Shown: in pieces, positions 1 through 64,000 of the stretch | How positions within the stretch are numbered: position 1 is the stretch's first letter | Layout of the letters: every line of letters begins with the position of its first letter | Virus record (IMG/VR): IMGVR_UViG_3300032050_000023 | From: an uncultured virus (IMG/VR IMGVR_UViG_3300032050_000023) | Lineage: Duplodnaviria > Heunggongvirae > Uroviricota > Caudoviricetes | DNA: 64,000 nt | Reading direction: 5' to 3' (one strand) | Made by a program: the position numbers and the translations under genes | Notes under the pieces: generated by a model | The model's database searches: none | What the model saw: the letters and a program-made list of their open reading frames with translations, nothing else | What the model was told of the DNA's origin: nothing

Positions 1-736
1 CGTGTTCCCACAACTTATTTCGTATGTCATACATATCAGCAACTTCTCCCCATACATCAGTTTCATAGAATCCTTGACTATCAGAACCCTTTTCAACGTT
101 GTGGCTTCCGTAAACATACTCAAAGGCAACCCACTCATTACCAAAGAACTTTCTTACTTTATCCCAAAGAGATAGTTTTTTCTTTCTAACTATACCATAA
201 CGAGCATTTGTTCCGTGTATCTTACGGGTTATAACAACCTCATCTTCCTCATTGAACATATCAGGGACGTTCTTCATATTTGGAAACTTGTAATAGATAT
301 GAAAGTTTGGGTTTTGGTGGTATCTAACTTTCTTACCTCCACCCAAAGTTACCATTTTAACTGGTGGTTCATACTTAAATATCTTTAACACGTCCATCAT
401 GTCTTGACCTTCAACAAATCCACTTTGTGCGGTTACTGATTTGAAGACATACTTAAAAGGTATTAACAAGCATTCAGAGTAAACTTTACGAAGCTTTACG
501 GTTCTTACACGTTGTCCTTTTCGTAGGTAATTGGTAACACCCATATCATCAGAAAGTTCCTGTGGTATAACAGCATCAGTAGTTGCAACAACAACCAAAT
601 CACCTTCTTGGTATTCACCTTTTTTGGTTATGGCTTGCCACCCACCAACAAGTACAAGTTCTATATTATCAGCACCTGGTATCTCTACTACAGAACCTAT
701 TTTTCCTACATATGCTACGCTATTCTTATTTTCCAT
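1..736 (-). CDS. RNA ligase, Rnl2/DRB0094-like (partial, runs off left end; absent from ORF track)
   Basis: Manual translation from ATG at 736: MENKNSVAYVGKIGSVVEIPGADNIELVLVGGWQ...VRTVKLRKVYSECLLIP...ITRKIHGTNA; KxHGTN nucleotidyltransferase motif I and the typical N-terminal IPGAD.IE domain. Confidence 0.85.
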   Translation of the reverse strand, partial: MENKNSVAYVGKIGSVVEIPGADNIELVLVGGWQAITKKGEYQEGDLVVVATTDAVIPQELSDDMGVTNYLRKGQRVRTVKLRKVYSECLLIPFKYVFKSVTAQSGFVEGQDMMDVLKIFKYEPPVKMVTLGGGKKVRYHQNPNFHIYYKFPNMKNVPDMFNEEDEVVITRKIHGTNARYGIVRKKKLSLWDKVRKFFGNEWVAFEYVYGSHNVEKGSDSQGFYETDVWGEVADMYDIRNKLWEH

Positions 737-739
737 ATC

Positions 740-886
740 TTATTCTGATTTAGATTGTTTAATAAAAAATTCTATTATTTCTTTTAGTTCTTCACCAGTC
801 AGTACTTCTTGTACAACTTGACCTACTTTATCTATCTTTTCTCCGTAATATGAACTATATAATTGGCAAAATTCTTCGTCTGTCAT
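740..886 (-). CDS. small hypothetical protein (48 aa, not in ORF track)
   Basis: MTDEEFCQLYSSYYGEKIDKVGQVVQEVLTGEELKEIIEFFIKQSKSE*; fills the gap between co-oriented neighbours exactly. Confidence 0.6.
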   Translation of the reverse strand: MTDEEFCQLYSSYYGEKIDKVGQVVQEVLTGEELKEIIEFFIKQSKSE

Positions 887-887
887 C

Positions 888-1391
888 TTATTCTTCTCCT
901 TTCATTGATACAGGTGGGGTGAAATCCCACTTGGTATTTTCAAATTCTTCAATCCATTCATTAACATCTTCTCTTGTCCAATGTGGAGCAAAAGATGGTC
1001 GGTATTGAAATGGTACACTATCCTTATTTTCCCACTCATCAAGTCGTTGTGTTACATCTTCAATAAGATTTTTAGCCTTAGTGTGTTTAATCCACTCTCT
1101 ATAATCATCCTCAGATTTAATATACATAACATCACCATAATTATAAAACTCCATTTCAGGAAATTCTAAATTTGGGTTGTTAGTATAAACATCAACAATA
1201 CCATTATCTCCATTATATGAATCACAAAGTTCTCTTAATGAATGGAAACTTTTGGGTCTTTCTTCCCATACACTACCGAACTGACGAACAGAACAAATGT
1301 ATATATACCCATCATCATAAGAATGAATAAGTCCTTCAATTTTATTTCTTAAAGAAATAAGTTCGTCCATTGTAAGTTTAGTTAAGTCCAT
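888..1391 (-). CDS. hypothetical protein
   Basis: 167-aa ORF tightly packed in an operon. Confidence 0.7.
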   Translation of the reverse strand: MDLTKLTMDELISLRNKIEGLIHSYDDGYIYICSVRQFGSVWEERPKSFHSLRELCDSYNGDNGIVDVYTNNPNLEFPEMEFYNYGDVMYIKSEDDYREWIKHTKAKNLIEDVTQRLDEWENKDSVPFQYRPSFAPHWTREDVNEWIEEFENTKWDFTPPVSMKGEE

Positions 1392-1392
1392 A

Positions 1393-1815
1393 TTATATAC
1401 TTAAATGTTTTTTTGCGTTTTCTAAAAATTTCTCAATATTCTCTTTTCCCGCAGGATTTGCTGAATGAACCAAATACTTTGGTAATGATATGTTTTCATC
1501 CGCACAATATTCAACAAGGAACTTTGCACAATCAAGTCCAGTTTTTTCCATAGAACCAAATTTCATAACCATTTCATCTTCGGACATATTTTCATAATCT
1601 TCAGGTTTAAAGTCATAATGAAAATCAGCCAAGTCGTGGTCGAATGAAACAAACTCTGGAACACCATTAACCTCAATGTATTGAACAAACTCATCGTAGT
1701 TTTTTACAATATCCCAATCATTCTCCCAATAAAATTTATTGAATGAAGATGGTATTAATGTTATTGCGTCTTTTGGGATTCTTATGTCGTCCAAAAATAA
1801 TTTATTGTTTTTCAT
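1393..1815 (-). CDS. cyclic-phosphate-processing receiver-like domain protein
   Basis: Motifs LFLDDIR, VSFDHDL, TGLDCAKFL, VHSANPAG. Confidence 0.7.
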   Translation of the reverse strand: MKNNKLFLDDIRIPKDAITLIPSSFNKFYWENDWDIVKNYDEFVQYIEVNGVPEFVSFDHDLADFHYDFKPEDYENMSEDEMVMKFGSMEKTGLDCAKFLVEYCADENISLPKYLVHSANPAGKENIEKFLENAKKHLSI

Positions 1816-1819
1816 TTTA

Positions 1820-1827
1820 CAAAAGTA
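1820..1827 (-). promoter_or_regulatory. Bacteroidota-type -7 promoter box TACTTTTG
   Basis: Matches TAnnTTTG; lies 4 nt before the ATG at 1815. Confidence 0.6.
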
Positions 1828-1860
1828 ATCATTTTATATTTACCAAACAACATTTTGAAA

Positions 1861-1867
1861 TATTTAT
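1861..1867 (+). promoter_or_regulatory. putative phage late-promoter motif TATTTAT in front of the MNLQE array
   Basis: Same motif sits shortly upstream of many structural and leader-bearing genes in this window. Confidence 0.5.
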
Positions 1868-1873
1868 TTTAAT

Positions 1874-2167
1874 ATGAACCTACAAGAATCCATAAGAAGA
1901 ATATTAAGGGAAGAAAGTGAACTACCAATATACATTAGAAGAAGGGTAAGTATGGAAGATTTAGATGATTTAGTTTTTGATGTAAAAAGTTTAATTGATT
2001 CTGATTACCATAAAATTGATGCAATATACGATACCGTAAGACAATTTATTGCCTCTAAAAAATCATTCAAATTTAATAATGAAACAGAACAACAATATTG
2101 GGACTTTTATGTAAAAATTGAAAAACCTCTGGTTGATTTTGTTAAATCAAAATTAGATTATTTATGA
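1874..2167 (+). CDS. MNLQE-leader hypothetical protein (cassette 1)
   Basis: 97 aa, starts MNLQESIRRILREE. Confidence 0.75.
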   Translation: MNLQESIRRILREESELPIYIRRRVSMEDLDDLVFDVKSLIDSDYHKIDAIYDTVRQFIASKKSFKFNNETEQQYWDFYVKIEKPLVDFVKSKLDYL

Positions 2168-2649
2168 ACCTACAAGAAAACATAAGAAGAATATTAAACA
2201 GATTAAAACCATATCTTATTGAGGGTAAATATCTGTATCATTACACACCGACTTATAATTTGGACGACATTGAAGAAGAGGGATTGATTCCAAGAAAAAA
2301 CCCAAATTCTTTTTATAAAGATGGTATTGAAGGAATATTTTTAACAAATAAATCCAGTTTATATGGAGCAAACTTACCACAGGATTTAATGAATCTTATG
2401 GATGAATACTACGAAAATGGGGAAGAAGAAGAAAAACCAATCGTTAGGTTAACAATAGATATTACACAATTAAACCCAAATAAAATAACTTGGGACGATG
2501 ATTATATTATGAATCTATATAAATGGAATAAATTCAGAACGGATGAAGATAAAATAATAGAAAGTATTGATATCTGGGGAACTATCTCATATAAAGGACT
2601 AATACCGCCTAAATTTATAATAAATGAAGATTTTGATTATTTATCCTAA
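2164..2649 (+). CDS. MNLQE-leader protein with putative ADP-ribosyltransferase/Tpt1-like fold (cassette 2)
   Basis: LYHYTP..LDDIEEEGLIP...GIFLT...IVRLTID pattern typical of H-type ART-fold proteins. Confidence 0.55.
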   Translation: MNLQENIRRILNRLKPYLIEGKYLYHYTPTYNLDDIEEEGLIPRKNPNSFYKDGIEGIFLTNKSSLYGANLPQDLMNLMDEYYENGEEEEKPIVRLTIDITQLNPNKITWDDDYIMNLYKWNKFRTDEDKIIESIDIWGTISYKGLIPPKFIINEDFDYLS

Positions 2650-2650
2650 T

Positions 2651-3430
2651 ATGAACCTACAAGAAAACATATCAAGAATTAAACAAATGATGGGACTTCT
2701 TACTGAAGTTACAAACCCATACAAAGTTGAATGGGAATACCCAACAAAGGAATATTTTACACAAGAATTAAGTGAGTTATTGGGTAATCCTGGTAGATTT
2801 AACAGTAAAGAGTTCTTCAATCCAGATAATTACGATACCATATACAATATTATGCCAAACACATTTAAAACAATTGCCGAATTTGTTAAAGGTGAAGAAA
2901 TAGAAAGTGAAAGTGAAATTAAAGATATATTGTTAAACCAAAATGTTACGGAAACAATTGTTTCAGGTGAAGGTGAATGGGATATACTAAAAGGTATTTT
3001 AATGAATAACCAACAATGTATAGAAGAAGGGTATAAATTCTTCGGTCTTGGTGAAATGAAGGTATGGAAAGGAACAGATCCAGAAACAGGTGAATATGTT
3101 GACAATGTTAACAACACAGATTATATGGGGAAAATTACAGATTTTTTGTGGAGTAAATCACCAGAAAAAGGTGTATCGTCAAGAGTATCACAAAGACTAA
3201 AAGATTCAGGAGAAGAAGACCCAATGAGATTAGCGGGAAATATAGAACAATATAGAGAATACGCAAAAAGGGGTGAAGAAAGAAAACTACCAGCAGCATT
3301 TGTTGTAAAATACTTCACACAAAAAGACGGTAATGACTATGTTTTAATAGGTGGATTTAAAAGAACATCAACGGCATTACAGATGGGAATAGAACCAATA
3401 AAAGTTTGGTATATAGATATAACAAAATGA
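2651..3430 (+). CDS. MNLQE-leader protein with C-terminal ParB/Srx-like domain (cassette 3)
   Basis: Start re-set to repeat ATG 2651; C-terminus LPAAFVV...YVLIGGFKRTSTALQMGIEPIKVWYID resembles the ParB N-domain GxxR motif. Confidence 0.5.
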   Translation: MNLQENISRIKQMMGLLTEVTNPYKVEWEYPTKEYFTQELSELLGNPGRFNSKEFFNPDNYDTIYNIMPNTFKTIAEFVKGEEIESESEIKDILLNQNVTETIVSGEGEWDILKGILMNNQQCIEEGYKFFGLGEMKVWKGTDPETGEYVDNVNNTDYMGKITDFLWSKSPEKGVSSRVSQRLKDSGEEDPMRLAGNIEQYREYAKRGEERKLPAAFVVKYFTQKDGNDYVLIGGFKRTSTALQMGIEPIKVWYIDITK

Positions 3431-3810
3431 ACCTACAAGAAGAACTTAACGAAATATTAGAGTATCAAATTGAGACAATAATAAGGAGAGATACAACATA
3501 CGAATTTGAAATAATTGACTCTCCTTTGATTACAATTGATGGGAAACAGTTTATTACAAGAACAAATACGGTATATAAAATTATAGAACACCAGTTGACT
3601 TCAAAATTTAATTCTATAAGAAAAGAACTTATTAACCAAGATGATTTTCAATACGAAATGGTAGATACTGTGTTAACGGCAATGGAATTTATTTTATCGT
3701 TCTTGGAAGAACATAAAGGAAAAAGAATATTTATTATGGGTGAATCATTTTATTCTGGTCAGACCACTGAAAGAATGAGAGGTAAACAAATTAGAAATAT
3801 AGTAATATGA
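3427..3810 (+). CDS. MNLQE-leader hypothetical protein (cassette 4)
   Basis: Start re-set to repeat ATG 3427 (ATGA overlap with previous stop). Confidence 0.7.
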   Translation: MNLQEELNEILEYQIETIIRRDTTYEFEIIDSPLITIDGKQFITRTNTVYKIIEHQLTSKFNSIRKELINQDDFQYEMVDTVLTAMEFILSFLEEHKGKRIFIMGESFYSGQTTERMRGKQIRNIVI

Positions 3811-3828
3811 ACCTACAAGAATCCCAAT

Positions 3829-4155
3829 TCATTCAGTTTCATATAATCCGTCCTTTTCGTCGTCTTTCATCATTTTAACTATACTATCTTCTCTTACGTA
3901 TTTCCTAATCAATTTGAAGATTTCTGTTATGTCCGTGAAGTTAGATACAGGACTATCGTTTCTTCCTGGTAAGAACATAATGGTAAACCCATGATTTGCT
4001 TGGAAAGTTTCCTTAACTTTTATACCACAGATTTTATCAAGGTAAATCCAAGGAAAGTTCCCCGATAATTTAACATCAATACCAATCTTATTTAATCTAT
4101 TAACAAATACCTTCAACTTGTCGGTACTTAACTCTGTATTATTTCTTGTTTCCAT
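3829..4155 (-). CDS. hypothetical protein
   Basis: 108-aa ORF. Confidence 0.65.
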   Translation of the reverse strand: METRNNTELSTDKLKVFVNRLNKIGIDVKLSGNFPWIYLDKICGIKVKETFQANHGFTIMFLPGRNDSPVSNFTDITEIFKLIRKYVREDSIVKMMKDDEKDGLYETE

Positions 4156-4159
4156 AACA

Positions 4160-4363
4160 TTAATATTTTTTAATCACATTACCTCTTAAATAGATGTTAT
4201 CAAATGACACACCATTTACAGATTCAACACCGAGATGAACTTGTCTACCTTCAATTTTGGTAATCACACCAGAATCTTCTACAGAACCTGTAATTCTATT
4301 AACCACCTTAACATAGTCACCCACTTTGATGACCGCTCCGTTTTTATCTGTCGTTTTTTCCAT
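4160..4363 (-). CDS. small hypothetical protein, possible SH3/KOW-like beta fold
   Basis: Start re-set to MEKTTDKNGAVIKVGDYVKV; TATCTTTG box at 4368-4375 just upstream. Confidence 0.6.
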   Translation of the reverse strand: MEKTTDKNGAVIKVGDYVKVVNRITGSVEDSGVITKIEGRQVHLGVESVNGVSFDNIYLRGNVIKKY

Positions 4364-4379
4364 ATCACAAAGATATAAA

Positions 4380-4595
4380 TTATTTTCTAATATCGGGGAA
4401 ACTTTTTCCGTATTCCCACTCCTTACCGTCCTGATAACCGAGTTCATAAACTTCTTTTCGTTGTTCTTGTTCCATCAATAGATGTTCCTCAACGATGTTT
4501 TGAATCATTGTGTCACTTACCTTTGTTCTATCAATAAATGGTAGTAGTTTTTCAATTAAACTATCAACCGATGTTTGTTTCTTTTCTACTTCCAT
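4380..4595 (-). CDS. hypothetical protein
   Basis: MEVEKKQTSVD..., co-oriented and overlapping its neighbour. Confidence 0.55.
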   Translation of the reverse strand: MEVEKKQTSVDSLIEKLLPFIDRTKVSDTMIQNIVEEHLLMEQEQRKEVYELGYQDGKEWEYGKSFPDIRK

Positions 4596-4752
4596 AACAT
4601 TCAAGTTTTTTATCCGTTACATTCCATAAATCTTTAACACCTTCTGTCATATGACAATTGTGTTTCTTTCCCGTTCTTTTTCCGAACTCCACAATCATAT
4701 CATTATGACGATTACGTATAAGATGTGGACATTCTTTACAGGGTTTTTTCAT
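4564..4752 (-). CDS. small Cys/His-rich (putative zinc-binding) protein
   Basis: Start re-set to MKKPCKECPH...HNCH...C; promoter box 4757-4764. Confidence 0.6.
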   Translation of the reverse strand: MKKPCKECPHLIRNRHNDMIVEFGKRTGKKHNCHMTEGVKDLWNVTDKKLECYGSRKETNIG

Positions 4753-4756
4753 ACCA

Positions 4757-4787
4757 CAAAGATAAGAAATTATTTGACAAAAACAAA
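4757..4787 (-). promoter_or_regulatory. Bacteroidota-type promoter TTTG-N19-TATCTTTG
   Basis: caaagata 4757-4764 and caaa 4784-4787 on the + strand. Confidence 0.7.
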
Positions 4788-4823
4788 AAACCCCCAACAT
4801 TTCTGAAGGGGGTTAAATAGAAA

Positions 4824-5201
4824 TTATTTTCTTATTGGAACCGTGTCCACTGGTTCAAGTATCACTTTGGTGATTCCTTTTCTAATAAAGTTAAGTTCTT
4901 TTGCAGTCCCATAACTTAAGTCAATCACGAACTTTGAGGATTTTGGTAACCTGTCGTTGATTTTTACGTATCTAACGGAGTCGTTACTTGTGTTTGTAAC
5001 TTTCACAATTGTTCCGAACTTGAAGTACTTGTGAGCTGCCGTTAAACTGTCTTTGTGGAATCTTTCTCCCGATGATGTCAATCTACCTGTCCAATGTTGT
5101 CCGTAGTAGGAGGCTGTGCCTGTGTAGATTTTTTCTGACGATTTAAATGATAAAAGTGTTAATAGTGTAATTGTTGTTAATAAATAATTTTTAAACTTCA
5201 T
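4824..5201 (-). CDS. rlpA: RlpA-like (DPBB) lytic transglycosylase family protein with signal peptide
   Basis: GTASYYG...GRLTSSGERF...LTAAHK..FGTIVKVTN...VKINDR...IDLSYGTAKEL. Confidence 0.85.
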   Translation of the reverse strand: MKFKNYLLTTITLLTLLSFKSSEKIYTGTASYYGQHWTGRLTSSGERFHKDSLTAAHKYFKFGTIVKVTNTSNDSVRYVKINDRLPKSSKFVIDLSYGTAKELNFIRKGITKVILEPVDTVPIRK

Positions 5202-5210
5202 AATTTAGAT

Positions 5211-6428
5211 TTAAAATTTATAGTATCGGTCAATTTTTCTCTTGCCGTACTTTTTTTCCATCATCTTTTGGTGTAAATCCCAATTGATGATTGATTCGTT
5301 TGTCTGCTCTTTGTCAGCCGCCATATCATATAATTTTCCAATTTTCTTAATCATCTTAGTAGCAATATAGTTAAATTTTTCACATTCGTCAACAAAAAAC
5401 TCAATTTCTCTGTCTCTATACTTAATTACGTAATTAAAAAACTTCTTTTTTACTTTCATTTTGTTTTCCAATTCAGGTGGCATCCCAAAAATTTGACCCA
5501 ATTGCATTAAAAAATCATCTCTACGATTTGTAATCATTCTATCAAAAATCTCTAATTTGGTGTTAACAAGGTTTACATAAACTAATTCCAATACTTCTGT
5601 AATCATTTCATCTTCAGACATATCTTCATAATCCACGTCAACATAATCTAAAAGATTTTTTACTCTGTCAATTTGTTCTTTCATACTTTGAATTAGATAC
5701 TCGTAACTAAAGTTTTTAATTTTCAATAACTCTTGATATACAATATCGTTTTCAATAAACTCTCTGAACTTGTCTTTTGTTGTGCCTCCCTGTCTCATCC
5801 TTGATGCTATTTCTGTGGGTCTCACAAGGTTTTCTACGTGCTGGACGTAATAACTATATCTCATAAACTGGTTAATCACTGGTATTCCAAAATTCATACC
5901 CCCGACGTAGGATTGGTATTCAGCGTCCCTTCCAATTAAATCTGTTCGTTTTTTTGTCTTATCGTATTTGTGTTTTAATTCGTGTGCTAATACCGATTCA
6001 CTGTGTATTTTGTCTTTGGTAAATACATTATATAAGTCAGTATATTCCCAATCTTCATTTGTAACAAAATTAATGCTTAGTTCTAACTTGTCATTTATCA
6101 ATTGTACTTTCATTAATATGTCATCATCAAATCCAAATCTGTTTGCAACTCCCATTGATGCTATCTCTGTTTCATCTTGTTCGTCCAACTCCTCTACATT
6201 GATATTGATTTCAACTTTATTAATCATTACGTTTCCGATTGGTAACTGTACATATTCATTAATTGTGTAAGAATTTTGTTTCTCTGTGATGTTTTTCAAA
6301 TAGTCGGCTACTAACTCATAAAGAGTATTTGCACTATCTAATATAAAATCAGGAACACCTAGTCTTTCTGACAACAATTTTTTAGTAATATTATTGAATT
6401 GTTTTTCAGTAATTATAATCTTTGACAT
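5211..6428 (-). CDS. leader-bearing protein with HExxH zincin-like motif
   Basis: VLAHELKH and a downstream E (RPTEIAS); N-terminus MSKIIITEKQFNNITKKLLSE. Confidence 0.5.
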   Translation of the reverse strand: MSKIIITEKQFNNITKKLLSERLGVPDFILDSANTLYELVADYLKNITEKQNSYTINEYVQLPIGNVMINKVEININVEELDEQDETEIASMGVANRFGFDDDILMKVQLINDKLELSINFVTNEDWEYTDLYNVFTKDKIHSESVLAHELKHKYDKTKKRTDLIGRDAEYQSYVGGMNFGIPVINQFMRYSYYVQHVENLVRPTEIASRMRQGGTTKDKFREFIENDIVYQELLKIKNFSYEYLIQSMKEQIDRVKNLLDYVDVDYEDMSEDEMITEVLELVYVNLVNTKLEIFDRMITNRRDDFLMQLGQIFGMPPELENKMKVKKKFFNYVIKYRDREIEFFVDECEKFNYIATKMIKKIGKLYDMAADKEQTNESIINWDLHQKMMEKKYGKRKIDRYYKF

Positions 6429-6455
6429 ATAAATAAATATAACAAGTTGTGGGTT

Positions 6456-7109
6456 TTACCCCACAACTCCTAACATCCCATCTAAATGATGGTCATCATT
6501 TACCTCAGAACCAATCTCACGTTTGTTCATAATTCGGATTATATCATCAATAAGGTAAGGTCTCAAATCGTTTCCTTCAACCCCCACATCCATCTTTTTT
6601 CCGTTTCCAAATTTGTTCTTTGGATTCAAATGAACGTGTCCGTGAAGATGGATTACACCTTTACTTAATCCGTGCCAACTTTGAAGGGGGTAATGACATA
6701 AAACAAAGTATTCATCTTTGATTTTTACTTCCAAATATTGCTGAACACTCAAAAACCTATCTTGGATTCCTTCTCGGTTATACTTTATATGATGATCGTG
6801 ATTTCCCAAAACAAGGTGAATATTTTGACAAACAAGTCGGTTTAAGAATTTCTCAACGTTTTCAAATCCTCCGAAACTAAAATCACCCAAGTGTATCAAA
6901 GTATCATAATGTCCAACAACCGCATTAATGTTTCTAACAAGAGCTTCATTCATTTGTTCAATGGTGTCAAAATCACGGGTGGACTTTGTTGGAATCTCTC
7001 CTTCAGGTGTTCGCCAGTTCGTCACACCTCTCACAATATTTTTGTGGGAGTAATGCGTATCACTTGTAATGAATACATTTCCAGTCAAATCTAAATTATC
7101 AAATTTCAT
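6456..7109 (-). CDS. calcineurin-like metallophosphoesterase
   Basis: SDTH, HLGD, GNHD, LCHYP, HLHGHVH motifs. Confidence 0.9.
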   Translation of the reverse strand: MKFDNLDLTGNVFITSDTHYSHKNIVRGVTNWRTPEGEIPTKSTRDFDTIEQMNEALVRNINAVVGHYDTLIHLGDFSFGGFENVEKFLNRLVCQNIHLVLGNHDHHIKYNREGIQDRFLSVQQYLEVKIKDEYFVLCHYPLQSWHGLSKGVIHLHGHVHLNPKNKFGNGKKMDVGVEGNDLRPYLIDDIIRIMNKREIGSEVNDDHHLDGMLGVVG

Positions 7110-7495
7110 AGTCGTATTTCAAATCGGTTTTTCATTTGTTCAATCTTTTCTTCAGGCACATTGTGTTGATTCACACCTCCATGTCGGTTCTCAACAATAA
7201 CTGAGAATACCATATATCCATACTTTTCTGCAAGTTCAAAATACGGTTTCATTTCCCACTCTTGTGTGAATGTGTTTGAAACTGCTATTTTTTGTATGTT
7301 TGATTCCATCGCATGTCCAACAAACTCTTGACATTCTTTATGTGCTTCTTTTATTTCTGAAGGAATGAAATTATAATTCCCATCATTATCGTAGAAGTAA
7401 TGGTCAGCTTCAAAGACATTTGATGTTAATGTTTTTGCGAACGTTGATTTACCTGAACCTGGAATTCCCCTTACAATATATAATACTTTTTCCAT
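7106..7495 (-). CDS. P-loop kinase, AAA_33/polynucleotide-kinase-like
   Basis: Start re-set to MEKVLYIVRGIPGSGKSTFA; EADHYF, VSNTF, HNVP; TATCTTTG box 7500-7507. Confidence 0.8.
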   Translation of the reverse strand: MEKVLYIVRGIPGSGKSTFAKTLTSNVFEADHYFYDNDGNYNFIPSEIKEAHKECQEFVGHAMESNIQKIAVSNTFTQEWEMKPYFELAEKYGYMVFSVIVENRHGGVNQHNVPEEKIEQMKNRFEIRL

Positions 7496-7527
7496 GTCAC
7501 AAAGATAATAAAATAATTCTAATAAAC

Positions 7528-7563
7528 AAAAAAAAAAAGAACCCACTACAGGTTCTTTTTTTT
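7528..7563. terminator. bidirectional intrinsic terminator
   Basis: A-tract GAACC-cactaca-GGTTC T-tract. Confidence 0.7.
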
Positions 7564-7621
7564 GGGTCGTCCATTAACGGATCGTCTTCCACCACCTTGT
7601 TTTTCTAAACAAGGAAACACT
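7560..7621 (-). ncRNA. structured 3'-UTR/ncRNA candidate (element 1)
   Basis: GC-elevated intergenic stretch with hairpins CCTTGTTT/AAACAAGG and TCCG-TTAA-TGGA, bounded by AGTGTTTC and CGACCCAAAA. Confidence 0.4.
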
Positions 7622-7895
7622 ATCTCGTCACTAGCGCTTCTATCTTACTTTTAACTTGTTCAGTTAAATTCAGTTCTTTTGTGTTTGTAACTATTACAGA
7701 TGACTTTAAAATTTTGTTTGGGACATTGATAAAAAATGTATCCCCATTGTAAAATGTCAAATCCTCACCCAATTCAACACAACCATGAATCATCTTCAAA
7801 AACAATTTGAATTGTACTTCGTCCATAAATGTTTCGTTAAGTAATTCACCGAAACCTTCGTTTAAAATCCTGATGTTAAATACTGTCTTGTTCAT
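7620..7895 (-). CDS. hypothetical protein
   Basis: Start re-set to MNKTVFNIRIL; promoter TTTG-N20-TATATTTG at 7900-7931. Confidence 0.7.
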   Translation of the reverse strand: MNKTVFNIRILNEGFGELLNETFMDEVQFKLFLKMIHGCVELGEDLTFYNGDTFFINVPNKILKSSVIVTNTKELNLTEQVKSKIEALVTR

Positions 7896-7928
7896 GATAC
7901 AAATATAAACAGTTTTTTTATAAAAAAC

Positions 7929-8025
7929 AAAAACCCACAAAAAATTTTTTTAATTTGTGGGTTAAGTGTCGATAAACCATTACATTAACTGAAAGGGGTG
8001 TAATGTCGTTTTGTGTAAATAAATA
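7929..8025 (-). ncRNA. small RNA candidate (element 3): TATTTAT motif, hairpin, terminator
   Basis: TATTTAT 8019-8025, CATTACA/TGTAATG stem, then ACACTTAACCCACAAA..TTTGTGGGTTTT terminator; no ORF. Confidence 0.4.
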
Positions 8026-8051
8026 TGAACAATTTTGTAAAAAAACAAATT

Positions 8052-8471
8052 TTATAAATATTTTTTTACAATTTTTTTCATTTCTTCTGTTTTTTTTGTG
8101 AAAGGAACATCTTCTACATCAAAATATTGACACTCTTCATGTTCAAAACCATCTTTTGCCAATTTTAAATTTGGTAAAATAATTTTACTGGATTCATGTA
8201 AAAATATATACATCAATCCTCTTTTATTTGTTTTAGTTGTATTGTAAATATTTAATAAATCAACGAATTTTATATCCTTTTCTTTGATTTTTATACCTGT
8301 TTCTTCATAAAATTCTCGAACTGCCGCTTGTTTTGGTGTTTCATCACCTTCTATTTGACCTGAAGGAATTGACCATTCGTTAGGTAAGGTATTTGTTTTT
8401 GACCTTTTACAAAACAATCCTCTGTTTTTATATTTTACAAGTATTCCTGAATATTTTTTAAATTCACCCAT
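8052..8471 (-). CDS. NUDIX hydrolase
   Basis: Nudix box GQIEGDETPKQAAVREFYEETG. Confidence 0.9.
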   Translation of the reverse strand: MGEFKKYSGILVKYKNRGLFCKRSKTNTLPNEWSIPSGQIEGDETPKQAAVREFYEETGIKIKEKDIKFVDLLNIYNTTKTNKRGLMYIFLHESSKIILPNLKLAKDGFEHEECQYFDVEDVPFTKKTEEMKKIVKKYL

Positions 8472-8489
8472 TATTTAATATTTATAGTT

Positions 8490-8837
8490 ATGGAAGTTAT
8501 AGTAAATAATAATAAATATGATGTAAAGTGTGTTCTAACCCAAAAAGATATATCTAATGGTATGATGGGTAAGAAATTTGATAATAATTTTGACGGTATG
8601 TTTTTTATAATGGATGATGGTGAACACAACTTTTGGATGAAAAACTGTATCACACCTTTAGATATTATTTTTATAAACGATAATGTCATTACTAAAATTT
8701 TTGAAAACTGTGAACCGTGTAGAAGTGAGGAATGTAAAAGATATACCGCCAATGGTAATTATGTTTTAGAAATACCTGCTGGTGATTGTTCCAAATACAA
8801 AATAAAAGAAGGAGATACTGTAAATTTTACCCTTTGA
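8490..8837 (+). CDS. DUF192 family protein
   Basis: GMM..., GMFF, FWMKNCITPLDIIFI, YVLEIPAG. Confidence 0.85.
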   Translation: MEVIVNNNKYDVKCVLTQKDISNGMMGKKFDNNFDGMFFIMDDGEHNFWMKNCITPLDIIFINDNVITKIFENCEPCRSEECKRYTANGNYVLEIPAGDCSKYKIKEGDTVNFTL

Positions 8838-10194
8838 TTTTACTTTGTAATATTTCGTGAAATTTACTTTGTATTTCTTTTGTTAAATCCACATAAGATT
8901 TTCCACCCTTACCATTTCTATAAAGAAAACTTATACCAGAAATGTTTGTAATACATTTGTGACCTCCTGAATTAGCGTTAATAATATCCCTTCCATTTAA
9001 AGTAACTTTATCTAAAAGCGCTTTTTGTTTTTCTGAAAGAGTTTTAAAAGGTCTATTCATAATGTTATCCAATATTGGGAACAATGTTTTTCTGTTTGAC
9101 ATTACTTTTAATGAGGGACTTTCTCCATATATCGCCATAAAATCTTTAAATGTGAATCCAACTGACTGAAATACTGTTTTGGTTTCAGATATTCTTTTAA
9201 GTGTTGATAGAGGAACGATTATACTTTCTAGTTCCATGTTCATCTCGTCCAAAACTTCGTTTTTTATCTGACCTAAATCAACTCCTTTCAACGCTCTATC
9301 TTGTTTGAAGGGATTACAAGAAGCCTGAACTAAACCTAACGGCCATGCTATAATTAAAAAATCTGCGTTTGGGTTGTTTTTGAACGGTGTGTACCTATCG
9401 TAAGAACCTGACTTTACCATAGATCCTCCACCATATTGGATTATTATATTTCCGTCCACTTTTACATTTTCGGTATCACTCATTTTTTCTACGTATGATT
9501 TTTGATGTTCTTTCATTTTTAGAACATCGTCATACCCTTCTCGTTTCATTATTGATTTTATCTTAAGTAAGATATTCAAGAGGGATGGTTTACAGTCTAA
9601 AACAAGTTCTTCTAAAAATTTTGGTTTGTTTTTAAATGCTAATAACATTTTATTTGTTACCAAACCCAACATCATTTTGTTTCTACTAACATCAGAATTT
9701 CTATTCAACTTGAAAATATAACTCATAACATCATCGACACTGATGTTGTATTTTGCAAAATCGGCAGAGTCTACAGTTGAGATTAACGTTATATCACTTT
9801 GAGGAAAAATCTCTCTTGGGGAAATTGATTGAGATATTGTTTCAACGTTAGACCTTGAACTTTTAAATGATGTTGATGTACCAGCCTCAACACCAGCTTG
9901 TGTATCATGATGGTCTGTGTGTATAACAAACATTGGTTTACCATGCGCAAAGTCTACCAATACCGGCATCACATCTCCTCTAGCATCAGGTTTTTTTACC
10001 GCAAATTCTTTATCTCCATATTGGATTACTTCAGCATCAACAACATTGATACCATTATCTTCCAAATATTCTTTCATTGCAATTGCGGTGGTAACGCCAT
10101 CTAAATCTTGATGAAAATATATTTTTGCTTTGGGGTATCTTCTTGATAAATCATTAATACCTCTAATACCTGATTCTTTTATTAATTTTGCCAT
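8827..10194 (-). CDS. DHH-family phosphoesterase-like protein
   Basis: HQDLDG, LVDF, TDHH and C-terminal GGHK motifs. Confidence 0.75.
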   Translation of the reverse strand: MAKLIKESGIRGINDLSRRYPKAKIYFHQDLDGVTTAIAMKEYLEDNGINVVDAEVIQYGDKEFAVKKPDARGDVMPVLVDFAHGKPMFVIHTDHHDTQAGVEAGTSTSFKSSRSNVETISQSISPREIFPQSDITLISTVDSADFAKYNISVDDVMSYIFKLNRNSDVSRNKMMLGLVTNKMLLAFKNKPKFLEELVLDCKPSLLNILLKIKSIMKREGYDDVLKMKEHQKSYVEKMSDTENVKVDGNIIIQYGGGSMVKSGSYDRYTPFKNNPNADFLIIAWPLGLVQASCNPFKQDRALKGVDLGQIKNEVLDEMNMELESIIVPLSTLKRISETKTVFQSVGFTFKDFMAIYGESPSLKVMSNRKTLFPILDNIMNRPFKTLSEKQKALLDKVTLNGRDIINANSGGHKCITNISGISFLYRNGKGGKSYVDLTKEIQSKFHEILQSKIKG

Positions 10195-10223
10195 ATCTAT
10201 AAATATGACATTAGAAACAAATG

Positions 10224-11072
10224 TTATACAATCTCATCCTTTATTTCTTGTAATGTCTTGAAGTAATCAACTCTTGTTTTTGCAACTTCTGTGTAATTTG
10301 GTGATAACTCAATTCCTAACCATCTTCTCCCTAATATTTCAGCAGCAACCAAAGTTGTTCCACTACCTGCAAATGGGTCTAATATTACATCGTTTTTGTA
10401 GGACAATATTTTAATTGCTTTCGTTGGGATGTCCATTGAAAACGTCGCCTTGGTGAGTGATTTAGTATCTGCAAAGTAATTCCACTGACCAAAAACAAGT
10501 TCCATAAACTCCTTCTTATCTTGTTCTTCATATACAACTTTCTTTTTTATGGTTCCATCCTCCTGTTCAATTTCAGTAGGTGTCCCTTTCCACTGAGGTT
10601 CTCCTTTAACCTTTTTAATGTGGTGTTTTTTGTATGCAAGTATTACACACTCCTTTGGATTATAAATATATGGTGAACTTGGACTCATCCAAGAACCCCA
10701 AGCAGTTGTCTTACTACGATGAGGTGATTGTTCCTCTAAATCAACAATACCGAAGAACCCAAAACCAATCTCTTTCATTATCTGCCACATCTCTGAAACA
10801 AAGAAAATTCTACCCCCCTTTTTTTGTCTGTTGATTTCATATGGAATATTTAGAGCAATCCTACCATCATCTTTTAATACACGATACACCTGTAATAACC
10901 AATCACGACTGAAAATTTTATAATCCTCAAATTCAACATCATCATCGTGAACATCATAATCAATTCCAACACCATAAGGACAACTAGTTACAACTAAATC
11001 CACACTACCTTCGGGTAATGTTTTCATTACCTCAATACAATCCCCATTTATAATTTTTCCTGTTTCTATCAT
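10224..11072 (-). CDS. DNA methyltransferase, N4-C/N6-A beta class
   Basis: GDC, VTSCPY (SPPY-like), LDPFAGSGTT. Confidence 0.9.
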   Translation of the reverse strand: MIETGKIINGDCIEVMKTLPEGSVDLVVTSCPYGVGIDYDVHDDDVEFEDYKIFSRDWLLQVYRVLKDDGRIALNIPYEINRQKKGGRIFFVSEMWQIMKEIGFGFFGIVDLEEQSPHRSKTTAWGSWMSPSSPYIYNPKECVILAYKKHHIKKVKGEPQWKGTPTEIEQEDGTIKKKVVYEEQDKKEFMELVFGQWNYFADTKSLTKATFSMDIPTKAIKILSYKNDVILDPFAGSGTTLVAAEILGRRWLGIELSPNYTEVAKTRVDYFKTLQEIKDEIV

Positions 11073-11081
11073 ACGTTAAGT

Positions 11082-11873
11082 TTAGTAATTTTTCCAAAGA
11101 GTTTCAACCTTTGTTTTCTTTTTGAATGCTCCGTCTACGGTTTTTACTTCAAAACTTATTTTTTCAAAACCATTTTCAGTTAATCTGTCGTACATTTCAC
11201 AATCATAACCACTGATTAATATTTTAGACTTTGATTTAATAACAACATCTAAAAACTTTTCGTGTTGCTCATCAATCATATCAACATTATATCTTGTATC
11301 TGTTCTTGTTGAATGAACGTATGGTGGGTCACAATAAATGAATATGTTTTCTTGATTGTATTTTTCTATTAGTCCAATACCATCTCTATTAAGAATAATA
11401 ACCTTTGATAGTCTTTGGTGGAGTTCGGGTAGTCTGTCTATTGCCGATAAGAAATCAGATGTAGACTTACTCATTTTTCTTCTAACAATGGTGTTGAGGG
11501 TAATCCCACCAATCCCATTTCTTGATGTTCTGTTCACATAAAAGAAATAAAATGCTCTATCAACAATTGATTGTTCTTCTTTTAGTTTTTCTTTAAATTC
11601 TTTTCTTAAATCCTCAGAGAAGTGAACCAAATCACACTTGAACTTGAATTCTTCAAATAATTCTTTATCTGACAATACTTTATACAACGAATAAACGTTT
11701 TGTTCTAAATCGTTATATATTTCAACTTCGGTTTCTGGTTTTTTTAACCCTATTGAAAATGAACCACCAAAAGGTTCAATGTATGTGTTAAACGTTCCTT
11801 GTTCAGGAAAATACTTGATGATATTATTAAACATTGTTCCTTTTCCTCCAAAATACTTTATTGGTGTGTTCAT
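11082..11873 (-). CDS. Dam-like (D12 class) adenine methyltransferase
   Basis: YFGGK, EPFGGS, YND, YCDPPY. Confidence 0.9.
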   Translation of the reverse strand: MNTPIKYFGGKGTMFNNIIKYFPEQGTFNTYIEPFGGSFSIGLKKPETEVEIYNDLEQNVYSLYKVLSDKELFEEFKFKCDLVHFSEDLRKEFKEKLKEEQSIVDRAFYFFYVNRTSRNGIGGITLNTIVRRKMSKSTSDFLSAIDRLPELHQRLSKVIILNRDGIGLIEKYNQENIFIYCDPPYVHSTRTDTRYNVDMIDEQHEKFLDVVIKSKSKILISGYDCEMYDRLTENGFEKISFEVKTVDGAFKKKTKVETLWKNY

Positions 11874-11878
11874 AAAAA

Positions 11879-12826
11879 TTAATGTTGTGTTTCTTTTTGT
11901 TTTGAATACTGTGTTTCTAAAAATTTATACAGATTTAAAAATTCAGGTAACTTACCGTTTTTTTCCATATAATACGTTCTCATTTTGGAGGAATTTAAAC
12001 CATATCTTACATCATGACCTAATCTATCTTCAACGTGTTTAATTTTGACTTCTTTTTCTAAAATATTTGATATTTTTTTGACAATGTCAATGTTTGAGAC
12101 TCTAAACCCAGTCCCAATATTATATACTGTGTTTTTAACATTATCATCAAACATCAAATCACAAATAACTCTAACATTGTCATATACGTACATCCATTCT
12201 CTGACTTGTTTACCGTCACCATATACAGGGATTTCAATATCATTTTCAATAGACTTAGCAATTTTTGGTAAAAACTTTTCTTCATATTGATGTTCTCCGA
12301 AATTATTACAAGTTCTTGTAATTAAATAGGGTAAACCATATGTTCTATTTGCAGATAAAACTAATAAATCAGAGGATGCCTTTGTTGCTGAGTAGTAAGA
12401 ACTTGTTTTGATGCTTTCATTTTCATCAGCAACATGATTTATTGAAAAATGTTCATCCATGTCTCCGTACACCTCATCGGTAGATATATGTATAAATTTT
12501 TTAATATTTTTATTTTTTCTTGATACTTCAAGTAAATTAAAAGTTCCTTCAACATTTGATTTTATAAAAGGTAACCCATTTTTAATGGAATTATCTACAT
12601 GAGACTCCGCAGCAAAATGAACAATATAATCGTATTCACCTAAATCATCTTCCGTGATATCACATATATCTTTATGTAAAAATAATACATTATGTTTCAA
12701 ATTTTTTTGATTTCCGGCATATGTGAGTTTATCAACACAAAGTATCTCACATTCATAATTTTCCATTACATGATTTATAAAAGCGGATCCTATAAATCCT
12801 AAACCTCCTGTTACTACAATTTTCAT
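11879..12826 (-). CDS. rmlB: dTDP-glucose 4,6-dehydratase
   Basis: VTGGLGFIGS, DKLTYAGN, HFAAESHVD, ISTDEVYG, YSATK. Confidence 0.9.
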   Translation of the reverse strand: MKIVVTGGLGFIGSAFINHVMENYECEILCVDKLTYAGNQKNLKHNVLFLHKDICDITEDDLGEYDYIVHFAAESHVDNSIKNGLPFIKSNVEGTFNLLEVSRKNKNIKKFIHISTDEVYGDMDEHFSINHVADENESIKTSSYYSATKASSDLLVLSANRTYGLPYLITRTCNNFGEHQYEEKFLPKIAKSIENDIEIPVYGDGKQVREWMYVYDNVRVICDLMFDDNVKNTVYNIGTGFRVSNIDIVKKISNILEKEVKIKHVEDRLGHDVRYGLNSSKMRTYYMEKNGKLPEFLNLYKFLETQYSKQKETQH

Positions 12827-13050
12827 TTATTATTTTTTAAATTATTTATGTGGTGAGTTAAATACCACAAGGCTTTTTCAAGGTCCTCTAACTCTTTATC
12901 TTTATTTTTTTTTCCTGCTCTTGAGATGTACTTTACAGTATTACCAAGTGAAAACCCTAAATTCCAAGCATCAATAACCTTGATGGCTTCGTATGGGTTT
13001 GTTTCTCCCCCATAATGATTGGGGTGATTTACCATTTCATTTTTTTCCAT
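12823..13050 (-). CDS. DUF3310-like phage protein
   Basis: VNHPNHY, GNTVKYISRAGKK, EDLEKALWY. Confidence 0.8.
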   Translation of the reverse strand: MEKNEMVNHPNHYGGETNPYEAIKVIDAWNLGFSLGNTVKYISRAGKKNKDKELEDLEKALWYLTHHINNLKNNK

Positions 13051-13052
13051 AA

Positions 13053-13817
13053 TTAAGAAATTGTTTCTTCGTTTTTGAATTCTGTTTGTTTTTTGAAATT
13101 AATATAAGAAATTAATTTCCTTTTGAAAATAGGGAGTAGGGTTTCATCTATCGGAAATTCCCCTTTACTAATCATCTCAAACACTGGTAAACTTTTTTTA
13201 CCTTTGTTCCAATTTGAGTTTTGATTAATGAGTTTAGTTATTGTTGTATTTTTTTCACCAGAATAAATAAGATTAACTAATGTTTTACTTTCGGGTGAGT
13301 TTTTACTTGCTGGTTTAACGGAAAATTCCCAAACATAACAAAGATTACTCTTATCTAAAAAAAAGAAATATCCAATGTCTGATGATATTTCCTTCGCCCT
13401 TTTATTTGGCTTCATAGTTACACTATCATAAACTATTGTCCACACTGACTTTGCAATATTGAAGTATTCATACATTCTTGGTGCTGAATATGTTAGAATT
13501 TTTGCAAACTCCTGATACTCCTCATTTGTCATTTCGGGAACGTCTCTGATTTTTAAATCCTTAACTAATAATTCATCATCTACGGATGAGAATTTCTTAT
13601 CTGTGTATATGATTTTCTTATCTTTAATTAAGGTTTGGACGTTTGCCAAATGAAGTGATAATTCAATGAAACCAGGATAAAGTTCCATCTTATCTAACTT
13701 ATCTCCCATTTTTTGAAAGTATGAAAGTAATTTGTATTCCTTGTGTTCTCTATCAATTGGTTTTTCGAACATCCAATCGGTGTTCATCAAAAATTCTATT
13801 TTCTTTTTTCTTGCCAT
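13053..13817 (-). CDS. hypothetical protein
   Basis: 254-aa ORF. Confidence 0.7.
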   Translation of the reverse strand: MARKKKIEFLMNTDWMFEKPIDREHKEYKLLSYFQKMGDKLDKMELYPGFIELSLHLANVQTLIKDKKIIYTDKKFSSVDDELLVKDLKIRDVPEMTNEEYQEFAKILTYSAPRMYEYFNIAKSVWTIVYDSVTMKPNKRAKEISSDIGYFFFLDKSNLCYVWEFSVKPASKNSPESKTLVNLIYSGEKNTTITKLINQNSNWNKGKKSLPVFEMISKGEFPIDETLLPIFKRKLISYINFKKQTEFKNEETIS

Positions 13818-13856
13818 CTGACATAATAATAACCAATTTGTCTTTTTCTGTAAAGA

Positions 13857-15356
13857 TTAATCAATCCTCATTACAATGTAATAATTGTCATTAATTATTG
13901 TTTCATCATATGAACCATCATATCCATTAAGAGCATTTCCATAATCGTCATCACTAATTAATGCATCTAATAACTTATCTTTATCTATATAATCAAAATA
14001 TTCTAAACCTAACTCATCTAAAAACTCATCTGGGTTTCTTCTAATATCATAAAGTCTATCATCAATCAAATCTTCAATTTCATCTTCATTATACTCACCA
14101 TCTGGATCATCTTTGATACTTTCTATTTCGTATTCAATATCACTTATTCTACTTTCACGTTCATCTTTGTGTTCTTGTGTATCTTCATCTTCATATATTT
14201 GGTGTGGTGAAACAACTTGTCCATCTTTATATAATACCCAACTACTTCTTCCTGGATCTGAACTTGTATTTCTATATTGGAATCTATTACCTTCATCATC
14301 TTCAAAATCAAACACATCACCTTCCTCTCTTGTTGGTTCAGAAATTGGAGCTCTTATTCCTTCATTCTCATAAACCCACTTCTCCATTTCAAGTAACCAT
14401 ATTTCTTCTTCTTGATCTGAACTTAAATTTCTTGTAACACCGTAATTACTTGGATCTTCTTCATACCACCCTCTTATCATATCTTCGAACTCGTCAGCAA
14501 TACTATCACCATCCAAATGACGAGAAGCGTAATCTCTATTAATGTAGTGTTCAGGACTATCAACCCACTCTTGGAAGTAATCTCTCATTGAATCGTCCGC
14601 TTCATATTCTGTTCCAACAGCTATTTCAAAATCTTGACTTAAAGATATGAATCTATGTAAAGAATAGTGACTACCTTCTGGATATAAATCATAAACATCC
14701 GCAGTGTTTTTCAACTCATCAAGTCTTTCTTCGAGTTCGTCATATTCATCACTCATTTCATCACGTAAATCCTCATCTTCTTCTGCTTCCATTCTATCGT
14801 TGAGTTCTTCCATTCTTCTTTCTAACTCTTGATATTCTTCTTCCTCTTCTTCTGTTCTTGCCTTTAATAACCCTAGTTCTACCGCATAATTAAATGCCGC
14901 ATTTGCCATTTCACCTTCTTCATCTGTATTACTTAAATCCCACTCTTTGTCTTCTCTTCTTTGTTCGTTTTCTGCAATTCTTTTTTGTTGTCTGATTTGT
15001 AATTCTCTTTGATATAAAGGTGTGTCCCAATATGTAAATCTTCCTGTGTAATTTAAATTTTTAATATCTCTAATACTTGTTCCTTGAATATTTACATTAC
15101 CCTCAATTTTGATATCTCCTAAACTAGTAACTTTTTTATTTCCACTTATGTCTAAACTACCTTTTATGATTAATTTTTTTCCTCTGAATTTAGGTAGGTG
15201 TGGTATGGCGTGTGCCATATTTCCAACTTGTTTTAAAAGGGTATAATACTCATCAGGTGTAATATAAACTTCTTCGACACCTTCTTCTTCATTTATAATG
15301 TTATTAACCAATCTTTTAAACTGATCCTCTGAAACTACAATTTTTTTCATACTCAT
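13857..15356 (-). CDS. very acidic leader-bearing protein with short solenoid-like repeats and coiled coil
   Basis: MSMKKIVVSEDQFKRLVNNIINEEE leader; IKGSLDISG/IEGNVNIQG repeats; D/E-rich. Confidence 0.7.
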   Translation of the reverse strand: MSMKKIVVSEDQFKRLVNNIINEEEGVEEVYITPDEYYTLLKQVGNMAHAIPHLPKFRGKKLIIKGSLDISGNKKVTSLGDIKIEGNVNIQGTSIRDIKNLNYTGRFTYWDTPLYQRELQIRQQKRIAENEQRREDKEWDLSNTDEEGEMANAAFNYAVELGLLKARTEEEEEEYQELERRMEELNDRMEAEEDEDLRDEMSDEYDELEERLDELKNTADVYDLYPEGSHYSLHRFISLSQDFEIAVGTEYEADDSMRDYFQEWVDSPEHYINRDYASRHLDGDSIADEFEDMIRGWYEEDPSNYGVTRNLSSDQEEEIWLLEMEKWVYENEGIRAPISEPTREEGDVFDFEDDEGNRFQYRNTSSDPGRSSWVLYKDGQVVSPHQIYEDEDTQEHKDERESRISDIEYEIESIKDDPDGEYNEDEIEDLIDDRLYDIRRNPDEFLDELGLEYFDYIDKDKLLDALISDDDYGNALNGYDGSYDETIINDNYYIVMRID

Positions 15357-15436
15357 TTAATAAATATCAAAAGATTTACAAATATAGTTTTGTTGTGATA
15401 TTTATATAAATAAAATAAACAACAAAAACAAAAGCT

Positions 15437-15580
15437 ATGGGTTGTGGTTGTAAAAATAAAGGAAATCAACAAACAAATGCTCCTCAACAGGCTGCGAGAC
15501 CTCAACAGGAAGCAGTTAAAAATCAATCTGTTCAAGAATCAGTAAAAAAGATTGTTGAGAAGTATTATAATAAAAAGTAA
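15437..15580 (+). CDS. small MGCGCK protein (47 aa, not in ORF track)
   Basis: MGCGCKNKGNQQTNAPQQAARPQQEAVKNQSVQESVKKIVEKYYNKK*; TATTTAT at 15399 upstream, terminator downstream. Confidence 0.7.
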   Translation: MGCGCKNKGNQQTNAPQQAARPQQEAVKNQSVQESVKKIVEKYYNKK

Positions 15581-15603
15581 TTTCCTTTGGCCAAAGAAAA
15601 ATT

Positions 15604-15629
15604 AAAGGTGGAATTTTCCACCTTTTTTT
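15604..15629 (+). terminator. intrinsic terminator
   Basis: AAAGGTGGAA-tt-TTCCACCTTT plus T-tract. Confidence 0.75.
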
Positions 15630-15642
15630 GTATTTATAAGAT

Positions 15643-16746
15643 ATGGCAAATTTAACTAATTACATAGAGTGGTTTAAAGGAGATAGAGATGACTATAATA
15701 AAGTCATGCGAGTATTTAATAATCCAAAGAATTTTCTACAACTTATAATCAAAAAAGGATTACAAGATGAAGTTGATATTTACGAAATTCCTCCATCTGC
15801 GTTTGAAGAAGACGAAACTTTATTGGACTACCTTCATCAAAACGGTTTTTTAGAAGATATAAATGTCAGACATTTGGCTGATGAGTTACAAAATAGATTT
15901 ATGTTATGGTGGTTAAATAAAGACCCAAAATCTTGTCTTAAATACGTCTGTGATAATCTACTTACTGATGTTTTTGAAAGGGGTGATGGTTATTGGTTAC
16001 GTTTAGATGGAAGAGATGAACTTGCAAAATTTTTTAAAGATTATAGAAGAGAAACAAGTCCCAATGATGTAGCAAGAAGAGTACTTGAAGATTCGGATTT
16101 TTATGATACATTTTATGACTCAACTGATGATGTATATAGAGATGTGATTGAGGAACTTGATGATACTAATTTACAACATCTTGCTAAATACATTATGGAC
16201 TCTATTGGTAACCAAGATTTAAGTATTGAGGAGTATGGTTCTGACTTTTTCCATGAATTAATGAGTGAACAAGGAAGGGAGGACTTTTTTCAAATTAGAA
16301 ACGAAGATGTATATAATTTGATTAAAGATGAGGAAGCGATGAATGAATTACTAAAAGGTGATTTATCTGACTTGAAGGGTGAGTTGTATAGTATCCATAA
16401 TAATGCTTATAACGGTGCTTATGGTGATGAATGTTATAATATGGTAATGGATGGTTTACAAGAATTTTTCTCATCTAAAATATCAGAAGAACAAACTAAA
16501 GTCCGTGATAGAACAATGTATATTCCTTATATTAGAATAAAGGATTTTCCTTACGATGTAAAAGTTTATTTAGAAAATAATTTAGGTTCAAATTGGACAC
16601 TTGATTATTTTGGTTCATTTACTGGTATTATGGATGCTTTATTTGATGATGAGGTTTTTGAAAAAATTAGTTTTAGAATACCTGATTACCCTGACTATGA
16701 ATTAGTTCAAAATCAAATAAACGAGATATTCACTCATTACATCTAA
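15643..16746 (+). CDS. acidic hypothetical protein
   Basis: 367-aa ORF; TATTTAT at 15631. Confidence 0.7.
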   Translation: MANLTNYIEWFKGDRDDYNKVMRVFNNPKNFLQLIIKKGLQDEVDIYEIPPSAFEEDETLLDYLHQNGFLEDINVRHLADELQNRFMLWWLNKDPKSCLKYVCDNLLTDVFERGDGYWLRLDGRDELAKFFKDYRRETSPNDVARRVLEDSDFYDTFYDSTDDVYRDVIEELDDTNLQHLAKYIMDSIGNQDLSIEEYGSDFFHELMSEQGREDFFQIRNEDVYNLIKDEEAMNELLKGDLSDLKGELYSIHNNAYNGAYGDECYNMVMDGLQEFFSSKISEEQTKVRDRTMYIPYIRIKDFPYDVKVYLENNLGSNWTLDYFGSFTGIMDALFDDEVFEKISFRIPDYPDYELVQNQINEIFTHYI

Positions 16747-16800
16747 CAACTATTTAGTTATTGAAATAAAAATCATATCAATTGTTAAAAATAATTTGAT

Positions 16801-17496
16801 ATGAGAAAATTAGATGTTAATACAAGAAGGGGCGTTGTAAATTTATTTGCCGACTTCATTTTATCAAAGATTGGTAAGAAAGAAAATTCAATTATCCAAG
16901 TTACAGACTTCGAAAAGTTTTTTGTGATAAGGGGAATCACAACAAGTAAGGAAATTTTGGATACTCAAGTAATTAAGTTCGAATTTTGTGAAAAATTTAA
17001 AAAAGAAATAGAACTATCTGAAATATCTTACATGAATATTATCGACATTATTGATTATAATAAATCATTAAAAAATGATGATACTGTTCAATTTGAAATC
17101 AATAAAGACATTTATAAAGATGTTATTAGTAATACATTAGATGTATCAATATCCTCTGAGTTTCCTTACGGTTATAGTTTAGAGTATGACCGATTAAAAT
17201 ACTATTACTCACATTATATTTTCAATCATATGTATTCTCTTTTAGGTGTAGATAATGTTTCTTTTACATATAGTACAGAAAAAAATGAAGAAGACGAATT
17301 TATGATTGATGTTAATTGTGACTCAAGGTTTGAAAAGGAAAAAATACTATCTTTGATATTAGATGTTTTTGATTTTGATTTAGAGTCTTTTAGGGAAAAA
17401 ATACATGGTTATAATTTAATTGATGATATAACACATCAAGATAAAATCAAACCTTATTTAGTACAAGATTTATTAGAACACGTAATTATTATTTAA
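16801..17496 (+). CDS. hypothetical protein, possibly a degenerate SAM-synthetase (MetK)-like fold
   Basis: NLFADFILSKI...FVIRGITTS, FPYGYS and KILSLILDVFDF echo MetK segments; catalytic motifs absent. Confidence 0.35.
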   Translation: MRKLDVNTRRGVVNLFADFILSKIGKKENSIIQVTDFEKFFVIRGITTSKEILDTQVIKFEFCEKFKKEIELSEISYMNIIDIIDYNKSLKNDDTVQFEINKDIYKDVISNTLDVSISSEFPYGYSLEYDRLKYYYSHYIFNHMYSLLGVDNVSFTYSTEKNEEDEFMIDVNCDSRFEKEKILSLILDVFDFDLESFREKIHGYNLIDDITHQDKIKPYLVQDLLEHVIII

Positions 17497-17499
17497 AAT

Positions 17500-17527
17500 A
17501 AAACCCCATTTTTAAATGGGGTTTTTT
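17500..17527. terminator. bidirectional terminator between convergent genes
   Basis: AAAACCCCATTT-tt-AAATGGGGTTTT. Confidence 0.75.
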
Positions 17528-17814
17528 GTGTTGTCATAAAATTCTTTTATTATACTTACACCTTCTTCTAACTCATCAAAGTCTCTTTCGGGTGCATATA
17601 ATTGGGTATCTGGAGATTCACTTTCAGGATTTTCTATTGTCATAAATGCCGGTACATAATCATTACCAGTAATTTCAGAAAAAATTTGATATTCTTGTTC
17701 GTACTCGTGTATATCTCTTTCGAAAAACTCTATATTCTCATTAACTAACATATCTTTTAGTTCCTGACAATATGGACAGGTTTTCATAGTGAACAAAACA
17801 ACAATCTTATCCAT
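17512..17814 (-). CDS. glutaredoxin-like protein
   Basis: CPYC active site, YVP motif. Confidence 0.85.
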   Translation of the reverse strand: MDKIVVLFTMKTCPYCQELKDMLVNENIEFFERDIHEYEQEYQIFSEITGNDYVPAFMTIENPESESPDTQLYAPERDFDELEEGVSIIKEFYDNTKNPI

Positions 17815-18121
17815 TTATCAATTCTTTTAACATATCATTTATTTGGGTTTCTGATAAAACCCCAACTCTAGTGTCAACAATTTCTCTACTATTAAAAACT
17901 TTAATTGTTGGGATGCTTTTTATACCCATTGACATAGCAATTTCTCTATTCATGTCAACATTCATTGTGTACATCTCAACCTCAGATTTATTCTCGTTGG
18001 CAACCTTTTCAAATTTTGGTTTCATCATCTTACATGGACCACACCATTCAGCCCAGAATTCAACGATGATACGTTTACCATCGTTTATTTTTTCTTGCAA
18101 TTCAATACTACTGATTTCCAT
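17807..18121 (-). CDS. trxA: thioredoxin
   Basis: FWAEWCGPCK, SIPT. Confidence 0.9.
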   Translation of the reverse strand: MEISSIELQEKINDGKRIIVEFWAEWCGPCKMMKPKFEKVANENKSEVEMYTMNVDMNREIAMSMGIKSIPTIKVFNSREIVDTRVGVLSETQINDMLKELING

Positions 18122-18377
18122 TTATTCCTATCATTATTTTTTTTAATTGATCATCTAACGCATAAGTACTTGAATAATAATTAGACCTCATACCTCTGTT
18201 ATTTAGTTTGTCATGATATCCAGTGTCATAAGCTCCGTTGATTGTATACCTCTCAATACTTTCAATTTCATTTATTTTATCTTTTAACTCACCAATAAAT
18301 GTTTTCACATTTTCTTCAATAGTTTCAGTATCTCTATTTTCTAACCATTTATTCAACTCTTGTTTAAATGTTTTCAT
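18108..18377 (-). CDS. hypothetical protein
   Basis: 89-aa ORF. Confidence 0.6.
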   Translation of the reverse strand: MKTFKQELNKWLENRDTETIEENVKTFIGELKDKINEIESIERYTINGAYDTGYHDKLNNRGMRSNYYSSTYALDDQLKKIMIGINGNQ

Positions 18378-18415
18378 GATTAATATTAGTTTATTTTAAT
18401 TTAAAATTAATAGTT

Positions 18416-18775
18416 CTATCCTAATTTAATTAAATTTTTTACCAAAAAATTGACTTCATCTAACTTATCAACCTCGTAATAAATTTTTAATTGATAACTA
18501 GCTTCCATAGTATTCTCTTTTGACAGATATAAATAAATATTAGACCTGTGTCTAAATATTCCTTCCATATGAATTAAAGTCCCATTATTTTCAATACTGT
18601 CCAAATATTCAACATCATAATTTTTTGTCATTAAAAAATCGGGACTGATTGAAGTATAACTACTAACTTTCAATTCACAAAAAACTTTATCAAATTTTTT
18701 TGATAAATTTTTCTTAAATAAATCATCTATTTTGAAAACTTTTGACATATGTAAAAGGGGGTATTTCACCCCCAT
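18416..18775 (-). CDS. hypothetical protein
   Basis: ORF; start uncertain (MGVKY chosen). Confidence 0.55.
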   Translation of the reverse strand: MGVKYPLLHMSKVFKIDDLFKKNLSKKFDKVFCELKVSSYTSISPDFLMTKNYDVEYLDSIENNGTLIHMEGIFRHRSNIYLYLSKENTMEASYQLKIYYEVDKLDEVNFLVKNLIKLG

Positions 18776-18780
18776 GTTTG

Positions 18781-19536
18781 TTAAATTACTGTTTCGGCCA
18801 ATTCCCAAAGTTTAGTGTTGATTGTGTTTTGAGCAATGATGTTATCAATTTTTCTCATTTTGGTGTTTTTACCTCGTGAGTTGTTAACACTAACTCCACC
18901 TCGAATAAACTTTTCTTGTACTGTATTGAAAACTTGCCACAAAGAATTACCCTCATCTTCAACTCTGTTTGGTTGTAACAATCCAAGAACTTCCATGTCA
19001 TTGAATGTCTTTTCAGCATTAAATCTGATTTTTGCGGATTGTTGTACAAATCGGATTTTTTCATCATCTGAAAGTTCACGAGACATCATTCTCCCAACGG
19101 ATTGACTAATCATAGGTAATTTTTTAGAGAAGGATTCTGCTAAACCTTTTACCTCGTCAAACGTAAAGTGATTGTGTCTCATTGTAAATCTGTCAGCCAC
19201 AGATGTAGGTACGGTAAGACCGTTTGAACAAACTAATCTGAAGAGTCCTGCACTTAAAGAAAATGCCGCTGTTCCATTGTGAGAGTTTCGGATGATTGCT
19301 TCTACAACAGTATCACCAACTTTAGGTAATTCACCGTTACGAAATTTAATTTCATGAAGAGAATGAACACCACGTCCTGTTTGTTTAACAGAAGAAACCT
19401 GCCAACCTTCACGGTCAAAAAATTCCAACACTTGTTCTGTTGGTACAAATGAGTACTTATCTGTCATTTTAGGAGACGGACTTGTTGCGAAAACTGAAGG
19501 AGCTACGGACTTGATAATTTCTGGTGTGTAAATCAT
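18781..19536 (-). CDS. DUF932/DUF945 family phage/plasmid protein
   Basis: APSVFA, YSFVPT, NSHNG, AGLFRLVCSNGL, LWQVFNTVQE, NTKLW; promoter TTTG-N19-TAACTTTG at 19563-19593. Confidence 0.85.
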   Translation of the reverse strand: MIYTPEIIKSVAPSVFATSPSPKMTDKYSFVPTEQVLEFFDREGWQVSSVKQTGRGVHSLHEIKFRNGELPKVGDTVVEAIIRNSHNGTAAFSLSAGLFRLVCSNGLTVPTSVADRFTMRHNHFTFDEVKGLAESFSKKLPMISQSVGRMMSRELSDDEKIRFVQQSAKIRFNAEKTFNDMEVLGLLQPNRVEDEGNSLWQVFNTVQEKFIRGGVSVNNSRGKNTKMRKIDNIIAQNTINTKLWELAETVI

Positions 19537-19594
19537 ATGTTTTATGTTTTTTGATTAGAATACAAAGTTATAACTTTTTTTCTAAAAAACAAAT

Positions 19595-19885
19595 TTAATT
19601 CAAAATTATTTCACCAAATTTTGTTTTTTGTATGATTCTATCCATCTCAGACTTTTTCTCATTTTTGATTTGTGGTATTTTTAACTCCACCACTATTTCT
19701 ACAATTTGATTTCTTGTTAAAACAAAATCATTACCTTCAGAAAAATTCTTTTCAGATTTTTCTCTTAGTTTTTCATAGAATTCTTGTTTTTGGACATCCC
19801 CAATTAAACTTATTAAATCGTTAGGATTGTTTTCAAAAAAACTAATCAAGTTTGAAATATAAATTTCTATGTCTACGTTTTTCAT
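19595..19885 (-). CDS. hypothetical protein
   Basis: 96-aa ORF. Confidence 0.65.
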   Translation of the reverse strand: MKNVDIEIYISNLISFFENNPNDLISLIGDVQKQEFYEKLREKSEKNFSEGNDFVLTRNQIVEIVVELKIPQIKNEKKSEMDRIIQKTKFGEIILN

Positions 19886-19902
19886 TTTATGTATATTACT
19901 TA

Positions 19903-21825
19903 CTACTCACAACGTCTTTTACTTCTCAATTCTTCAGGGAAATCAACAATAAAGAAATCCTCTGTTGGTGTCATATATTGGTATAATTCTCTTGGTAAAT
20001 TTTCAACGTCCACACTAGAACCCAATACCGATAGGAAAGTTAAGCAATATAATTTAGATAATGACTTTGGTAACGTAGTTAATTCTTTATTATCTGTTAA
20101 ATTTATAAAACTTAATAAACTACACTCTCCAATAGATTCAGGTAAACTTTTAATAACATTATCAGCAACCAATGTTTTTAACCCTTTGAATCTTGCAATA
20201 TTAGATGGGATATCAAAAGGTTCTACTTTTTCTGATTTATTTTCTAAATTTATAAATCTGGTGTCTTCCGGTAATATTTCAAATAAACTATCTAAACCAA
20301 ACATCATTGCATATTTTGCGTGTGCATCATTTGGGAAAGTAATTGGTAGATAATCCATATCCAAATCCTTTTTAGCTATTTGTTCTGCGTATTTTTTCAT
20401 AAGTGAATTATGGTATGGTGCCATTTCTCTACTCATAATTAAAGTTACATCCGCTTCACTCAAATTTTCAATCGGTGTCAACAATAATGCCTTTCTTTTT
20501 TTAGATAGATAGTAACCCTTACTTTCTTCATCAGAATCTTTTAACATTTGACCGTTAAGTTTACCATCTAACCCTATATATTTGTGTCTTAAATATGGTG
20601 TGAAATTTCTATAAATTTCTTCACCATTTCTAGTTGTAGTTAAATCGGGACTTCTTAGTTCTAACCATAGTTCCGCATTTTCCTCTGAACCTAATTCTTT
20701 AATCGCATCTGACTCTATATTCTTTCTTTCAAAAGTCATCATCATTTGTTGTTGTTCTGATGAATACGGATTTGGTTTGAAATATTGTTCTTTTCCTATC
20801 AGATTAGGTACTTTACTTGTTACTTCACTCCAAGGTATAACCGTTGACCCAGCATATCTTCCTGAGTTTGTTCCATCCGCTAATCTGAATCTTACTTTAC
20901 TACCGTAATCATAGTCAGTCAAAATTACTACTGCGTAATTCACATCACTTTCTTTCATGTTTTTATTAATAACATAATAAAGTGTTAAATTTTGTCTTAA
21001 TCTATAATTGTAGTAATAATTAGATGAACCTTCCCAAGACGTACACCATCTTCTATCTGGTGCAAATTTCTTACGAATGTTGATACATTTATGTTTTTGG
21101 TCAGGAGCAAATATAAGCACATCATCGTCTTCATAAGCAATATCAACATCACTTGTATCTACTTCTGGTAACTTATATTCATCCTTAATTGGTAACGCAT
21201 CAACAACGTGTTCAAACTCTTGGAAATTCATCATTCCCGCAGGTTTTGTATTAATTGGTACTAATGGGTAATTTGCTATATACCTTTCAACTCTTGTAAC
21301 TATTTGTTCAATGTTTTCGTCGGAATTTTCTTTTGCTAATTTAGCAGTCAATTTGTCTTTCAACACATTTTCAAAATCTCTTCTTATCAGAGCGTTAAGT
21401 TCCATAGAAGTCATGGACAAAACATCTTTGTCATATCTTCTTTTGTCCAAAGCCTTCAATTCAAAAAATTTCTTCAAATTTAATTTAACCAAATTTTTAT
21501 CAGAACCTTTATTTTTCTTAATAAAATTTTGGTACACTTCATTGAACGTTTTCTTTGCTTTCTGAGCGTCTAATTTGGTTGTTACAAAACTTTTTAGTTT
21601 TTCATAATCATAAGTGAAAATATCCCTTTCATTACCTGGTAATGAGTCTTTGAATTTTTCAAAATCTTGTATGATTTGTGTTATCTCTTCCGCTGAGTCT
21701 TGGGTGTCTCCTGAGAATTTACCTATCAATTTTTTAACTGTTGATTCTGGATATTCTAATAAGATGTGTCCTCTTTTTTGTTTTGTTTCTTTTACTATTT
21801 TAGATAGAATATTTACTAACTCCAT
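19903..21825 (-). CDS. leader-bearing protein with C-terminal leucine-rich repeats
   Basis: IPSNIARFKGLKTLVA/LPESIGECSLLSFINL/LPKSLSKLYCLTFLSV LRRs; central WCTS motif; N-terminus MELVNILSKIVKE. Confidence 0.75.
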   Translation of the reverse strand: MELVNILSKIVKETKQKRGHILLEYPESTVKKLIGKFSGDTQDSAEEITQIIQDFEKFKDSLPGNERDIFTYDYEKLKSFVTTKLDAQKAKKTFNEVYQNFIKKNKGSDKNLVKLNLKKFFELKALDKRRYDKDVLSMTSMELNALIRRDFENVLKDKLTAKLAKENSDENIEQIVTRVERYIANYPLVPINTKPAGMMNFQEFEHVVDALPIKDEYKLPEVDTSDVDIAYEDDDVLIFAPDQKHKCINIRKKFAPDRRWCTSWEGSSNYYYNYRLRQNLTLYYVINKNMKESDVNYAVVILTDYDYGSKVRFRLADGTNSGRYAGSTVIPWSEVTSKVPNLIGKEQYFKPNPYSSEQQQMMMTFERKNIESDAIKELGSEENAELWLELRSPDLTTTRNGEEIYRNFTPYLRHKYIGLDGKLNGQMLKDSDEESKGYYLSKKRKALLLTPIENLSEADVTLIMSREMAPYHNSLMKKYAEQIAKKDLDMDYLPITFPNDAHAKYAMMFGLDSLFEILPEDTRFINLENKSEKVEPFDIPSNIARFKGLKTLVADNVIKSLPESIGECSLLSFINLTDNKELTTLPKSLSKLYCLTFLSVLGSSVDVENLPRELYQYMTPTEDFFIVDFPEELRSKRRCE

Positions 21826-21873
21826 TTCCGTATTTTTATAAATAAATATCTCTTGGGGTTAAAAACTTATGAA

Positions 21874-22713
21874 TTAGTAATTCATTATCAAAAGTTCTTC
21901 ACCCATGTTCTGTTTTGTACCTTTTTTTGCTGCTGCGGCTTTTGCGAATTCCTTTCTCTCCCATCTATATTTATCTTCAGGAAACCATTCGTGAAGTAAC
22001 TCAAAATCATAATATGATAGACTAAAATTACCTTTAACACCATGTAGAACATTTGCAAGTCTTTCGTGGTCTTGTCTATCAAAATCATGATTAGAATAGT
22101 AGTTTTCGGTTTTCCAATATGGGGGATCTAAATAAATGTATGTGGATTCTGAGTCGTACTTGTTAATTACGTCCGCAAAATCCATATTTTCGACATCTGT
22201 AATTTTCATGAAATGTTCAATCCAATCGGGTTTGGACAGTTTGTCCCTAAACGTAAGGTACTTTGATTTATATTTACCTTTTAAATCAATGAATGTACTT
22301 GTTTCTGGTTTTGACCCACTAAATACCTGTGTTAGAATGTACACATATTTTGCCGCAACCTCATAATCATAAGCGTCTACACTGAAACCCTCATTAAATA
22401 TTTCAGCTTGAAACCTTAAAAACTGTTCTTTGTATATTGATGGTGTGTTTTCGACACCCTGTTTTTGACAATCGATAGAATTAATTGCTTTTAATAATTC
22501 TGTTGGGTTCTGAACACATTTGAATAAATTGTAATTCAACGGGTTAAAGTCATTATAAACAACTTTTTTGAGATTTGGGTATTCTTTCAGGTTCATGTTG
22601 AAGAAACACCAATACATACCTCCAAATGTCTCAAGATATGTTTCCATATCCTTCGGGTAGTATGGAACTATCCATTTACCAATTTTAGATTTTCCTCCAA
22701 TGTAAGATAACAT
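21874..22713 (-). CDS. Dam-like (D12 class) adenine methyltransferase
   Basis: YIGGKS, ETFGG, YND, YLDPPY. Confidence 0.88.
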   Translation of the reverse strand: MLSYIGGKSKIGKWIVPYYPKDMETYLETFGGMYWCFFNMNLKEYPNLKKVVYNDFNPLNYNLFKCVQNPTELLKAINSIDCQKQGVENTPSIYKEQFLRFQAEIFNEGFSVDAYDYEVAAKYVYILTQVFSGSKPETSTFIDLKGKYKSKYLTFRDKLSKPDWIEHFMKITDVENMDFADVINKYDSESTYIYLDPPYWKTENYYSNHDFDRQDHERLANVLHGVKGNFSLSYYDFELLHEWFPEDKYRWERKEFAKAAAAKKGTKQNMGEELLIMNY

Positions 22714-22794
22714 TCTTTTTTTTTATAAAATATAATTTATTTATGTTGATAAATCAATTCACTTGTAATAACTAAATTGATATAATTATTATAT

Positions 22795-22956
22795 ATGGAA
22801 CAGTTAGAACAAAAGAAAGAAGCAACTCAAGTTACTGGTTGTAGACAGTGTAATAAAGGACAGGAAAAACTTCAAACATTTTTAGTTGTTTTGGGTACAA
22901 TTATGTTTTTTTTAGCAATATATGGAGCAGTTAGATTAGTTCAAGATATTTTCTAA
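22795..22956 (+). CDS. small membrane protein with CxxC (53 aa, not in ORF track)
   Basis: [53 protein letters not shown]. Confidence 0.55.
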
Positions 22957-23876
22957 TCTCTATTATACTTTATATATTGATTTATAAGTAAGTCCCCAAT
23001 TACATTACTATACTTGAAACCTTTCCCTTTAACTCTAAGGGGTCTTGATGTATCAAAATTCTTTGGGAAATTAACAGATAATTCCCCATTTGGGTGTGGT
23101 ACACTAAAACTTTCTTTACTCAAATCTTCCAACGTGAAAAATTTATTATAAAGAAGGTGTTCCCCCATTTTACCAAATCCTTGAGTGGATTTTAATTCTA
23201 TTTTCATAGACAAATCACCATATTCCCCATTGTGAAAGTCTCCCATTGATTGTAACCTAACAATTTGACCATCTTCTACCCCATGAGGTATTCTTATTTC
23301 TAACGTTTTGAAGTCCTCTTTAGTTGATGCTCCATTACAAGTATGACAAGGATCTAATATTATTTCTCCCGAACCACCACACTGTTGACAAGTCATTGCC
23401 ACAGTTTGTACAAACATACCACTTCCTATTGTTTGTATTATTTGACCGTGTCCACCACATTGTTTACATACATTTTTTCTACCGCCAGTACCATTACAAG
23501 TGTCACACTTTTCTTTTCTTTTATATGTTAATTTTACTTTATTGTTCAAATATGAATCAACAATATCGACTTCAAACCTTATGACTTTGTTTGGTCTTTG
23601 ATTCCTCCCAAATTGATTACCAAACATACTGAACATATCATTAAAATTTGCAAACCTTGCATCTCCGAATGGATTTTTCCTTTCCATGTCGTATTGTCTT
23701 CTTTTGCTCTCATCACCTATGGCATCGTAGGCTACGGATATTTTTTTAAACGTGTCTTCATCTCCTCCTTTATCTGGATGATACTCTTTTGCTAATTTTC
23801 TATAAGCTTTCTTAATGTCCTCTTGAGATGCGTCCTCTGTAACGCCTAAAACACTATAATAATCTTCAGTATTCAT
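22953..23876 (-). CDS. dnaJ: DnaJ co-chaperone
   Basis: J-domain with HPD, four CxxCxGxG-type repeats, C-terminal domain. Confidence 0.92.
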
Positions 23877-23920
23877 TTAATAACCGTTTTATTTATTATT
23901 GGTAGTATAGTAAAAAAATT

Positions 23921-24559
23921 ATGAATTATCTAATCGTTCTATTTAAAAATAAAAAAAGAAAAAAGATTCTAAACAAATTTGTAACTTTAGATAAAGCAAA
24001 ATCTTTTTTTGAAAAAAACCAAAACGAGAATTTATCAATAACTTTTGATGTAAAAGTTGAAAACGGTAAAATCTGTGACTACGAATTAGGTTTATTAGAA
24101 AAAAACTCTCTGGATTTCCAACCTTTTTTTATAAAAGATGATTTAGGAAGACAACTTCAGGTAAATTTGGAGGATTCAGAATATAAAATAATTAAACTTA
24201 TTAAATACAGAAAAGAAGAATTAATTTACCATTACAAATCAAAAAATAAAATAACTTTTGAATTTTTTGTAAACAAGTTTCTTCGCGGTAATGGACTCAA
24301 ATTAATATCTAAAATTAATAATAAAATTATAGTACAAAATGATAATGAAGTTGAAGTGTTTTCTCTAAAAACTTGTGAGGATTGTGAGAGATTTTCAACC
24401 ATATTACAAGAGTTTTTGTTTGATAAAAAAAGGATAGATTGTTTGATTGTTAATGATGTGTCAAAAACTCAAAAAAAATATTTATACGATTTGTTAGAAG
24501 AAAAAGGTATAGAAAAGTCTTTTTTATACAGAACCTCTACCACTTATTTTAAGAAATAA
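23921..24559 (+). CDS. hypothetical protein
   Basis: 212-aa Lys-rich ORF. Confidence 0.65.
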   Translation: MNYLIVLFKNKKRKKILNKFVTLDKAKSFFEKNQNENLSITFDVKVENGKICDYELGLLEKNSLDFQPFFIKDDLGRQLQVNLEDSEYKIIKLIKYRKEELIYHYKSKNKITFEFFVNKFLRGNGLKLISKINNKIIVQNDNEVEVFSLKTCEDCERFSTILQEFLFDKKRIDCLIVNDVSKTQKKYLYDLLEEKGIEKSFLYRTSTTYFKK

Positions 24560-24850
24560 TCTCTTGAATATATTCTTTTTTGGTTCTTCAACAACCTCCT
24601 CTATTGTTTTCTCTTCTGTCTCATATATTTTTTCATTTATAAAGACAACTTCAGATCCTGAGATATCTATCTTGAACCTCATTTTACCCCTATCAATCTC
24701 TCTAAAATTTTTTTGTACCATTCCGAAGTCTTCTTGTGACAACTCAAAAAGAATAATGTTTTTACCGTCAGGAAATAATTCTTGTGCTCCCTCTGTTAAT
24801 AATACTAATTTATTCAAGATATCATCAATATTTTTTTCATCTTTTGCCAT
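24524..24850 (-). CDS. hypothetical protein
   Basis: 108-aa ORF. Confidence 0.6.
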   Translation of the reverse strand: MAKDEKNIDDILNKLVLLTEGAQELFPDGKNIILFELSQEDFGMVQKNFREIDRGKMRFKIDISGSEVVFINEKIYETEEKTIEEVVEEPKKNIFKRLFLKISGRGSV

Positions 24851-25014
24851 AGCGTTAATTTTTTTTGTTTTTTTGGTAGGATATCCTCTTTCTTCAATTT
24901 TTTTATACTGTTGATGAATTCCTCCTTTTCTAAATCAACTTCTAATGAATCTTTTTTTATTTCATTTTTTAACCAATCAATCTGGGTTTCCAACTTTGTC
25001 TGTTTCTTCTTCAT
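24814..25014 (-). CDS. hypothetical protein
   Basis: 66-aa ORF overlapping co-oriented neighbours. Confidence 0.55.
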   Translation of the reverse strand: MKKKQTKLETQIDWLKNEIKKDSLEVDLEKEEFINSIKKLKKEDILPKKQKKLTLWQKMKKILMIS

Positions 25015-25402
25015 TGTCTTCTAAATCTAATTTATCTGTTAATAACTCAAATTTTAAACTTTGTAATTCGTCCAACTTTTGTTTTTCAAAAATGTTTTTA
25101 AGTTCATTTATTTTCTGTTGGAATAGTCTGTCTTTTGCTTCCCTTTCTTTGTTATAAGAAATAATACTTTTTATATTCGATATTAGTTTTTCAACGTTAA
25201 CTTCTTTGAATTCGGTAACAAAAGTAAACGACCTATTATTAGTTGTTGACGATTCGTTCTCCATTACGCTTTTTTCGTCAACATATTTTTTTGGTAATTT
25301 CCATGTATTTGGGAATTCTACGTCAAAAGTTAGATAATTTTTTAATTTTCTAACAGACTGTAAGTATGGAAATAATATATTAAATTCAGTAAATAAACTC
25401 AT
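24977..25402 (-). CDS. hypothetical protein
   Basis: Start re-set to MSLFTEF. Confidence 0.65.
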   Translation of the reverse strand: MSLFTEFNILFPYLQSVRKLKNYLTFDVEFPNTWKLPKKYVDEKSVMENESSTTNNRSFTFVTEFKEVNVEKLISNIKSIISYNKEREAKDRLFQQKINELKNIFEKQKLDELQSLKFELLTDKLDLEDNEEETDKVGNPD

Positions 25403-25404
25403 TA

Positions 25405-25593
25405 TTAATTTTGTATTATATATGTTATTATGTAAGAAACTAAACAACCATAAAAAATAAGTTCCCTACTATCAAACAATATTGGTTTTGGATTTGTCTG
25501 TAGTAGGGAAAATATAAATCTTGTTACAATTCGAGCGACAGACAATATCGAAAATATAAAAATAAACAAATATATTGTCCCTAAACTATTCAT
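25405..25593 (-). CDS. small two-TM membrane protein
   Basis: Two hydrophobic segments. Confidence 0.6.
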   Translation of the reverse strand: MNSLGTIYLFIFIFSILSVARIVTRFIFSLLQTNPKPILFDSRELIFYGCLVSYIITYIIQN

Positions 25594-25594
25594 A

Positions 25595-25765
25595 TTATGC
25601 CTTTTTGGATTCCAATATTTCCCCTCTTAATTGTTGTAATAAAGATTTTAATTCTTGAGCAGATTTCCTTGCTCTTGTACCAGCACTTTTATTTCCACTG
25701 TAAAATTTTGTTGTATCAACACTTAATTGTTCGGTTAATACTTTAATTTTTTCTAATGTTTCCAT
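25595..25765 (-). CDS. histone H1-like (Hc1-type) small DNA-binding protein (56 aa, not in ORF track)
   Basis: METLEKIKVLTEQLSVDTTKFYSGNKSAGTRARKSAQELKSLLQQLRGEILESKKA*; GNKxAGTRARK signature. Confidence 0.8.
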   Translation of the reverse strand: METLEKIKVLTEQLSVDTTKFYSGNKSAGTRARKSAQELKSLLQQLRGEILESKKA

Positions 25766-25826
25766 TTTATTTTAAATGATATGTTTATTTGACAAAAAAA
25801 TACCAATAAGATATGTGTTGTAAATA

Positions 25827-26300
25827 TTAAACGGACAAATTATCGTCTAACGACTTGTAAATACTTAACATAATGTCCAAATCTGATTTCGTGAAGTTTC
25901 TCTCAATGTTAAAGATGTCATTAAAAAAATCACCTATTGAGTTTTTTATTTTTTTGTCTTGTTGTGAATAATAAATGTCCATAAAGAATGTATTAAAGTA
26001 CACATAATGGTCTCCTTCTTCACTAAATGTTAATCCTTCTTTTTTAAAATTATCTATTGTTTTTTTCCAACACCAGTCAAAATGATTTTTTATATCTTCT
26101 TCTGACATACTAACTTTGGTTTCAGAATCATCATTATCACCCAAAAAAGTTTTTCTTATTAAATCAAAAAGGGAATAGGAAAAGTCATAATATAATTCCA
26201 TTTTTTCAGGTATTATATTATTAATTCTAAACCATATGTCAATTTCTTCTTTATTCACAGGTTTAGTAATGTAATTAATAAAATTATCCATAGACAACAT
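25827..26300 (-). CDS. hypothetical protein
   Basis: 157-aa ORF. Confidence 0.65.
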   Translation of the reverse strand: MLSMDNFINYITKPVNKEEIDIWFRINNIIPEKMELYYDFSYSLFDLIRKTFLGDNDDSETKVSMSEEDIKNHFDWCWKKTIDNFKKEGLTFSEEGDHYVYFNTFFMDIYYSQQDKKIKNSIGDFFNDIFNIERNFTKSDLDIMLSIYKSLDDNLSV

Positions 26301-26337
26301 CTATGGATAATTATAATTCATTTTATGGTTATGTAAA

Positions 26338-27510
26338 TTATTGAGTATTTTTTCGATACCCTATTAAGTCTTTCATTCTCTCGAATTCTTCGTTAAGATA
26401 TTTTGTTTTCTTATCTTCGGTAGATTCAAGTTTCATCATAATCTTACTTGCTTTATCCGTTTCATTACCTGATTTATCTGAAACCACTGGTTGTACGGAT
26501 TTATTATAAGCCTTCCTTTTTAGTTTACCAAGTAAATTATCTTTTCTTATTTTGTTTCTTTTCTTGTTTGTTGGCGTTTCAACCGCATTTGCCCATTCAG
26601 GATTATTACCCGTTCTAGATGAACCTTCAATGTTATCTGTCATCCAATCTTCATTTGGTGTTATTCCGTCATTAAAGTCTAAGTTTTCTAATGCCGCTGC
26701 AGTAAAGTTATCTATGTACTCTTGAACAGCTTCAGATGGGACATAAGCCATTTTATCCATCTTTTTTAATTCACCGTTACCCATTGGAAAATGTTTAGCA
26801 TCCATTGTAAAAGATTCTTCAGAACCATCTTTCATATAATCTTTCATTTTTTTAGTAACCTCCTTAAAATAATCATCATTTTCTTTTCCAGACCTTCTAT
26901 GTGATTTTTCATACTCTTCGTATCCTCTTGTCTTTTTCAACTTTTGTTCTACCAGTGTTTCTATTAAATTTAGAACTTGGTCTTCCGTTAATCTCATGTT
27001 GACACCTAAATTTTCATTATAAATGTCATATACCATCTCGTTAATGTTATCAGTATCTATTTCTAATTCATAAATTGTTTCTTCATTTTTAACAGGATAT
27101 TCTTCACCGTCAAGTTCAAAAGATTTTTTTCCTTGTTTTTTTGCGTTTCTAACTGCTAAACCAAAAGCATTTCCTTCTTTAGATTCTTTCTTTTTACCTC
27201 TTAACATTTTGAAATCTTCGGAGTCTAATTTACCATTTTTGTTTCTATCCAAACGAGATTGATTACCGTAAAGTTTTTCAAATACTTCACCTTCTTTCAT
27301 ATATCCACACTCTGTACATTCACCTTCTTTCAATGATGAACCACCACATTGTTCACAGGTTTCTCCTTCGTCTAACATAATTTCATACATAGGTTCAGGT
27401 GAAAACATTTCGTTTTCTTCTACATAGTCAAAAGAGGGTTTATCTTCAAACTCCATTTTATGTTGTTTCTCAGTCAAAACATTTTTTATTACTCTATTTA
27501 AATTTCTCAT
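26338..27510 (-). CDS. leader-bearing charged protein with zinc ribbon and EF-hand-like loop (candidate head core/scaffold protein)
   Basis: MRNLNRVIKNVLTE; CEQCGG..CTECG; LDRNKNGKLDSEDF; internal MRLTEDQVLNLIETLVEQ; C-terminal LNEEFERMKDLIGY. Confidence 0.55.
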   Translation of the reverse strand: MRNLNRVIKNVLTEKQHKMEFEDKPSFDYVEENEMFSPEPMYEIMLDEGETCEQCGGSSLKEGECTECGYMKEGEVFEKLYGNQSRLDRNKNGKLDSEDFKMLRGKKKESKEGNAFGLAVRNAKKQGKKSFELDGEEYPVKNEETIYELEIDTDNINEMVYDIYNENLGVNMRLTEDQVLNLIETLVEQKLKKTRGYEEYEKSHRRSGKENDDYFKEVTKKMKDYMKDGSEESFTMDAKHFPMGNGELKKMDKMAYVPSEAVQEYIDNFTAAALENLDFNDGITPNEDWMTDNIEGSSRTGNNPEWANAVETPTNKKRNKIRKDNLLGKLKRKAYNKSVQPVVSDKSGNETDKASKIMMKLESTEDKKTKYLNEEFERMKDLIGYRKNTQ

Positions 27511-27537
27511 TTCGGATTTTATTTAATAAATATTAGT

Positions 27538-28473
27538 TTAATATGATTTGTTCATTTCAGTCACTATAATATCTTTTATAATATCCTCATGAATATCATA
27601 TTTTTCACTGACTTTTTTTATTGTATTTTTCAATGTTTGATTTTCAAAAATATTAAGAGCCTTGATATCACCTTGATTACAATATGGAAAACGTTTACAT
27701 TTTTTTTTAACCTGAACGAATTTTCCTCCAGGTATTTGTGTTTTTCGTCTTCCACCCCAATCTTTTTTACTCAATGATTTTGCCCACATTTTAGGCGTTT
27801 CGTATGATCCTGAAGACGCTGTGGAAGTTGCTTCTTTAGTCTCTACTTTTTTTAATTTTGTATAATAATTAGGGTCTTCAAATAAATGGTCTAAAACAAT
27901 TTCTTTTGCAACATTTTTATTTTCAGTATGTTCCATCTCTACTTTCAAACCTTTGTTAAATTGTAATTTGAGTTGTTCGGTTGATTTGTTTTTATATTTT
28001 TTTACTAAATCAGTGAAGTTTTTATTGTCTGATTTACCTCCTTTGAGTTTTTCTTCTTTCATATCACCAAATAATGGTTCGTATGATCCTGAAGATGCTG
28101 TTGAAGTGACTTCTTTAGTTTCTTTTTTTGAGAATCTTTTATCCAAAACCGCTTGTAAAAAATTATTTATATCTTCAGGATTTTTCAATAATTTTTTTAT
28201 TTCCGTTTTGATTTTGTTGTTTGATAATTTTTTATTTTTTATTAAATCTAAAATTTTTGTGATGTTGTTTTTGTTTTTTAAGTAATTGATATAATCTTTT
28301 TTTTGATTTTCATCTTTTTCAATATCTTCACTTTCTGTTTTTATATTGGACAATAAATCTACCTTTTGATTAATAAGCTCAGTTGGGTCTGAAAATGTTC
28401 CGTCCCAACCTCTATAATCTCTTACCGCATCATTAAAAGATTTTGATATATGTGATTTCCAATCTTCACCCAT
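27538..28473 (-). CDS. DUF5661-like domain protein
   Basis: GLKVEMEHT..VAKEIVLDHLFEDPNYYTKL, flanked by a duplicated ETKExTSTASSGSYE. Confidence 0.6.
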   Translation of the reverse strand: MGEDWKSHISKSFNDAVRDYRGWDGTFSDPTELINQKVDLLSNIKTESEDIEKDENQKKDYINYLKNKNNITKILDLIKNKKLSNNKIKTEIKKLLKNPEDINNFLQAVLDKRFSKKETKEVTSTASSGSYEPLFGDMKEEKLKGGKSDNKNFTDLVKKYKNKSTEQLKLQFNKGLKVEMEHTENKNVAKEIVLDHLFEDPNYYTKLKKVETKEATSTASSGSYETPKMWAKSLSKKDWGGRRKTQIPGGKFVQVKKKCKRFPYCNQGDIKALNIFENQTLKNTIKKVSEKYDIHEDIIKDIIVTEMNKSY

Positions 28474-28474
28474 T

Positions 28475-28891
28475 TTATTTAAACGCAATTACTCCTGTTA
28501 ATACTGCTATAATTGAACCTGAAACGATTTCTATGATAGTGTTTTTTCTTCTCACTTTTTTAATGTCCTTACGTAGTTCTTCATTTTCATCTTTCAGAAT
28601 TGTAACTTTATTTTCAGTTTCTTTAACTATTTCTTCACAAACATTAAATTTATCATTTTGTAATTTTATAATAGTATCTTGTTTGTTGATTTTTGTGTTC
28701 AACAACTCTATTTCTGTATTATATAATTTTTTTTCTTCTTTTAATCTATCAAGTTCATTTAAATCCAACAAAATTTGTTTTCCAACCTCAACAGGAAAAC
28801 ACATCGTTGTTGAGTCCTCTTTTTGACAACTTTCTTGCCCAAAAGACAATGTTGTGATGATTATAAAAAATAAAGTAAAAATCTTTTTCAT
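28475..28891 (-). CDS. signal-peptide/coiled-coil protein with C-terminal hydrophobic tail (spanin-like candidate)
   Basis: MKKIFTLFFIIITTLSFGQ signal, long coiled coil, hydrophobic C-terminus. Confidence 0.45.
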   Translation of the reverse strand: MKKIFTLFFIIITTLSFGQESCQKEDSTTMCFPVEVGKQILLDLNELDRLKEEKKLYNTEIELLNTKINKQDTIIKLQNDKFNVCEEIVKETENKVTILKDENEELRKDIKKVRRKNTIIEIVSGSIIAVLTGVIAFK

Positions 28892-28892
28892 A

Positions 28893-29246
28893 TTAATAAT
28901 TGTATCTTTTTCTAAAAGTGCTATCCACTTGTTTTTTATCCATCTGTGTAATGGTTGTCTTTTTTTCGTCATAATAATTGTTAATAGTTTTTCTTTCTAC
29001 TTTCAAATCCGAAAGTTTTGTATCAATTACTTCTATACTTTTTTGATAAGAATTGATTGAGTCATTAAGTATTTTTTGTTTTTCTTTCAGTTCTCCTATC
29101 TTAATATCTATTTGATTTAATTTATAATCAACTAGCTTACTCCTATCTTCCACAGGACTAAGTCTATCAAATAATAGAAAACAAGCAATTACCAATAAAA
29201 ATACTTGTATAATTTCTCTATAATATTTTTTAAAAAAATTAATCAT
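28893..29246 (-). CDS. N-terminal TM plus coiled-coil protein (i-spanin-like candidate)
   Basis: IIQVFLLVIACFLLF anchor followed by heptad-rich region. Confidence 0.45.
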   Translation of the reverse strand: MINFFKKYYREIIQVFLLVIACFLLFDRLSPVEDRSKLVDYKLNQIDIKIGELKEKQKILNDSINSYQKSIEVIDTKLSDLKVERKTINNYYDEKKTTITQMDKKQVDSTFRKRYNY

Positions 29247-29247
29247 G

Positions 29248-29808
29248 TTATTTAGTTTTTTTTCTATTAGCGATTACCTTTGCCCATTTAGCTTTAAACT
29301 TTTCATAATAAGTTCTTAACTTGGTTATAAATTCAACGAACTCATCGTTGATTTGAATCATATCCCCATTAATGTACATTCCATTTGTTTCTCCGATTGA
29401 AAAGAAGAACTCAATGTCCAAATTTTGTATTTTACCTGACCACTCAACATTACTCTCATAAAGATTTAATTTATTGAAATCGACCAAATCTGATACTTCT
29501 GACACAAATTCATCCATAGTTTCTTGGAACGCTGTTTTATCATCAGTTGTTAATTGTAATCCATTTTTATCTTTAGAACTAATACTCATTAAACCTCCAG
29601 ATATTCTATATGTTTTTGTTTTTTCGAATTTTCTATCAGTAGGTGTTTCACCTGTTGTTTTAACATTTGGTTCTATTTTTTCTTCATCTTCTTCAGTTAA
29701 AATACCATAATATTTGTCCAAAATTTTATGATTTTCAGAAATAGATTCTTTTTTCAGTAAATTTCTAGATGCTGTCAGTAAATTTTTTATTTCTTCTTGT
29801 CTATTCAT
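29248..29808 (-). CDS. hypothetical protein
   Basis: 186-aa ORF. Confidence 0.65.
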   Translation of the reverse strand: MNRQEEIKNLLTASRNLLKKESISENHKILDKYYGILTEEDEEKIEPNVKTTGETPTDRKFEKTKTYRISGGLMSISSKDKNGLQLTTDDKTAFQETMDEFVSEVSDLVDFNKLNLYESNVEWSGKIQNLDIEFFFSIGETNGMYINGDMIQINDEFVEFITKLRTYYEKFKAKWAKVIANRKKTK

Positions 29809-30397
29809 ATTTCAAGTATTTTTCAAATAGTTCAAAATCAAAAGCCGGACTCAAATCAGTAACTTCACTTAGATAGTTACTTCTTGTCACAATACCTTCA
29901 AATTTCTCAACACCATTTATCTTTGTATTATGTCCTAACATATTTAATTTTATGGAGTTTTTCTTTGCTATTTCAACACACAATTTTGATGTTAACACCA
30001 CTTGTTCTTTTGTGTATGGATGCCAATAAAATCTATCTCTCCATTTTTTTTCAAATACATTACTATTATAAATATAACCTACCCAGTTATTGTACCCCTT
30101 GTTAAACGACATTTTTTCTAGCCATCCCAAATTTTCTAAACATACTATAATAGAATTTTTATTTATTTCATTTTTATAAAAAAATTTACTATAATTTTTA
30201 TCTTCTAATAGTTTCAATATTTTACCGTTTCTTGAAATAAAATAATTCGGTGTCTTATTATAATTCCCATTATGTCTGTTTTTTAAAGACAAAAGGTATT
30301 CGTTTGAATACCTTCCGCTATGTATCAAAATTATTTGTTTCTTGTTTTCATTAATTAAATCACTTTCAAAATTTCCGAAATCAATAATATTTATCAT
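29801..30397 (-). CDS. N-acetylmuramoyl-L-alanine amidase (Amidase_2)-like protein, divergent
   Basis: IILIHSG, NYFISRNGKI, NKNSIIVCLEN, YTKEQ, DLSPAFD. Confidence 0.65.
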   Translation of the reverse strand: MINIIDFGNFESDLINENKKQIILIHSGRYSNEYLLSLKNRHNGNYNKTPNYFISRNGKILKLLEDKNYSKFFYKNEINKNSIIVCLENLGWLEKMSFNKGYNNWVGYIYNSNVFEKKWRDRFYWHPYTKEQVVLTSKLCVEIAKKNSIKLNMLGHNTKINGVEKFEGIVTRSNYLSEVTDLSPAFDFELFEKYLKYE

Positions 30398-31464
30398 TCC
30401 TTTTTATATATAAGTCTTTTAGGTTTTTTTTCCTCTTCCTCTTTTGAATAATAATCAATGTCAGTAAACAACTCTTCATTTGGTATTTGAGTAACAATCT
30501 CTTCAATTGTTTCTTCACTTGTTTCATTGTTTTTCACTTCAACTTGGGGGGTTTCTATTTTTTTCTTCCTACCTCTTTTTTTAGGTTTGGTTTCCTCGAT
30601 ATGTTCAATTTTTTCTACGTCAAATACTATTTCTGTTTCTTCAATTTCTTGTTCAATGTTCTTTTTCTTTTTTGATGTAAAAGCTTGGTTAGTAGCGATT
30701 ACAAGAGTAATTGCCAATGGGTCGAAAACAAAAATAAGTATTAGAATAAATAAATTTGCGGTTTTTTTGATATCCCAATCAAGTAGTTCACTTACATACT
30801 TAATAGCACCTAATTCACTACCCGATATTTCAACCGATTCTAAATCCAAAACCTGAACTTCAAGTTTAGTGATACTATCGTTCATACCATCAATTCTTTT
30901 TGAAATGTCGTCTCTTCTAACTTGAGCTTCCTTGAGTTGGTTTTCAAATGACTTTCTGTTTGCATTATTTGCTCTTGTTATAACCTGTCCTGTTCTTCTG
31001 TCAACTGATTGTGTGGTAGTGTTAGTTGACAATCCATCACGTAACTTTGTAATATCACCATCCAAAATAGTTTTTTCTTTTGTCAACTCATCTTTTATTT
31101 GTACGAATCTTTCTTTCTTAACCTCAATGTTTTTGATTTTTTTCTCATTAATTTCAAGTTTTGCGATGTTTCCTTGAAATCCTGTACTCAATAGTCCGTA
31201 AATACCAAGTGAAGTTATTAAAGATAGTGTAACAAGAGCAATTGTCATATATATCTTTAAAGCCCCGTAAGTTTCTTTCCATTTGTCGTGAAGATACGTA
31301 GCTATTGCAATCTTAGATATCTCTAAAAATGACCCCATAATAATCACAGGAGTCGCAACCCCAATGAAAACAACAGATAAACCAACAACACTATAATAAG
31401 CCGCAGTACCCGACAATCCAATAGCACAAAACAATAAAAACCAAGGCAAAAATTTCTCTTTCAT
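30394..31464 (-). CDS. multi-TM membrane protein with central coiled coil
   Basis: Three N-terminal TM segments, coiled coil, FILILIFVFDPLAITL segment. Confidence 0.7.
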   Translation of the reverse strand: MKEKFLPWFLLFCAIGLSGTAAYYSVVGLSVVFIGVATPVIIMGSFLEISKIAIATYLHDKWKETYGALKIYMTIALVTLSLITSLGIYGLLSTGFQGNIAKLEINEKKIKNIEVKKERFVQIKDELTKEKTILDGDITKLRDGLSTNTTTQSVDRRTGQVITRANNANRKSFENQLKEAQVRRDDISKRIDGMNDSITKLEVQVLDLESVEISGSELGAIKYVSELLDWDIKKTANLFILILIFVFDPLAITLVIATNQAFTSKKKKNIEQEIEETEIVFDVEKIEHIEETKPKKRGRKKKIETPQVEVKNNETSEETIEEIVTQIPNEELFTDIDYYSKEEEEKKPKRLIYKKE

Positions 31465-31530
31465 AATTGTAAATTATAATCAATAAATATCAAAAAATAA
31501 AATAAAGGGACATATATGATATTTATCATT

Positions 31531-31926
31531 ATGTCTCTACTCGAAGAAATAATAAGAAAAAATATTCTGAAAGAACAAAAATTTCATGAAATAAATAAAG
31601 AAATAACATTTGATTTCAATTTATATCATGACGAATATGGTCATACTCAAGTAAGAAAATGGAGACATGGTTCTGAAAATAAAATAAGTGACTACGATAT
31701 TGTTAAATTATTAAATAACGCAACCGACCAAATAATTTATAACATAATAGATGGTTATATTAGACACAATAGAAGATTTATAGTTTCAAGAGAAAGAGGC
31801 GATAATTTAAATGTTGTAGTTCAACCAGAAAAATTAGAATCAACCAAATGGAATCTTATTATTGTAACAGTGATGAAAAAATCTGACTTCAATGTTGGTA
31901 AAGGTCAATTACAAATTTTTGTATAA
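31531..31926 (+). CDS. leader-bearing hypothetical protein
   Basis: Start re-set to MSLLEEIIRKNILKEQ; TATTTAT at 31520-31526. Confidence 0.65.
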   Translation: MSLLEEIIRKNILKEQKFHEINKEITFDFNLYHDEYGHTQVRKWRHGSENKISDYDIVKLLNNATDQIIYNIIDGYIRHNRRFIVSRERGDNLNVVVQPEKLESTKWNLIIVTVMKKSDFNVGKGQLQIFV

Positions 31927-32044
31927 AAAAAACCACAGTGTTCTGACTGTGGTTGTTCTAAATGTATTCTGACATAAAGAACTGTTGTTTGTTTTACAAA
32001 GATAGTGTTTTTTTGTTAACTAACAAATTTATTTCTTATAAATA
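31925..32044 (-). ncRNA. small RNA candidate with two CAGAAY-loop hairpins (element 4)
   Basis: Promoter TTTG-N19-TATCTTTG (31997-32027), TATTTAT (32038-32044), two hairpins with the same loop, U-tract; only a 5-codon ORF. Confidence 0.5.
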
Positions 32045-32045
32045 T

Positions 32046-32183
32046 CAAAAACCCCACCAAAAGATGGGGTTAAGTGTTTCATTGTACCATATAGATACAA
32101 TTGAGGTATTTCACCTTGAGAACCTCGTGCCTCATTCCGCCGAGTTATAAGGGTTATCTCGGTTCGACCCAAAACTATAAATA
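32046..32183 (-). ncRNA. structured RNA candidate downstream of the sigma gene (element 2)
   Basis: Stems CCGAG/CTCGG, TGAGG/CCTCA, ATTGTA/TACAAT followed by terminator AACCCCA../..TGGGGTTTTT. Confidence 0.5.
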
Positions 32184-32975
32184 ATCAAATAGTTCTGAAG
32201 ATTCATTTCTAAGCCTTCTTAAAGCCTTTTCTTTGATTTGTCTAACTCTCTCTTTAGTTAAACCAAAATCAGAACCAATGTCTTCAAGTGTTCTTGGTGT
32301 TCCAGTCAAACCAAAATAATCACCAATAATTGATTTTTCTCTTTCATCTAACACATTTAACAATGATACCAACTTATCTTTGAGAATATCTTTGGTGTTA
32401 AAGATAGCATCAGGAGACTCCGCATCAGGATTTGATATCATATCTATAAGTGTATCTCCATCTTCATTTATCTTCATATCTAAATCTATGATAGATGGTA
32501 AAGTTGATAACTTATCACTCATTTTTTTACCTGTTTGCTCGACTTCTTTTTTTGCTCTTTGTAAGTCTTGAACTACATTAACGGGGAGTCTTATAGTTCT
32601 TGCATTATCATTTAATGACTGAATTATTGATTGTTTAACCCACCATACCGCATAAGAAATAAATCTTAAGTCTTTATTCCAATCAAAGTTTTTAATTGCT
32701 TTCATTAGACCTAAATTACCCTCAGCAATAAGGTCAGATAAGTCCAAACCTTGATTTTGATATTGTTTTGCAACTGTAATTACAAATCTAAGATTTCCAA
32801 CCAATAGTTCTTGTTCTACCCTATCTTTCTCAAATTTAGTTAGTGTATCTGACTTCATTTTTTTTGCAAGTTCTTTCTCCCTTTCAGGTGTCATGACCTT
32901 AATTTTACGAATGTCTTTAAGATAGTGTTGAATTTCTTCTTGGTTAATGGGTACTCCGATGTTTCTGTCCTTCAT
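32175..32975 (-). CDS. rpoD: RNA polymerase sigma-70 family factor, RpoD/SigA-like (Bacteroidota type, no region 1.1)
   Basis: NLRFVITVAKQYQNQG, DLIAEGNLGLMKA, FISYAVWW, RTIRLP, TLEDIG..GLTKERVRQIKEKALRRLR. Confidence 0.9.
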   Translation of the reverse strand: MKDRNIGVPINQEEIQHYLKDIRKIKVMTPEREKELAKKMKSDTLTKFEKDRVEQELLVGNLRFVITVAKQYQNQGLDLSDLIAEGNLGLMKAIKNFDWNKDLRFISYAVWWVKQSIIQSLNDNARTIRLPVNVVQDLQRAKKEVEQTGKKMSDKLSTLPSIIDLDMKINEDGDTLIDMISNPDAESPDAIFNTKDILKDKLVSLLNVLDEREKSIIGDYFGLTGTPRTLEDIGSDFGLTKERVRQIKEKALRRLRNESSELFDYL

Positions 32976-32976
32976 A

Positions 32977-33483
32977 TTATATAGATTTTGAGTAATTTTC
33001 TAATTTTTTTCTTTCTGTTAGTGTTAAAGATTCAATTCCACAATCACTAATCTTATCTAAAATTTCATCAATAGTCAAATTTGATTCTTCATTTTGTTTC
33101 AAATTTATGATATAATCTTCTTCATCCTCTACAAAATCAGAATCAATAGTCTCAAAGAAAATATTTTTATCGTCTTTTGGTGGTTCAATATTTTTCAAAT
33201 ATTCAGAATGATTTTGATTCATGTTAGTCATGAAATTACCCATTGACGGTGTTATAAGATACATAAATTGGTCTGAATCTTCAATAACTAGTCTTAAATA
33301 AATATCTAACTCTTCGAAACTCAGGGTTGTGTGGAAATGAAAAATACCGTGATTTTCCCCATAAACATATTTTACCTCTTTGGATGTAACAATTTTAGAT
33401 ATTTCTTCAGCAATTAAATTATTAAGTGAGTGACCTTCCATTTCAGTGTCTTCACATTTGTAAACAAACAATAGATATTTCAT
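32977..33483 (-). CDS. hypothetical protein with C-terminal DUF6576-like motif
   Basis: IDEILDKISDCGIESLTLTERKKL; TATATTTG box at 33503-33510. Confidence 0.6.
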   Translation of the reverse strand: MKYLLFVYKCEDTEMEGHSLNNLIAEEISKIVTSKEVKYVYGENHGIFHFHTTLSFEELDIYLRLVIEDSDQFMYLITPSMGNFMTNMNQNHSEYLKNIEPPKDDKNIFFETIDSDFVEDEEDYIINLKQNEESNLTIDEILDKISDCGIESLTLTERKKLENYSKSI

Positions 33484-33521
33484 ATTTTTGATTTTGATAT
33501 TACAAATATACTGACATTTCC

Positions 33522-35900
33522 TTAATCCACCAAAACTTTTGAAACATTATTTTCCTTCTTTATCTTAATAATAGTATCCGCCCACTGACTAACCATAGGA
33601 TTATGTGTGATTACAAATATCTTTTCAAAGTATTCTTTAATCTTAATGAAGAATTCCGACACAAGTTCCAAGTTATCGTTGGATATTTTTCCAAACACCT
33701 CATCAAAAACAACCACATTTGGTTTTGGTAATGAACACACCTTACTTAATACTGAACGAAGAGCAAGTGATGCGATTGTCTTTTCATAACCTGAACCTGA
33801 CACCATTAGTTTCTCAACACCAGTTCCGTTATCAACCATTACAAACTCAACCTCACTCTTATCGTTGATTCTGATTTCAAGTTTGAAGTAACAACTATCT
33901 TCCATTAATCTTTGAAGTTCTGAGTTGATTAGTGGCATCATACTTTTCATAATCATTTTTCCGACACCATTTTTTCCATAAGATTCCAAATACATTTTAT
34001 AAATCTTGTCTTTGTCCTCCTCTTCTGAAATCTTTTCAATAAGAGATCTGTTGTTTTCAATCTTGTCCTCGTTTGTTTTGATATTGAAATTGTTTGTTGA
34101 TATCTTGTTTTGTTTTTCTTTTAACATCTGCCCATAACTTTCCAATTTCAAATCCGCTTTGATAAGTAATGAATCAATCTTATCGTTTGTTTGAATCTTG
34201 TCTTGGACTTCTTCCCAACGTTTGATTTTGTTTTTCAACCCCTCAATTTTCAAGTCACAACTTTCAATACTTAAATCGTATTTTTCTTTGATAAGTTTGT
34301 TTTTTTCATATTCATCAAACTCTTTTTTCAACCTTACAAACGTTTGCTCTATGCCTGTTAAAACCTGCGTTGATACGTAAATGTTGTCTTTTTGACTAAT
34401 ATAACCATCAAGTTCTGCAATTTTTGCATTAGTTATCGCAGCATTCATAAGTTCAATACCACAATGTTCACATTTAATTCCACCTTCAACAGAAGATTTT
34501 AGTTTTTCAATATCTTCAATCTTTGTTTCAATTTGAATCATCTCCTTATTTAAACTGTTGTATTGCTCCTTTACCTCATCGTGTTTATCTTCGTGGTAAA
34601 ATTCTGATGGTTCAACAACTTGTAACTCAGAAAGTTTTTTAATGTAGGACTTCTTATCAAACTCAATTGTATCAATCTCCTGTTGTGTCTTTTCAGGGTT
34701 CAACAAGGCAATATCTTTATCAATGTCAGAATGTTTTTTCTTCAACATATCATCCCGATAGTTCTTACCTTTTGTAATATTATCTTCAATTTCTTTCACC
34801 TCATCCTCTAATGTTTTGATTTCATCTTTAAGTTCGGTGATTGTGTTTTGATATGTTTCAATATCAGTTTTGAGTTGTTCTGAATTATAAAGGTTGGAAA
34901 TTTTGGATTTACTAAATGTAGAATAGATTTCCTTTGCCACCTCCTCTTTCTTTTTTAGAAACTCCAATCCCATAAACCTTGAAAGGACTTGTCCTCTCGC
35001 TGTAGGTTTTGACTCAAGTAGTTCTTCAAGGTTGGTTGCGGTTGTAAGGATTGTCATTAAGAAATCCTCCTTTGTTCCAATTGAGTTTTTAATAAATGTT
35101 TCAGTTTCTCTTCTTTGTTCACCAGTAAAGTTCAGTAAACTACCATCGTGAAGTTTCTTAAAGAAGTCCAACTCGGTTTTTACATTCCATTCACCTTTCT
35201 TGGACTTCTTTCTTTCAATCTTTCTTATGATAATATAATCCTCACCATCAATTGTAATCTCACCTTTTACAACTACCGAGTCTTTCTCGGTAAATCGGTT
35301 AAAGATTTCTTCTGCTTTTGATGTTTTGGTTGTTTCATTAAAAAATAAGAACATCAACAAATCTACAGTAAGAACTGTTTTTCCACCAAAGTTAGGGGGG
35401 TTTGATTCAACAACCACCAATCCATTACACTTATCAAAGTCCAATCTTTGATTTTGTCCATAGGAAAGAAAGTTTGAGAACTCAATGTTTCTGATATACC
35501 ACTTATTAAACTGTGATGTGTCAGAATCACCTTCCTTCATCTTGTTTTCCACAATCTGATTAAGAGATAGGATTTCATCCAAATTTTTCCCATACCCTTT
35601 TGATTCAACGAACTTTTTAAGTAAGTCAAGTTGATAGTTCACGTCAGTAATGTTTGTTGAGACATCAACACTTTGCATTGTTTCATTATCAACATTCTTA
35701 ACCTTTGTTAATACGTTGACGTTTGTTGTGTTATACTTCTTTTGAAAGTAATGTTTAACACTTTTGATTTTGTCTTGTGTAAAGTTTTCTTGTATGTCTT
35801 CCCAAACTACTTGAATGGTGGGGTTTTCAAATTTAGAAAAATCCAAATCTTTTATCATAATGTTGTAATTAAATAGTTTTGGTGGATTGAATAAATCCAT
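33522..35900 (-). CDS. SbcC/Rad50/gp46-like recombination ATPase
   Basis: NFLSYG, Walker A NFGGKT, coiled coils with CEHCG hook, SGYEK signature, VVFDE Walker B, ITH. Confidence 0.9.
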   Translation of the reverse strand: MDLFNPPKLFNYNIMIKDLDFSKFENPTIQVVWEDIQENFTQDKIKSVKHYFQKKYNTTNVNVLTKVKNVDNETMQSVDVSTNITDVNYQLDLLKKFVESKGYGKNLDEILSLNQIVENKMKEGDSDTSQFNKWYIRNIEFSNFLSYGQNQRLDFDKCNGLVVVESNPPNFGGKTVLTVDLLMFLFFNETTKTSKAEEIFNRFTEKDSVVVKGEITIDGEDYIIIRKIERKKSKKGEWNVKTELDFFKKLHDGSLLNFTGEQRRETETFIKNSIGTKEDFLMTILTTATNLEELLESKPTARGQVLSRFMGLEFLKKKEEVAKEIYSTFSKSKISNLYNSEQLKTDIETYQNTITELKDEIKTLEDEVKEIEDNITKGKNYRDDMLKKKHSDIDKDIALLNPEKTQQEIDTIEFDKKSYIKKLSELQVVEPSEFYHEDKHDEVKEQYNSLNKEMIQIETKIEDIEKLKSSVEGGIKCEHCGIELMNAAITNAKIAELDGYISQKDNIYVSTQVLTGIEQTFVRLKKEFDEYEKNKLIKEKYDLSIESCDLKIEGLKNKIKRWEEVQDKIQTNDKIDSLLIKADLKLESYGQMLKEKQNKISTNNFNIKTNEDKIENNRSLIEKISEEEDKDKIYKMYLESYGKNGVGKMIMKSMMPLINSELQRLMEDSCYFKLEIRINDKSEVEFVMVDNGTGVEKLMVSGSGYEKTIASLALRSVLSKVCSLPKPNVVVFDEVFGKISNDNLELVSEFFIKIKEYFEKIFVITHNPMVSQWADTIIKIKKENNVSKVLVD

Positions 35901-35909
35901 ATTTGAGTT

Positions 35910-36143
35910 TTATTGGTTTTCTCCTTTAACGTCAGATTCCGTTTCTTCTGTTATTTTATCAACTACTTCAAAATTTAAAGGTTTACCAGAAAAATCTACA
36001 TTCATTTCTTCATCACCTGTCAATTTTTGCATTTGATTTTGTAACAACATATCAAAAGCCTTTTGCATAGCACTTTTCTTTTGATTAATCTTAGCATTTC
36101 TTTTTGCTACTTTTTTTCTGTGTTCTTTTGCCTTTTTTCCCAT
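35910..36143 (-). CDS. small basic hypothetical protein
   Basis: MGKKAKEHRKKVAKRN. Confidence 0.65.
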   Translation of the reverse strand: MGKKAKEHRKKVAKRNAKINQKKSAMQKAFDMLLQNQMQKLTGDEEMNVDFSGKPLNFEVVDKITEETESDVKGENQ

Positions 36144-36152
36144 TTTTTTAAT

Positions 36153-36563
36153 TTAATCATTTAATACTTGTTCATTATCATCTTCTTCAGGAATTACGTA
36201 AGTCACTTCTTGTTTTTGATTTGATAATCTATTTTCCTCAAACCATTCAACAATTGAATTTATCATCCAAACAAATCCTGCTGACAACATTCCATCAAAA
36301 AATACTGATATTATTTTATTTAATCCAACTAATTCTACGTTTGGTGAAAAATATGATAAAGACAGAAAGAAACCAACCCAAGTACTCGTACATAAAACAC
36401 ACTGAATTAAACCAGATAAAAACTTTCCAAGAAAGTTAAATGGTAAAGTTATTGTGTTTCCCCAATTGTGTATTCCATTTCTTAGTCCGTTGAAAATAGA
36501 CCCGTAAACTAAAATGTTTGTCATTCCGTAGGCAACCATTACCCAAATTAATAATTGTATCAT
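36153..36563 (-). CDS. membrane protein with CxxC (DUF1360-like)
   Basis: SIFNGLR, LIQCVLCTSTWVGF, hydrophobic segments. Confidence 0.55.
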   Translation of the reverse strand: MIQLLIWVMVAYGMTNILVYGSIFNGLRNGIHNWGNTITLPFNFLGKFLSGLIQCVLCTSTWVGFFLSLSYFSPNVELVGLNKIISVFFDGMLSAGFVWMINSIVEWFEENRLSNQKQEVTYVIPEEDDNEQVLND

Positions 36564-37201
36564 AATAAATCTTTTAAATTTGACCCTTTCATAAAAATCG
36601 CATTAACAGCATCTTTGGGTCTTTGGTTTATTTTTTCTAACTCTTCTATTTTTTTATTTTTTTCAGTTAGTTCTTTTCTGAGTTTTTGTAATGTTTCAGA
36701 TAACATTTTTAACTTTTCACCACTATCATTTTGGTCTAACTTTTGTTTAAAAATGTCTAAATTATGTCTAAGTTCATTTAATTCTTCATCCTTTTTAGAC
36801 ATTTCATTTATCAACTCGGCAATTTTTCCGCCAAGTTCATCTTCTGTTGTTTTGTCACTTATATATTCTATTTTTGTGACAACTTTTTCAACAGGAACTT
36901 CAACAATCTTTTCAACTTCCTTAATTATCTCTTTCTCAACTATAACCTCTTTAATGACTTCAACAGGTATTTCCACTCGTTTTTCAACTATTACCTCTTT
37001 TTCCGCCCATTTTTCTTCAATCCCGCTTGTTTTTAAGTGTTTTTCACCTTCATTAAGTGGTTCTCCCAACAAACCATACTTTTTAATGTCATATCCTTGT
37101 TTGAAACATTGATAGATAAATTCTTCTAAATTGTCAATATTGTTTTTAGAACAATACAAATTGACACCGTCTACAATTTGTTTATTTAACTTTAACTCCA
37201 T
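36560..37201 (-). CDS. coiled-coil protein with V/I-E-K low-complexity repeats
   Basis: EVIVEKRVEIPVEVIKEVIVEKEIIKEVEKIVEVPVEK. Confidence 0.65.
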   Translation of the reverse strand: MELKLNKQIVDGVNLYCSKNNIDNLEEFIYQCFKQGYDIKKYGLLGEPLNEGEKHLKTSGIEEKWAEKEVIVEKRVEIPVEVIKEVIVEKEIIKEVEKIVEVPVEKVVTKIEYISDKTTEDELGGKIAELINEMSKKDEELNELRHNLDIFKQKLDQNDSGEKLKMLSETLQKLRKELTEKNKKIEELEKINQRPKDAVNAIFMKGSNLKDLL

Positions 37202-37847
37202 CGGATTCCATACGATTTTTTATGATTTCACAATAGTGGGAATCAATCTCATAACCAATACTTTCATACCCAAGACGATTGGCTACTTTCAATGTTGTTC
37301 CACTTCCAGCAAAGACATCAATAATTAAATCTTCTTTGTTTGCAGTTGTAAGAATTATCCTTTCAATAAGTTCTTCAGGTATTTGACAAGGATGTTCTGT
37401 CTTTTCTTTACTAACGTTTTTAACCTGATTTATCTCCCACCAATCATAAAGTTTAGCCCCTGTCTTACCTTCTGAAATCCTTTTTTGTATTCGTTTGTCA
37501 TTAAGGTTCTTATATGGTTGTCTCACTTTTCTAAAATCAGGTTTACATCCCCACCACGATATCAATCTTGATTGTTTTCCTGTGTTTGAGTTATATACCC
37601 AACAAACAACTTGTTCACACTTGTCTTTTATGGCTTTTGGTAAAATATTGATTGTTTCTTCGGGATAATGAATTATCACACAAGGAGTTGGTATTTTAGA
37701 AAGAAGTTCTACATACCCTTCTTCTGACAACCTATCTTTATAATCATTATATTTGTAACCTTGATTATATGGGGGATCTGTTATGACAATACCTTTCGGA
37801 ATCTCATAATCTCTATAGTCACCATTTATTATTTCATAATTTGACAT
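37182..37847 (-). CDS. DNA methyltransferase, N6-A/N4-C beta class
   Basis: ITDPPYN, HPCQIP, DVFAGSGTT. Confidence 0.9.
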   Translation of the reverse strand: MSNYEIINGDYRDYEIPKGIVITDPPYNQGYKYNDYKDRLSEEGYVELLSKIPTPCVIIHYPEETINILPKAIKDKCEQVVCWVYNSNTGKQSRLISWWGCKPDFRKVRQPYKNLNDKRIQKRISEGKTGAKLYDWWEINQVKNVSKEKTEHPCQIPEELIERIILTTANKEDLIIDVFAGSGTTLKVANRLGYESIGYEIDSHYCEIIKNRMESDGVKVK

Positions 37848-37851
37848 ATTA

Positions 37852-38346
37852 CTATTTTTCTACCAAATCTTTTTCAGATATTATCACCATATCAATTTCA
37901 AATTCCGGTACAATAGATTTTATTTCATTCTCAATTTGAGGAAAACTAGTCCAAACTACAACACCTTCTTCAGATGGTTTATAGTCATTATCAACTAGAT
38001 ACTGTACAACCGTATCTTTTTCCAATGTTATGAATCCGTGAGCATAACCTCTTGGTACTATTATCTCATCACCCATCCCCATTTCAAAAAATTCAAGTGT
38101 TTTACTTTCTTTAGTATCTCTCATATCAAAGACAAAATCCAATATTTTTCCATTTATAACTTTGATTAATTTTGACTGTGCAAAATTTCCTTTTTGAAAA
38201 TGTAATCCTCTTAATGTAAACTTTTTTGGGTTGTAACTAATGTTACTCTGAATCCAATTTTTTTCAAGTGTTTTCAATGATAATGGACTAAACGATCCTC
38301 TATCATCGAAAAATATTTTGTTCTGTAATCTTCTTGATGTTTCCAT
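37852..38346 (-). CDS. rmlC: dTDP-4-dehydrorhamnose 3,5-epimerase
   Basis: DDRGSF, LRGLHFQ, QSKL, VPRGYAHGF, YLVDNDY. Confidence 0.9.
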   Translation of the reverse strand: METSRRLQNKIFFDDRGSFSPLSLKTLEKNWIQSNISYNPKKFTLRGLHFQKGNFAQSKLIKVINGKILDFVFDMRDTKESKTLEFFEMGMGDEIIVPRGYAHGFITLEKDTVVQYLVDNDYKPSEEGVVVWTSFPQIENEIKSIVPEFEIDMVIISEKDLVEK

Positions 38347-38349
38347 AAA

Positions 38350-39129
38350 TTAAACATTTACAAGTTTTTCTATACCATTTTCAATATCCTCAAAAGATTT
38401 AATTGAAAACTTTAAAAATGGTTTTGGATTTTCCAAATCAATATAAGTATATTCTTTAGTTTCAAAGTCATAAACACCATATCCGTGATTTTTAATACTT
38501 TCCCCGATATTCTGTTGGATGGGACTTCCTATCATATACCCTTTACCAGTCTTAAACTTAAACTCTTGTCTTTTGTGAATGTCACCACACAATACAATAT
38601 CAAGTCCGTTGAACTTCTCAACATCATAAGCTTCCTCACCAAAGTCAAATCCCAAATCAGTTTTCATTCCTTGGATTGGTCCGTGAAACAAACCTACTTT
38701 TATACCTGTTGCAACATTCAAATCAGGTGGAACATTACCTTGATACTGTGAATACACACACCAACTGATGTTTTCATCCTCATACACACCTCTATCTTTG
38801 TAATAGAAAATGTTCTTATTATTTAACGAATTAATGATTGGTGTTAGAGCGTCCAACCTTTCAATATTATTTACAAGGAAATCATGGTTTCCAGGTATAA
38901 TAATAGTTGGGGCAATAAATGAACACTCTAACAATAACCATCTAACCATCTCAATAAGTTCAGGTGTCATTTGATTTTTAGAATGAACCAAGTCACCAGT
39001 GAAAACTATTCTATCAGGATTTATTTCTCTCCATTGATTAATTGCGTTTTCCAATATTGACTTATATAGGTCGTGGTCTTTATAGAGGCGAATATGTAAA
39101 TCAGAAAAATGTACTATTTTTTTTATCAT
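38350..39129 (-). CDS. SbcD/Mre11/gp47-like nuclease (metallophosphoesterase)
   Basis: SDLH, TGDL, PGNHD, FHG, GDIHK, GSPIQQNIGE. Confidence 0.85.
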   Translation of the reverse strand: MIKKIVHFSDLHIRLYKDHDLYKSILENAINQWREINPDRIVFTGDLVHSKNQMTPELIEMVRWLLLECSFIAPTIIIPGNHDFLVNNIERLDALTPIINSLNNKNIFYYKDRGVYEDENISWCVYSQYQGNVPPDLNVATGIKVGLFHGPIQGMKTDLGFDFGEEAYDVEKFNGLDIVLCGDIHKRQEFKFKTGKGYMIGSPIQQNIGESIKNHGYGVYDFETKEYTYIDLENPKPFLKFSIKSFEDIENGIEKLVNV

Positions 39130-39169
39130 ATGTTAAATATATGAAAATATATCTAACTTGTCAATCAAC

Positions 39170-39196
39170 AAAAAACCCACCTTTTTGGGGTGGGTT
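39170..39196 (-). terminator. intrinsic terminator
   Basis: AACCCACC/GGTGGGTT stem with T-tract on the minus strand. Confidence 0.7.
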
Positions 39197-39202
39197 AATT
39201 TT

Positions 39203-39445
39203 TTATTTTCTATATTTTCTCATGTTTTTTTCAAACATCTGAAGTTTTTCTATAACTTCTGATAAACCATCCATAGTAGATTCAATTTCGAAAATATTGT
39301 CACCTCTTCTTTGTTTAATATTAATCTCATATCCTCTACCCTTTATTGTACTTACATTACTACCTTTTTCGGAATCGTCCTCTCTTAAAACACGACCAAC
39401 AACACGATTCATATCTTGATTTGTAAATCTAACAATTTTTTCCAT
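39203..39445 (-). CDS. leader-bearing small protein
   Basis: Start re-set to MEKIVRFTNQDMNRVVGRVLRED. Confidence 0.65.
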   Translation of the reverse strand: MEKIVRFTNQDMNRVVGRVLREDDSEKGSNVSTIKGRGYEINIKQRRGDNIFEIESTMDGLSEVIEKLQMFEKNMRKYRK

Positions 39446-39452
39446 ATTTTTT

Positions 39453-39770
39453 TTATTTACAAAATTGATCGTAAATTGCTTGAGATTCTTCTTGTGTAAT
39501 TTTAGTGGATGGATGAAGTGCGTATTTACCTTGTTCGTGTCGACCACAATAAAACATTTGACCCGCACCAGAATCTTCAGTCTGAACAAAAATAGCCTCT
39601 GAATCTTGTTCTGATGGTGTGAATTTAAAAATCCTTTTTCCGTTACTCATTGTAGACCCAACTTGTCCTGACCCACCACCACCAGATTTAACAGTGTCTT
39701 CTTGTTCTTTGATAACTCTTCTAACAATTCTAGTCAAGTCTCTTTCTGTTAATCTTACAATTCTTTTCAT
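39453..39770 (-). CDS. leader-bearing small protein
   Basis: MKRIVRLTERDLTRIVRRVIKEQ; TATTTAT at 39804-39810. Confidence 0.7.
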   Translation of the reverse strand: MKRIVRLTERDLTRIVRRVIKEQEDTVKSGGGGSGQVGSTMSNGKRIFKFTPSEQDSEAIFVQTEDSGAGQMFYCGRHEQGKYALHPSTKITQEESQAIYDQFCK

Positions 39771-39848
39771 GTATATTAATTATTTTTTATTTATTTTTTA
39801 TTAATAAATATATCGGTGTAAAGAAAAAAATATTAATTTTGTACTATC

Positions 39849-40475
39849 ATGAAAAAAATTGTTTTTTTATTTTTGGCTTATACTAGTTTTTGTTACTCTC
39901 AAGAATTAGATTACACCTCTTATTTAAAAGAGATTGCATTTTCAAGTGAATATGATTATGACACGTCTTCATACAAATGGAACAATAATATTATAATTTA
40001 TGTCGAGGATTATTTTAATGACCCTCAATATAGAAAAGACATTGATCTCGACATATGTCAGTTGGAATATGAATTAACGAATATTGTTTCAGAATTAAAT
40101 TGTTTAATTTCTAATTTTGATATATACATAACAAAAAATAAAGATAGTTCTAATTTTAGAATCTATTTAGGATCGGATAAATGGTATAATTCTGAAGTTT
40201 ATTTGAGTAAAAACAAAACGGTGGTTGATTTGGGGTTATTTTTGGTTCATGTAAAAAACAACACAATATATAAAGGTACTATGTATGTTGACATATATCG
40301 AACAAAAAATATTGATGAAAAAAAACATTTACTTCGTGAAGAACTAACACAGTCTTTAGGTTTTTTTAATGATTCATGGCGATACCCTGAAAGTATATTC
40401 TTTCAGGGATGGACTAAAACTACAAGTTATTCAGAAATAGACAAAAAGATAATCAGTATGTTTTACAGCAAATAA
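39849..40475 (+). CDS. secreted DUF2927-like (zincin-related) protein
   Basis: Signal peptide; LLREELTQSLGFFNDS...ESIF. Confidence 0.6.
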   Translation: MKKIVFLFLAYTSFCYSQELDYTSYLKEIAFSSEYDYDTSSYKWNNNIIIYVEDYFNDPQYRKDIDLDICQLEYELTNIVSELNCLISNFDIYITKNKDSSNFRIYLGSDKWYNSEVYLSKNKTVVDLGLFLVHVKNNTIYKGTMYVDIYRTKNIDEKKHLLREELTQSLGFFNDSWRYPESIFFQGWTKTTSYSEIDKKIISMFYSK

Positions 40476-40479
40476 TTTT

Positions 40480-40692
40480 TTAACAAGTTACGTCAAAAGG
40501 AGGTTCATACGGGTTTGGTTTAATAGGTAATGGATTTATATCTTTATACCTTTTAAAATCATCAATCCATTTTTGTTCATCTGAAATAACTTCAGACATT
40601 TTTTCTACAATAGGTGTGATACTTATATGTTCGTTTTCCAATTTATTATGTAAGTACCCTTCCAACCAAATATAAAACTCTCTATAATTCAT
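40480..40692 (-). CDS. hypothetical protein
   Basis: MNYREFYIWLEGY. Confidence 0.6.
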   Translation of the reverse strand: MNYREFYIWLEGYLHNKLENEHISITPIVEKMSEVISDEQKWIDDFKRYKDINPLPIKPNPYEPPFDVTC

Positions 40693-40910
40693 TACTTATC
40701 GAATAATTCAAAATCTTTATTTACGTGTCCACATTCATTACACATATATGTTGGGAAAGGGACTAATGTATCTTCATGACTACCCGTTAGTAATTTTGGT
40801 ACTTTTTTAATGAGTACTATCTCTTTGAAAAACTTTCCTTCACATTTCTCACAAATAACCGTTTCTTGTTTTTTTAAGTCAATTTTAGGTCTTATAATAT
40901 TATCTTCCAT
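40692..40910 (-). CDS. small zinc-ribbon protein
   Basis: CEKC...CNECGH. Confidence 0.7.
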   Translation of the reverse strand: MEDNIIRPKIDLKKQETVICEKCEGKFFKEIVLIKKVPKLLTGSHEDTLVPFPTYMCNECGHVNKDFELFDK

Positions 40911-40914
40911 AATT

Positions 40915-41166
40915 TTAATCTTCTAAATATAATGTGAATGTTTCATCACCCATTTTATCTTTTATAATCTCTTTGTTGAACATGATTTCATCTGCAAGAT
41001 TTCCCTCACTACCATCTTTTAATTCAAACTCATACATATTCTCATTTAGGTAATCAAGAACCTCTTCTTCTGACATTCCTTCCAATTCAGGGTAATCCTC
41101 TGGGTTAATTTCAATTGGTTCATAAGATTCCCACATCTCATATGAACGTGTCATTCTAATTTTCAT
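40915..41166 (-). CDS. small acidic hypothetical protein
   Basis: 83 aa, E-rich. Confidence 0.6.
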   Translation of the reverse strand: MKIRMTRSYEMWESYEPIEINPEDYPELEGMSEEEVLDYLNENMYEFELKDGSEGNLADEIMFNKEIIKDKMGDETFTLYLED

Positions 41167-41277
41167 TTTACTATATAATTAACTTTTATTTTTCCTATCC
41201 CAAAATAATCCCAAGTGGTGGTTGTATACCAAACCATTTCAATTGCATCTTCCATATCCAATTATAATTTAATTAAT

Positions 41278-42135
41278 TTATTTTTTCAACAGTTTTTTAA
41301 TGTCCATATCTAATATGGTATTCATTGTTAATTTATCAACCCTATACTCAACAAATTCTCTTTCTTCAGTCACTCTCACAATGATACAACCCAATAAAGG
41401 AATGTTCTCGTATTTTGTTCCTTCTAACATTTTAATCAACAATTTTCCGTATAATGGTAGTTGTGTTTTATAATGTCCGAGAGCGTTGTTTGGTAAGTGT
41501 TCAAATGGTTTTCTCATTGGTTTGATGTACTTTTGTACAATAAAGTTTTTCTCTTTATTACTTTTCCAATCTGTTATTAAAAGTCCAATTTGACCTGATG
41601 TTCCAACTACTAACCATACCTTATCTGGTTGTCCCGTATAACCTAATTCAGGATGTCCCAAAACAATTTCCGTATCTAATAAAACACAACCTCTTTCTTT
41701 TAACAAATCGATGTATTTTTTTCCTCCGACAATCATTGAGTCACTTGTCATCAACTGTTGTATATCTACATCAAATATTGGTTGTCTTACTTGTTTATCA
41801 ATACCAAATTCTTTAAGGGTATGTTCTTCTAAAAAGTAATGGACTCGTGAACCCATGTTTGTTGATTTCCTACCCTTCTCTGCCCACTCAGATAATATTC
41901 TTTCAGTTTCATCGGGATCTCCACCAGCCATTTCAAATGCCTTCTTATCTGCAGGAAACTCATCATAAAACAACTTCATAACCTTCGATACAGATGGGAA
42001 GTCAGTTCTTAACTTCCCATCCAAATCAACCATTGTATATTTATGGGCTTCCTCCTCAAATGTTAGTTGGAGTTCTCCTCTTTTTTTATTTAAGATTTCT
42101 CTAATCTCTTTTGCTATTTCTTGTAAATCCATCAA
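41278..42135 (-). CDS. PD-(D/E)XK (RecB-like) exonuclease
   Basis: PSVS, GSRVH, TE, GQPD, ITDWKS, QLPLY. Confidence 0.8.
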   Translation of the reverse strand: MMDLQEIAKEIREILNKKRGELQLTFEEEAHKYTMVDLDGKLRTDFPSVSKVMKLFYDEFPADKKAFEMAGGDPDETERILSEWAEKGRKSTNMGSRVHYFLEEHTLKEFGIDKQVRQPIFDVDIQQLMTSDSMIVGGKKYIDLLKERGCVLLDTEIVLGHPELGYTGQPDKVWLVVGTSGQIGLLITDWKSNKEKNFIVQKYIKPMRKPFEHLPNNALGHYKTQLPLYGKLLIKMLEGTKYENIPLLGCIIVRVTEEREFVEYRVDKLTMNTILDMDIKKLLKK

Positions 42136-43034
42136 TCTCTAATTTCAACGTAATATTCATCAATCTGTCCTTTCAAATCACAGACATCTCTATCTTTTGG
42201 TAGTTTGAGTATTTTAATTCTTTGATATAATTCCCCACCGTTTAATTCGTGATATAATTGGACGGCATTATCCCATGCGTCACCATCCAAACAAATTATA
42301 ACATTTCCTTTTGCTTTATTGTAGATTGTTTCAAACAATAATTCTGACATATGTTTTCCAAGCATTACAACTGGATTATCTAAAAACATTCCATCGAACG
42401 CTCCTTCAACAAGATATATATCTTTATCCCAATCAATCAGACTTTCCCAAAATATAATTTTTTCTTTTTCTGCTTCAGGGTTTCTATATTTTGCTCTACT
42501 AAATGTGTCCCAACTTCTACCAACATAATAATTTAATTTTCCATTTGAGTCATAGGACGGAATGATTATTCTTCCAGCATGACTACCCTTATCGCAAAAC
42601 CCAATTTGATATTTTTCAATCATATAATCGGAAATTCCCCGATTATATAGGTAATTTATGGCTTGTTTTCTAACTGGATATACGGGATGTGAGTCTTTGA
42701 ATGTCGTAAAGTTATCGGGAAGAACAACTTTTGGTTTTTTCTTTTTAACTACCCTTTCTTCTGTGTCGAGACTAAGAATTCGATAAAGTTTCTTTTGTTT
42801 TCTTGTACCGTATTTGTCAAAAAATTTTGATAATGAACCATGTGTTCCCTCACTATCACCACAAGCCCAACATTTATAGACATTGTTGAAATAATTAACT
42901 TCTAAGTTGTGTTTATTTCTATCTTCATCGCAGACGGGACAATTAAAGGATATTTGTCCTCTATTAGGATAATGAAGTCCGTGTTCACCCAAAACCTCCT
43001 CTAATAATTCAACTAATGCCTCTTGTTCGTCCAT
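42132..43034 (-). CDS. DNA primase (zinc finger plus TOPRIM)
   Basis: CPVC..H..CWAC, RIIIP, KYRNP, LVEGAFD, LDGDA. Confidence 0.88.
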   Translation of the reverse strand: MDEQEALVELLEEVLGEHGLHYPNRGQISFNCPVCDEDRNKHNLEVNYFNNVYKCWACGDSEGTHGSLSKFFDKYGTRKQKKLYRILSLDTEERVVKKKKPKVVLPDNFTTFKDSHPVYPVRKQAINYLYNRGISDYMIEKYQIGFCDKGSHAGRIIIPSYDSNGKLNYYVGRSWDTFSRAKYRNPEAEKEKIIFWESLIDWDKDIYLVEGAFDGMFLDNPVVMLGKHMSELLFETIYNKAKGNVIICLDGDAWDNAVQLYHELNGGELYQRIKILKLPKDRDVCDLKGQIDEYYVEIRD

Positions 43035-43119
43035 TCATTTAATGATAACTGAAATATTTCATTTATTCAACTACACAAGATTTTTTGATTTTCTATATTT
43101 ATAAGAGATATTCGAATAT

Positions 43120-43335
43120 ATGCCAACTTTAGTAACTATAAGCAGTTTAACTGGTTCTTCACCTTATGATGTTTGGGTTTGCAACTCAGCATCCACAGGT
43201 TGTATTTACGTATCCACAATCTCGTCAGCACCTTATTCTTTTAATGTTCCAGACATATATTCAGAATTAAGTGTTTTCGTTTTGAAAATTATAGACAATA
43301 ATAACTGTATAAAAACAGATACAATAACCGTTTAG
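43120..43335 (+). CDS. small beta-rich putative virion protein
   Basis: PYDVWVC...C...KIIDNNNC module, shared with 53537..53842 and the N-terminus of 53844..56024; TATTTAT at 43096. Confidence 0.6.
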   Translation: MPTLVTISSLTGSSPYDVWVCNSASTGCIYVSTISSAPYSFNVPDIYSELSVFVLKIIDNNNCIKTDTITV

Positions 43336-43336
43336 T

Positions 43337-44779
43337 ATGACTTGCCCTACCGAATACTGTATTTCAGGAACAACAATTTATGACGACAACTACACAGAAG
43401 CGGGTACTTACTTGTTTTACCCTTATTATACAGGTTCTAATGGGACTTATGTTATATATTTTTCTTCATCAGAAAATAGATGGTGTGTTTCAACAAGTTT
43501 AGGGGGTTCTTGTGATTTATTCGGTCCTCCAAGTTGTAATTTTGACAGTCCTTGTCCTAATTTGTGTGATACTTTTTTCTTTAATGGATATTGTGTTGTC
43601 TCACCCACTACAACAACTTTGGAATCTTGTGGTATTATAGATTTTGACGCATATTTTAATTGTGATGTACCAGTTTCACCTACACCTACTCCGTCTATTA
43701 CACCAACAATAACACCAACACCAACTCCAACAGCATCTAATGTTTGTAATGTTTTAGATTTTACCGCTGGCGGAATAACATATACACCAACACCTACACC
43801 AACTATTAGTAATACACCAATGCCAACACCAACACCGACAAATGAATGTTTTGTTGGTGGTTTGGTAACTTTTAATATCATTGATGATTATATCAGATGT
43901 TCTAACAGTAAGAAGTTTGTAGATTGTTTTACAGGTAAAGATTATTACACGTCAGAACTTTTACTTTTAAGTGGTCAAACACCAAATGAAGGTTATGTTT
44001 ATGAATTAATAATAAACAATAAAACAGTATGTGCATCATTTGTTGGTTTAGTTGATAATATATCAGGTGTTGACAACATTGAAATAGTTCGTGAGATCGG
44101 TTTAAGTTCTCAAGGTGCTTGTATTCAATGTGTGCCTATTCAATCAAACACTCCAACACCAACAATAACACCAACCCCAACACCTACACCAACACAGGCA
44201 ATTCCTTGTTTTGAATGCAAAACTGTAAGTAACTTACCTCAACCGGGTAACTCAATAGTAATAAATGGTGTCACGTTGAGTGCAACAGGTACTGGTTCAA
44301 TAGAAGAGGGTATTTTTGGAGGTTTCTTACCATATTGCGTAGGTGAACCTGCGGTGATGGATGGTTACTTATCTTTGGGAAGTAATTCATTAAACCCAAC
44401 CGCAAATCCTAATCCTTTCAATTATACTTTAACATTTGGTTCACCTGTAAATAATGTAGTAATAAGATTGTTAGGTTATGAATATGTAAGTCCAACAGTG
44501 TTTGAGTCTTTCAGGTTTGTAACAAACGGTGGTGGGGTGACTATTACATCATGTGAATATTGTTGTGCGGAAATTATAGATACTTTAATAAAAGCAACAC
44601 CTTGTAATGATCCGATTCATGGTAACACAATAGGTGGTGGAGTTTTCAAAATAACCTCACCTAGTTCATACACAACATTAACCATTCTTGGTGACAACCC
44701 TCCTATATTGGGTGGAACTGCTGTTGATATATGTGACGTGTCAATTACACCATCAGTTCCTGTTCAACCTATACCATAA
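43337..44779 (+). CDS. Cys-rich Pro/Thr-repeat putative virion protein
   Basis: Three PTPT tracts separating Cys-rich beta domains. Confidence 0.65.
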   Translation: MTCPTEYCISGTTIYDDNYTEAGTYLFYPYYTGSNGTYVIYFSSSENRWCVSTSLGGSCDLFGPPSCNFDSPCPNLCDTFFFNGYCVVSPTTTTLESCGIIDFDAYFNCDVPVSPTPTPSITPTITPTPTPTASNVCNVLDFTAGGITYTPTPTPTISNTPMPTPTPTNECFVGGLVTFNIIDDYIRCSNSKKFVDCFTGKDYYTSELLLLSGQTPNEGYVYELIINNKTVCASFVGLVDNISGVDNIEIVREIGLSSQGACIQCVPIQSNTPTPTITPTPTPTPTQAIPCFECKTVSNLPQPGNSIVINGVTLSATGTGSIEEGIFGGFLPYCVGEPAVMDGYLSLGSNSLNPTANPNPFNYTLTFGSPVNNVVIRLLGYEYVSPTVFESFRFVTNGGGVTITSCEYCCAEIIDTLIKATPCNDPIHGNTIGGGVFKITSPSSYTTLTILGDNPPILGGTAVDICDVSITPSVPVQPIP

Positions 44780-44784
44780 AAAAA

Positions 44785-44808
44785 AATATCGTCTAAAAAG
44801 ACGATATT
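44785..44808. terminator. hairpin between convergent genes
   Basis: AATATCGTCT-aaaa-AGACGATATT. Confidence 0.6.
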
Positions 44809-44834
44809 CTAAATTATCGGTGTTTTAAATGATA

Positions 44835-45434
44835 TTATTTCCAAATTTCTTTTGATTTCATATAACCTAAAACACAAGTATAAGCATCTGTTTGGTCAAA
44901 ATTTTCTTTCTTTAATGTATTATTTTTGGTATATCCCCATTTTATTTGTGGTTCTTTTTTTGCAACTTTTTCCCATATTAACATTTTTTTATCAACGTCT
45001 TTAGGTAACCCTCCAAATAAAACGTGTTTTCCTTTGTCATTTTCTTGTACTAACTCAGGAAACGCATATTTTCTTGAATTATATGTTGATATAAATTCAG
45101 GTACAACATTTATGGTTTCATATATCTCTTTAAAAACAAAACTATTAAACCTTAACAAAGTTTGTATTGTATAAACATTATTGGAATTTATTAATGGTTC
45201 TTCAATAACAACACTTACAATACCTAAATTTTTATATTGTATTAACTTTTCTTTAAAAATCTCACACTTCAGTAACAACTCTTTGAGTTTGTCGTCTTCT
45301 TTCATTTTGGGTCTTGGCGATATATGTGTCAATTCCAATAACTCTTGAGTTTGTATGTCAAATAACGCCCAACCAATTGTTTTGGTGGATATGTCCAACC
45401 CCAATACTTTGGGTGAGTTCTTTATTTTTTTCAT
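44835..45434 (-). CDS. RuvC-like Holliday junction resolvase
   Basis: VLGLDISTKTIGWA, VVIEEP, DQTDA RNase H-fold catalytic pattern. Confidence 0.8.
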   Translation of the reverse strand: MKKIKNSPKVLGLDISTKTIGWALFDIQTQELLELTHISPRPKMKEDDKLKELLLKCEIFKEKLIQYKNLGIVSVVIEEPLINSNNVYTIQTLLRFNSFVFKEIYETINVVPEFISTYNSRKYAFPELVQENDKGKHVLFGGLPKDVDKKMLIWEKVAKKEPQIKWGYTKNNTLKKENFDQTDAYTCVLGYMKSKEIWK

Positions 45435-45479
45435 AAATGTTTTTATAAGAAAATAACTTATGTTGTTGAAAAATGAATA

Positions 45480-48400
45480 TTAAAAGTCAATCTTCACAAG
45501 ATACTGTTGTATTCCTTGTCTCAATACTGGAGATTGTAACTTTGACATAACTAAAACGTTTTTTTCTTCGTCCAATAAAGCTATTTCAGTGACATATGAG
45601 TTAGTTCCTGGTGTCCAACTTGGGTTTGTTGTGTTAAGGAACTCTGTGAAAGAAAGATTTATTTTATATTTCATTTCATATATTGTTGCCATGATATCCG
45701 TTTCTAATGAACCATAAAAATAGTATTCATCTCCAAAGTTCAAGTCCACACCCTCATTACCTAAACGAGTTAGATTAATATACTTACCTAAATCATAATA
45801 AGGAGCTTTATCGTATAATTCTTTAGTTATAACAAAAGTGGTGGATGTTAATGAGTCTTGTGTAACACCCAAACTTAATGTATTTGTGTAGTCAATTATT
45901 TTCCAATTAGACGGATTAGGTCTTTGTCCTGTTGGTACTTTTTGTGCTATTATCTCAAATCTTTCGGCAAAGAAACCTTGTGGAATGTCACATATTGGTG
46001 GACAGATAGTTGTAGTAGTTGTTGTTATGGGTATGAAAGTAGTTGTAGTTGTTAAAATATTTTCAGTTGTTGTAGTTGTTAACGGATTAAATGTCGTTGT
46101 TGTTGTTACAGGATTATTAAACCCTAAACAATTAAACTCTCTTCCGAATCTTACTGCAACATTTTGAGAAACGTTAGGTGTACAATCATTATTGTTTCCA
46201 ACTTGTTTTACATAATAATTTGAATGTAACGAATTTGTGTTACAGTTATTATTAGTAAATCTGTACGTAACATACATAGTTTCACCATGCCCTGTAAGTA
46301 CGCCCATTGCTGTTGTAGAAGGTTGTCCACAAGTGTTTGGTGTGATTAAAGATAATTGAGGAGCAGGTAATGTCCAGTTTCTATTTGACTTGTAGGACAT
46401 TGCCGCAACTAACTCTTCATCATCAATAATAATTAATTTACTATCAGGGAATACTTTACCAACTCTGTTAGGCATTCCATCAATATTTTTATTTGTATCC
46501 CACAAATGATAATACCTTATACCAGGATTATTCATATCATCATTTTTGGTTGTTTGGATATATCTGACTTTAAATAACTCCAAATTATCAAATCCTGGTG
46601 GGTCAACCCAAAAAGTTTGACCAAAACAACATTGTGGATTTTTGTGCCACATTAACCAAGGAATATGTACCTTAAAGTTTCTTGCTTGTCCTGTTGTATC
46701 ATCAGGGTTAGATGGGTCATAAGGTTCTAAAGCAAATTTTTCACCATAGAAAAAATCAATTGTTTGATTTGTGTAGTGAACTATAGCAATAGATTTTTGT
46801 TCTTCTGGTAGTACCTTTACTACTTCACCTAAAGAATTATAAAAGAATGTATCAGTAGTTTCGGCACTTAAAGTATTATTAATAAAAAATGTTTGACCTG
46901 AACTTGAGTTATATCCAAAATATTCTTTACTACCGATGTAATCTATCGATCCAAAGTACTCATACCCTTCATACTTTGATGGTAACATTCCCGCTGGATT
47001 TTCTGTCCAAGGAATGTTCATATTCCATATTTTTACATCAAATTGGTCTGTATCACAAATTGATTCAAAATCTATAACTTGCTCACCCCAATGTGGATTT
47101 GGTGTAATACTATCATATATTGATGTCATGTTTGGGGGATAGACTAAAGTTCTAGCCAAACAATTAGAGTGCGCAACTCCACAAAAATCTGGTGTATTTC
47201 TATCTAATGTTAATGTATTTTCACAAACATCTAAAATTCTATATGTTAATATTTGATAACAGGAGTTCATTGGTACCAAACAAGTTGGCGGTGGTGGCGC
47301 TGGACATAATCTACTTGGTGTTGGTGTTAAACACGGTGTTTTTGATGGGGTAGGTGTAGGAGTTGGTGAAGCACACGGGTCATAATTTTTTGTAACTGAT
47401 GGTGTAGGTGTTGGGGTTGGTGTGGTTGTTTCTCCAAATATTTGATTATCTAAAGCCACAGGACAAAGACCTCCAACACAAGGTAAACCTACTACAACAA
47501 CAATACTACCACTAAGTTCAACCGGAAAAGTTCTAGAACAAATGTCAATTCCAAACCTACTTCCTGGAAGTGGTATTATTTCCTCAATTCCATCACAATT
47601 TGTTATTAAAACATCCGCACCACCGGTACTTTGTACATTATAACATATACATTCAGGTGAACCTGGTGAAGGTGAAACACTAACCGTTGGGGTTGGGGTT
47701 GGTGGGATTTCCACACAAACACCATTAATACACTGACCAATTAATGATACTGTTACAGTTCCTCTAGTAACATTATATGGTTCTACAGTTGAACATAAAA
47801 TAACATTTTCCCCAACAGTTAAAAATATATTTCTTACTGTGTTTTCACAATCAATATATTCTACTAACTCACCTTCAAAACTATTATTTGTGACCTCATA
47901 ACAATTACATTGTACGGGAACATTAGTTGTTGGGGTAACACTTATCGTTGGCGTAATTGTTGGTGTAACACTTATCGTTGGCGTAATTGTTGGTGTAACA
48001 CTTATCGTTGGCGTAATTGTTGGTGTTGGTGTAGGTGTTGGTGAGGGTAAGTTAGTACACTCACAATTATACTTACCATTACCATCATAATAAATTGTTA
48101 TAAAATCACCAATTGATGGTGTTTTAATATTAAATGTATTACAACCTGAATATATTATATCAATCTTATTTGACCCATTGAGTGTTGACATATCAACAAC
48201 ATAATTAGACGTAACAACATATTGGTCATTCGTTAAAGCGCTCCATGTAATAGTTTGTGCTGTTGTATTTCCACTAAAAAACCCTCTAAGTGGAGCTCTA
48301 TTATAAACAGGGTCAACAGTTGAGTCCATATATGGTATACCATATGTTGACCCACTACTCCCGTCCACATAATAAGGATATTTAATATTTTGTCTATTTG

Positions 48401-48617
48401 ATTCTGGTACACCAGCCGAGTTTTGACTATTAAAAGCTGGTTCTAAAACAAATGAATTAGAATAATTATAATTTGTTGGTAATTTATCATAGGATACTTC
48501 ACTATCTCCTATTTGGAAATAGGCAACATTAAACCTTCCTTGTGAAAGTTTTTTTCTTCCTGTGTCAGTTACTCTTGTGTTAACTAATCCTGAAGTATTT
48601 TTAATGATATAAGCCAT
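45480..48617 (-). CDS. large tail/baseplate-associated protein with PT repeats
   Basis: N-terminal TDTGRKKL..YFQIGDSE and C-terminal VTEIALLD..VLVMSKL resemble the two halves of a tail-collar/fibre base domain; PT and poly-T tracts. Confidence 0.6.
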   Translation of the reverse strand: MAYIIKNTSGLVNTRVTDTGRKKLSQGRFNVAYFQIGDSEVSYDKLPTNYNYSNSFVLEPAFNSQNSAGVPESNRQNIKYPYYVDGSSGSTYGIPYMDSTVDPVYNRAPLRGFFSGNTTAQTITWSALTNDQYVVTSNYVVDMSTLNGSNKIDIIYSGCNTFNIKTPSIGDFITIYYDGNGKYNCECTNLPSPTPTPTPTITPTISVTPTITPTISVTPTITPTISVTPTTNVPVQCNCYEVTNNSFEGELVEYIDCENTVRNIFLTVGENVILCSTVEPYNVTRGTVTVSLIGQCINGVCVEIPPTPTPTVSVSPSPGSPECICYNVQSTGGADVLITNCDGIEEIIPLPGSRFGIDICSRTFPVELSGSIVVVVGLPCVGGLCPVALDNQIFGETTTPTPTPTPSVTKNYDPCASPTPTPTPSKTPCLTPTPSRLCPAPPPPTCLVPMNSCYQILTYRILDVCENTLTLDRNTPDFCGVAHSNCLARTLVYPPNMTSIYDSITPNPHWGEQVIDFESICDTDQFDVKIWNMNIPWTENPAGMLPSKYEGYEYFGSIDYIGSKEYFGYNSSSGQTFFINNTLSAETTDTFFYNSLGEVVKVLPEEQKSIAIVHYTNQTIDFFYGEKFALEPYDPSNPDDTTGQARNFKVHIPWLMWHKNPQCCFGQTFWVDPPGFDNLELFKVRYIQTTKNDDMNNPGIRYYHLWDTNKNIDGMPNRVGKVFPDSKLIIIDDEELVAAMSYKSNRNWTLPAPQLSLITPNTCGQPSTTAMGVLTGHGETMYVTYRFTNNNCNTNSLHSNYYVKQVGNNNDCTPNVSQNVAVRFGREFNCLGFNNPVTTTTTFNPLTTTTTENILTTTTTFIPITTTTTTICPPICDIPQGFFAERFEIIAQKVPTGQRPNPSNWKIIDYTNTLSLGVTQDSLTSTTFVITKELYDKAPYYDLGKYINLTRLGNEGVDLNFGDEYYFYGSLETDIMATIYEMKYKINLSFTEFLNTTNPSWTPGTNSYVTEIALLDEEKNVLVMSKLQSPVLRQGIQQYLVKIDF
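47927..48026. repeat. 30-bp tandem repeat, about 3.3 copies, encoding TITPTISVTP
   Basis: cttatcgttggcgtaattgttggtgtaaca repeated near-perfectly. Confidence 0.9.
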
Positions 48618-48645
48618 TTAAGATATAAATATTATACAATTATTT

Positions 48646-49641
48646 TTATTTGTTATTAATTATTTTTGTTACATTACAACACCCACAATTTAACACCTTC
48701 ACATTACTTAAATTAATGTTCAAATTTTGGTTATAGACAAAACAATTTGTTGTTACATCTATATTAGGTATCATATCACTAAATATAAATCCATTAATTG
48801 TATCACCACTACCAATTGTTAAGTTCTTCCATTGTTTTATTGTTGTTTGTGTATATTTTGTTCCATCACAAGGTCTTTTCAAAGTTTGTGTTTGCGTATT
48901 TTGATTAATAATATCATATTGTCCTAACTCTTGTCTATTTTTAAAAATCCTTTCATTAACATTTTGTGTTACAGAAGAAAAACTTGGTGTATAATCAAAA
49001 ATATTTGTATAAACTAAATCAAAAATAATTTGTGTGTTGTTTTTTAATGGTGGGTTCACACTTATTTCAAAGGTTTTTGACTCTTTATTGAAACTAGAGG
49101 TTATAAAATAATTTGTTACTTCATTACCACCAACAAACACTTCTTTAAATGCGGTGTTACCACTAACATCTTCCGTGCTTATTACATATTTTCCTTTACA
49201 AAGTTTTTGTACAAAATTAGTAATTTGTCTAACTCCATTGACAAAATAACTAAATGGTCTTTGACCACCTAAAGGATTAATTACTATAGAACCATCACAA
49301 CCACAAGTTGAATTTGTTACATCCACATTAACATCAACCACCGTATTTGGATTACAATCACCTGTAATAATGGTCACATCTTTTATTTGTCTTGGTGGTT
49401 GAGACCCTAATATTTGCCAACCAAATAAAGGTATTTCATCTGTTGTATATGAGAAAATAAATGTGTTTGGGTATCCAGTTAATAACCATTGATTCGTTGT
49501 ACCTGTGTACCAATAAATTGACAATCCATTGACACTATTCCAACTTTGTTTTCCATTTATCGTATTTCCTTGTTGGAGCACGATATTCAACAGGCTATTT
49601 TGTTGATTTTCATAGATTTGTATTTGAGCACATAAATTCAT
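48646..49641 (-). CDS. putative virion protein with SprB-like repeat
   Basis: TCGCDGSIVINPLGGQRPFSY...LCKGKYVISTED. Confidence 0.55.
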   Translation of the reverse strand: MNLCAQIQIYENQQNSLLNIVLQQGNTINGKQSWNSVNGLSIYWYTGTTNQWLLTGYPNTFIFSYTTDEIPLFGWQILGSQPPRQIKDVTIITGDCNPNTVVDVNVDVTNSTCGCDGSIVINPLGGQRPFSYFVNGVRQITNFVQKLCKGKYVISTEDVSGNTAFKEVFVGGNEVTNYFITSSFNKESKTFEISVNPPLKNNTQIIFDLVYTNIFDYTPSFSSVTQNVNERIFKNRQELGQYDIINQNTQTQTLKRPCDGTKYTQTTIKQWKNLTIGSGDTINGFIFSDMIPNIDVTTNCFVYNQNLNINLSNVKVLNCGCCNVTKIINNK

Positions 49642-49648
49642 AAATCAA

Positions 49649-50722
49649 TTACCCTATATGACATGGTCCTAATGTCGATTCGTTTATTCCGTATCCAACG
49701 TTAGGTTGGTTGACCCAAGTCGCAGAAATGGTACTGTTTGGATAATTACCCGTAGAGTTTAGGTAAGCGTAGAATGTCCCACTTGGGCCTGATTGTGACA
49801 CAACTTGATAAAATTCCCATCTATTTTGTGTGTTATCATAATATACATTACCTATTAATATATTTCCGTTATATATACCATAAATATATTTTCCATTCAA
49901 TGTTCCAACAACATATCCAGTGTATGAAATATTAATTGGTACTTCACCATTTTTCTTAACGTTAAAACACATTTCCACAGGAGGGTAAGCACAATCACCG
50001 AAAGATGTATACATATATAATACTCTAACCGCTTGCCAGTCAACAGTGTTGTCAACAGGGAAGTCATTTGTTGATTCTAAATAAGCCAACAATGTACCAC
50101 CACCTAAAACAGTTGTTAGTTCCCACCTATCTAATGAAGTGTTATACCAAACAAAAATACTATTTACAATACCAACAAGTTCATAATATGGTTTTCCATT
50201 ATATAAACCAGTCTGAGTTATAGCCGTATATATTGGACCTAACTCTTCATATTCAGTTACAAAACAAATTACTGGTAGTGTAGTAGGTGATGGTGTTAAA
50301 GTTGGTAATGGTGTGTTAGTTGGTGTTGGTGTTATTGAAAGTGTTGGCGTTACTGTAGGTGTTGGTGTTACTGTAGAGGTTGGTGTAGGTGTTAATGCAG
50401 GTGTATTTGTTGGTGTAGGAGTGGGGGTTGGTGTTATCCCTAACACACATTTTGTTGTAACAATAAAATCACCGTAAGTATCTCTCACGGTAACTTGATA
50501 TTCTCCCACACCTAAATTATTCAAAGCAGGAGATATACTACCATTACTCCAATTTATTGTATATGGTGGTGTCCCTCCTGTTACACCTAATGTAACTGCA
50601 CCATCAAAAGACTGTGAAGTTGTCGGTTGTTTTGTAAAACACTTTGCACCCATAGGAAATATTGTGATAACATCACATTCATTCCTTGGTATAATACTTG
50701 CTGGTGTCTTTGGTTCACTCAC
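49649..50722 (-). CDS. putative virion protein with SprB-like repeat, long PT tract and duplicated C-terminal module
   Basis: DGAVTLGVTGGTPPYTINWSNG...LGVGEYQVTVRD; about 55-aa PT tract. Confidence 0.6.
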   Translation of the reverse strand: MSEPKTPASIIPRNECDVITIFPMGAKCFTKQPTTSQSFDGAVTLGVTGGTPPYTINWSNGSISPALNNLGVGEYQVTVRDTYGDFIVTTKCVLGITPTPTPTPTNTPALTPTPTSTVTPTPTVTPTLSITPTPTNTPLPTLTPSPTTLPVICFVTEYEELGPIYTAITQTGLYNGKPYYELVGIVNSIFVWYNTSLDRWELTTVLGGGTLLAYLESTNDFPVDNTVDWQAVRVLYMYTSFGDCAYPPVEMCFNVKKNGEVPINISYTGYVVGTLNGKYIYGIYNGNILIGNVYYDNTQNRWEFYQVVSQSGPSGTFYAYLNSTGNYPNSTISATWVNQPNVGYGINESTLGPCHIG

Positions 50723-50748
50723 TATTTTAACTTTAATAATAAATACAA

Positions 50749-51726
50749 TTATTTATTTTTTTCAATAAAGGATTTCATGACCTCTATGTATTTTATCGTA
50801 GAACTATCTTTGTCTACATAATCAAAATATGACTTATCATTTTTTAATTTTTCAATTGGGTCAACATTTATGTAATCACCTTTATAAAATTTAGTAGACT
50901 TTAAATTTTCTGTAACACCCGCCATATGAAGTATTGGTTTTTTTTCATAAATTTTGATATTATCTGTCGCCCATGAAAAATCCAATTTTTCTGTCACAAT
51001 AGTCTCTTTACCATTTAACCATAAATTCCAAAGTAATGACCACATTTCGGCAGTCCAAAATTGTATTTGACCAGGATTTATCGGAAATCTTTTTTGGTAG
51101 TCTAACATTTGATAATATAATGGGGTACAATCGTTATATATTTTTTTCCATAATTCACTGTCTGTGTTTTTGATAAGATATTGTCCCCCACCTGAATTTT
51201 CTTGATTACATTTAACACATTCTATTGATACACCAACAACATCTGTCATTTCTCTAAGTAATTGTTCTACTTCAGAGTTAGGATGTTGTGTTTCATATCT
51301 ATTACAACAATCTTTTATGTAGTTATAACCAATATAACCAATTGTATCCGACAGATAAGTAAAATCATCATCTAACATACCATCAAAATTAGGTAGGTAA
51401 TTGAATATTATATCGGCATCGTGTAAAAAGAATAATTTTCCATATCTTGGATTTTCCTCTAACCATCTATAAATAAGATAGGGTTTAATACTTGGTATAT
51501 ATGTTTTTGAGTTTCTATCATCAGTATAAAAATGAACATTTATACCATAATTTTTTAATTCATTTGCCTCATCGCTAGGTTCTTTTTTTCCGTGAACCAT
51601 AGCAAATATCACATGAATATTTTGTGGGTCTATTCCTTTTTCAATAAAATTATACACATATAGTTTTACTTGCCAATGAAAATAAGGAACGTCAGGTTGA
51701 GCTGTTACAAATAAAATATCTTCCAT
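50749..51726 (-). CDS. GT-A fold glycosyltransferase, HPAT/SGT1 (protein O-glycosyltransferase)-like
   Basis: YFHWQ, YIPSIKP..WL, HDADIIF (DxD), WTAEMW, ILH. Confidence 0.6.
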   Translation of the reverse strand: MEDILFVTAQPDVPYFHWQVKLYVYNFIEKGIDPQNIHVIFAMVHGKKEPSDEANELKNYGINVHFYTDDRNSKTYIPSIKPYLIYRWLEENPRYGKLFFLHDADIIFNYLPNFDGMLDDDFTYLSDTIGYIGYNYIKDCCNRYETQHPNSEVEQLLREMTDVVGVSIECVKCNQENSGGGQYLIKNTDSELWKKIYNDCTPLYYQMLDYQKRFPINPGQIQFWTAEMWSLLWNLWLNGKETIVTEKLDFSWATDNIKIYEKKPILHMAGVTENLKSTKFYKGDYINVDPIEKLKNDKSYFDYVDKDSSTIKYIEVMKSFIEKNK

Positions 51727-51760
51727 AATTAAAAATTATGAAATAAAACAAATAAATAAA

Positions 51761-52981
51761 TCAAAGATAATATAATACTTCTGCAGTTCCCAAAAATGTT
51801 GCACTCGCGCTTAATGGTGTTATACATATCCACATTTCATCAAGTGTTCCATTAACATTAGAACCAACTCTAATTTGATTGTCGTCAATTTTAAGGGTTG
51901 TAAGGGCGGATGTTCCTGATTCACCAATTAAGGATGACATAATATGTCCTGGTGATGTTATTGTTGCCGTCACAGTTCCGTTATAAACTGAATACTGAAA
52001 TGGTGAGTTTGGTATGTCGGTCCAACTTGGGGTTACAGATAATGTAGGGTTATACTCAATAGTTAGTAAGTAATTATCATTTGAGGTGTTTAAAATACTC
52101 AAACTACTATATTGTGATGTCACAGATTTATAAGTCGGTTTAAGCCTATAACCAATATATGGATATTTTGTACCTGATGAATTTAAATCTGCCGTTGTTG
52201 AGTTTATCACACCTACAGTTGAATATAACCCGTTTAATGCTCCTTCTGAACATACTTGTGAACATATCATATCAAAATAACCTGAACCAACCCCAACCTG
52301 TCTTATTTCGTACCTGATAGGTTGATTTGGTGATGACATATAAACATCAGGTTCGTTATTAGCACAATTATGTTCTGTAAAGTAAATTAATATCCCTGCT
52401 AAATCTAATCCAAATCTCATTCTACCAACACCTAACCATTGATAATCAACCGACATTAAATTAGTGTTAGACCAATCTAAACCTATTGGGTCAAATTCAT
52501 TACTGTTCCATGTGGTTGTTGCCGCAGTGTAAACTGTTGTACCCGACCTCCATATCTGAAAACTTATTTCATTTGTAACCCCATTACTTTCCAAAAAGTA
52601 TCCATCAAAAACTGAATTGTATGGTGACCCTGTTATTGTTGTAAAAGCCCCAACCCTTTTTATGATATTTGTTTCTAACTGAAAATTTGAGAAACTCGCT
52701 TGAAATAACTGACTTTTACCTGGTTGATAAATTGGGTGTGTCTTACCTTGTCTAATCACCAAATCATTATTTGCGGATGTTGACATTCTAACTCTTGCAT
52801 ACTCTTGATTAAAAATGGATGTTGCAGTTCCTGCGGTTACCTCATTAATTTGTAACGGATTTTTATCGTATACGTGTTTAATATCCACTAAATTTTGAAC
52901 TGCTGCGGTTCTCAATCTACCAAATGCATCCAAATTTGCACTATCACTATAAGAAATCTGATTATTAAAAATAAAACTCAT
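51761..52981 (-). CDS. beta-rich putative virion/tail protein
   Basis: DAFGRLR, YQPGKSQ, YQWLGVGRMRFG, PNQPIRYEI; structural context. Confidence 0.6.
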   Translation of the reverse strand: MSFIFNNQISYSDSANLDAFGRLRTAAVQNLVDIKHVYDKNPLQINEVTAGTATSIFNQEYARVRMSTSANNDLVIRQGKTHPIYQPGKSQLFQASFSNFQLETNIIKRVGAFTTITGSPYNSVFDGYFLESNGVTNEISFQIWRSGTTVYTAATTTWNSNEFDPIGLDWSNTNLMSVDYQWLGVGRMRFGLDLAGILIYFTEHNCANNEPDVYMSSPNQPIRYEIRQVGVGSGYFDMICSQVCSEGALNGLYSTVGVINSTTADLNSSGTKYPYIGYRLKPTYKSVTSQYSSLSILNTSNDNYLLTIEYNPTLSVTPSWTDIPNSPFQYSVYNGTVTATITSPGHIMSSLIGESGTSALTTLKIDDNQIRVGSNVNGTLDEMWICITPLSASATFLGTAEVLYYL

Positions 52982-53511
52982 ATTATATACCAATTTCCGT
53001 TTCTCACCATAACAGTAAGAGACATATAGTTTATATTCATATCAACGTATGAATTACCATCAATTAAACCTGATGTTGGTGTTAATCTTATTCTGTATGT
53101 ACCACAAGTTCCAGATTCATCTTTTATTGTTATAAAATAACCATCTTTACCAACAGTAGATGGTAAAGTCAAATCTACATTCGAACTTCCACTAATACCC
53201 CAATATGATTTGTCCCAAATTAATGTTTGTGATGTTGTTATACCTGTTACGGTATAAAAATCGCTTCCACCAGTATAGAATCCTGTTACATTAAATGTTC
53301 CTCCCGTATTATTTCTAAATGTTACTGTTCCGTTAGAATATGTTCCACCAGTCACAAAAACATCAAAAAAAGCATCAAAAACTTGTTGTATCGACCCTTT
53401 ATATGACGAACCGTCAGGATTTCCTTGAGAAACATCAGTCGGATCGACCACATGAATTAAGTCAGTTGGTTTAATGTATGAAATGAAAGTTCTATCGGTA
53501 AGATAACCCAT
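52978..53511 (-). CDS. putative tail-fibre-associated protein
   Basis: VTGGTYSNGTVTF; C-terminal LTLP..G..ITIKDESG..IDG..SLTV..NWYII module typical of fibres. Confidence 0.55.
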   Translation of the reverse strand: MGYLTDRTFISYIKPTDLIHVVDPTDVSQGNPDGSSYKGSIQQVFDAFFDVFVTGGTYSNGTVTFRNNTGGTFNVTGFYTGGSDFYTVTGITTSQTLIWDKSYWGISGSSNVDLTLPSTVGKDGYFITIKDESGTCGTYRIRLTPTSGLIDGNSYVDMNINYMSLTVMVRNGNWYII

Positions 53512-53536
53512 TATATCCTTTTAATTAATAATTATC

Positions 53537-53842
53537 TTAACTTTGAAAATCGTATGATATGTCATCCATAAAAAAGAAGTTTTCCCCATTTTGAAACTGT
53601 TTGTTCTCAGGGTATACTAAACACGACAATATCTTAAAGTATTCACATTCGTTAAAATCTATTATTTTAACTCCTATTGATGGTGCATAATTAAATTGTG
53701 GTGGTAGGGTTAAAGTTAATATTGGCGGTTGATAACTTCCGATAGTTGCTAAAATGGCGCATTGATTTCCATACACATCACAAGCAAATACCTGATATGG
53801 TAATGCCAATGTTGTGCTATTTACAATTTGTATTTGTGACAT
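53537..53842 (-). CDS. small putative virion protein
   Basis: Start re-set to MSQIQIV; PYQVFAC...VKIIDFNEC module. Confidence 0.6.
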   Translation of the reverse strand: MSQIQIVNSTTLALPYQVFACDVYGNQCAILATIGSYQPPILTLTLPPQFNYAPSIGVKIIDFNECEYFKILSCLVYPENKQFQNGENFFFMDDISYDFQS

Positions 53843-53843
53843 T

Positions 53844-56024
53844 TTATATGAAAAAACTTGGGTCAATTACGTTAGGTACACCACCTATTTGTTCGTATAT
53901 TTTTACAAATGGATCTACCACTGGATATCCTGGCCACGTACCATTAACAGGAACATATGACCATAGTTCGAAGTCTTCAACATTTAATGGATTCGGTCTT
54001 GTTACTTTTACTTGTAAACCAATGTTGAGATAGTAACTCAAATTATTAGTTGGTGAATAACTACGAAATGTCCAATCACTAAAATTACAAGTTTTTGCAC
54101 TTAAACTTGGGATTATCGTTAGAGGTAATCCAGAATATGGTATTGTTTCATTTATGTATTGAGGAATGCTCATCTGAGTTCCAAATGTTGCCGCAGAATA
54201 TGCAGAGGTACCGGTTTGAGTAACTGCCCATAGAACTATTGGTTGTTCTAACATAGACCCAGTATTGCTAACAACACTAATATTATTTGTTGTAGCAGTA
54301 GACTGTATATTAATATTTGTAATCACATTGTTTACCACATTTTCACAATTAAAATCACATTGTGAAAAACTCGTACAATCTGGTATAGTTGGCATAGTAA
54401 ATGATAATGTCCAAGGTCCAGTTCCACCGCTGGTTACCGTTGAGGAGGGGTGTATGATAAAAGTTTGGTATCCTGTATTATCTCCACAATTTTCAGCACC
54501 CTGTGCTAATGGAATTTGAAGTTGAAAGTACCTCAAATAACCGAGGCTAGTACAATCAAAAGGACTTCCTGAGTATAATGAATATTTGGTTTGCCAATCA
54601 TTATAATAATCAGACATATCATTAAAATCACTGAAAGTCATATTTATCAACCCTATTCCACCAGAAACTATTTTGTCATATGTTATTGTATTAGTATTTG
54701 GTATTTTACAAGATACTGGATATTGTACCGCAGAAATACTACAAAATAATTGAGATACAGAACTCAAATTATTTAATGTAAAAATATTTTCGTTATAAAA
54801 TAAGTCTTCGTACACAGTATCAACCCATCTTGTATTAGTTAACATATATTGATAAAAGTCACTATCAGTACAAGAGCTGACTTGAAATGTCATGTTTATT
54901 CTATCACACGCAGTTGGTGTTGTTTGTGTTATTGACGATTGTATTATTTTAAATGGTGGTGTGTTATTTGTATCATAACATAATGAACAATCAAACGATT
55001 CTAAACATTCACAATAAAATTGATAATTTGTATTCAGATTAGTTTGATTTGGTGTTATTTTTATTTCTAAATAATCACCGTTATTTATTGTAAAACCTGT
55101 CAAAGTTAAAACTTTTGACAAGTAAGTTTCTGGTGTAAGAAACGGTTTTGCAGTTTTAGGGTTAAGAGAAAAGTTAAAATTTGTTTCTGTTAAGTCTAAC
55201 CCTACGGACAAATTTTCAATCACTATTGGATCTTGATAATCGCTACCAAAAAATGTTATTGTAAATGTATCAAATACCGAATACCCCAAAACTCGGAACG
55301 CAAAATATGGTTTAGTCGGATCTAATGCGAATGTACTATAAACTGGTTGTGGTATGACATTAGTCGTCGCACTATAAGAAATTTTATGCGAATATTGTGG
55401 ATAATTTGTTGGTGAACCATTTGTACAAGTAAGTGCGTCAACATCAACAAATGTTGATGAAAAACAATTCGCATCTGTGTATTCAACACCGTCTACTGTA
55501 ATAATTCTTATGATAGGAGTATAAATACCCGCAGCAACAGGAACGGCACTTGTACCCGTTAAAGGGTGTATATATGTGTAGTCACCACTATATAAACTAC
55601 CTAATCCTGAAGTGAAAGCAACGTTTGTACTTCCAATTCCAGGACCATACCAATCAATAACATAGTCGGTAATTGTTGTGTCACAACTACCCGTAACTAC
55701 ACCAACCGATATTTCAGATATTGGGTTAGTGTCATAAAAGTCAAATCCAATTTCACATATATCACAAATTTGATTTATTGTTGTAGTTGTTGTAGTTGTT
55801 GTTCCAAATGTTTGACAATATATACAATTTTCAGAATCGACTATAGAAACCGAAAATGTTGGGTCTAAAGCATATGGTGGTGGGATTGTTATAGTTACTG
55901 GAACAGATGTGATTGTGTCGACTAATACACAATTAGTATCAGGACATCCTGAACAAACAAAAACATCAACAGGATATGTTGCCGCTGATATAGAATTTAT
56001 TGTAACTTCTGTTGGTGATGCCAT
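53844..56024 (-). CDS. large Cys/Thr-rich putative virion protein
   Basis: 726 aa; N-terminal PVDVFVC module and poly-T linker; TATTTAT at 56030. Confidence 0.6.
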   Translation of the reverse strand: MASPTEVTINSISAATYPVDVFVCSGCPDTNCVLVDTITSVPVTITIPPPYALDPTFSVSIVDSENCIYCQTFGTTTTTTTTINQICDICEIGFDFYDTNPISEISVGVVTGSCDTTITDYVIDWYGPGIGSTNVAFTSGLGSLYSGDYTYIHPLTGTSAVPVAAGIYTPIIRIITVDGVEYTDANCFSSTFVDVDALTCTNGSPTNYPQYSHKISYSATTNVIPQPVYSTFALDPTKPYFAFRVLGYSVFDTFTITFFGSDYQDPIVIENLSVGLDLTETNFNFSLNPKTAKPFLTPETYLSKVLTLTGFTINNGDYLEIKITPNQTNLNTNYQFYCECLESFDCSLCYDTNNTPPFKIIQSSITQTTPTACDRINMTFQVSSCTDSDFYQYMLTNTRWVDTVYEDLFYNENIFTLNNLSSVSQLFCSISAVQYPVSCKIPNTNTITYDKIVSGGIGLINMTFSDFNDMSDYYNDWQTKYSLYSGSPFDCTSLGYLRYFQLQIPLAQGAENCGDNTGYQTFIIHPSSTVTSGGTGPWTLSFTMPTIPDCTSFSQCDFNCENVVNNVITNINIQSTATTNNISVVSNTGSMLEQPIVLWAVTQTGTSAYSAATFGTQMSIPQYINETIPYSGLPLTIIPSLSAKTCNFSDWTFRSYSPTNNLSYYLNIGLQVKVTRPNPLNVEDFELWSYVPVNGTWPGYPVVDPFVKIYEQIGGVPNVIDPSFFI

Positions 56025-56043
56025 ATTTTATAAATATTATTTT

Positions 56044-59000
56044 TTATGTAAAGTTTATTATATTACATGATGGTAATTGTGATGCCCCGTTGAATAATAG
56101 TGTGGAGGTTTGTAGGAAGTTTAATCCATAAGGGAACGTTTCGTCAATTGTCCAAACCTGACCATATGATGTGACTATGTGTATTTTTGATGACTCTGTG
56201 TACAAACCAAAAGCATCTGTAATTGTTGGGCTAAGTTGTATGTCTATTTCTTGTACACCAGTTGTATAATCATACTGACTTATATATTCATTACCATCAT
56301 CCTTTGTTGTTACTATAAGTTTATTACTTGTAGTATATATAAAGTCACCAGACACTTGTCGTGTAAAAGGTATGTTAAACTTATTTGTAATTACAGGTGA
56401 AACACCACTTATGTCCATTTCTATAATTTGTGTCACACCTGTCACACATATCAATGTTGTGTCATCAATTGCTGCCAATCCTGGTCCAAATTGTGTTGAT
56501 CCAAAACTAATAGTTCTATTGTAATTACCTGAAAATGGTGAAAGTGTTATATCATATTCAAAAATATTAACATTTCCTAAGCTACTGTCTAACAACCAAA
56601 GTTTATTTGCTGTATGTGCGTTATCTGAAAAAAACGCAGACACCCAACCTGTAATAAAAGGAACTAAATTTGTTTCACTATTTGTGGGGGTAAAATACCC
56701 ATAAACATTTGTAAAATCACAAACAATAACATCACAAGATAAAAGGTCAGGAGGTGTTGGTAATGATGGTGTAGGTGTAGGTGTTGGTGTTGGTGAAGGT
56801 GTTGGTCCACATTCTCCTGTGTCACAAGAGTAAATGATTGACAAAGTAGCAGAACCAGGACCAGAAACAACTGTAGGTACTGATGTTGAACACACATAAG
56901 CTACTTGTTCTCTTAATAGTATTGATGTTGGTCCGATTTTACAATCATCATAGTCGAATATTGTTGCCACAAAATAATTACCATCTAAGAAATAACAAAA
57001 ACAATTTGTAGGTGTCGGGCTTGGTGTTAATGTTGGGGTTGGCGTTAATGTTGGTGTAACACTTATTGTAGGTGTGGGTGTTGGTGTTAATGTTATTGTT
57101 GGGGTTGGGGTTGCAAATTCAATATCAGCCTCGAAATCCTCACAAGAATCATTTAATGTTATATCCGCAATAAAATTATTACAATCACGCTGTTTACCAC
57201 AAGTCTCACAAATTATCTCATATTCAATTAGAAGATTGATTTTAACATTAATATCTGCCAATTCATTAAAATTAACCGATATACAATTTTTATTTTTTTC
57301 ATCACAATTATTTGTTATTGTGATTTTGTTTGTTGCAACATCAATAAACACATCTCCTATTTCGGGATATTCATTAAGTGTATTTTGTAAGCTTTGGATC
57401 CAAAGGTACTCTGCAAAAGTGGCAAATGTTCCCCCAGTATAGGTATAAAATAAATTTTCTTTTATATTACCATCAATGTTTACTTGTGTTGTAAATGTGG
57501 CATTAATTATTTGACAACCTGTATTACCAACTGTCAAATCGAAGAATCCTTCATTCATCATTTGAAGTATCCCTCTTTTCCCATATTTACCCGTGTTAAC
57601 AAAATCATCACTACAAATAGTATAGGACTCGTATATTGTGGTTATTTCTGTTCCACTTAAAACAACCTCAGCCGTTTTAGTACATCCACTACTATCTATA
57701 ACGGTTACAGAATATGTACCATTTGATAAATTAACTAAATGTAATCCTGTTTGTGAACCAACATTAGAACTCCAATTAATTGTAAACGGAGGAATACCAT
57801 CTGTTATATTTAAAAATATTTCACCATCGTTTCCACTTACGGGTTGTATAGTCGAAAGGAAAAAATCAACTGGTTGTGATGGTGATATATAAATTAACTC
57901 TTGTTGTACACAAGGTGGTGTTGCAGAATCAGAAACTGAAGCCAAATAAAAACCTGGTGTAAGATTTGTGAATGTATTTGTTAATTGTGTTGTGGTTGTT
58001 ATTGGTGTTCCACCTGACAAAGTATACGTTAATGGTAATGTACCTCCTGATGAAGCCGTAATTATAACCGTTCCATTATTAAATCCACAAAATGTATTTG
58101 AGAAACTTGTTGCAATTGTGTATTTATTCTCATTTAAAACACTAAAACTTGTTGTAAAAATACAACCTGAATTATTTGGTATATCTTGTATTGATAATGT
58201 ATATAAACCACTTGTCAACCCACTGAAATCACAAATTGATAATGCGGTCGTAATTGTTGTATTTCCGAATGGGTCGGTCAATGTGTATTGAAAGTTTCCT
58301 GGTGCTAATCCATTATTTAACTCAATGTGAACTGAACCGTCGTTCAAATTACAGTTTGAATTTGTTACCTGTAAAGTTGTGACAATAAAACCGTTTGGTG
58401 TTAATAAACTAACGGAGGCTGTTGTTGTACATAATCCTGAGTCTGTTACAAATACTGAAAAAACTCCCGCAGGTAATCCTGTAAAGGTATGAGTATTTCC
58501 GAATTCAACTTGGATATCTCCGTTTGAACCTGAAAAATAATATGGTGCGGTTCCTCCTGATAATACAACAGTAACCTCCCCATCATTTGTAAAACAACTT
58601 GGTTGTTCAGTTGTTAAAATAGAAGCAACTCCAAGTATTGGGACTTCAGATAATGTAATAGTTTTAGTTAATGTACAACCATTTGCATCTATTATTGTTA
58701 CACCATAAGTTCCCGGATTTAAACCAATAACTTCAGGTCCTGTTTGAACACCCACATTTGGTGTCCAGTTATATGTGTATGGTGGTGTTCCTGTTAATCC
58801 TGTAACAAAAATTTTACCATTTCCATCTATTGATACGCAGCTAGAATCATTAACACCAAATAACCCAAAATCCAATGGGTCTGATTCCTTTATTAAACAA
58901 ACTTCACTTTTTCCTGTACAACCCCCACCATCATTTCCAATCACATAATATAAACCTGGTGATAAATTATTAAAAGTGTTATTAATGTTACTTCCAGTTC

Positions 59001-59400
59001 CAATTAAATTACCATCGATATCGTACAAATCTAAAGTTGATGTACCATATACGACAGATGTATTTGCGGTAATCGATCCATTGTTCAATCCACAAGTTGT
59101 TCCTGACGCTTCTATCGAAACACAACTTCCTGATGATATTGTAAAATTAAAATAACCTCTTGTGTGTCCTGGTTCACTACAACTGTCTAATATTTCTACA
59201 GTATATGTTCCAGCCGTCAAACTAGTTGCGGTATATGAGGTAACTGGTCCTGCGGGTGGTATTAAACCTGTTGACGTAAATTCTGAAACTGAGTAAGGAG
59301 AGACACCCCCCGCTATTGTAAAGGAAAACGCCCCTGAACCTGTGTTTTGACAATCGCCTGTTATTTGAATATTATTCAATATTATTACACCACAACTCAT
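56044..59400 (-). CDS. SprB-like repeat adhesin/fibre protein with PT tracts
   Basis: About seven repeats of C...G.I....GGT.PY.Y...F..L..G.Y.V...D..GC. Confidence 0.7.
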   Translation of the reverse strand: MSCGVIILNNIQITGDCQNTGSGAFSFTIAGGVSPYSVSEFTSTGLIPPAGPVTSYTATSLTAGTYTVEILDSCSEPGHTRGYFNFTISSGSCVSIEASGTTCGLNNGSITANTSVVYGTSTLDLYDIDGNLIGTGSNINNTFNNLSPGLYYVIGNDGGGCTGKSEVCLIKESDPLDFGLFGVNDSSCVSIDGNGKIFVTGLTGTPPYTYNWTPNVGVQTGPEVIGLNPGTYGVTIIDANGCTLTKTITLSEVPILGVASILTTEQPSCFTNDGEVTVVLSGGTAPYYFSGSNGDIQVEFGNTHTFTGLPAGVFSVFVTDSGLCTTTASVSLLTPNGFIVTTLQVTNSNCNLNDGSVHIELNNGLAPGNFQYTLTDPFGNTTITTALSICDFSGLTSGLYTLSIQDIPNNSGCIFTTSFSVLNENKYTIATSFSNTFCGFNNGTVIITASSGGTLPLTYTLSGGTPITTTTQLTNTFTNLTPGFYLASVSDSATPPCVQQELIYISPSQPVDFFLSTIQPVSGNDGEIFLNITDGIPPFTINWSSNVGSQTGLHLVNLSNGTYSVTVIDSSGCTKTAEVVLSGTEITTIYESYTICSDDFVNTGKYGKRGILQMMNEGFFDLTVGNTGCQIINATFTTQVNIDGNIKENLFYTYTGGTFATFAEYLWIQSLQNTLNEYPEIGDVFIDVATNKITITNNCDEKNKNCISVNFNELADINVKINLLIEYEIICETCGKQRDCNNFIADITLNDSCEDFEADIEFATPTPTITLTPTPTPTISVTPTLTPTPTLTPSPTPTNCFCYFLDGNYFVATIFDYDDCKIGPTSILLREQVAYVCSTSVPTVVSGPGSATLSIIYSCDTGECGPTPSPTPTPTPTPSLPTPPDLLSCDVIVCDFTNVYGYFTPTNSETNLVPFITGWVSAFFSDNAHTANKLWLLDSSLGNVNIFEYDITLSPFSGNYNRTISFGSTQFGPGLAAIDDTTLICVTGVTQIIEMDISGVSPVITNKFNIPFTRQVSGDFIYTTSNKLIVTTKDDGNEYISQYDYTTGVQEIDIQLSPTITDAFGLYTESSKIHIVTSYGQVWTIDETFPYGLNFLQTSTLLFNGASQLPSCNIINFT

Positions 59401-62400
59401 TAATTACACAACATATTGAAGTTTATTCCAACGTTAATTTTGAAGTCCTGTGTCACGCTTAATGGTAAACAGTTACCATTATATATAGTCACAGTTTGAT
59501 TTGTATTATTTATAACATAACTTAACCCATCTGATTGTAAATCATCTAAAGCGTCCTTCAGAGACACTAACCAAGTGTTTGCACTTGGGTAACTTGCTAT
59601 AGGATTTGTATTTCCGTAACCTGTAAAAAATTCTTTATGAACTAAGTTTACACCATTTAAAATCAAATCAACATACCATGTACTTTGTAAGGTGTCCGTT
59701 TGACAATTAGGTGGAAGTAAATTATTTGCCAACAATAAATTATTAAGTATCACGGCAAATGATGTGACATTAGGGTTAGAACCCCAAGGATATATAGGAC
59801 AAACAACCTCTTGTATTGGACAATCAACCGCAAATAATTGACCAACCAAAGAACATGGTTTACAAGGTACTGGAACAATTTTACAACCCATTTGTCTTCT
59901 CCAAACAAATTTTTGTCGGTGAAAAATAGAGTTTTCTAATCTTACACCTGATGTTAATAAAGTTGTTGCGGGAATTAATTGACCAACTAATTTAATCCAA
60001 TAATCACCTAATCCATTCACATACTCAATCATGGTTTTATATGTGAAATTATCATTCGGAATATTGATTGCTTGGTTAGATTCTAAATACCTCCAATAAA
60101 TAGATTGTAAGGTTGGGTATCCCCCTGTTTTACCATCTGTTATAAATTGTCTATTTCTGACATTAATCATGTTTTTCCAAAACGTTTGAGCGAACTCAAA
60201 AAATGTTTTTTGTTTTGGCTTAGGGTTAATTTCTGTCCAATCTATACCACCTCTATTTGGATATGGTCCATTTGGATATGGATTACAATATGTTGGTTCT
60301 ATATAGTCCAACCCTTCGTTTGGTATTGGGTAATTGTATCTTCTTGACATAGACCAAACGTCATATGCCAACCCTTGTGCCGGATTTAAGAAAACATCAA
60401 CATTTTTAACATTTATAACAAATCTTTCATCATAAACTCTATAATAAGCGGTAAATCCACCATCAGAAGTATTTCTTAACCCGTCTTCATCAATTGTCCA
60501 ACTTTTTTTGTTATCAATTACTTTAACTAAATCATACCCCAAATTCATAAATGGAAACCTTCTATATCTGTCAAGATATATTTGACCATAATTAAACGGT
60601 AATAAACTTGTCTGATAACTTGGATTAGAACCAACAAAGACTTGATTTGTTTCATTAACATTTTCTGGCATATGGTGGTCTGGTGTTGACTCGAACCATC
60701 CTCCCCCTATTTGAAAGAAGTAACTTTCAGAGTCTGGAACTGAAGATGGGTATCCTTGACTATCCATAGGATAATCACTTCTACTCAAAGTTGTTGCACT
60801 AATAACTGTTTGTATTGTAAAACCCGTATATTGTACTCCCATAATTGTAAAAACATTTGTTGGGTCTAAAACAGGTATTTGTGTCACATATAATCCTCCT
60901 GATATATTTAAATATTGATTTTCAAATTGAGAAAGGTTAATTCTTTCATCCGCTAAGTAAACATATTCATTAAAGTCTATCAAAGCTTCAGGGGCACCTA
61001 CTAACCTTAACAAAATTTCTATTGACCTTCTCGTACCTTTGGATTTGAAAAGGTAAGCAGCGTTTAAAATTAAATTTTTATAATATTGGTAGTTAATTTC
61101 GTTTGGTGTCAAAGCTCTTGAGTAACCCGGAAAATTACTTGGTTCATTTGTTCCAAAAACTGATTGTATAAGTGTTTCATTACTTATTGGTGATATATTT
61201 GTTTTCCAACCTAATGTTTCAGCTAAGTTTTTTAGAAGTTGTGATGGTATATCATTTCCCGTATTGTAATTTACTGATGTCATGTTTGCTAATGACATAA
61301 CAAATTTTCTCACTTCATCGAAACTTCTACCATATATTTGAAGTATTTTTTCGTACTTTCTATCAGAAGTATCAAATTCTTTTAATGCTCCTGTTGTGAA
61401 AAAACGTGATATTAAATCTGTCTTATATGAATCTAAATTTTCGCAGATTTCATTCAATGATGTTAAATACTTATCAAAATCATTTGTTCTAATATCCAAG
61501 TTCCAGTTTCCATCTAATGGCCAATTTATTACTTCTTGTACGATTGAGTATGTGCCATCATCATTTTCTTGTGGTACTTGGAATGTTGCACTATATATTG
61601 GTTTAATTAGTCTATTTAATAAAAATTGTTCTACCTCATCAAAAAACTCTGTAAATGATTTTTCTGTGTAAAAACTGTTTGGTCTTAAAACAATACTTTT
61701 TGTTGTTGCAGATAAACCATCAAAAGGATTTCCTTTAACATAAAATTTTAAATATTGGTCAACATCAGTTGTTGGTGTCAGAAATGTTAAATTATACTCA
61801 GTATTGTCAACAAATATTGAATAATTTAAGTACTGTGTTGTCAAATTTCTTAATGGTGAAACCTCCACTTCACTTAATTGAAGGTTTCTTGTTGCATTTG
61901 ATGTATAATCAATATCAAAAGGGTTTCGTATCCAATTTAATGGTAACTCCAAATATGTTTCATTGAGAACTTGGTTATAGACTATATTTACAGCAGTAAG
62001 TCCTGTTCTAAAATTTAAATTTGTGGATATACACTCAATAGCGGCCGGAAAATAATTTATTATTTTTGATACTGAGGTTGAAATTCTTTTTGATAAAGAC
62101 CCGTATAAAGTAAAATTGGTAACCTCAGATAAATCAAAATTAGGATAAACCTGTAAACTTTGTGCAACTAGATTTTTAGACTCTTCAATTGAAGATAAAT
62201 CCAAATCGGAAAGACTAATGGGACTTGAAAACGCCCCAATATTAAACCCTCTGTTTTGTTTTTCTGATAATCCTGTTGTAAATTCAAAATTGGCGTTTGT
62301 GAGTCCACCACCCGCAACTAATTGTACACCAACTAATTCATCGGCAAATGCACTTGCTCCAGTATCTGTTTGTGGTGGCCATTTATATTTTATTACCGCC

Positions 62401-62402
62401 AT
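59400..62402 (-). CDS. baseplate wedge-like structural protein (contains P2 gpI-like segment)
   Basis: IPSQLLKNLAETLGW...YLFKSKGTRRSIEILLRLVG. Confidence 0.6.
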   Translation of the reverse strand: MAVIKYKWPPQTDTGASAFADELVGVQLVAGGGLTNANFEFTTGLSEKQNRGFNIGAFSSPISLSDLDLSSIEESKNLVAQSLQVYPNFDLSEVTNFTLYGSLSKRISTSVSKIINYFPAAIECISTNLNFRTGLTAVNIVYNQVLNETYLELPLNWIRNPFDIDYTSNATRNLQLSEVEVSPLRNLTTQYLNYSIFVDNTEYNLTFLTPTTDVDQYLKFYVKGNPFDGLSATTKSIVLRPNSFYTEKSFTEFFDEVEQFLLNRLIKPIYSATFQVPQENDDGTYSIVQEVINWPLDGNWNLDIRTNDFDKYLTSLNEICENLDSYKTDLISRFFTTGALKEFDTSDRKYEKILQIYGRSFDEVRKFVMSLANMTSVNYNTGNDIPSQLLKNLAETLGWKTNISPISNETLIQSVFGTNEPSNFPGYSRALTPNEINYQYYKNLILNAAYLFKSKGTRRSIEILLRLVGAPEALIDFNEYVYLADERINLSQFENQYLNISGGLYVTQIPVLDPTNVFTIMGVQYTGFTIQTVISATTLSRSDYPMDSQGYPSSVPDSESYFFQIGGGWFESTPDHHMPENVNETNQVFVGSNPSYQTSLLPFNYGQIYLDRYRRFPFMNLGYDLVKVIDNKKSWTIDEDGLRNTSDGGFTAYYRVYDERFVINVKNVDVFLNPAQGLAYDVWSMSRRYNYPIPNEGLDYIEPTYCNPYPNGPYPNRGGIDWTEINPKPKQKTFFEFAQTFWKNMINVRNRQFITDGKTGGYPTLQSIYWRYLESNQAINIPNDNFTYKTMIEYVNGLGDYWIKLVGQLIPATTLLTSGVRLENSIFHRQKFVWRRQMGCKIVPVPCKPCSLVGQLFAVDCPIQEVVCPIYPWGSNPNVTSFAVILNNLLLANNLLPPNCQTDTLQSTWYVDLILNGVNLVHKEFFTGYGNTNPIASYPSANTWLVSLKDALDDLQSDGLSYVINNTNQTVTIYNGNCLPLSVTQDFKINVGINFNMLCN

Positions 62403-63310
62403 TATTGAGTTATATTTGAAAAGTTTTTACTGAAATCAATATTATCACCTCTATCTTCTCTAACTTCGAATAGAAGTTCGTTGTATTGGTCTCTGATTTC
62501 AAATAGGTTATATTGTTTGTAAATATTGTTTTGAGTATCGTAAAGCGTATAGATACCGTCATTAAGTGACTTGGTTTGGTTACCAAACAATGCTATTGCC
62601 AATGTTGATATATCATGTTCTACTATTTCAATTTCCATTGTTACAGGATTAAAGAATGTATTTGAAATGATAATATCTTGATCTGGTTGGCCAATAAATG
62701 GTGTTGCGTTTGGTTTGTTAGATGGTGATGATGATGGTGAAAGAGTACAAAACATTAAATTAGTTACACCATTAACATATTGATATCTAACAATACTTGT
62801 TGTTGTGTTCGTTGAGTTTTGTACAACGGGTTCACAATAAAAAGATGATGTTATAATTCTAAAAAAGTTTGGTATTTTTGCCCCATTTGGTTGAAGGTAC
62901 TCAACTCTATATCCGATTAAACCTTGATTTACAAACTTGTCTCTGAATGCAACGGGAACATTATTCAAATCAACAACAATACCCTTTATATTTGGTAGTG
63001 AGGCCAAAATACCACAATCCGTAATTGTAGTTCTGATTTCAGCAGGTCTTATATATAATGTGTATATTCCTAACTGATTAAAGACATTTGCCGGTAATCT
63101 TAAGTTATACAAACCACCCAATATCTCAATGTCAGCGTTACCACCAGTGTTTGTATTATGAAAATAAGGAGTTAAAACCGCAGAAGAGTTTAATTTCGTT
63201 AACTGAAAATCATTTGTCACATCTCTAGATTGAGTGTAATTTAATATAATATCTACGTCAGTTGGGCTAACATCAGCGGGTCTTATCGTTCCATATGTTC
63301 CTGTTGCCAT
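62402..63310 (-). CDS. putative structural protein
   Basis: 302 aa, beta-rich; TATTTAT at 63331. Confidence 0.55.
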   Translation of the reverse strand: MATGTYGTIRPADVSPTDVDIILNYTQSRDVTNDFQLTKLNSSAVLTPYFHNTNTGGNADIEILGGLYNLRLPANVFNQLGIYTLYIRPAEIRTTITDCGILASLPNIKGIVVDLNNVPVAFRDKFVNQGLIGYRVEYLQPNGAKIPNFFRIITSSFYCEPVVQNSTNTTTSIVRYQYVNGVTNLMFCTLSPSSSPSNKPNATPFIGQPDQDIIISNTFFNPVTMEIEIVEHDISTLAIALFGNQTKSLNDGIYTLYDTQNNIYKQYNLFEIRDQYNELLFEVREDRGDNIDFSKNFSNITQ

Positions 63311-63344
63311 TTTTTTTCTTTTTGTTTTTTATAAATATTTAATT

Positions 63345-64000
63345 TTAAGTTTCTACATTAAAAAATCCGTAACCATACTTAACTAAATCTCCAATGTTAT
63401 CCACTTCACCTAATCTCATAATTGATTCAAGTGCTGAAACTCTTCCTCTTTCGATAAAAATATCAGACCTTATCTCTGGTTCATACGCAACACCTATCAA
63501 CGCTTCTTCTTTTGTTATTGCAGAAAAAACTATATCATCTATTGTCAATCCTGACGATTGAACAAAATACAAAGTAGTTCCTCCACTTAAATCCCAATAG
63601 TCGACACCATTGATTGTATATGCCGAATATGAATTATTTGGTACCGCCCCATAATATGTCCCAACAACCCCTGTTTCTCCTGTAACTTGAACACCTATAG
63701 GATACGGTATCGCCCCATATTGTTCTAAGTCAGCTAAAGCCGAGGTTGTATATCCTGAAACAATGAATGGTATGTTCACGTAACTTGAGGATATATAATC
63801 TATAATATTCGTATTCGAGTCTCCTGTAAATAAAAAATCATAACTTATTGGTATATTATTCCAATTTCCTCCTTGTGGGAAAAATGTAACAGTTCCGTTT
63901 GGATTTAATGGAACAACGTTAACATATGGTACGGTTATTGTTTTTGAAACCGTTGTTATTCCCCAAGGCGTAGTTCCTGTTATTGTAACAGTATAGGTAC
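63345..64000 (-). CDS. putative structural protein (partial; frame stays open to the right end)
   Basis: Manual translation upstream of 63779 has no stop: TYTVTITGTTPWGITTVSKTITVPYV... Confidence 0.65.
   Translation of the reverse strand, partial: TYTVTITGTTPWGITTVSKTITVPYVNVVPLNPNGTVTFFPQGGNWNNIPISYDFLFTGDSNTNIIDYISSSYVNIPFIVSGYTTSALADLEQYGAIPYPIGVQVTGETGVVGTYYGAVPNNSYSAYTINGVDYWDLSGGTTLYFVQSSGLTIDDIVFSAITKEEALIGVAYEPEIRSDIFIERGRVSALESIMRLGEVDNIGDLVKYGYGFFNVET

What the first reader, a model, noticed from the sequence alone, without database searches (positions are those of the whole stretch)
1870..3824. Start-codon-repeat gene cassette array: 4 unrelated genes, 5 identical ATGAACCTACAAGAA sites, last one empty
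Seen: a plus-strand island in a minus-strand region where every gene begins with the same 15-mer (1874, 2164, 2651, 3427). A fifth copy at 3807 starts only a 23-codon stub that runs antisense into the convergent gene, giving n genes and n+1 repeats. The outer copies share 22 bp; copies 1 and 2 share 32 of 34 bp. At 2164, 3427 and 3807 the ATGA of the repeat is both the stop of the upstream gene and the next start. The repeat uses AAC and CTA, C-containing codons not expected to be favoured in such AT-rich DNA, so conservation looks DNA-level. Cargo is unrelated (ART-like, ParB-like, two unknowns). Inference: an integron-like accordion in which cassettes are gained, lost or reordered by recombination at the repeat, each inheriting promoter, translational coupling and an N-terminal leader. 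No integrase is seen in the window; SbcCD, RuvC and the PD-(D/E)XK nuclease are possible agents.
Basis: partly seen in the sequence, partly recalled or inferred. Interest (0 to 1): 0.9.

Follow-up and report, generated by a model that had tools for sequence, protein, structure and literature searches.

The report
Shared leader tag on swappable phage genes
Four unrelated genes in an uncultured giant lake phage start with the same short protein tag, and related phages have swapped the genes behind that tag, much as phage T4 does with the proteins it loads into its head.

Summary
Five exact ATGAACCTACAAGAA copies start four unrelated genes and one 23-codon stub.

The reading is only partly right. 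The 15-mer is the start of a longer N-terminal leader peptide. Type A is MNLQExIRRILREE (42 nt) and type B is MNLQExIxRIKxMMG plus [LIV]xE.

- **Where it occurs:** uncultured 200-300 kb T4-like phages. SprB repeats point to Bacteroidota hosts. At least 20 viral contigs hold 2-7 exact copies.
- **The peptide is selected:** pN/pS is 0.18, and synonymous variants are common.
- **The DNA is also unusually constant:** same-codon use is 0.76-0.84 in the leader against 0.57 in gene bodies.
- **Breaks fall at leaders:** homology with relatives ends at leader edges.
- **The island is an insertion:** it sits between two genes that adjoin in most relatives.
- **No integron parts:** no integrase and no attC-like hairpin.

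Best explanation: recombination-shuffled cassettes carrying a leader tag. The tag probably loads proteins into the phage head and is then cut off, like T4's capsid targeting sequence. That function is inferred, not shown.

Earlier agents of this scan reported the same kind of system on other DNA.

The parts
1393..1815 (-). Left flank gene (cREC_REC domain, 140 aa); in most relatives it overlaps the right flank gene by 4 bp
   Evidence: Pfam PF20274 E 3.5e-21; adjacency in relatives
1816..1873 (.). 58-nt region between the divergent starts, with an ATATTTATT motif just before the first ATG (promoter role inferred)
   Evidence: Window 1809-1916 is 96.3% identical to L143 over 108 nt. A similar upstream stretch stands before the L151 cassette. 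The sigma-70 consensus scan found no enrichment
1874..1915 (+). Leader copy 1, full type A (MNLQESIRRILREE, 42 nt)
   Evidence: Many metagenome contigs diverge just before 1874 and just after 1915/1916. Homology with L143 ends at 1916
1874..2167 (+). Gene 1, 97 aa, cargo of the 'IRRRV' family of unknown function
   Evidence: no Pfam or PHROG hit. Body homologues carry type A, B or C leaders
2164..2196 (+). Leader copy 2, type A shortened by an 8-codon deletion (MNLQENIRRIL)
   Evidence: Alignment A1: relatives read MNLQENIRKILREEFNNLLNRLKPY
2164..2649 (+). Gene 2, 161 aa, ADP-ribosyltransferase-superfamily fold (Tpt1/KptA- and DarT-like)
   Evidence: AF2 mean pLDDT 84.9. Foldseek best hit KptA, E 1.8e-4, TM 0.39; then Tpt1, DarT1 and pertussis-like chains. 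55 homologues, none named
2651..2707 (+). Leader copy 3, type B with its junction motif (MNLQENISRIKQMMGLLTE)
   Evidence: The AF2 model gives helix 3-15 and a low-confidence linker 15-20
2651..3430 (+). Gene 3, 259 aa, with a weakly ParB/sulfiredoxin-like C-terminal domain
   Evidence: 105 homologues. Foldseek best E 0.64. VIA-align Z 5.5 to 3.1 for 22 ParB/Srx-type entries over residues ~134-259. An 86% identical copy lies in the main array of G008/G009
3427..3810 (+). Gene 4, 127 aa, unknown; only MNLQE plus a degenerate leader (ELNEILEY)
   Evidence: A 94.4% identical copy in G004 matches window 3411-3821
3807..3878 (+). Fifth copy: an 18-nt leader remnant (MNLQES, 3807-3824), then a 23-codon stub ORF antisense to the flank gene
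   Evidence: Homology with G004 ends at 3821. Exact bridging contigs in X10 and X2
3829..4155 (-). Right flank gene (108 aa, phrog_38683)
   Evidence: PHROG E 5.9e-22; 106 relatives in viral contigs
5211..6428 (-). 405-aa protein with a third leader type (type C-like, MSKIIITEKQF...) and an HELKH motif
   Evidence: Type C leaders elsewhere. No Pfam hit at E 0.001

Best explanation
The island 1816-3827 is a small secondary array of leader-tagged accessory gene cassettes in an uncultured T4-like giant phage of freshwater, probably Bacteroidota, hosts.

**The tag.** Each cassette starts with a short N-terminal leader peptide, predicted as a helix followed by a flexible linker. The leader ends in a [L/I/V]-x-Glu motif. 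It is most likely a head-loading tag cut off by the prohead protease, working like the T4 capsid targeting sequence.

**The swap point.** Because many unrelated genes share this leader DNA, the phage's own homologous-recombination machinery can exchange, add or delete the gene bodies between leaders. No integrase is needed.

**The window's array.** It was seeded at a junction between two genes that are adjacent in most relatives. Its last leader was truncated at that insertion end, leaving the empty fifth copy.

**Shown:** the repeat, its spread in many phages, selection on the peptide, extra constancy of the leader DNA, breakpoints at leader edges, and the insertion.

**Inferred:** head loading, cleavage, and the recombination pathway.
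For: **Spread.** The exact 15-mer occurs 2-7 times per locus in at least 20 distinct viral contigs, always at ORF starts. In 5 records, 2 of them complete, all 29 MNLQE-coding sites lie in one array on one strand per record.

**Phage type.** Complete relatives G002 and G003 carry the T4 gp21-type prohead protease (PF03420) and gp23 capsid protein (PF07068). The window carries SprB repeats.

**Peptide selection.** In codons 2-5 of 147 leader genes there are 74 synonymous and 56 non-synonymous differences, pN/pS 0.18. Gene-3 homologues keep the leader down to 43% identity.

**Extra DNA constancy.** Same-codon use at identical residues is 0.568 in bodies (783/1378), 0.844 in leader codons 2-5 and 0.760 in codons 6-14. 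CTA is 7% of Leu codons in the window's long ORFs, but 25 of 36 in non-exact MNLQE copies.

**Modularity.** The same cargo families sit behind type A, B or C leaders, other leaders, or none.

**Breakpoints.**
- Cassette 3 matches G008/G009 over 2647-3444 at 86%, in their main array 32 kb from the flanks.
- Cassette 4 matches G004 over 3411-3821.
- L143 shares 1809-1916 at 96% and then carries different cargo.

**Insertion.** The flank genes are 34 nt or less apart in 40 of 69 locus rows, and none of the 69 has a leader cassette between them.

**Cut-site motif.** [LIV]xE with its Glu at position 12-20 occurs in 109 of 140 MNLQE proteins, against 336 of 2079 body windows of equal size. It ends at position 17-20 in 43 of 50 type B leaders, a stretch not used to define that type.

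**Cargo.** Type C leaders sit on three peptidoglycan hydrolases. G002 also has a leaderless amidase.

**Detached leader.** In the gene-3 model the leader is a low-confidence helix on a disordered linker.

**T4 precedent.** Diverse internal proteins share only a CTS (PMC3012670, passages). They bind the prohead core through it and lose it to gp21, which cuts after Glu (PMC5694885, passages).
Against: - No virion proteome or cleavage data exist for any of these phages.
- The leader has no sequence likeness to the T4 CTS as I recall it.
- Some cargo does not look like virion protein: three P-loop kinase-like proteins and a DUF2237 protein.
- Gene 2's leader has lost 8 codons including the LRE motif, and gene 4's leader is degenerate. 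A full leader is therefore not always kept.
- Leader codon identity is no higher within an array than between arrays for codons 2-5 (0.752 against 0.747) and only slightly higher for codons 6-14 (0.826 against 0.782). Local homogenisation is weak.
- No head module lies in this window, and the window's own genome is not held.
- [LIV]xE is a common motif in Lys/Glu/Ile-rich proteins.
- Much of the sample was fetched with the exact 15-mer, which inflates identity in codons 2-5.
Confidence: 0.5

Rival explanations
1. The leader is a selected peptide with a function other than head loading. It could dock on a shared partner such as the phage's DnaJ-type chaperone, drive oligomerisation, set localisation, or control turnover. 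Cassette shuffling at its DNA would then be a by-product.
For: Peptide-level selection. Three interchangeable helical leader types. Kinase-like and DUF2237 cargo that would be expected in the cytoplasm. A full DnaJ homologue in the window.
Against: The [LIV]xE motif is enriched exactly at the leader/cargo junction. A T4-type protease and capsid are present in relatives. Peptidoglycan hydrolases among the cargo need delivery out of the cytoplasm. No partner has been identified.
Confidence: 0.25
2. One reading: the 15-mer is a DNA-level recombination site of an integron-like accordion. The encoded peptide would be incidental, and nucleases or recombinases such as SbcCD or RuvC would act at the site.
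For: Rare codons are kept: CTA has a 7% baseline but is used in 25 of 36 non-exact copies. Leader codon identity is above body level. Breakpoints lie at the repeats. Stub copies recur. An SbcC/gp46-like 792-aa protein and a metallophosphatase lie in the window.
Against: pN/pS is 0.18, and 36 of 117 MNLQE genes carry synonymous variants. The conserved unit is a 14-19 residue peptide in three types, not one DNA site. PF00589 was absent in 4 of 4 relatives, 2 of them complete, while 14 of 14 control genomes rang. No hairpin lies at the cassette ends.
Confidence: 0.1
3. The conserved start is an mRNA element: a translation-initiation context or an operator for a phage translational regulator. ATGA overlaps would give translational coupling.
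For: Synonymous sites near the start are more constant than in bodies. ATGA stop/start overlaps occur at 3 of 4 junctions. The cassettes have almost no spacers between them.
Against: Amino-acid identity is kept through synonymous changes. Conservation extends 14-19 codons with a helical residue pattern and a junction motif. Leader types differ in RNA sequence but share the peptide pattern. A search for RegA (PF01818) found nothing, but it also rang in no control genome, so it is uninformative.
Confidence: 0.08
4. The four genes are ordinary tandem paralogues of one family that kept only their N-terminus.
For: The shared N-terminus. Gene 1's cargo family is large.
Against: The bodies show no similarity to one another, and two have different predicted folds: ART-like and ParB/Srx-like. 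The same body occurs behind different leaders. Cassettes 3 and 4 have their closest copies in different phages with different neighbours.
Confidence: 0.03

Closest known systems
T4 capsid targeting sequence (CTS) and the variable internal-protein (ip) genes of T-even phages
   Same: A short N-terminal leader is shared by otherwise unrelated, fast-changing accessory proteins. The leader ends at a Glu-type protease motif. The phage has a gp21-type prohead protease and a gp23-type capsid. An ADP-ribosyltransferase-fold protein is among the cargo, as with T4 Alt. Sources: PMC3012670 and PMC5694885, passages read. The T-even ip-locus polymorphism (Repoila 1994) is recalled, not seen.
   Different: There is no sequence likeness to the T4 leader (recalled). 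The leader is longer (14-19 residues) and comes in three interchangeable types. Arrays reach 9 genes, and about 25 leader genes occur in one complete relative. Cargo includes enzymes of up to 484 aa. The phages are uncultured Bacteroidota-type lake phages. Packaging and cleavage are untested.
PeSL (promoter-early stem-loop) mobile regulatory cassettes of T4-type phages
   Same: A repeated short sequence flanks accessory genes and serves as homology for insertion, deletion and replacement without an integrase. The authors themselves compare it with integrons (PMC2839356, passages read; PMC4122927, search listing only).
   Different: PeSLs are intergenic promoter-plus-terminator units. Here the repeat is the first 42-57 nt of the coding sequence, with no stem-loop. 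Mini-circles were shown for PeSLs; here they could not be shown from contigs.
Integron gene-cassette arrays
   Same: One-strand arrays of unrelated, tightly packed cassettes bounded by a repeated site, with content that varies among relatives.
   Different: No IntI integrase. No attC hairpins. The repeat is translated and under peptide selection. Exchange is probably by general homologous recombination.
Polymorphic toxin loci with orphan modules (CDI, Rhs)
   Same: A conserved delivery part and variable cargo, with swapping by recombination in the conserved coding sequence that leaves truncated remnants (recalled concept, not tested).
   Different: Those are bacterial loci where the conserved part is a large N-terminal domain and the cargo comes with immunity genes. 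None of that is seen here.

Membership tests
Integron | IntI-type tyrosine recombinase next to the array | tested here: not met
   PF00589 was found in 0 of 4 relatives (2 complete) while 14 of 14 control genomes rang. No such domain is in the window ORFs scanned.
Integron | attC sites: imperfect inverted repeats at cassette 3' ends | tested here: not met
   All 15 inverted pairs in 1750-3950 have arms at least 167 nt apart, and none flanks a cassette border.
Integron | Promoterless cassettes read from a common upstream promoter | tested here: inconclusive
   Spacers are 0-1 nt and three junctions overlap as ATGA. A conserved upstream stretch precedes copy 1. The consensus promoter scan was not enriched: 14 found against 19.1 expected.
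T4-type CTS-tagged internal proteins | Short N-terminal leader shared by unrelated small proteins | tested here: met
T4-type CTS-tagged internal proteins | Leader ends at the prohead protease motif (cut after Glu) | tested here: inconclusive
   The motif is enriched at the junction: 109 of 140 proteins against 336 of 2079 body windows. Cleavage itself is not testable here. The exact T4 L/I-x-E consensus is recalled; 'cuts C-terminal to Glu' was read in PMC5694885.
T4-type CTS-tagged internal proteins | Genome encodes gp21-type protease and gp23-type capsid | tested here: inconclusive
   Met in complete relatives G002 and G003. The window's own genome is not held and the window shows no head module.
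T4-type CTS-tagged internal proteins | Proteins present inside the virion, with the leader removed | not testable with these tools
   No cultured relative was found in the phage collection.
T4-type CTS-tagged internal proteins | Sequence homology of the leader to the T4 CTS | not tested
   The T4 leader sequence is only recalled, so no comparison was run.
PeSL cassettes | Intergenic promoter plus terminator stem-loop as the repeated unit | tested here: not met
   The repeat is coding. No + strand terminator-like site lies in 1300-4500, and no local hairpins were found.
PeSL cassettes | Indels and replacements between relatives bounded by the repeat | tested here: met
PeSL cassettes | Excised mini-circles | tested here: inconclusive
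   A contig joint 3802->2647 in X2 and X10 fits either a circle or another phage's gene order. Only short contigs were available.

The most novel reading that the evidence does not exclude
The leader is one element with two jobs. As peptide it loads proteins into the phage head and is then cut off. As DNA it is kept unusually constant across a lake-wide phage population because it is the landing pad for homologous recombination. Together this would be an integrase-free, integron-like exchange system for injected effector proteins that can also seed new arrays at fresh sites. If so, the injected protein set of uncultured giant phages could be read from sequence alone.
Probability: 0.35. Interest if true: 0.8.

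Novelty: new variant of a known kind. Interest (0 to 1): 0.6.

Why it matters
If the tag does load proteins into the head, every gene behind it is a candidate injected protein: an anti-defence factor, a host-takeover enzyme or a cell-wall enzyme. Most of this cargo has no known family; 78 of the 88 leader proteins scanned had no Pfam hit. The tag would therefore mark a large, fast-turning pool of unknown effectors in abundant lake phages.

It would also show that the T4 internal-protein and PeSL style of gene shuffling works on a much larger scale in a distant phage lineage, with a translated sequence as the recombination handle.

Two full-text searches found no paper on these leaders. Motif strings gave 0 papers, and a topic search gave 6 papers, none on this.

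Tried and rejected
- **Own genome.** It is not held. The nearest record, G001, has neither the 15-mer nor region 1-8000.
- **Cultured relatives.** Megablast and tblastn against GenBank phages found no close relative. Window 1-8000, gene 2 and gene 1 gave no match. The 792-aa protein gave only 5 distant records, all under 25% identity.
- **Families for the four genes.** Pfam and PHROGs gave nothing for any of them.
- **Complex prediction.** The G002 scaffold-like protein with a leader N-terminus (residues 1-45) gave no verdict, score 0.00, and the controls were not run. This counts neither for nor against binding.
- **RegA.** The PF01818 search found nothing in G002 or G003, but it also rang in no control genome, so it is uninformative.
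- **RecA.** PF00154 gave only below-cut-off matches, E about 1e-6, in 349-363 aa ORFs. These may be UvsX-like proteins; this was not pursued.
- **Excised circles.** Only short Logan contigs were available. The many joints at leader ends mostly reflect the repeat being shared by many genes and phages. The joint 3802->2647 is ambiguous.
- **Head-module neighbours.** Genes next to the protease in G002 and G003 carry no leader.
- **MCP propeptide.** The G002 capsid protein's N-terminus reads ...HLINE/ATSEG... at the place where I recall T4 gp23 being cut. This is recall only and not counted.
- **Within-array homogenisation.** The signal is weak, so the window's 5-of-5 identity is not special.
- **Tandem-paralogue reading.** Rejected, see the rival explanations.
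Full report

Yes. ATGAACCTACAAGAA occurs five times exactly, all on the + strand, at 1874, 2164, 2651, 3427 and 3807. With up to two mismatches the window has 6 matches. The mean of 100 shuffles was 0.41, and none of them reached 6.

The copies start ORFs of 97, 161, 259 and 127 aa. The fifth starts a 23-codon stub that runs antisense into the convergent gene 3829-4155. At 2164, 3427 and 3807 the TGA inside ATGA is the stop of the upstream gene.

The layout is not an assembly artefact. Contigs from coded runs of three separate studies match with no mismatch across gene1/leader2, gene2/leader3 and stub/flank.

**2. What is the repeat?**

The 15-mer is only the beginning of an N-terminal leader peptide.

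- Copy 1 is a full 42-nt type A leader, MNLQESIRRILREE.
- Copy 2 is the same leader with an 8-codon deletion (alignment A1).
- Copy 3 is a second type, B: MNLQENISRIKQMMGLLTE.
- Copy 4 keeps MNLQE and a degenerate remainder.
- Copy 5 keeps only MNLQES.

In lake metagenomes the depth summed over contigs spikes at the leaders. It is 2323 in the bin holding leader 1 against 33 in the next bin in run X1. Many contigs diverge just before 1874 and just after 1915/1916. The 42-nt unit is therefore shared by many genes.

A third leader type, C (MKIIITESQ... or MKKIIRLTESDL...), occurs on other genes. These include the window's 405-aa protein at 5211-6428.

**3. Where else does it occur?**

Single matches are about what chance gives in so large a collection (my estimate). 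However, at least 20 distinct contigs among the 80 listed rows hold 2-7 copies within a few kb, each at an ORF start.

In five records, two of them complete at 257 and 269 kb, all 29 MNLQE-coding sites lie in one array on one strand per record.

The complete relatives G002 and G003 encode a T4 gp21-type prohead protease and a gp23-type capsid protein. The window carries SprB repeats and a DnaJ homologue. It is found in 20 runs of 15 studies, most of them labelled freshwater or lake metagenomes.

The lineage may be related to the 'moraphages' of PMC12619734 (passages read). I did not test this.

The complete relative G002 has 30% G+C and 337 ORFs. It has nine MNLQE-coded sites at 83.9-88.1 kb, and the motif screen flagged 27 leader-like ORFs (14 type A-like, 13 type C), some of them loose matches.

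**4. Is the conservation in the peptide or in the DNA?**

Both, but the peptide comes first.

*Baseline.* Codon usage in the window's long ORFs gives a probability of 0.015 for the exact 15-mer, given the peptide MNLQE. AAC is 0.315 of Asn codons and CTA is 0.071 of Leu codons.

*Peptide selection.*
- Among 147 leader genes in all fetched loci, 117 encode MNLQE. Of these, 81 use the exact 15-mer and 36 use synonymous variants. The sample is biased towards the exact form, because many loci were fetched with it.
- In relative G009, which was reached through the flank genes, only 4 of 9 copies are exact.
- Differences from the consensus in codons 2-5 are 74 synonymous and 56 non-synonymous, giving pN/pS 0.18.
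- Gene-3 homologues keep the type B leader down to 43% identity.

*Extra DNA constancy.*
- In homologous cargo pairs of 30-60% identity, identical residues use the same codon in 0.568 of body positions (783/1378).
- The figure is 0.844 in leader codons 2-5 and 0.760 in codons 6-14. Codons 6-14 were not part of any search pattern.
- The rare CTA codon persists in 25 of 36 non-exact copies.

*Local homogenisation is weak.* Same-codon identity within arrays against between arrays is 0.752 against 0.747 for codons 2-5, and 0.826 against 0.782 for codons 6-14.

**5. Do cassettes change at the leaders?**

Yes.

- **G008/G009.** Their flanks are 74-89% identical to the window. They hold an 86% identical copy of cassette 3 that matches window 2647-3444, that is, from leader 3 through the start of leader 4. 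It sits in their main array, 32 kb from the flanks and in the opposite orientation, with other neighbours.
- **G004.** Cassette 4 matches at 94.4% over 3411-3821, ending at the last base of the fifth 15-mer. In G004 a 12-codon stub follows, with a different continuation.
- **L143.** This relative shares window 1809-1916 at 96.3%. That stretch covers the 58-nt upstream region and the whole 42-nt leader. L143 then diverges at once into different cargo. It has two cassettes and no stub.
- **L151.** It has a single type B cassette at another intergenic site nearby, in the same antisense orientation, with a similar upstream stretch.

**6. The island is an insertion.**

The two flank genes are the cREC_REC gene at 1393-1815 and the phrog_38683 gene at 3829-4155. 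They are 34 nt or less apart in 40 of 69 locus rows, and in 21 of those rows they overlap by the 4-bp ATGA. Several contigs appear twice in these rows, because two searches fetched them.

The other rows hold different inserts, for example a GIY-YIG endonuclease-like gene in four rows. None of the 69 rows holds a leader cassette between the flank genes.

On the minus strand the 2-kb insert is bracketed by ATGAA on both sides. That may be microhomology or chance.

The empty fifth copy is best read as the leader of a further cassette, cut 18-21 nt in at the insertion end. Stub copies of 7-12 codons recur in at least 6 other contigs.

**7. What is the cargo?**

- **Gene 2** folds with mean pLDDT 84.9. 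It best matches KptA/Tpt1, DarT1 and pertussis-like chains, which share the ADP-ribosyltransferase fold. Foldseek E is 1.8e-4 with TM about 0.39, so the match is modest.
- **Gene 3** has no significant Foldseek match; the best E is 0.64. The 22 best VIA-align rows are all ParB/sulfiredoxin-type entries, with Z from 5.5 to 3.1, over residues ~134-259. This support is weak.
- **Genes 1 and 4** are unknown.
- **Wider set.** Of 88 leader proteins scanned, 10 had Pfam hits. Three type C proteins are peptidoglycan hydrolases. Three type B proteins are P-loop kinase-like. One is DUF2237, one is DUF6576, and one type A protein has a weak AAT hit.
- The window and G002 also have a leaderless amidase, a candidate endolysin.
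- The same cargo families occur behind A, B, C or other leaders, or behind none.

**8. How does it most likely work?**

*Shown:* a selected leader peptide on unrelated, fast-turning genes, and recombination breakpoints at its coding DNA.

*Inferred:* the leader works like the T4 capsid targeting sequence.

In T4, diverse internal proteins share only a CTS (PMC3012670, passages). They join the prohead core through it. They then lose it to gp21, which cuts after Glu, as related proteases do (PMC5694885, passages).

Here, [LIV]xE with its Glu at position 12-20 occurs in 109 of 140 MNLQE proteins, against 336 of 2079 equal-size body windows. It ends at position 17-20 in 43 of 50 type B leaders, a stretch not used to define that type. 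In the gene-3 model the leader is a low-confidence helix on a disordered linker.

Points against:
- There are no particle data.
- The kinase-like cargo does not look like virion protein.
- Genes 2 and 4 carry decayed leaders.
- The motif is a common one.

No integrase and no attC-like hairpin is present. Exchange is most simply by the phage's general recombination system, as proposed for PeSL cassettes (PMC2839356, passages).

**9. Verdict.**

This is a new variant of a known kind: T4 internal-protein/CTS loci and PeSL-type shuffling. It is larger, it has a translated repeat in three interchangeable types, and it lies in a distant uncultured lineage.

Earlier agents of this scan reported the same kind of system, with the same reading, on other DNA. 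Those notes are not independent evidence.

Noticed in passing
L148, L149, L152, L157 (between the flank-gene homologues): An 836-bp insert encoding a 249-aa GIY-YIG homing-endonuclease-like protein sits at the same gene junction that holds the window's array. The junction may be an endonuclease-driven hot spot.
   Followed up: partly
window 2-736, 1393-1815, 2164-2649, 6456-7109, 7106-7546, 8052-8471: The neighbourhood looks like an RNA-repair set: a protein with the PHA02142 OB-fold domain, a cREC_REC domain, a metallophosphatase, an AAA_33 kinase and a Nudix protein. The inserted gene 2 has a Tpt1/KptA-like fold, which fits this theme.
   Followed up: no
L143 reverse complement 8183-9168: Three tandem type C leader genes (MKK[IV]I[KR]LTESDLTRI...) lie between homologues of window genes 4564-4800 and 4824-5201, where the window has none. 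Type C cassettes therefore also come and go.
   Followed up: no
window 1856-1873 and upstream of many cassettes in L037, L041, L071, L258, L259: A motif like ATATTTATT lies 5-13 nt before the ATG of many first or free-standing cassettes. It may be a phage promoter that would give very short 5' leaders.
   Followed up: partly
G003:C1 31-35 kb and 233-237 kb: This 269-kb record has two copies of the gp21-protease/gp23-capsid module. This could be a real duplication or a redundancy of the assembly.
   Followed up: no
window 800-5200 in runs X1, X2, X10, X11: Contig joints 1390->1809 (X1, X2, X10) and 1396->3837 (X11) point to co-occurring variants. The first lacks the cREC gene; the second lacks both the cREC gene and the array.
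   Followed up: partly
window 22953-23876, 32175-32975, 10224-11873, 21874-22713, 37182-37847: The phage encodes a full DnaJ homologue, a sigma-70-type factor and four DNA methyltransferase genes. DnaJ recalls the 'moraphage' lineage of PMC12619734.
   Followed up: no
window 49649-50722 and 56044-59400: Large proteins with SprB repeats, possibly tail fibres or adhesins, point to a Bacteroidota host.
   Followed up: no
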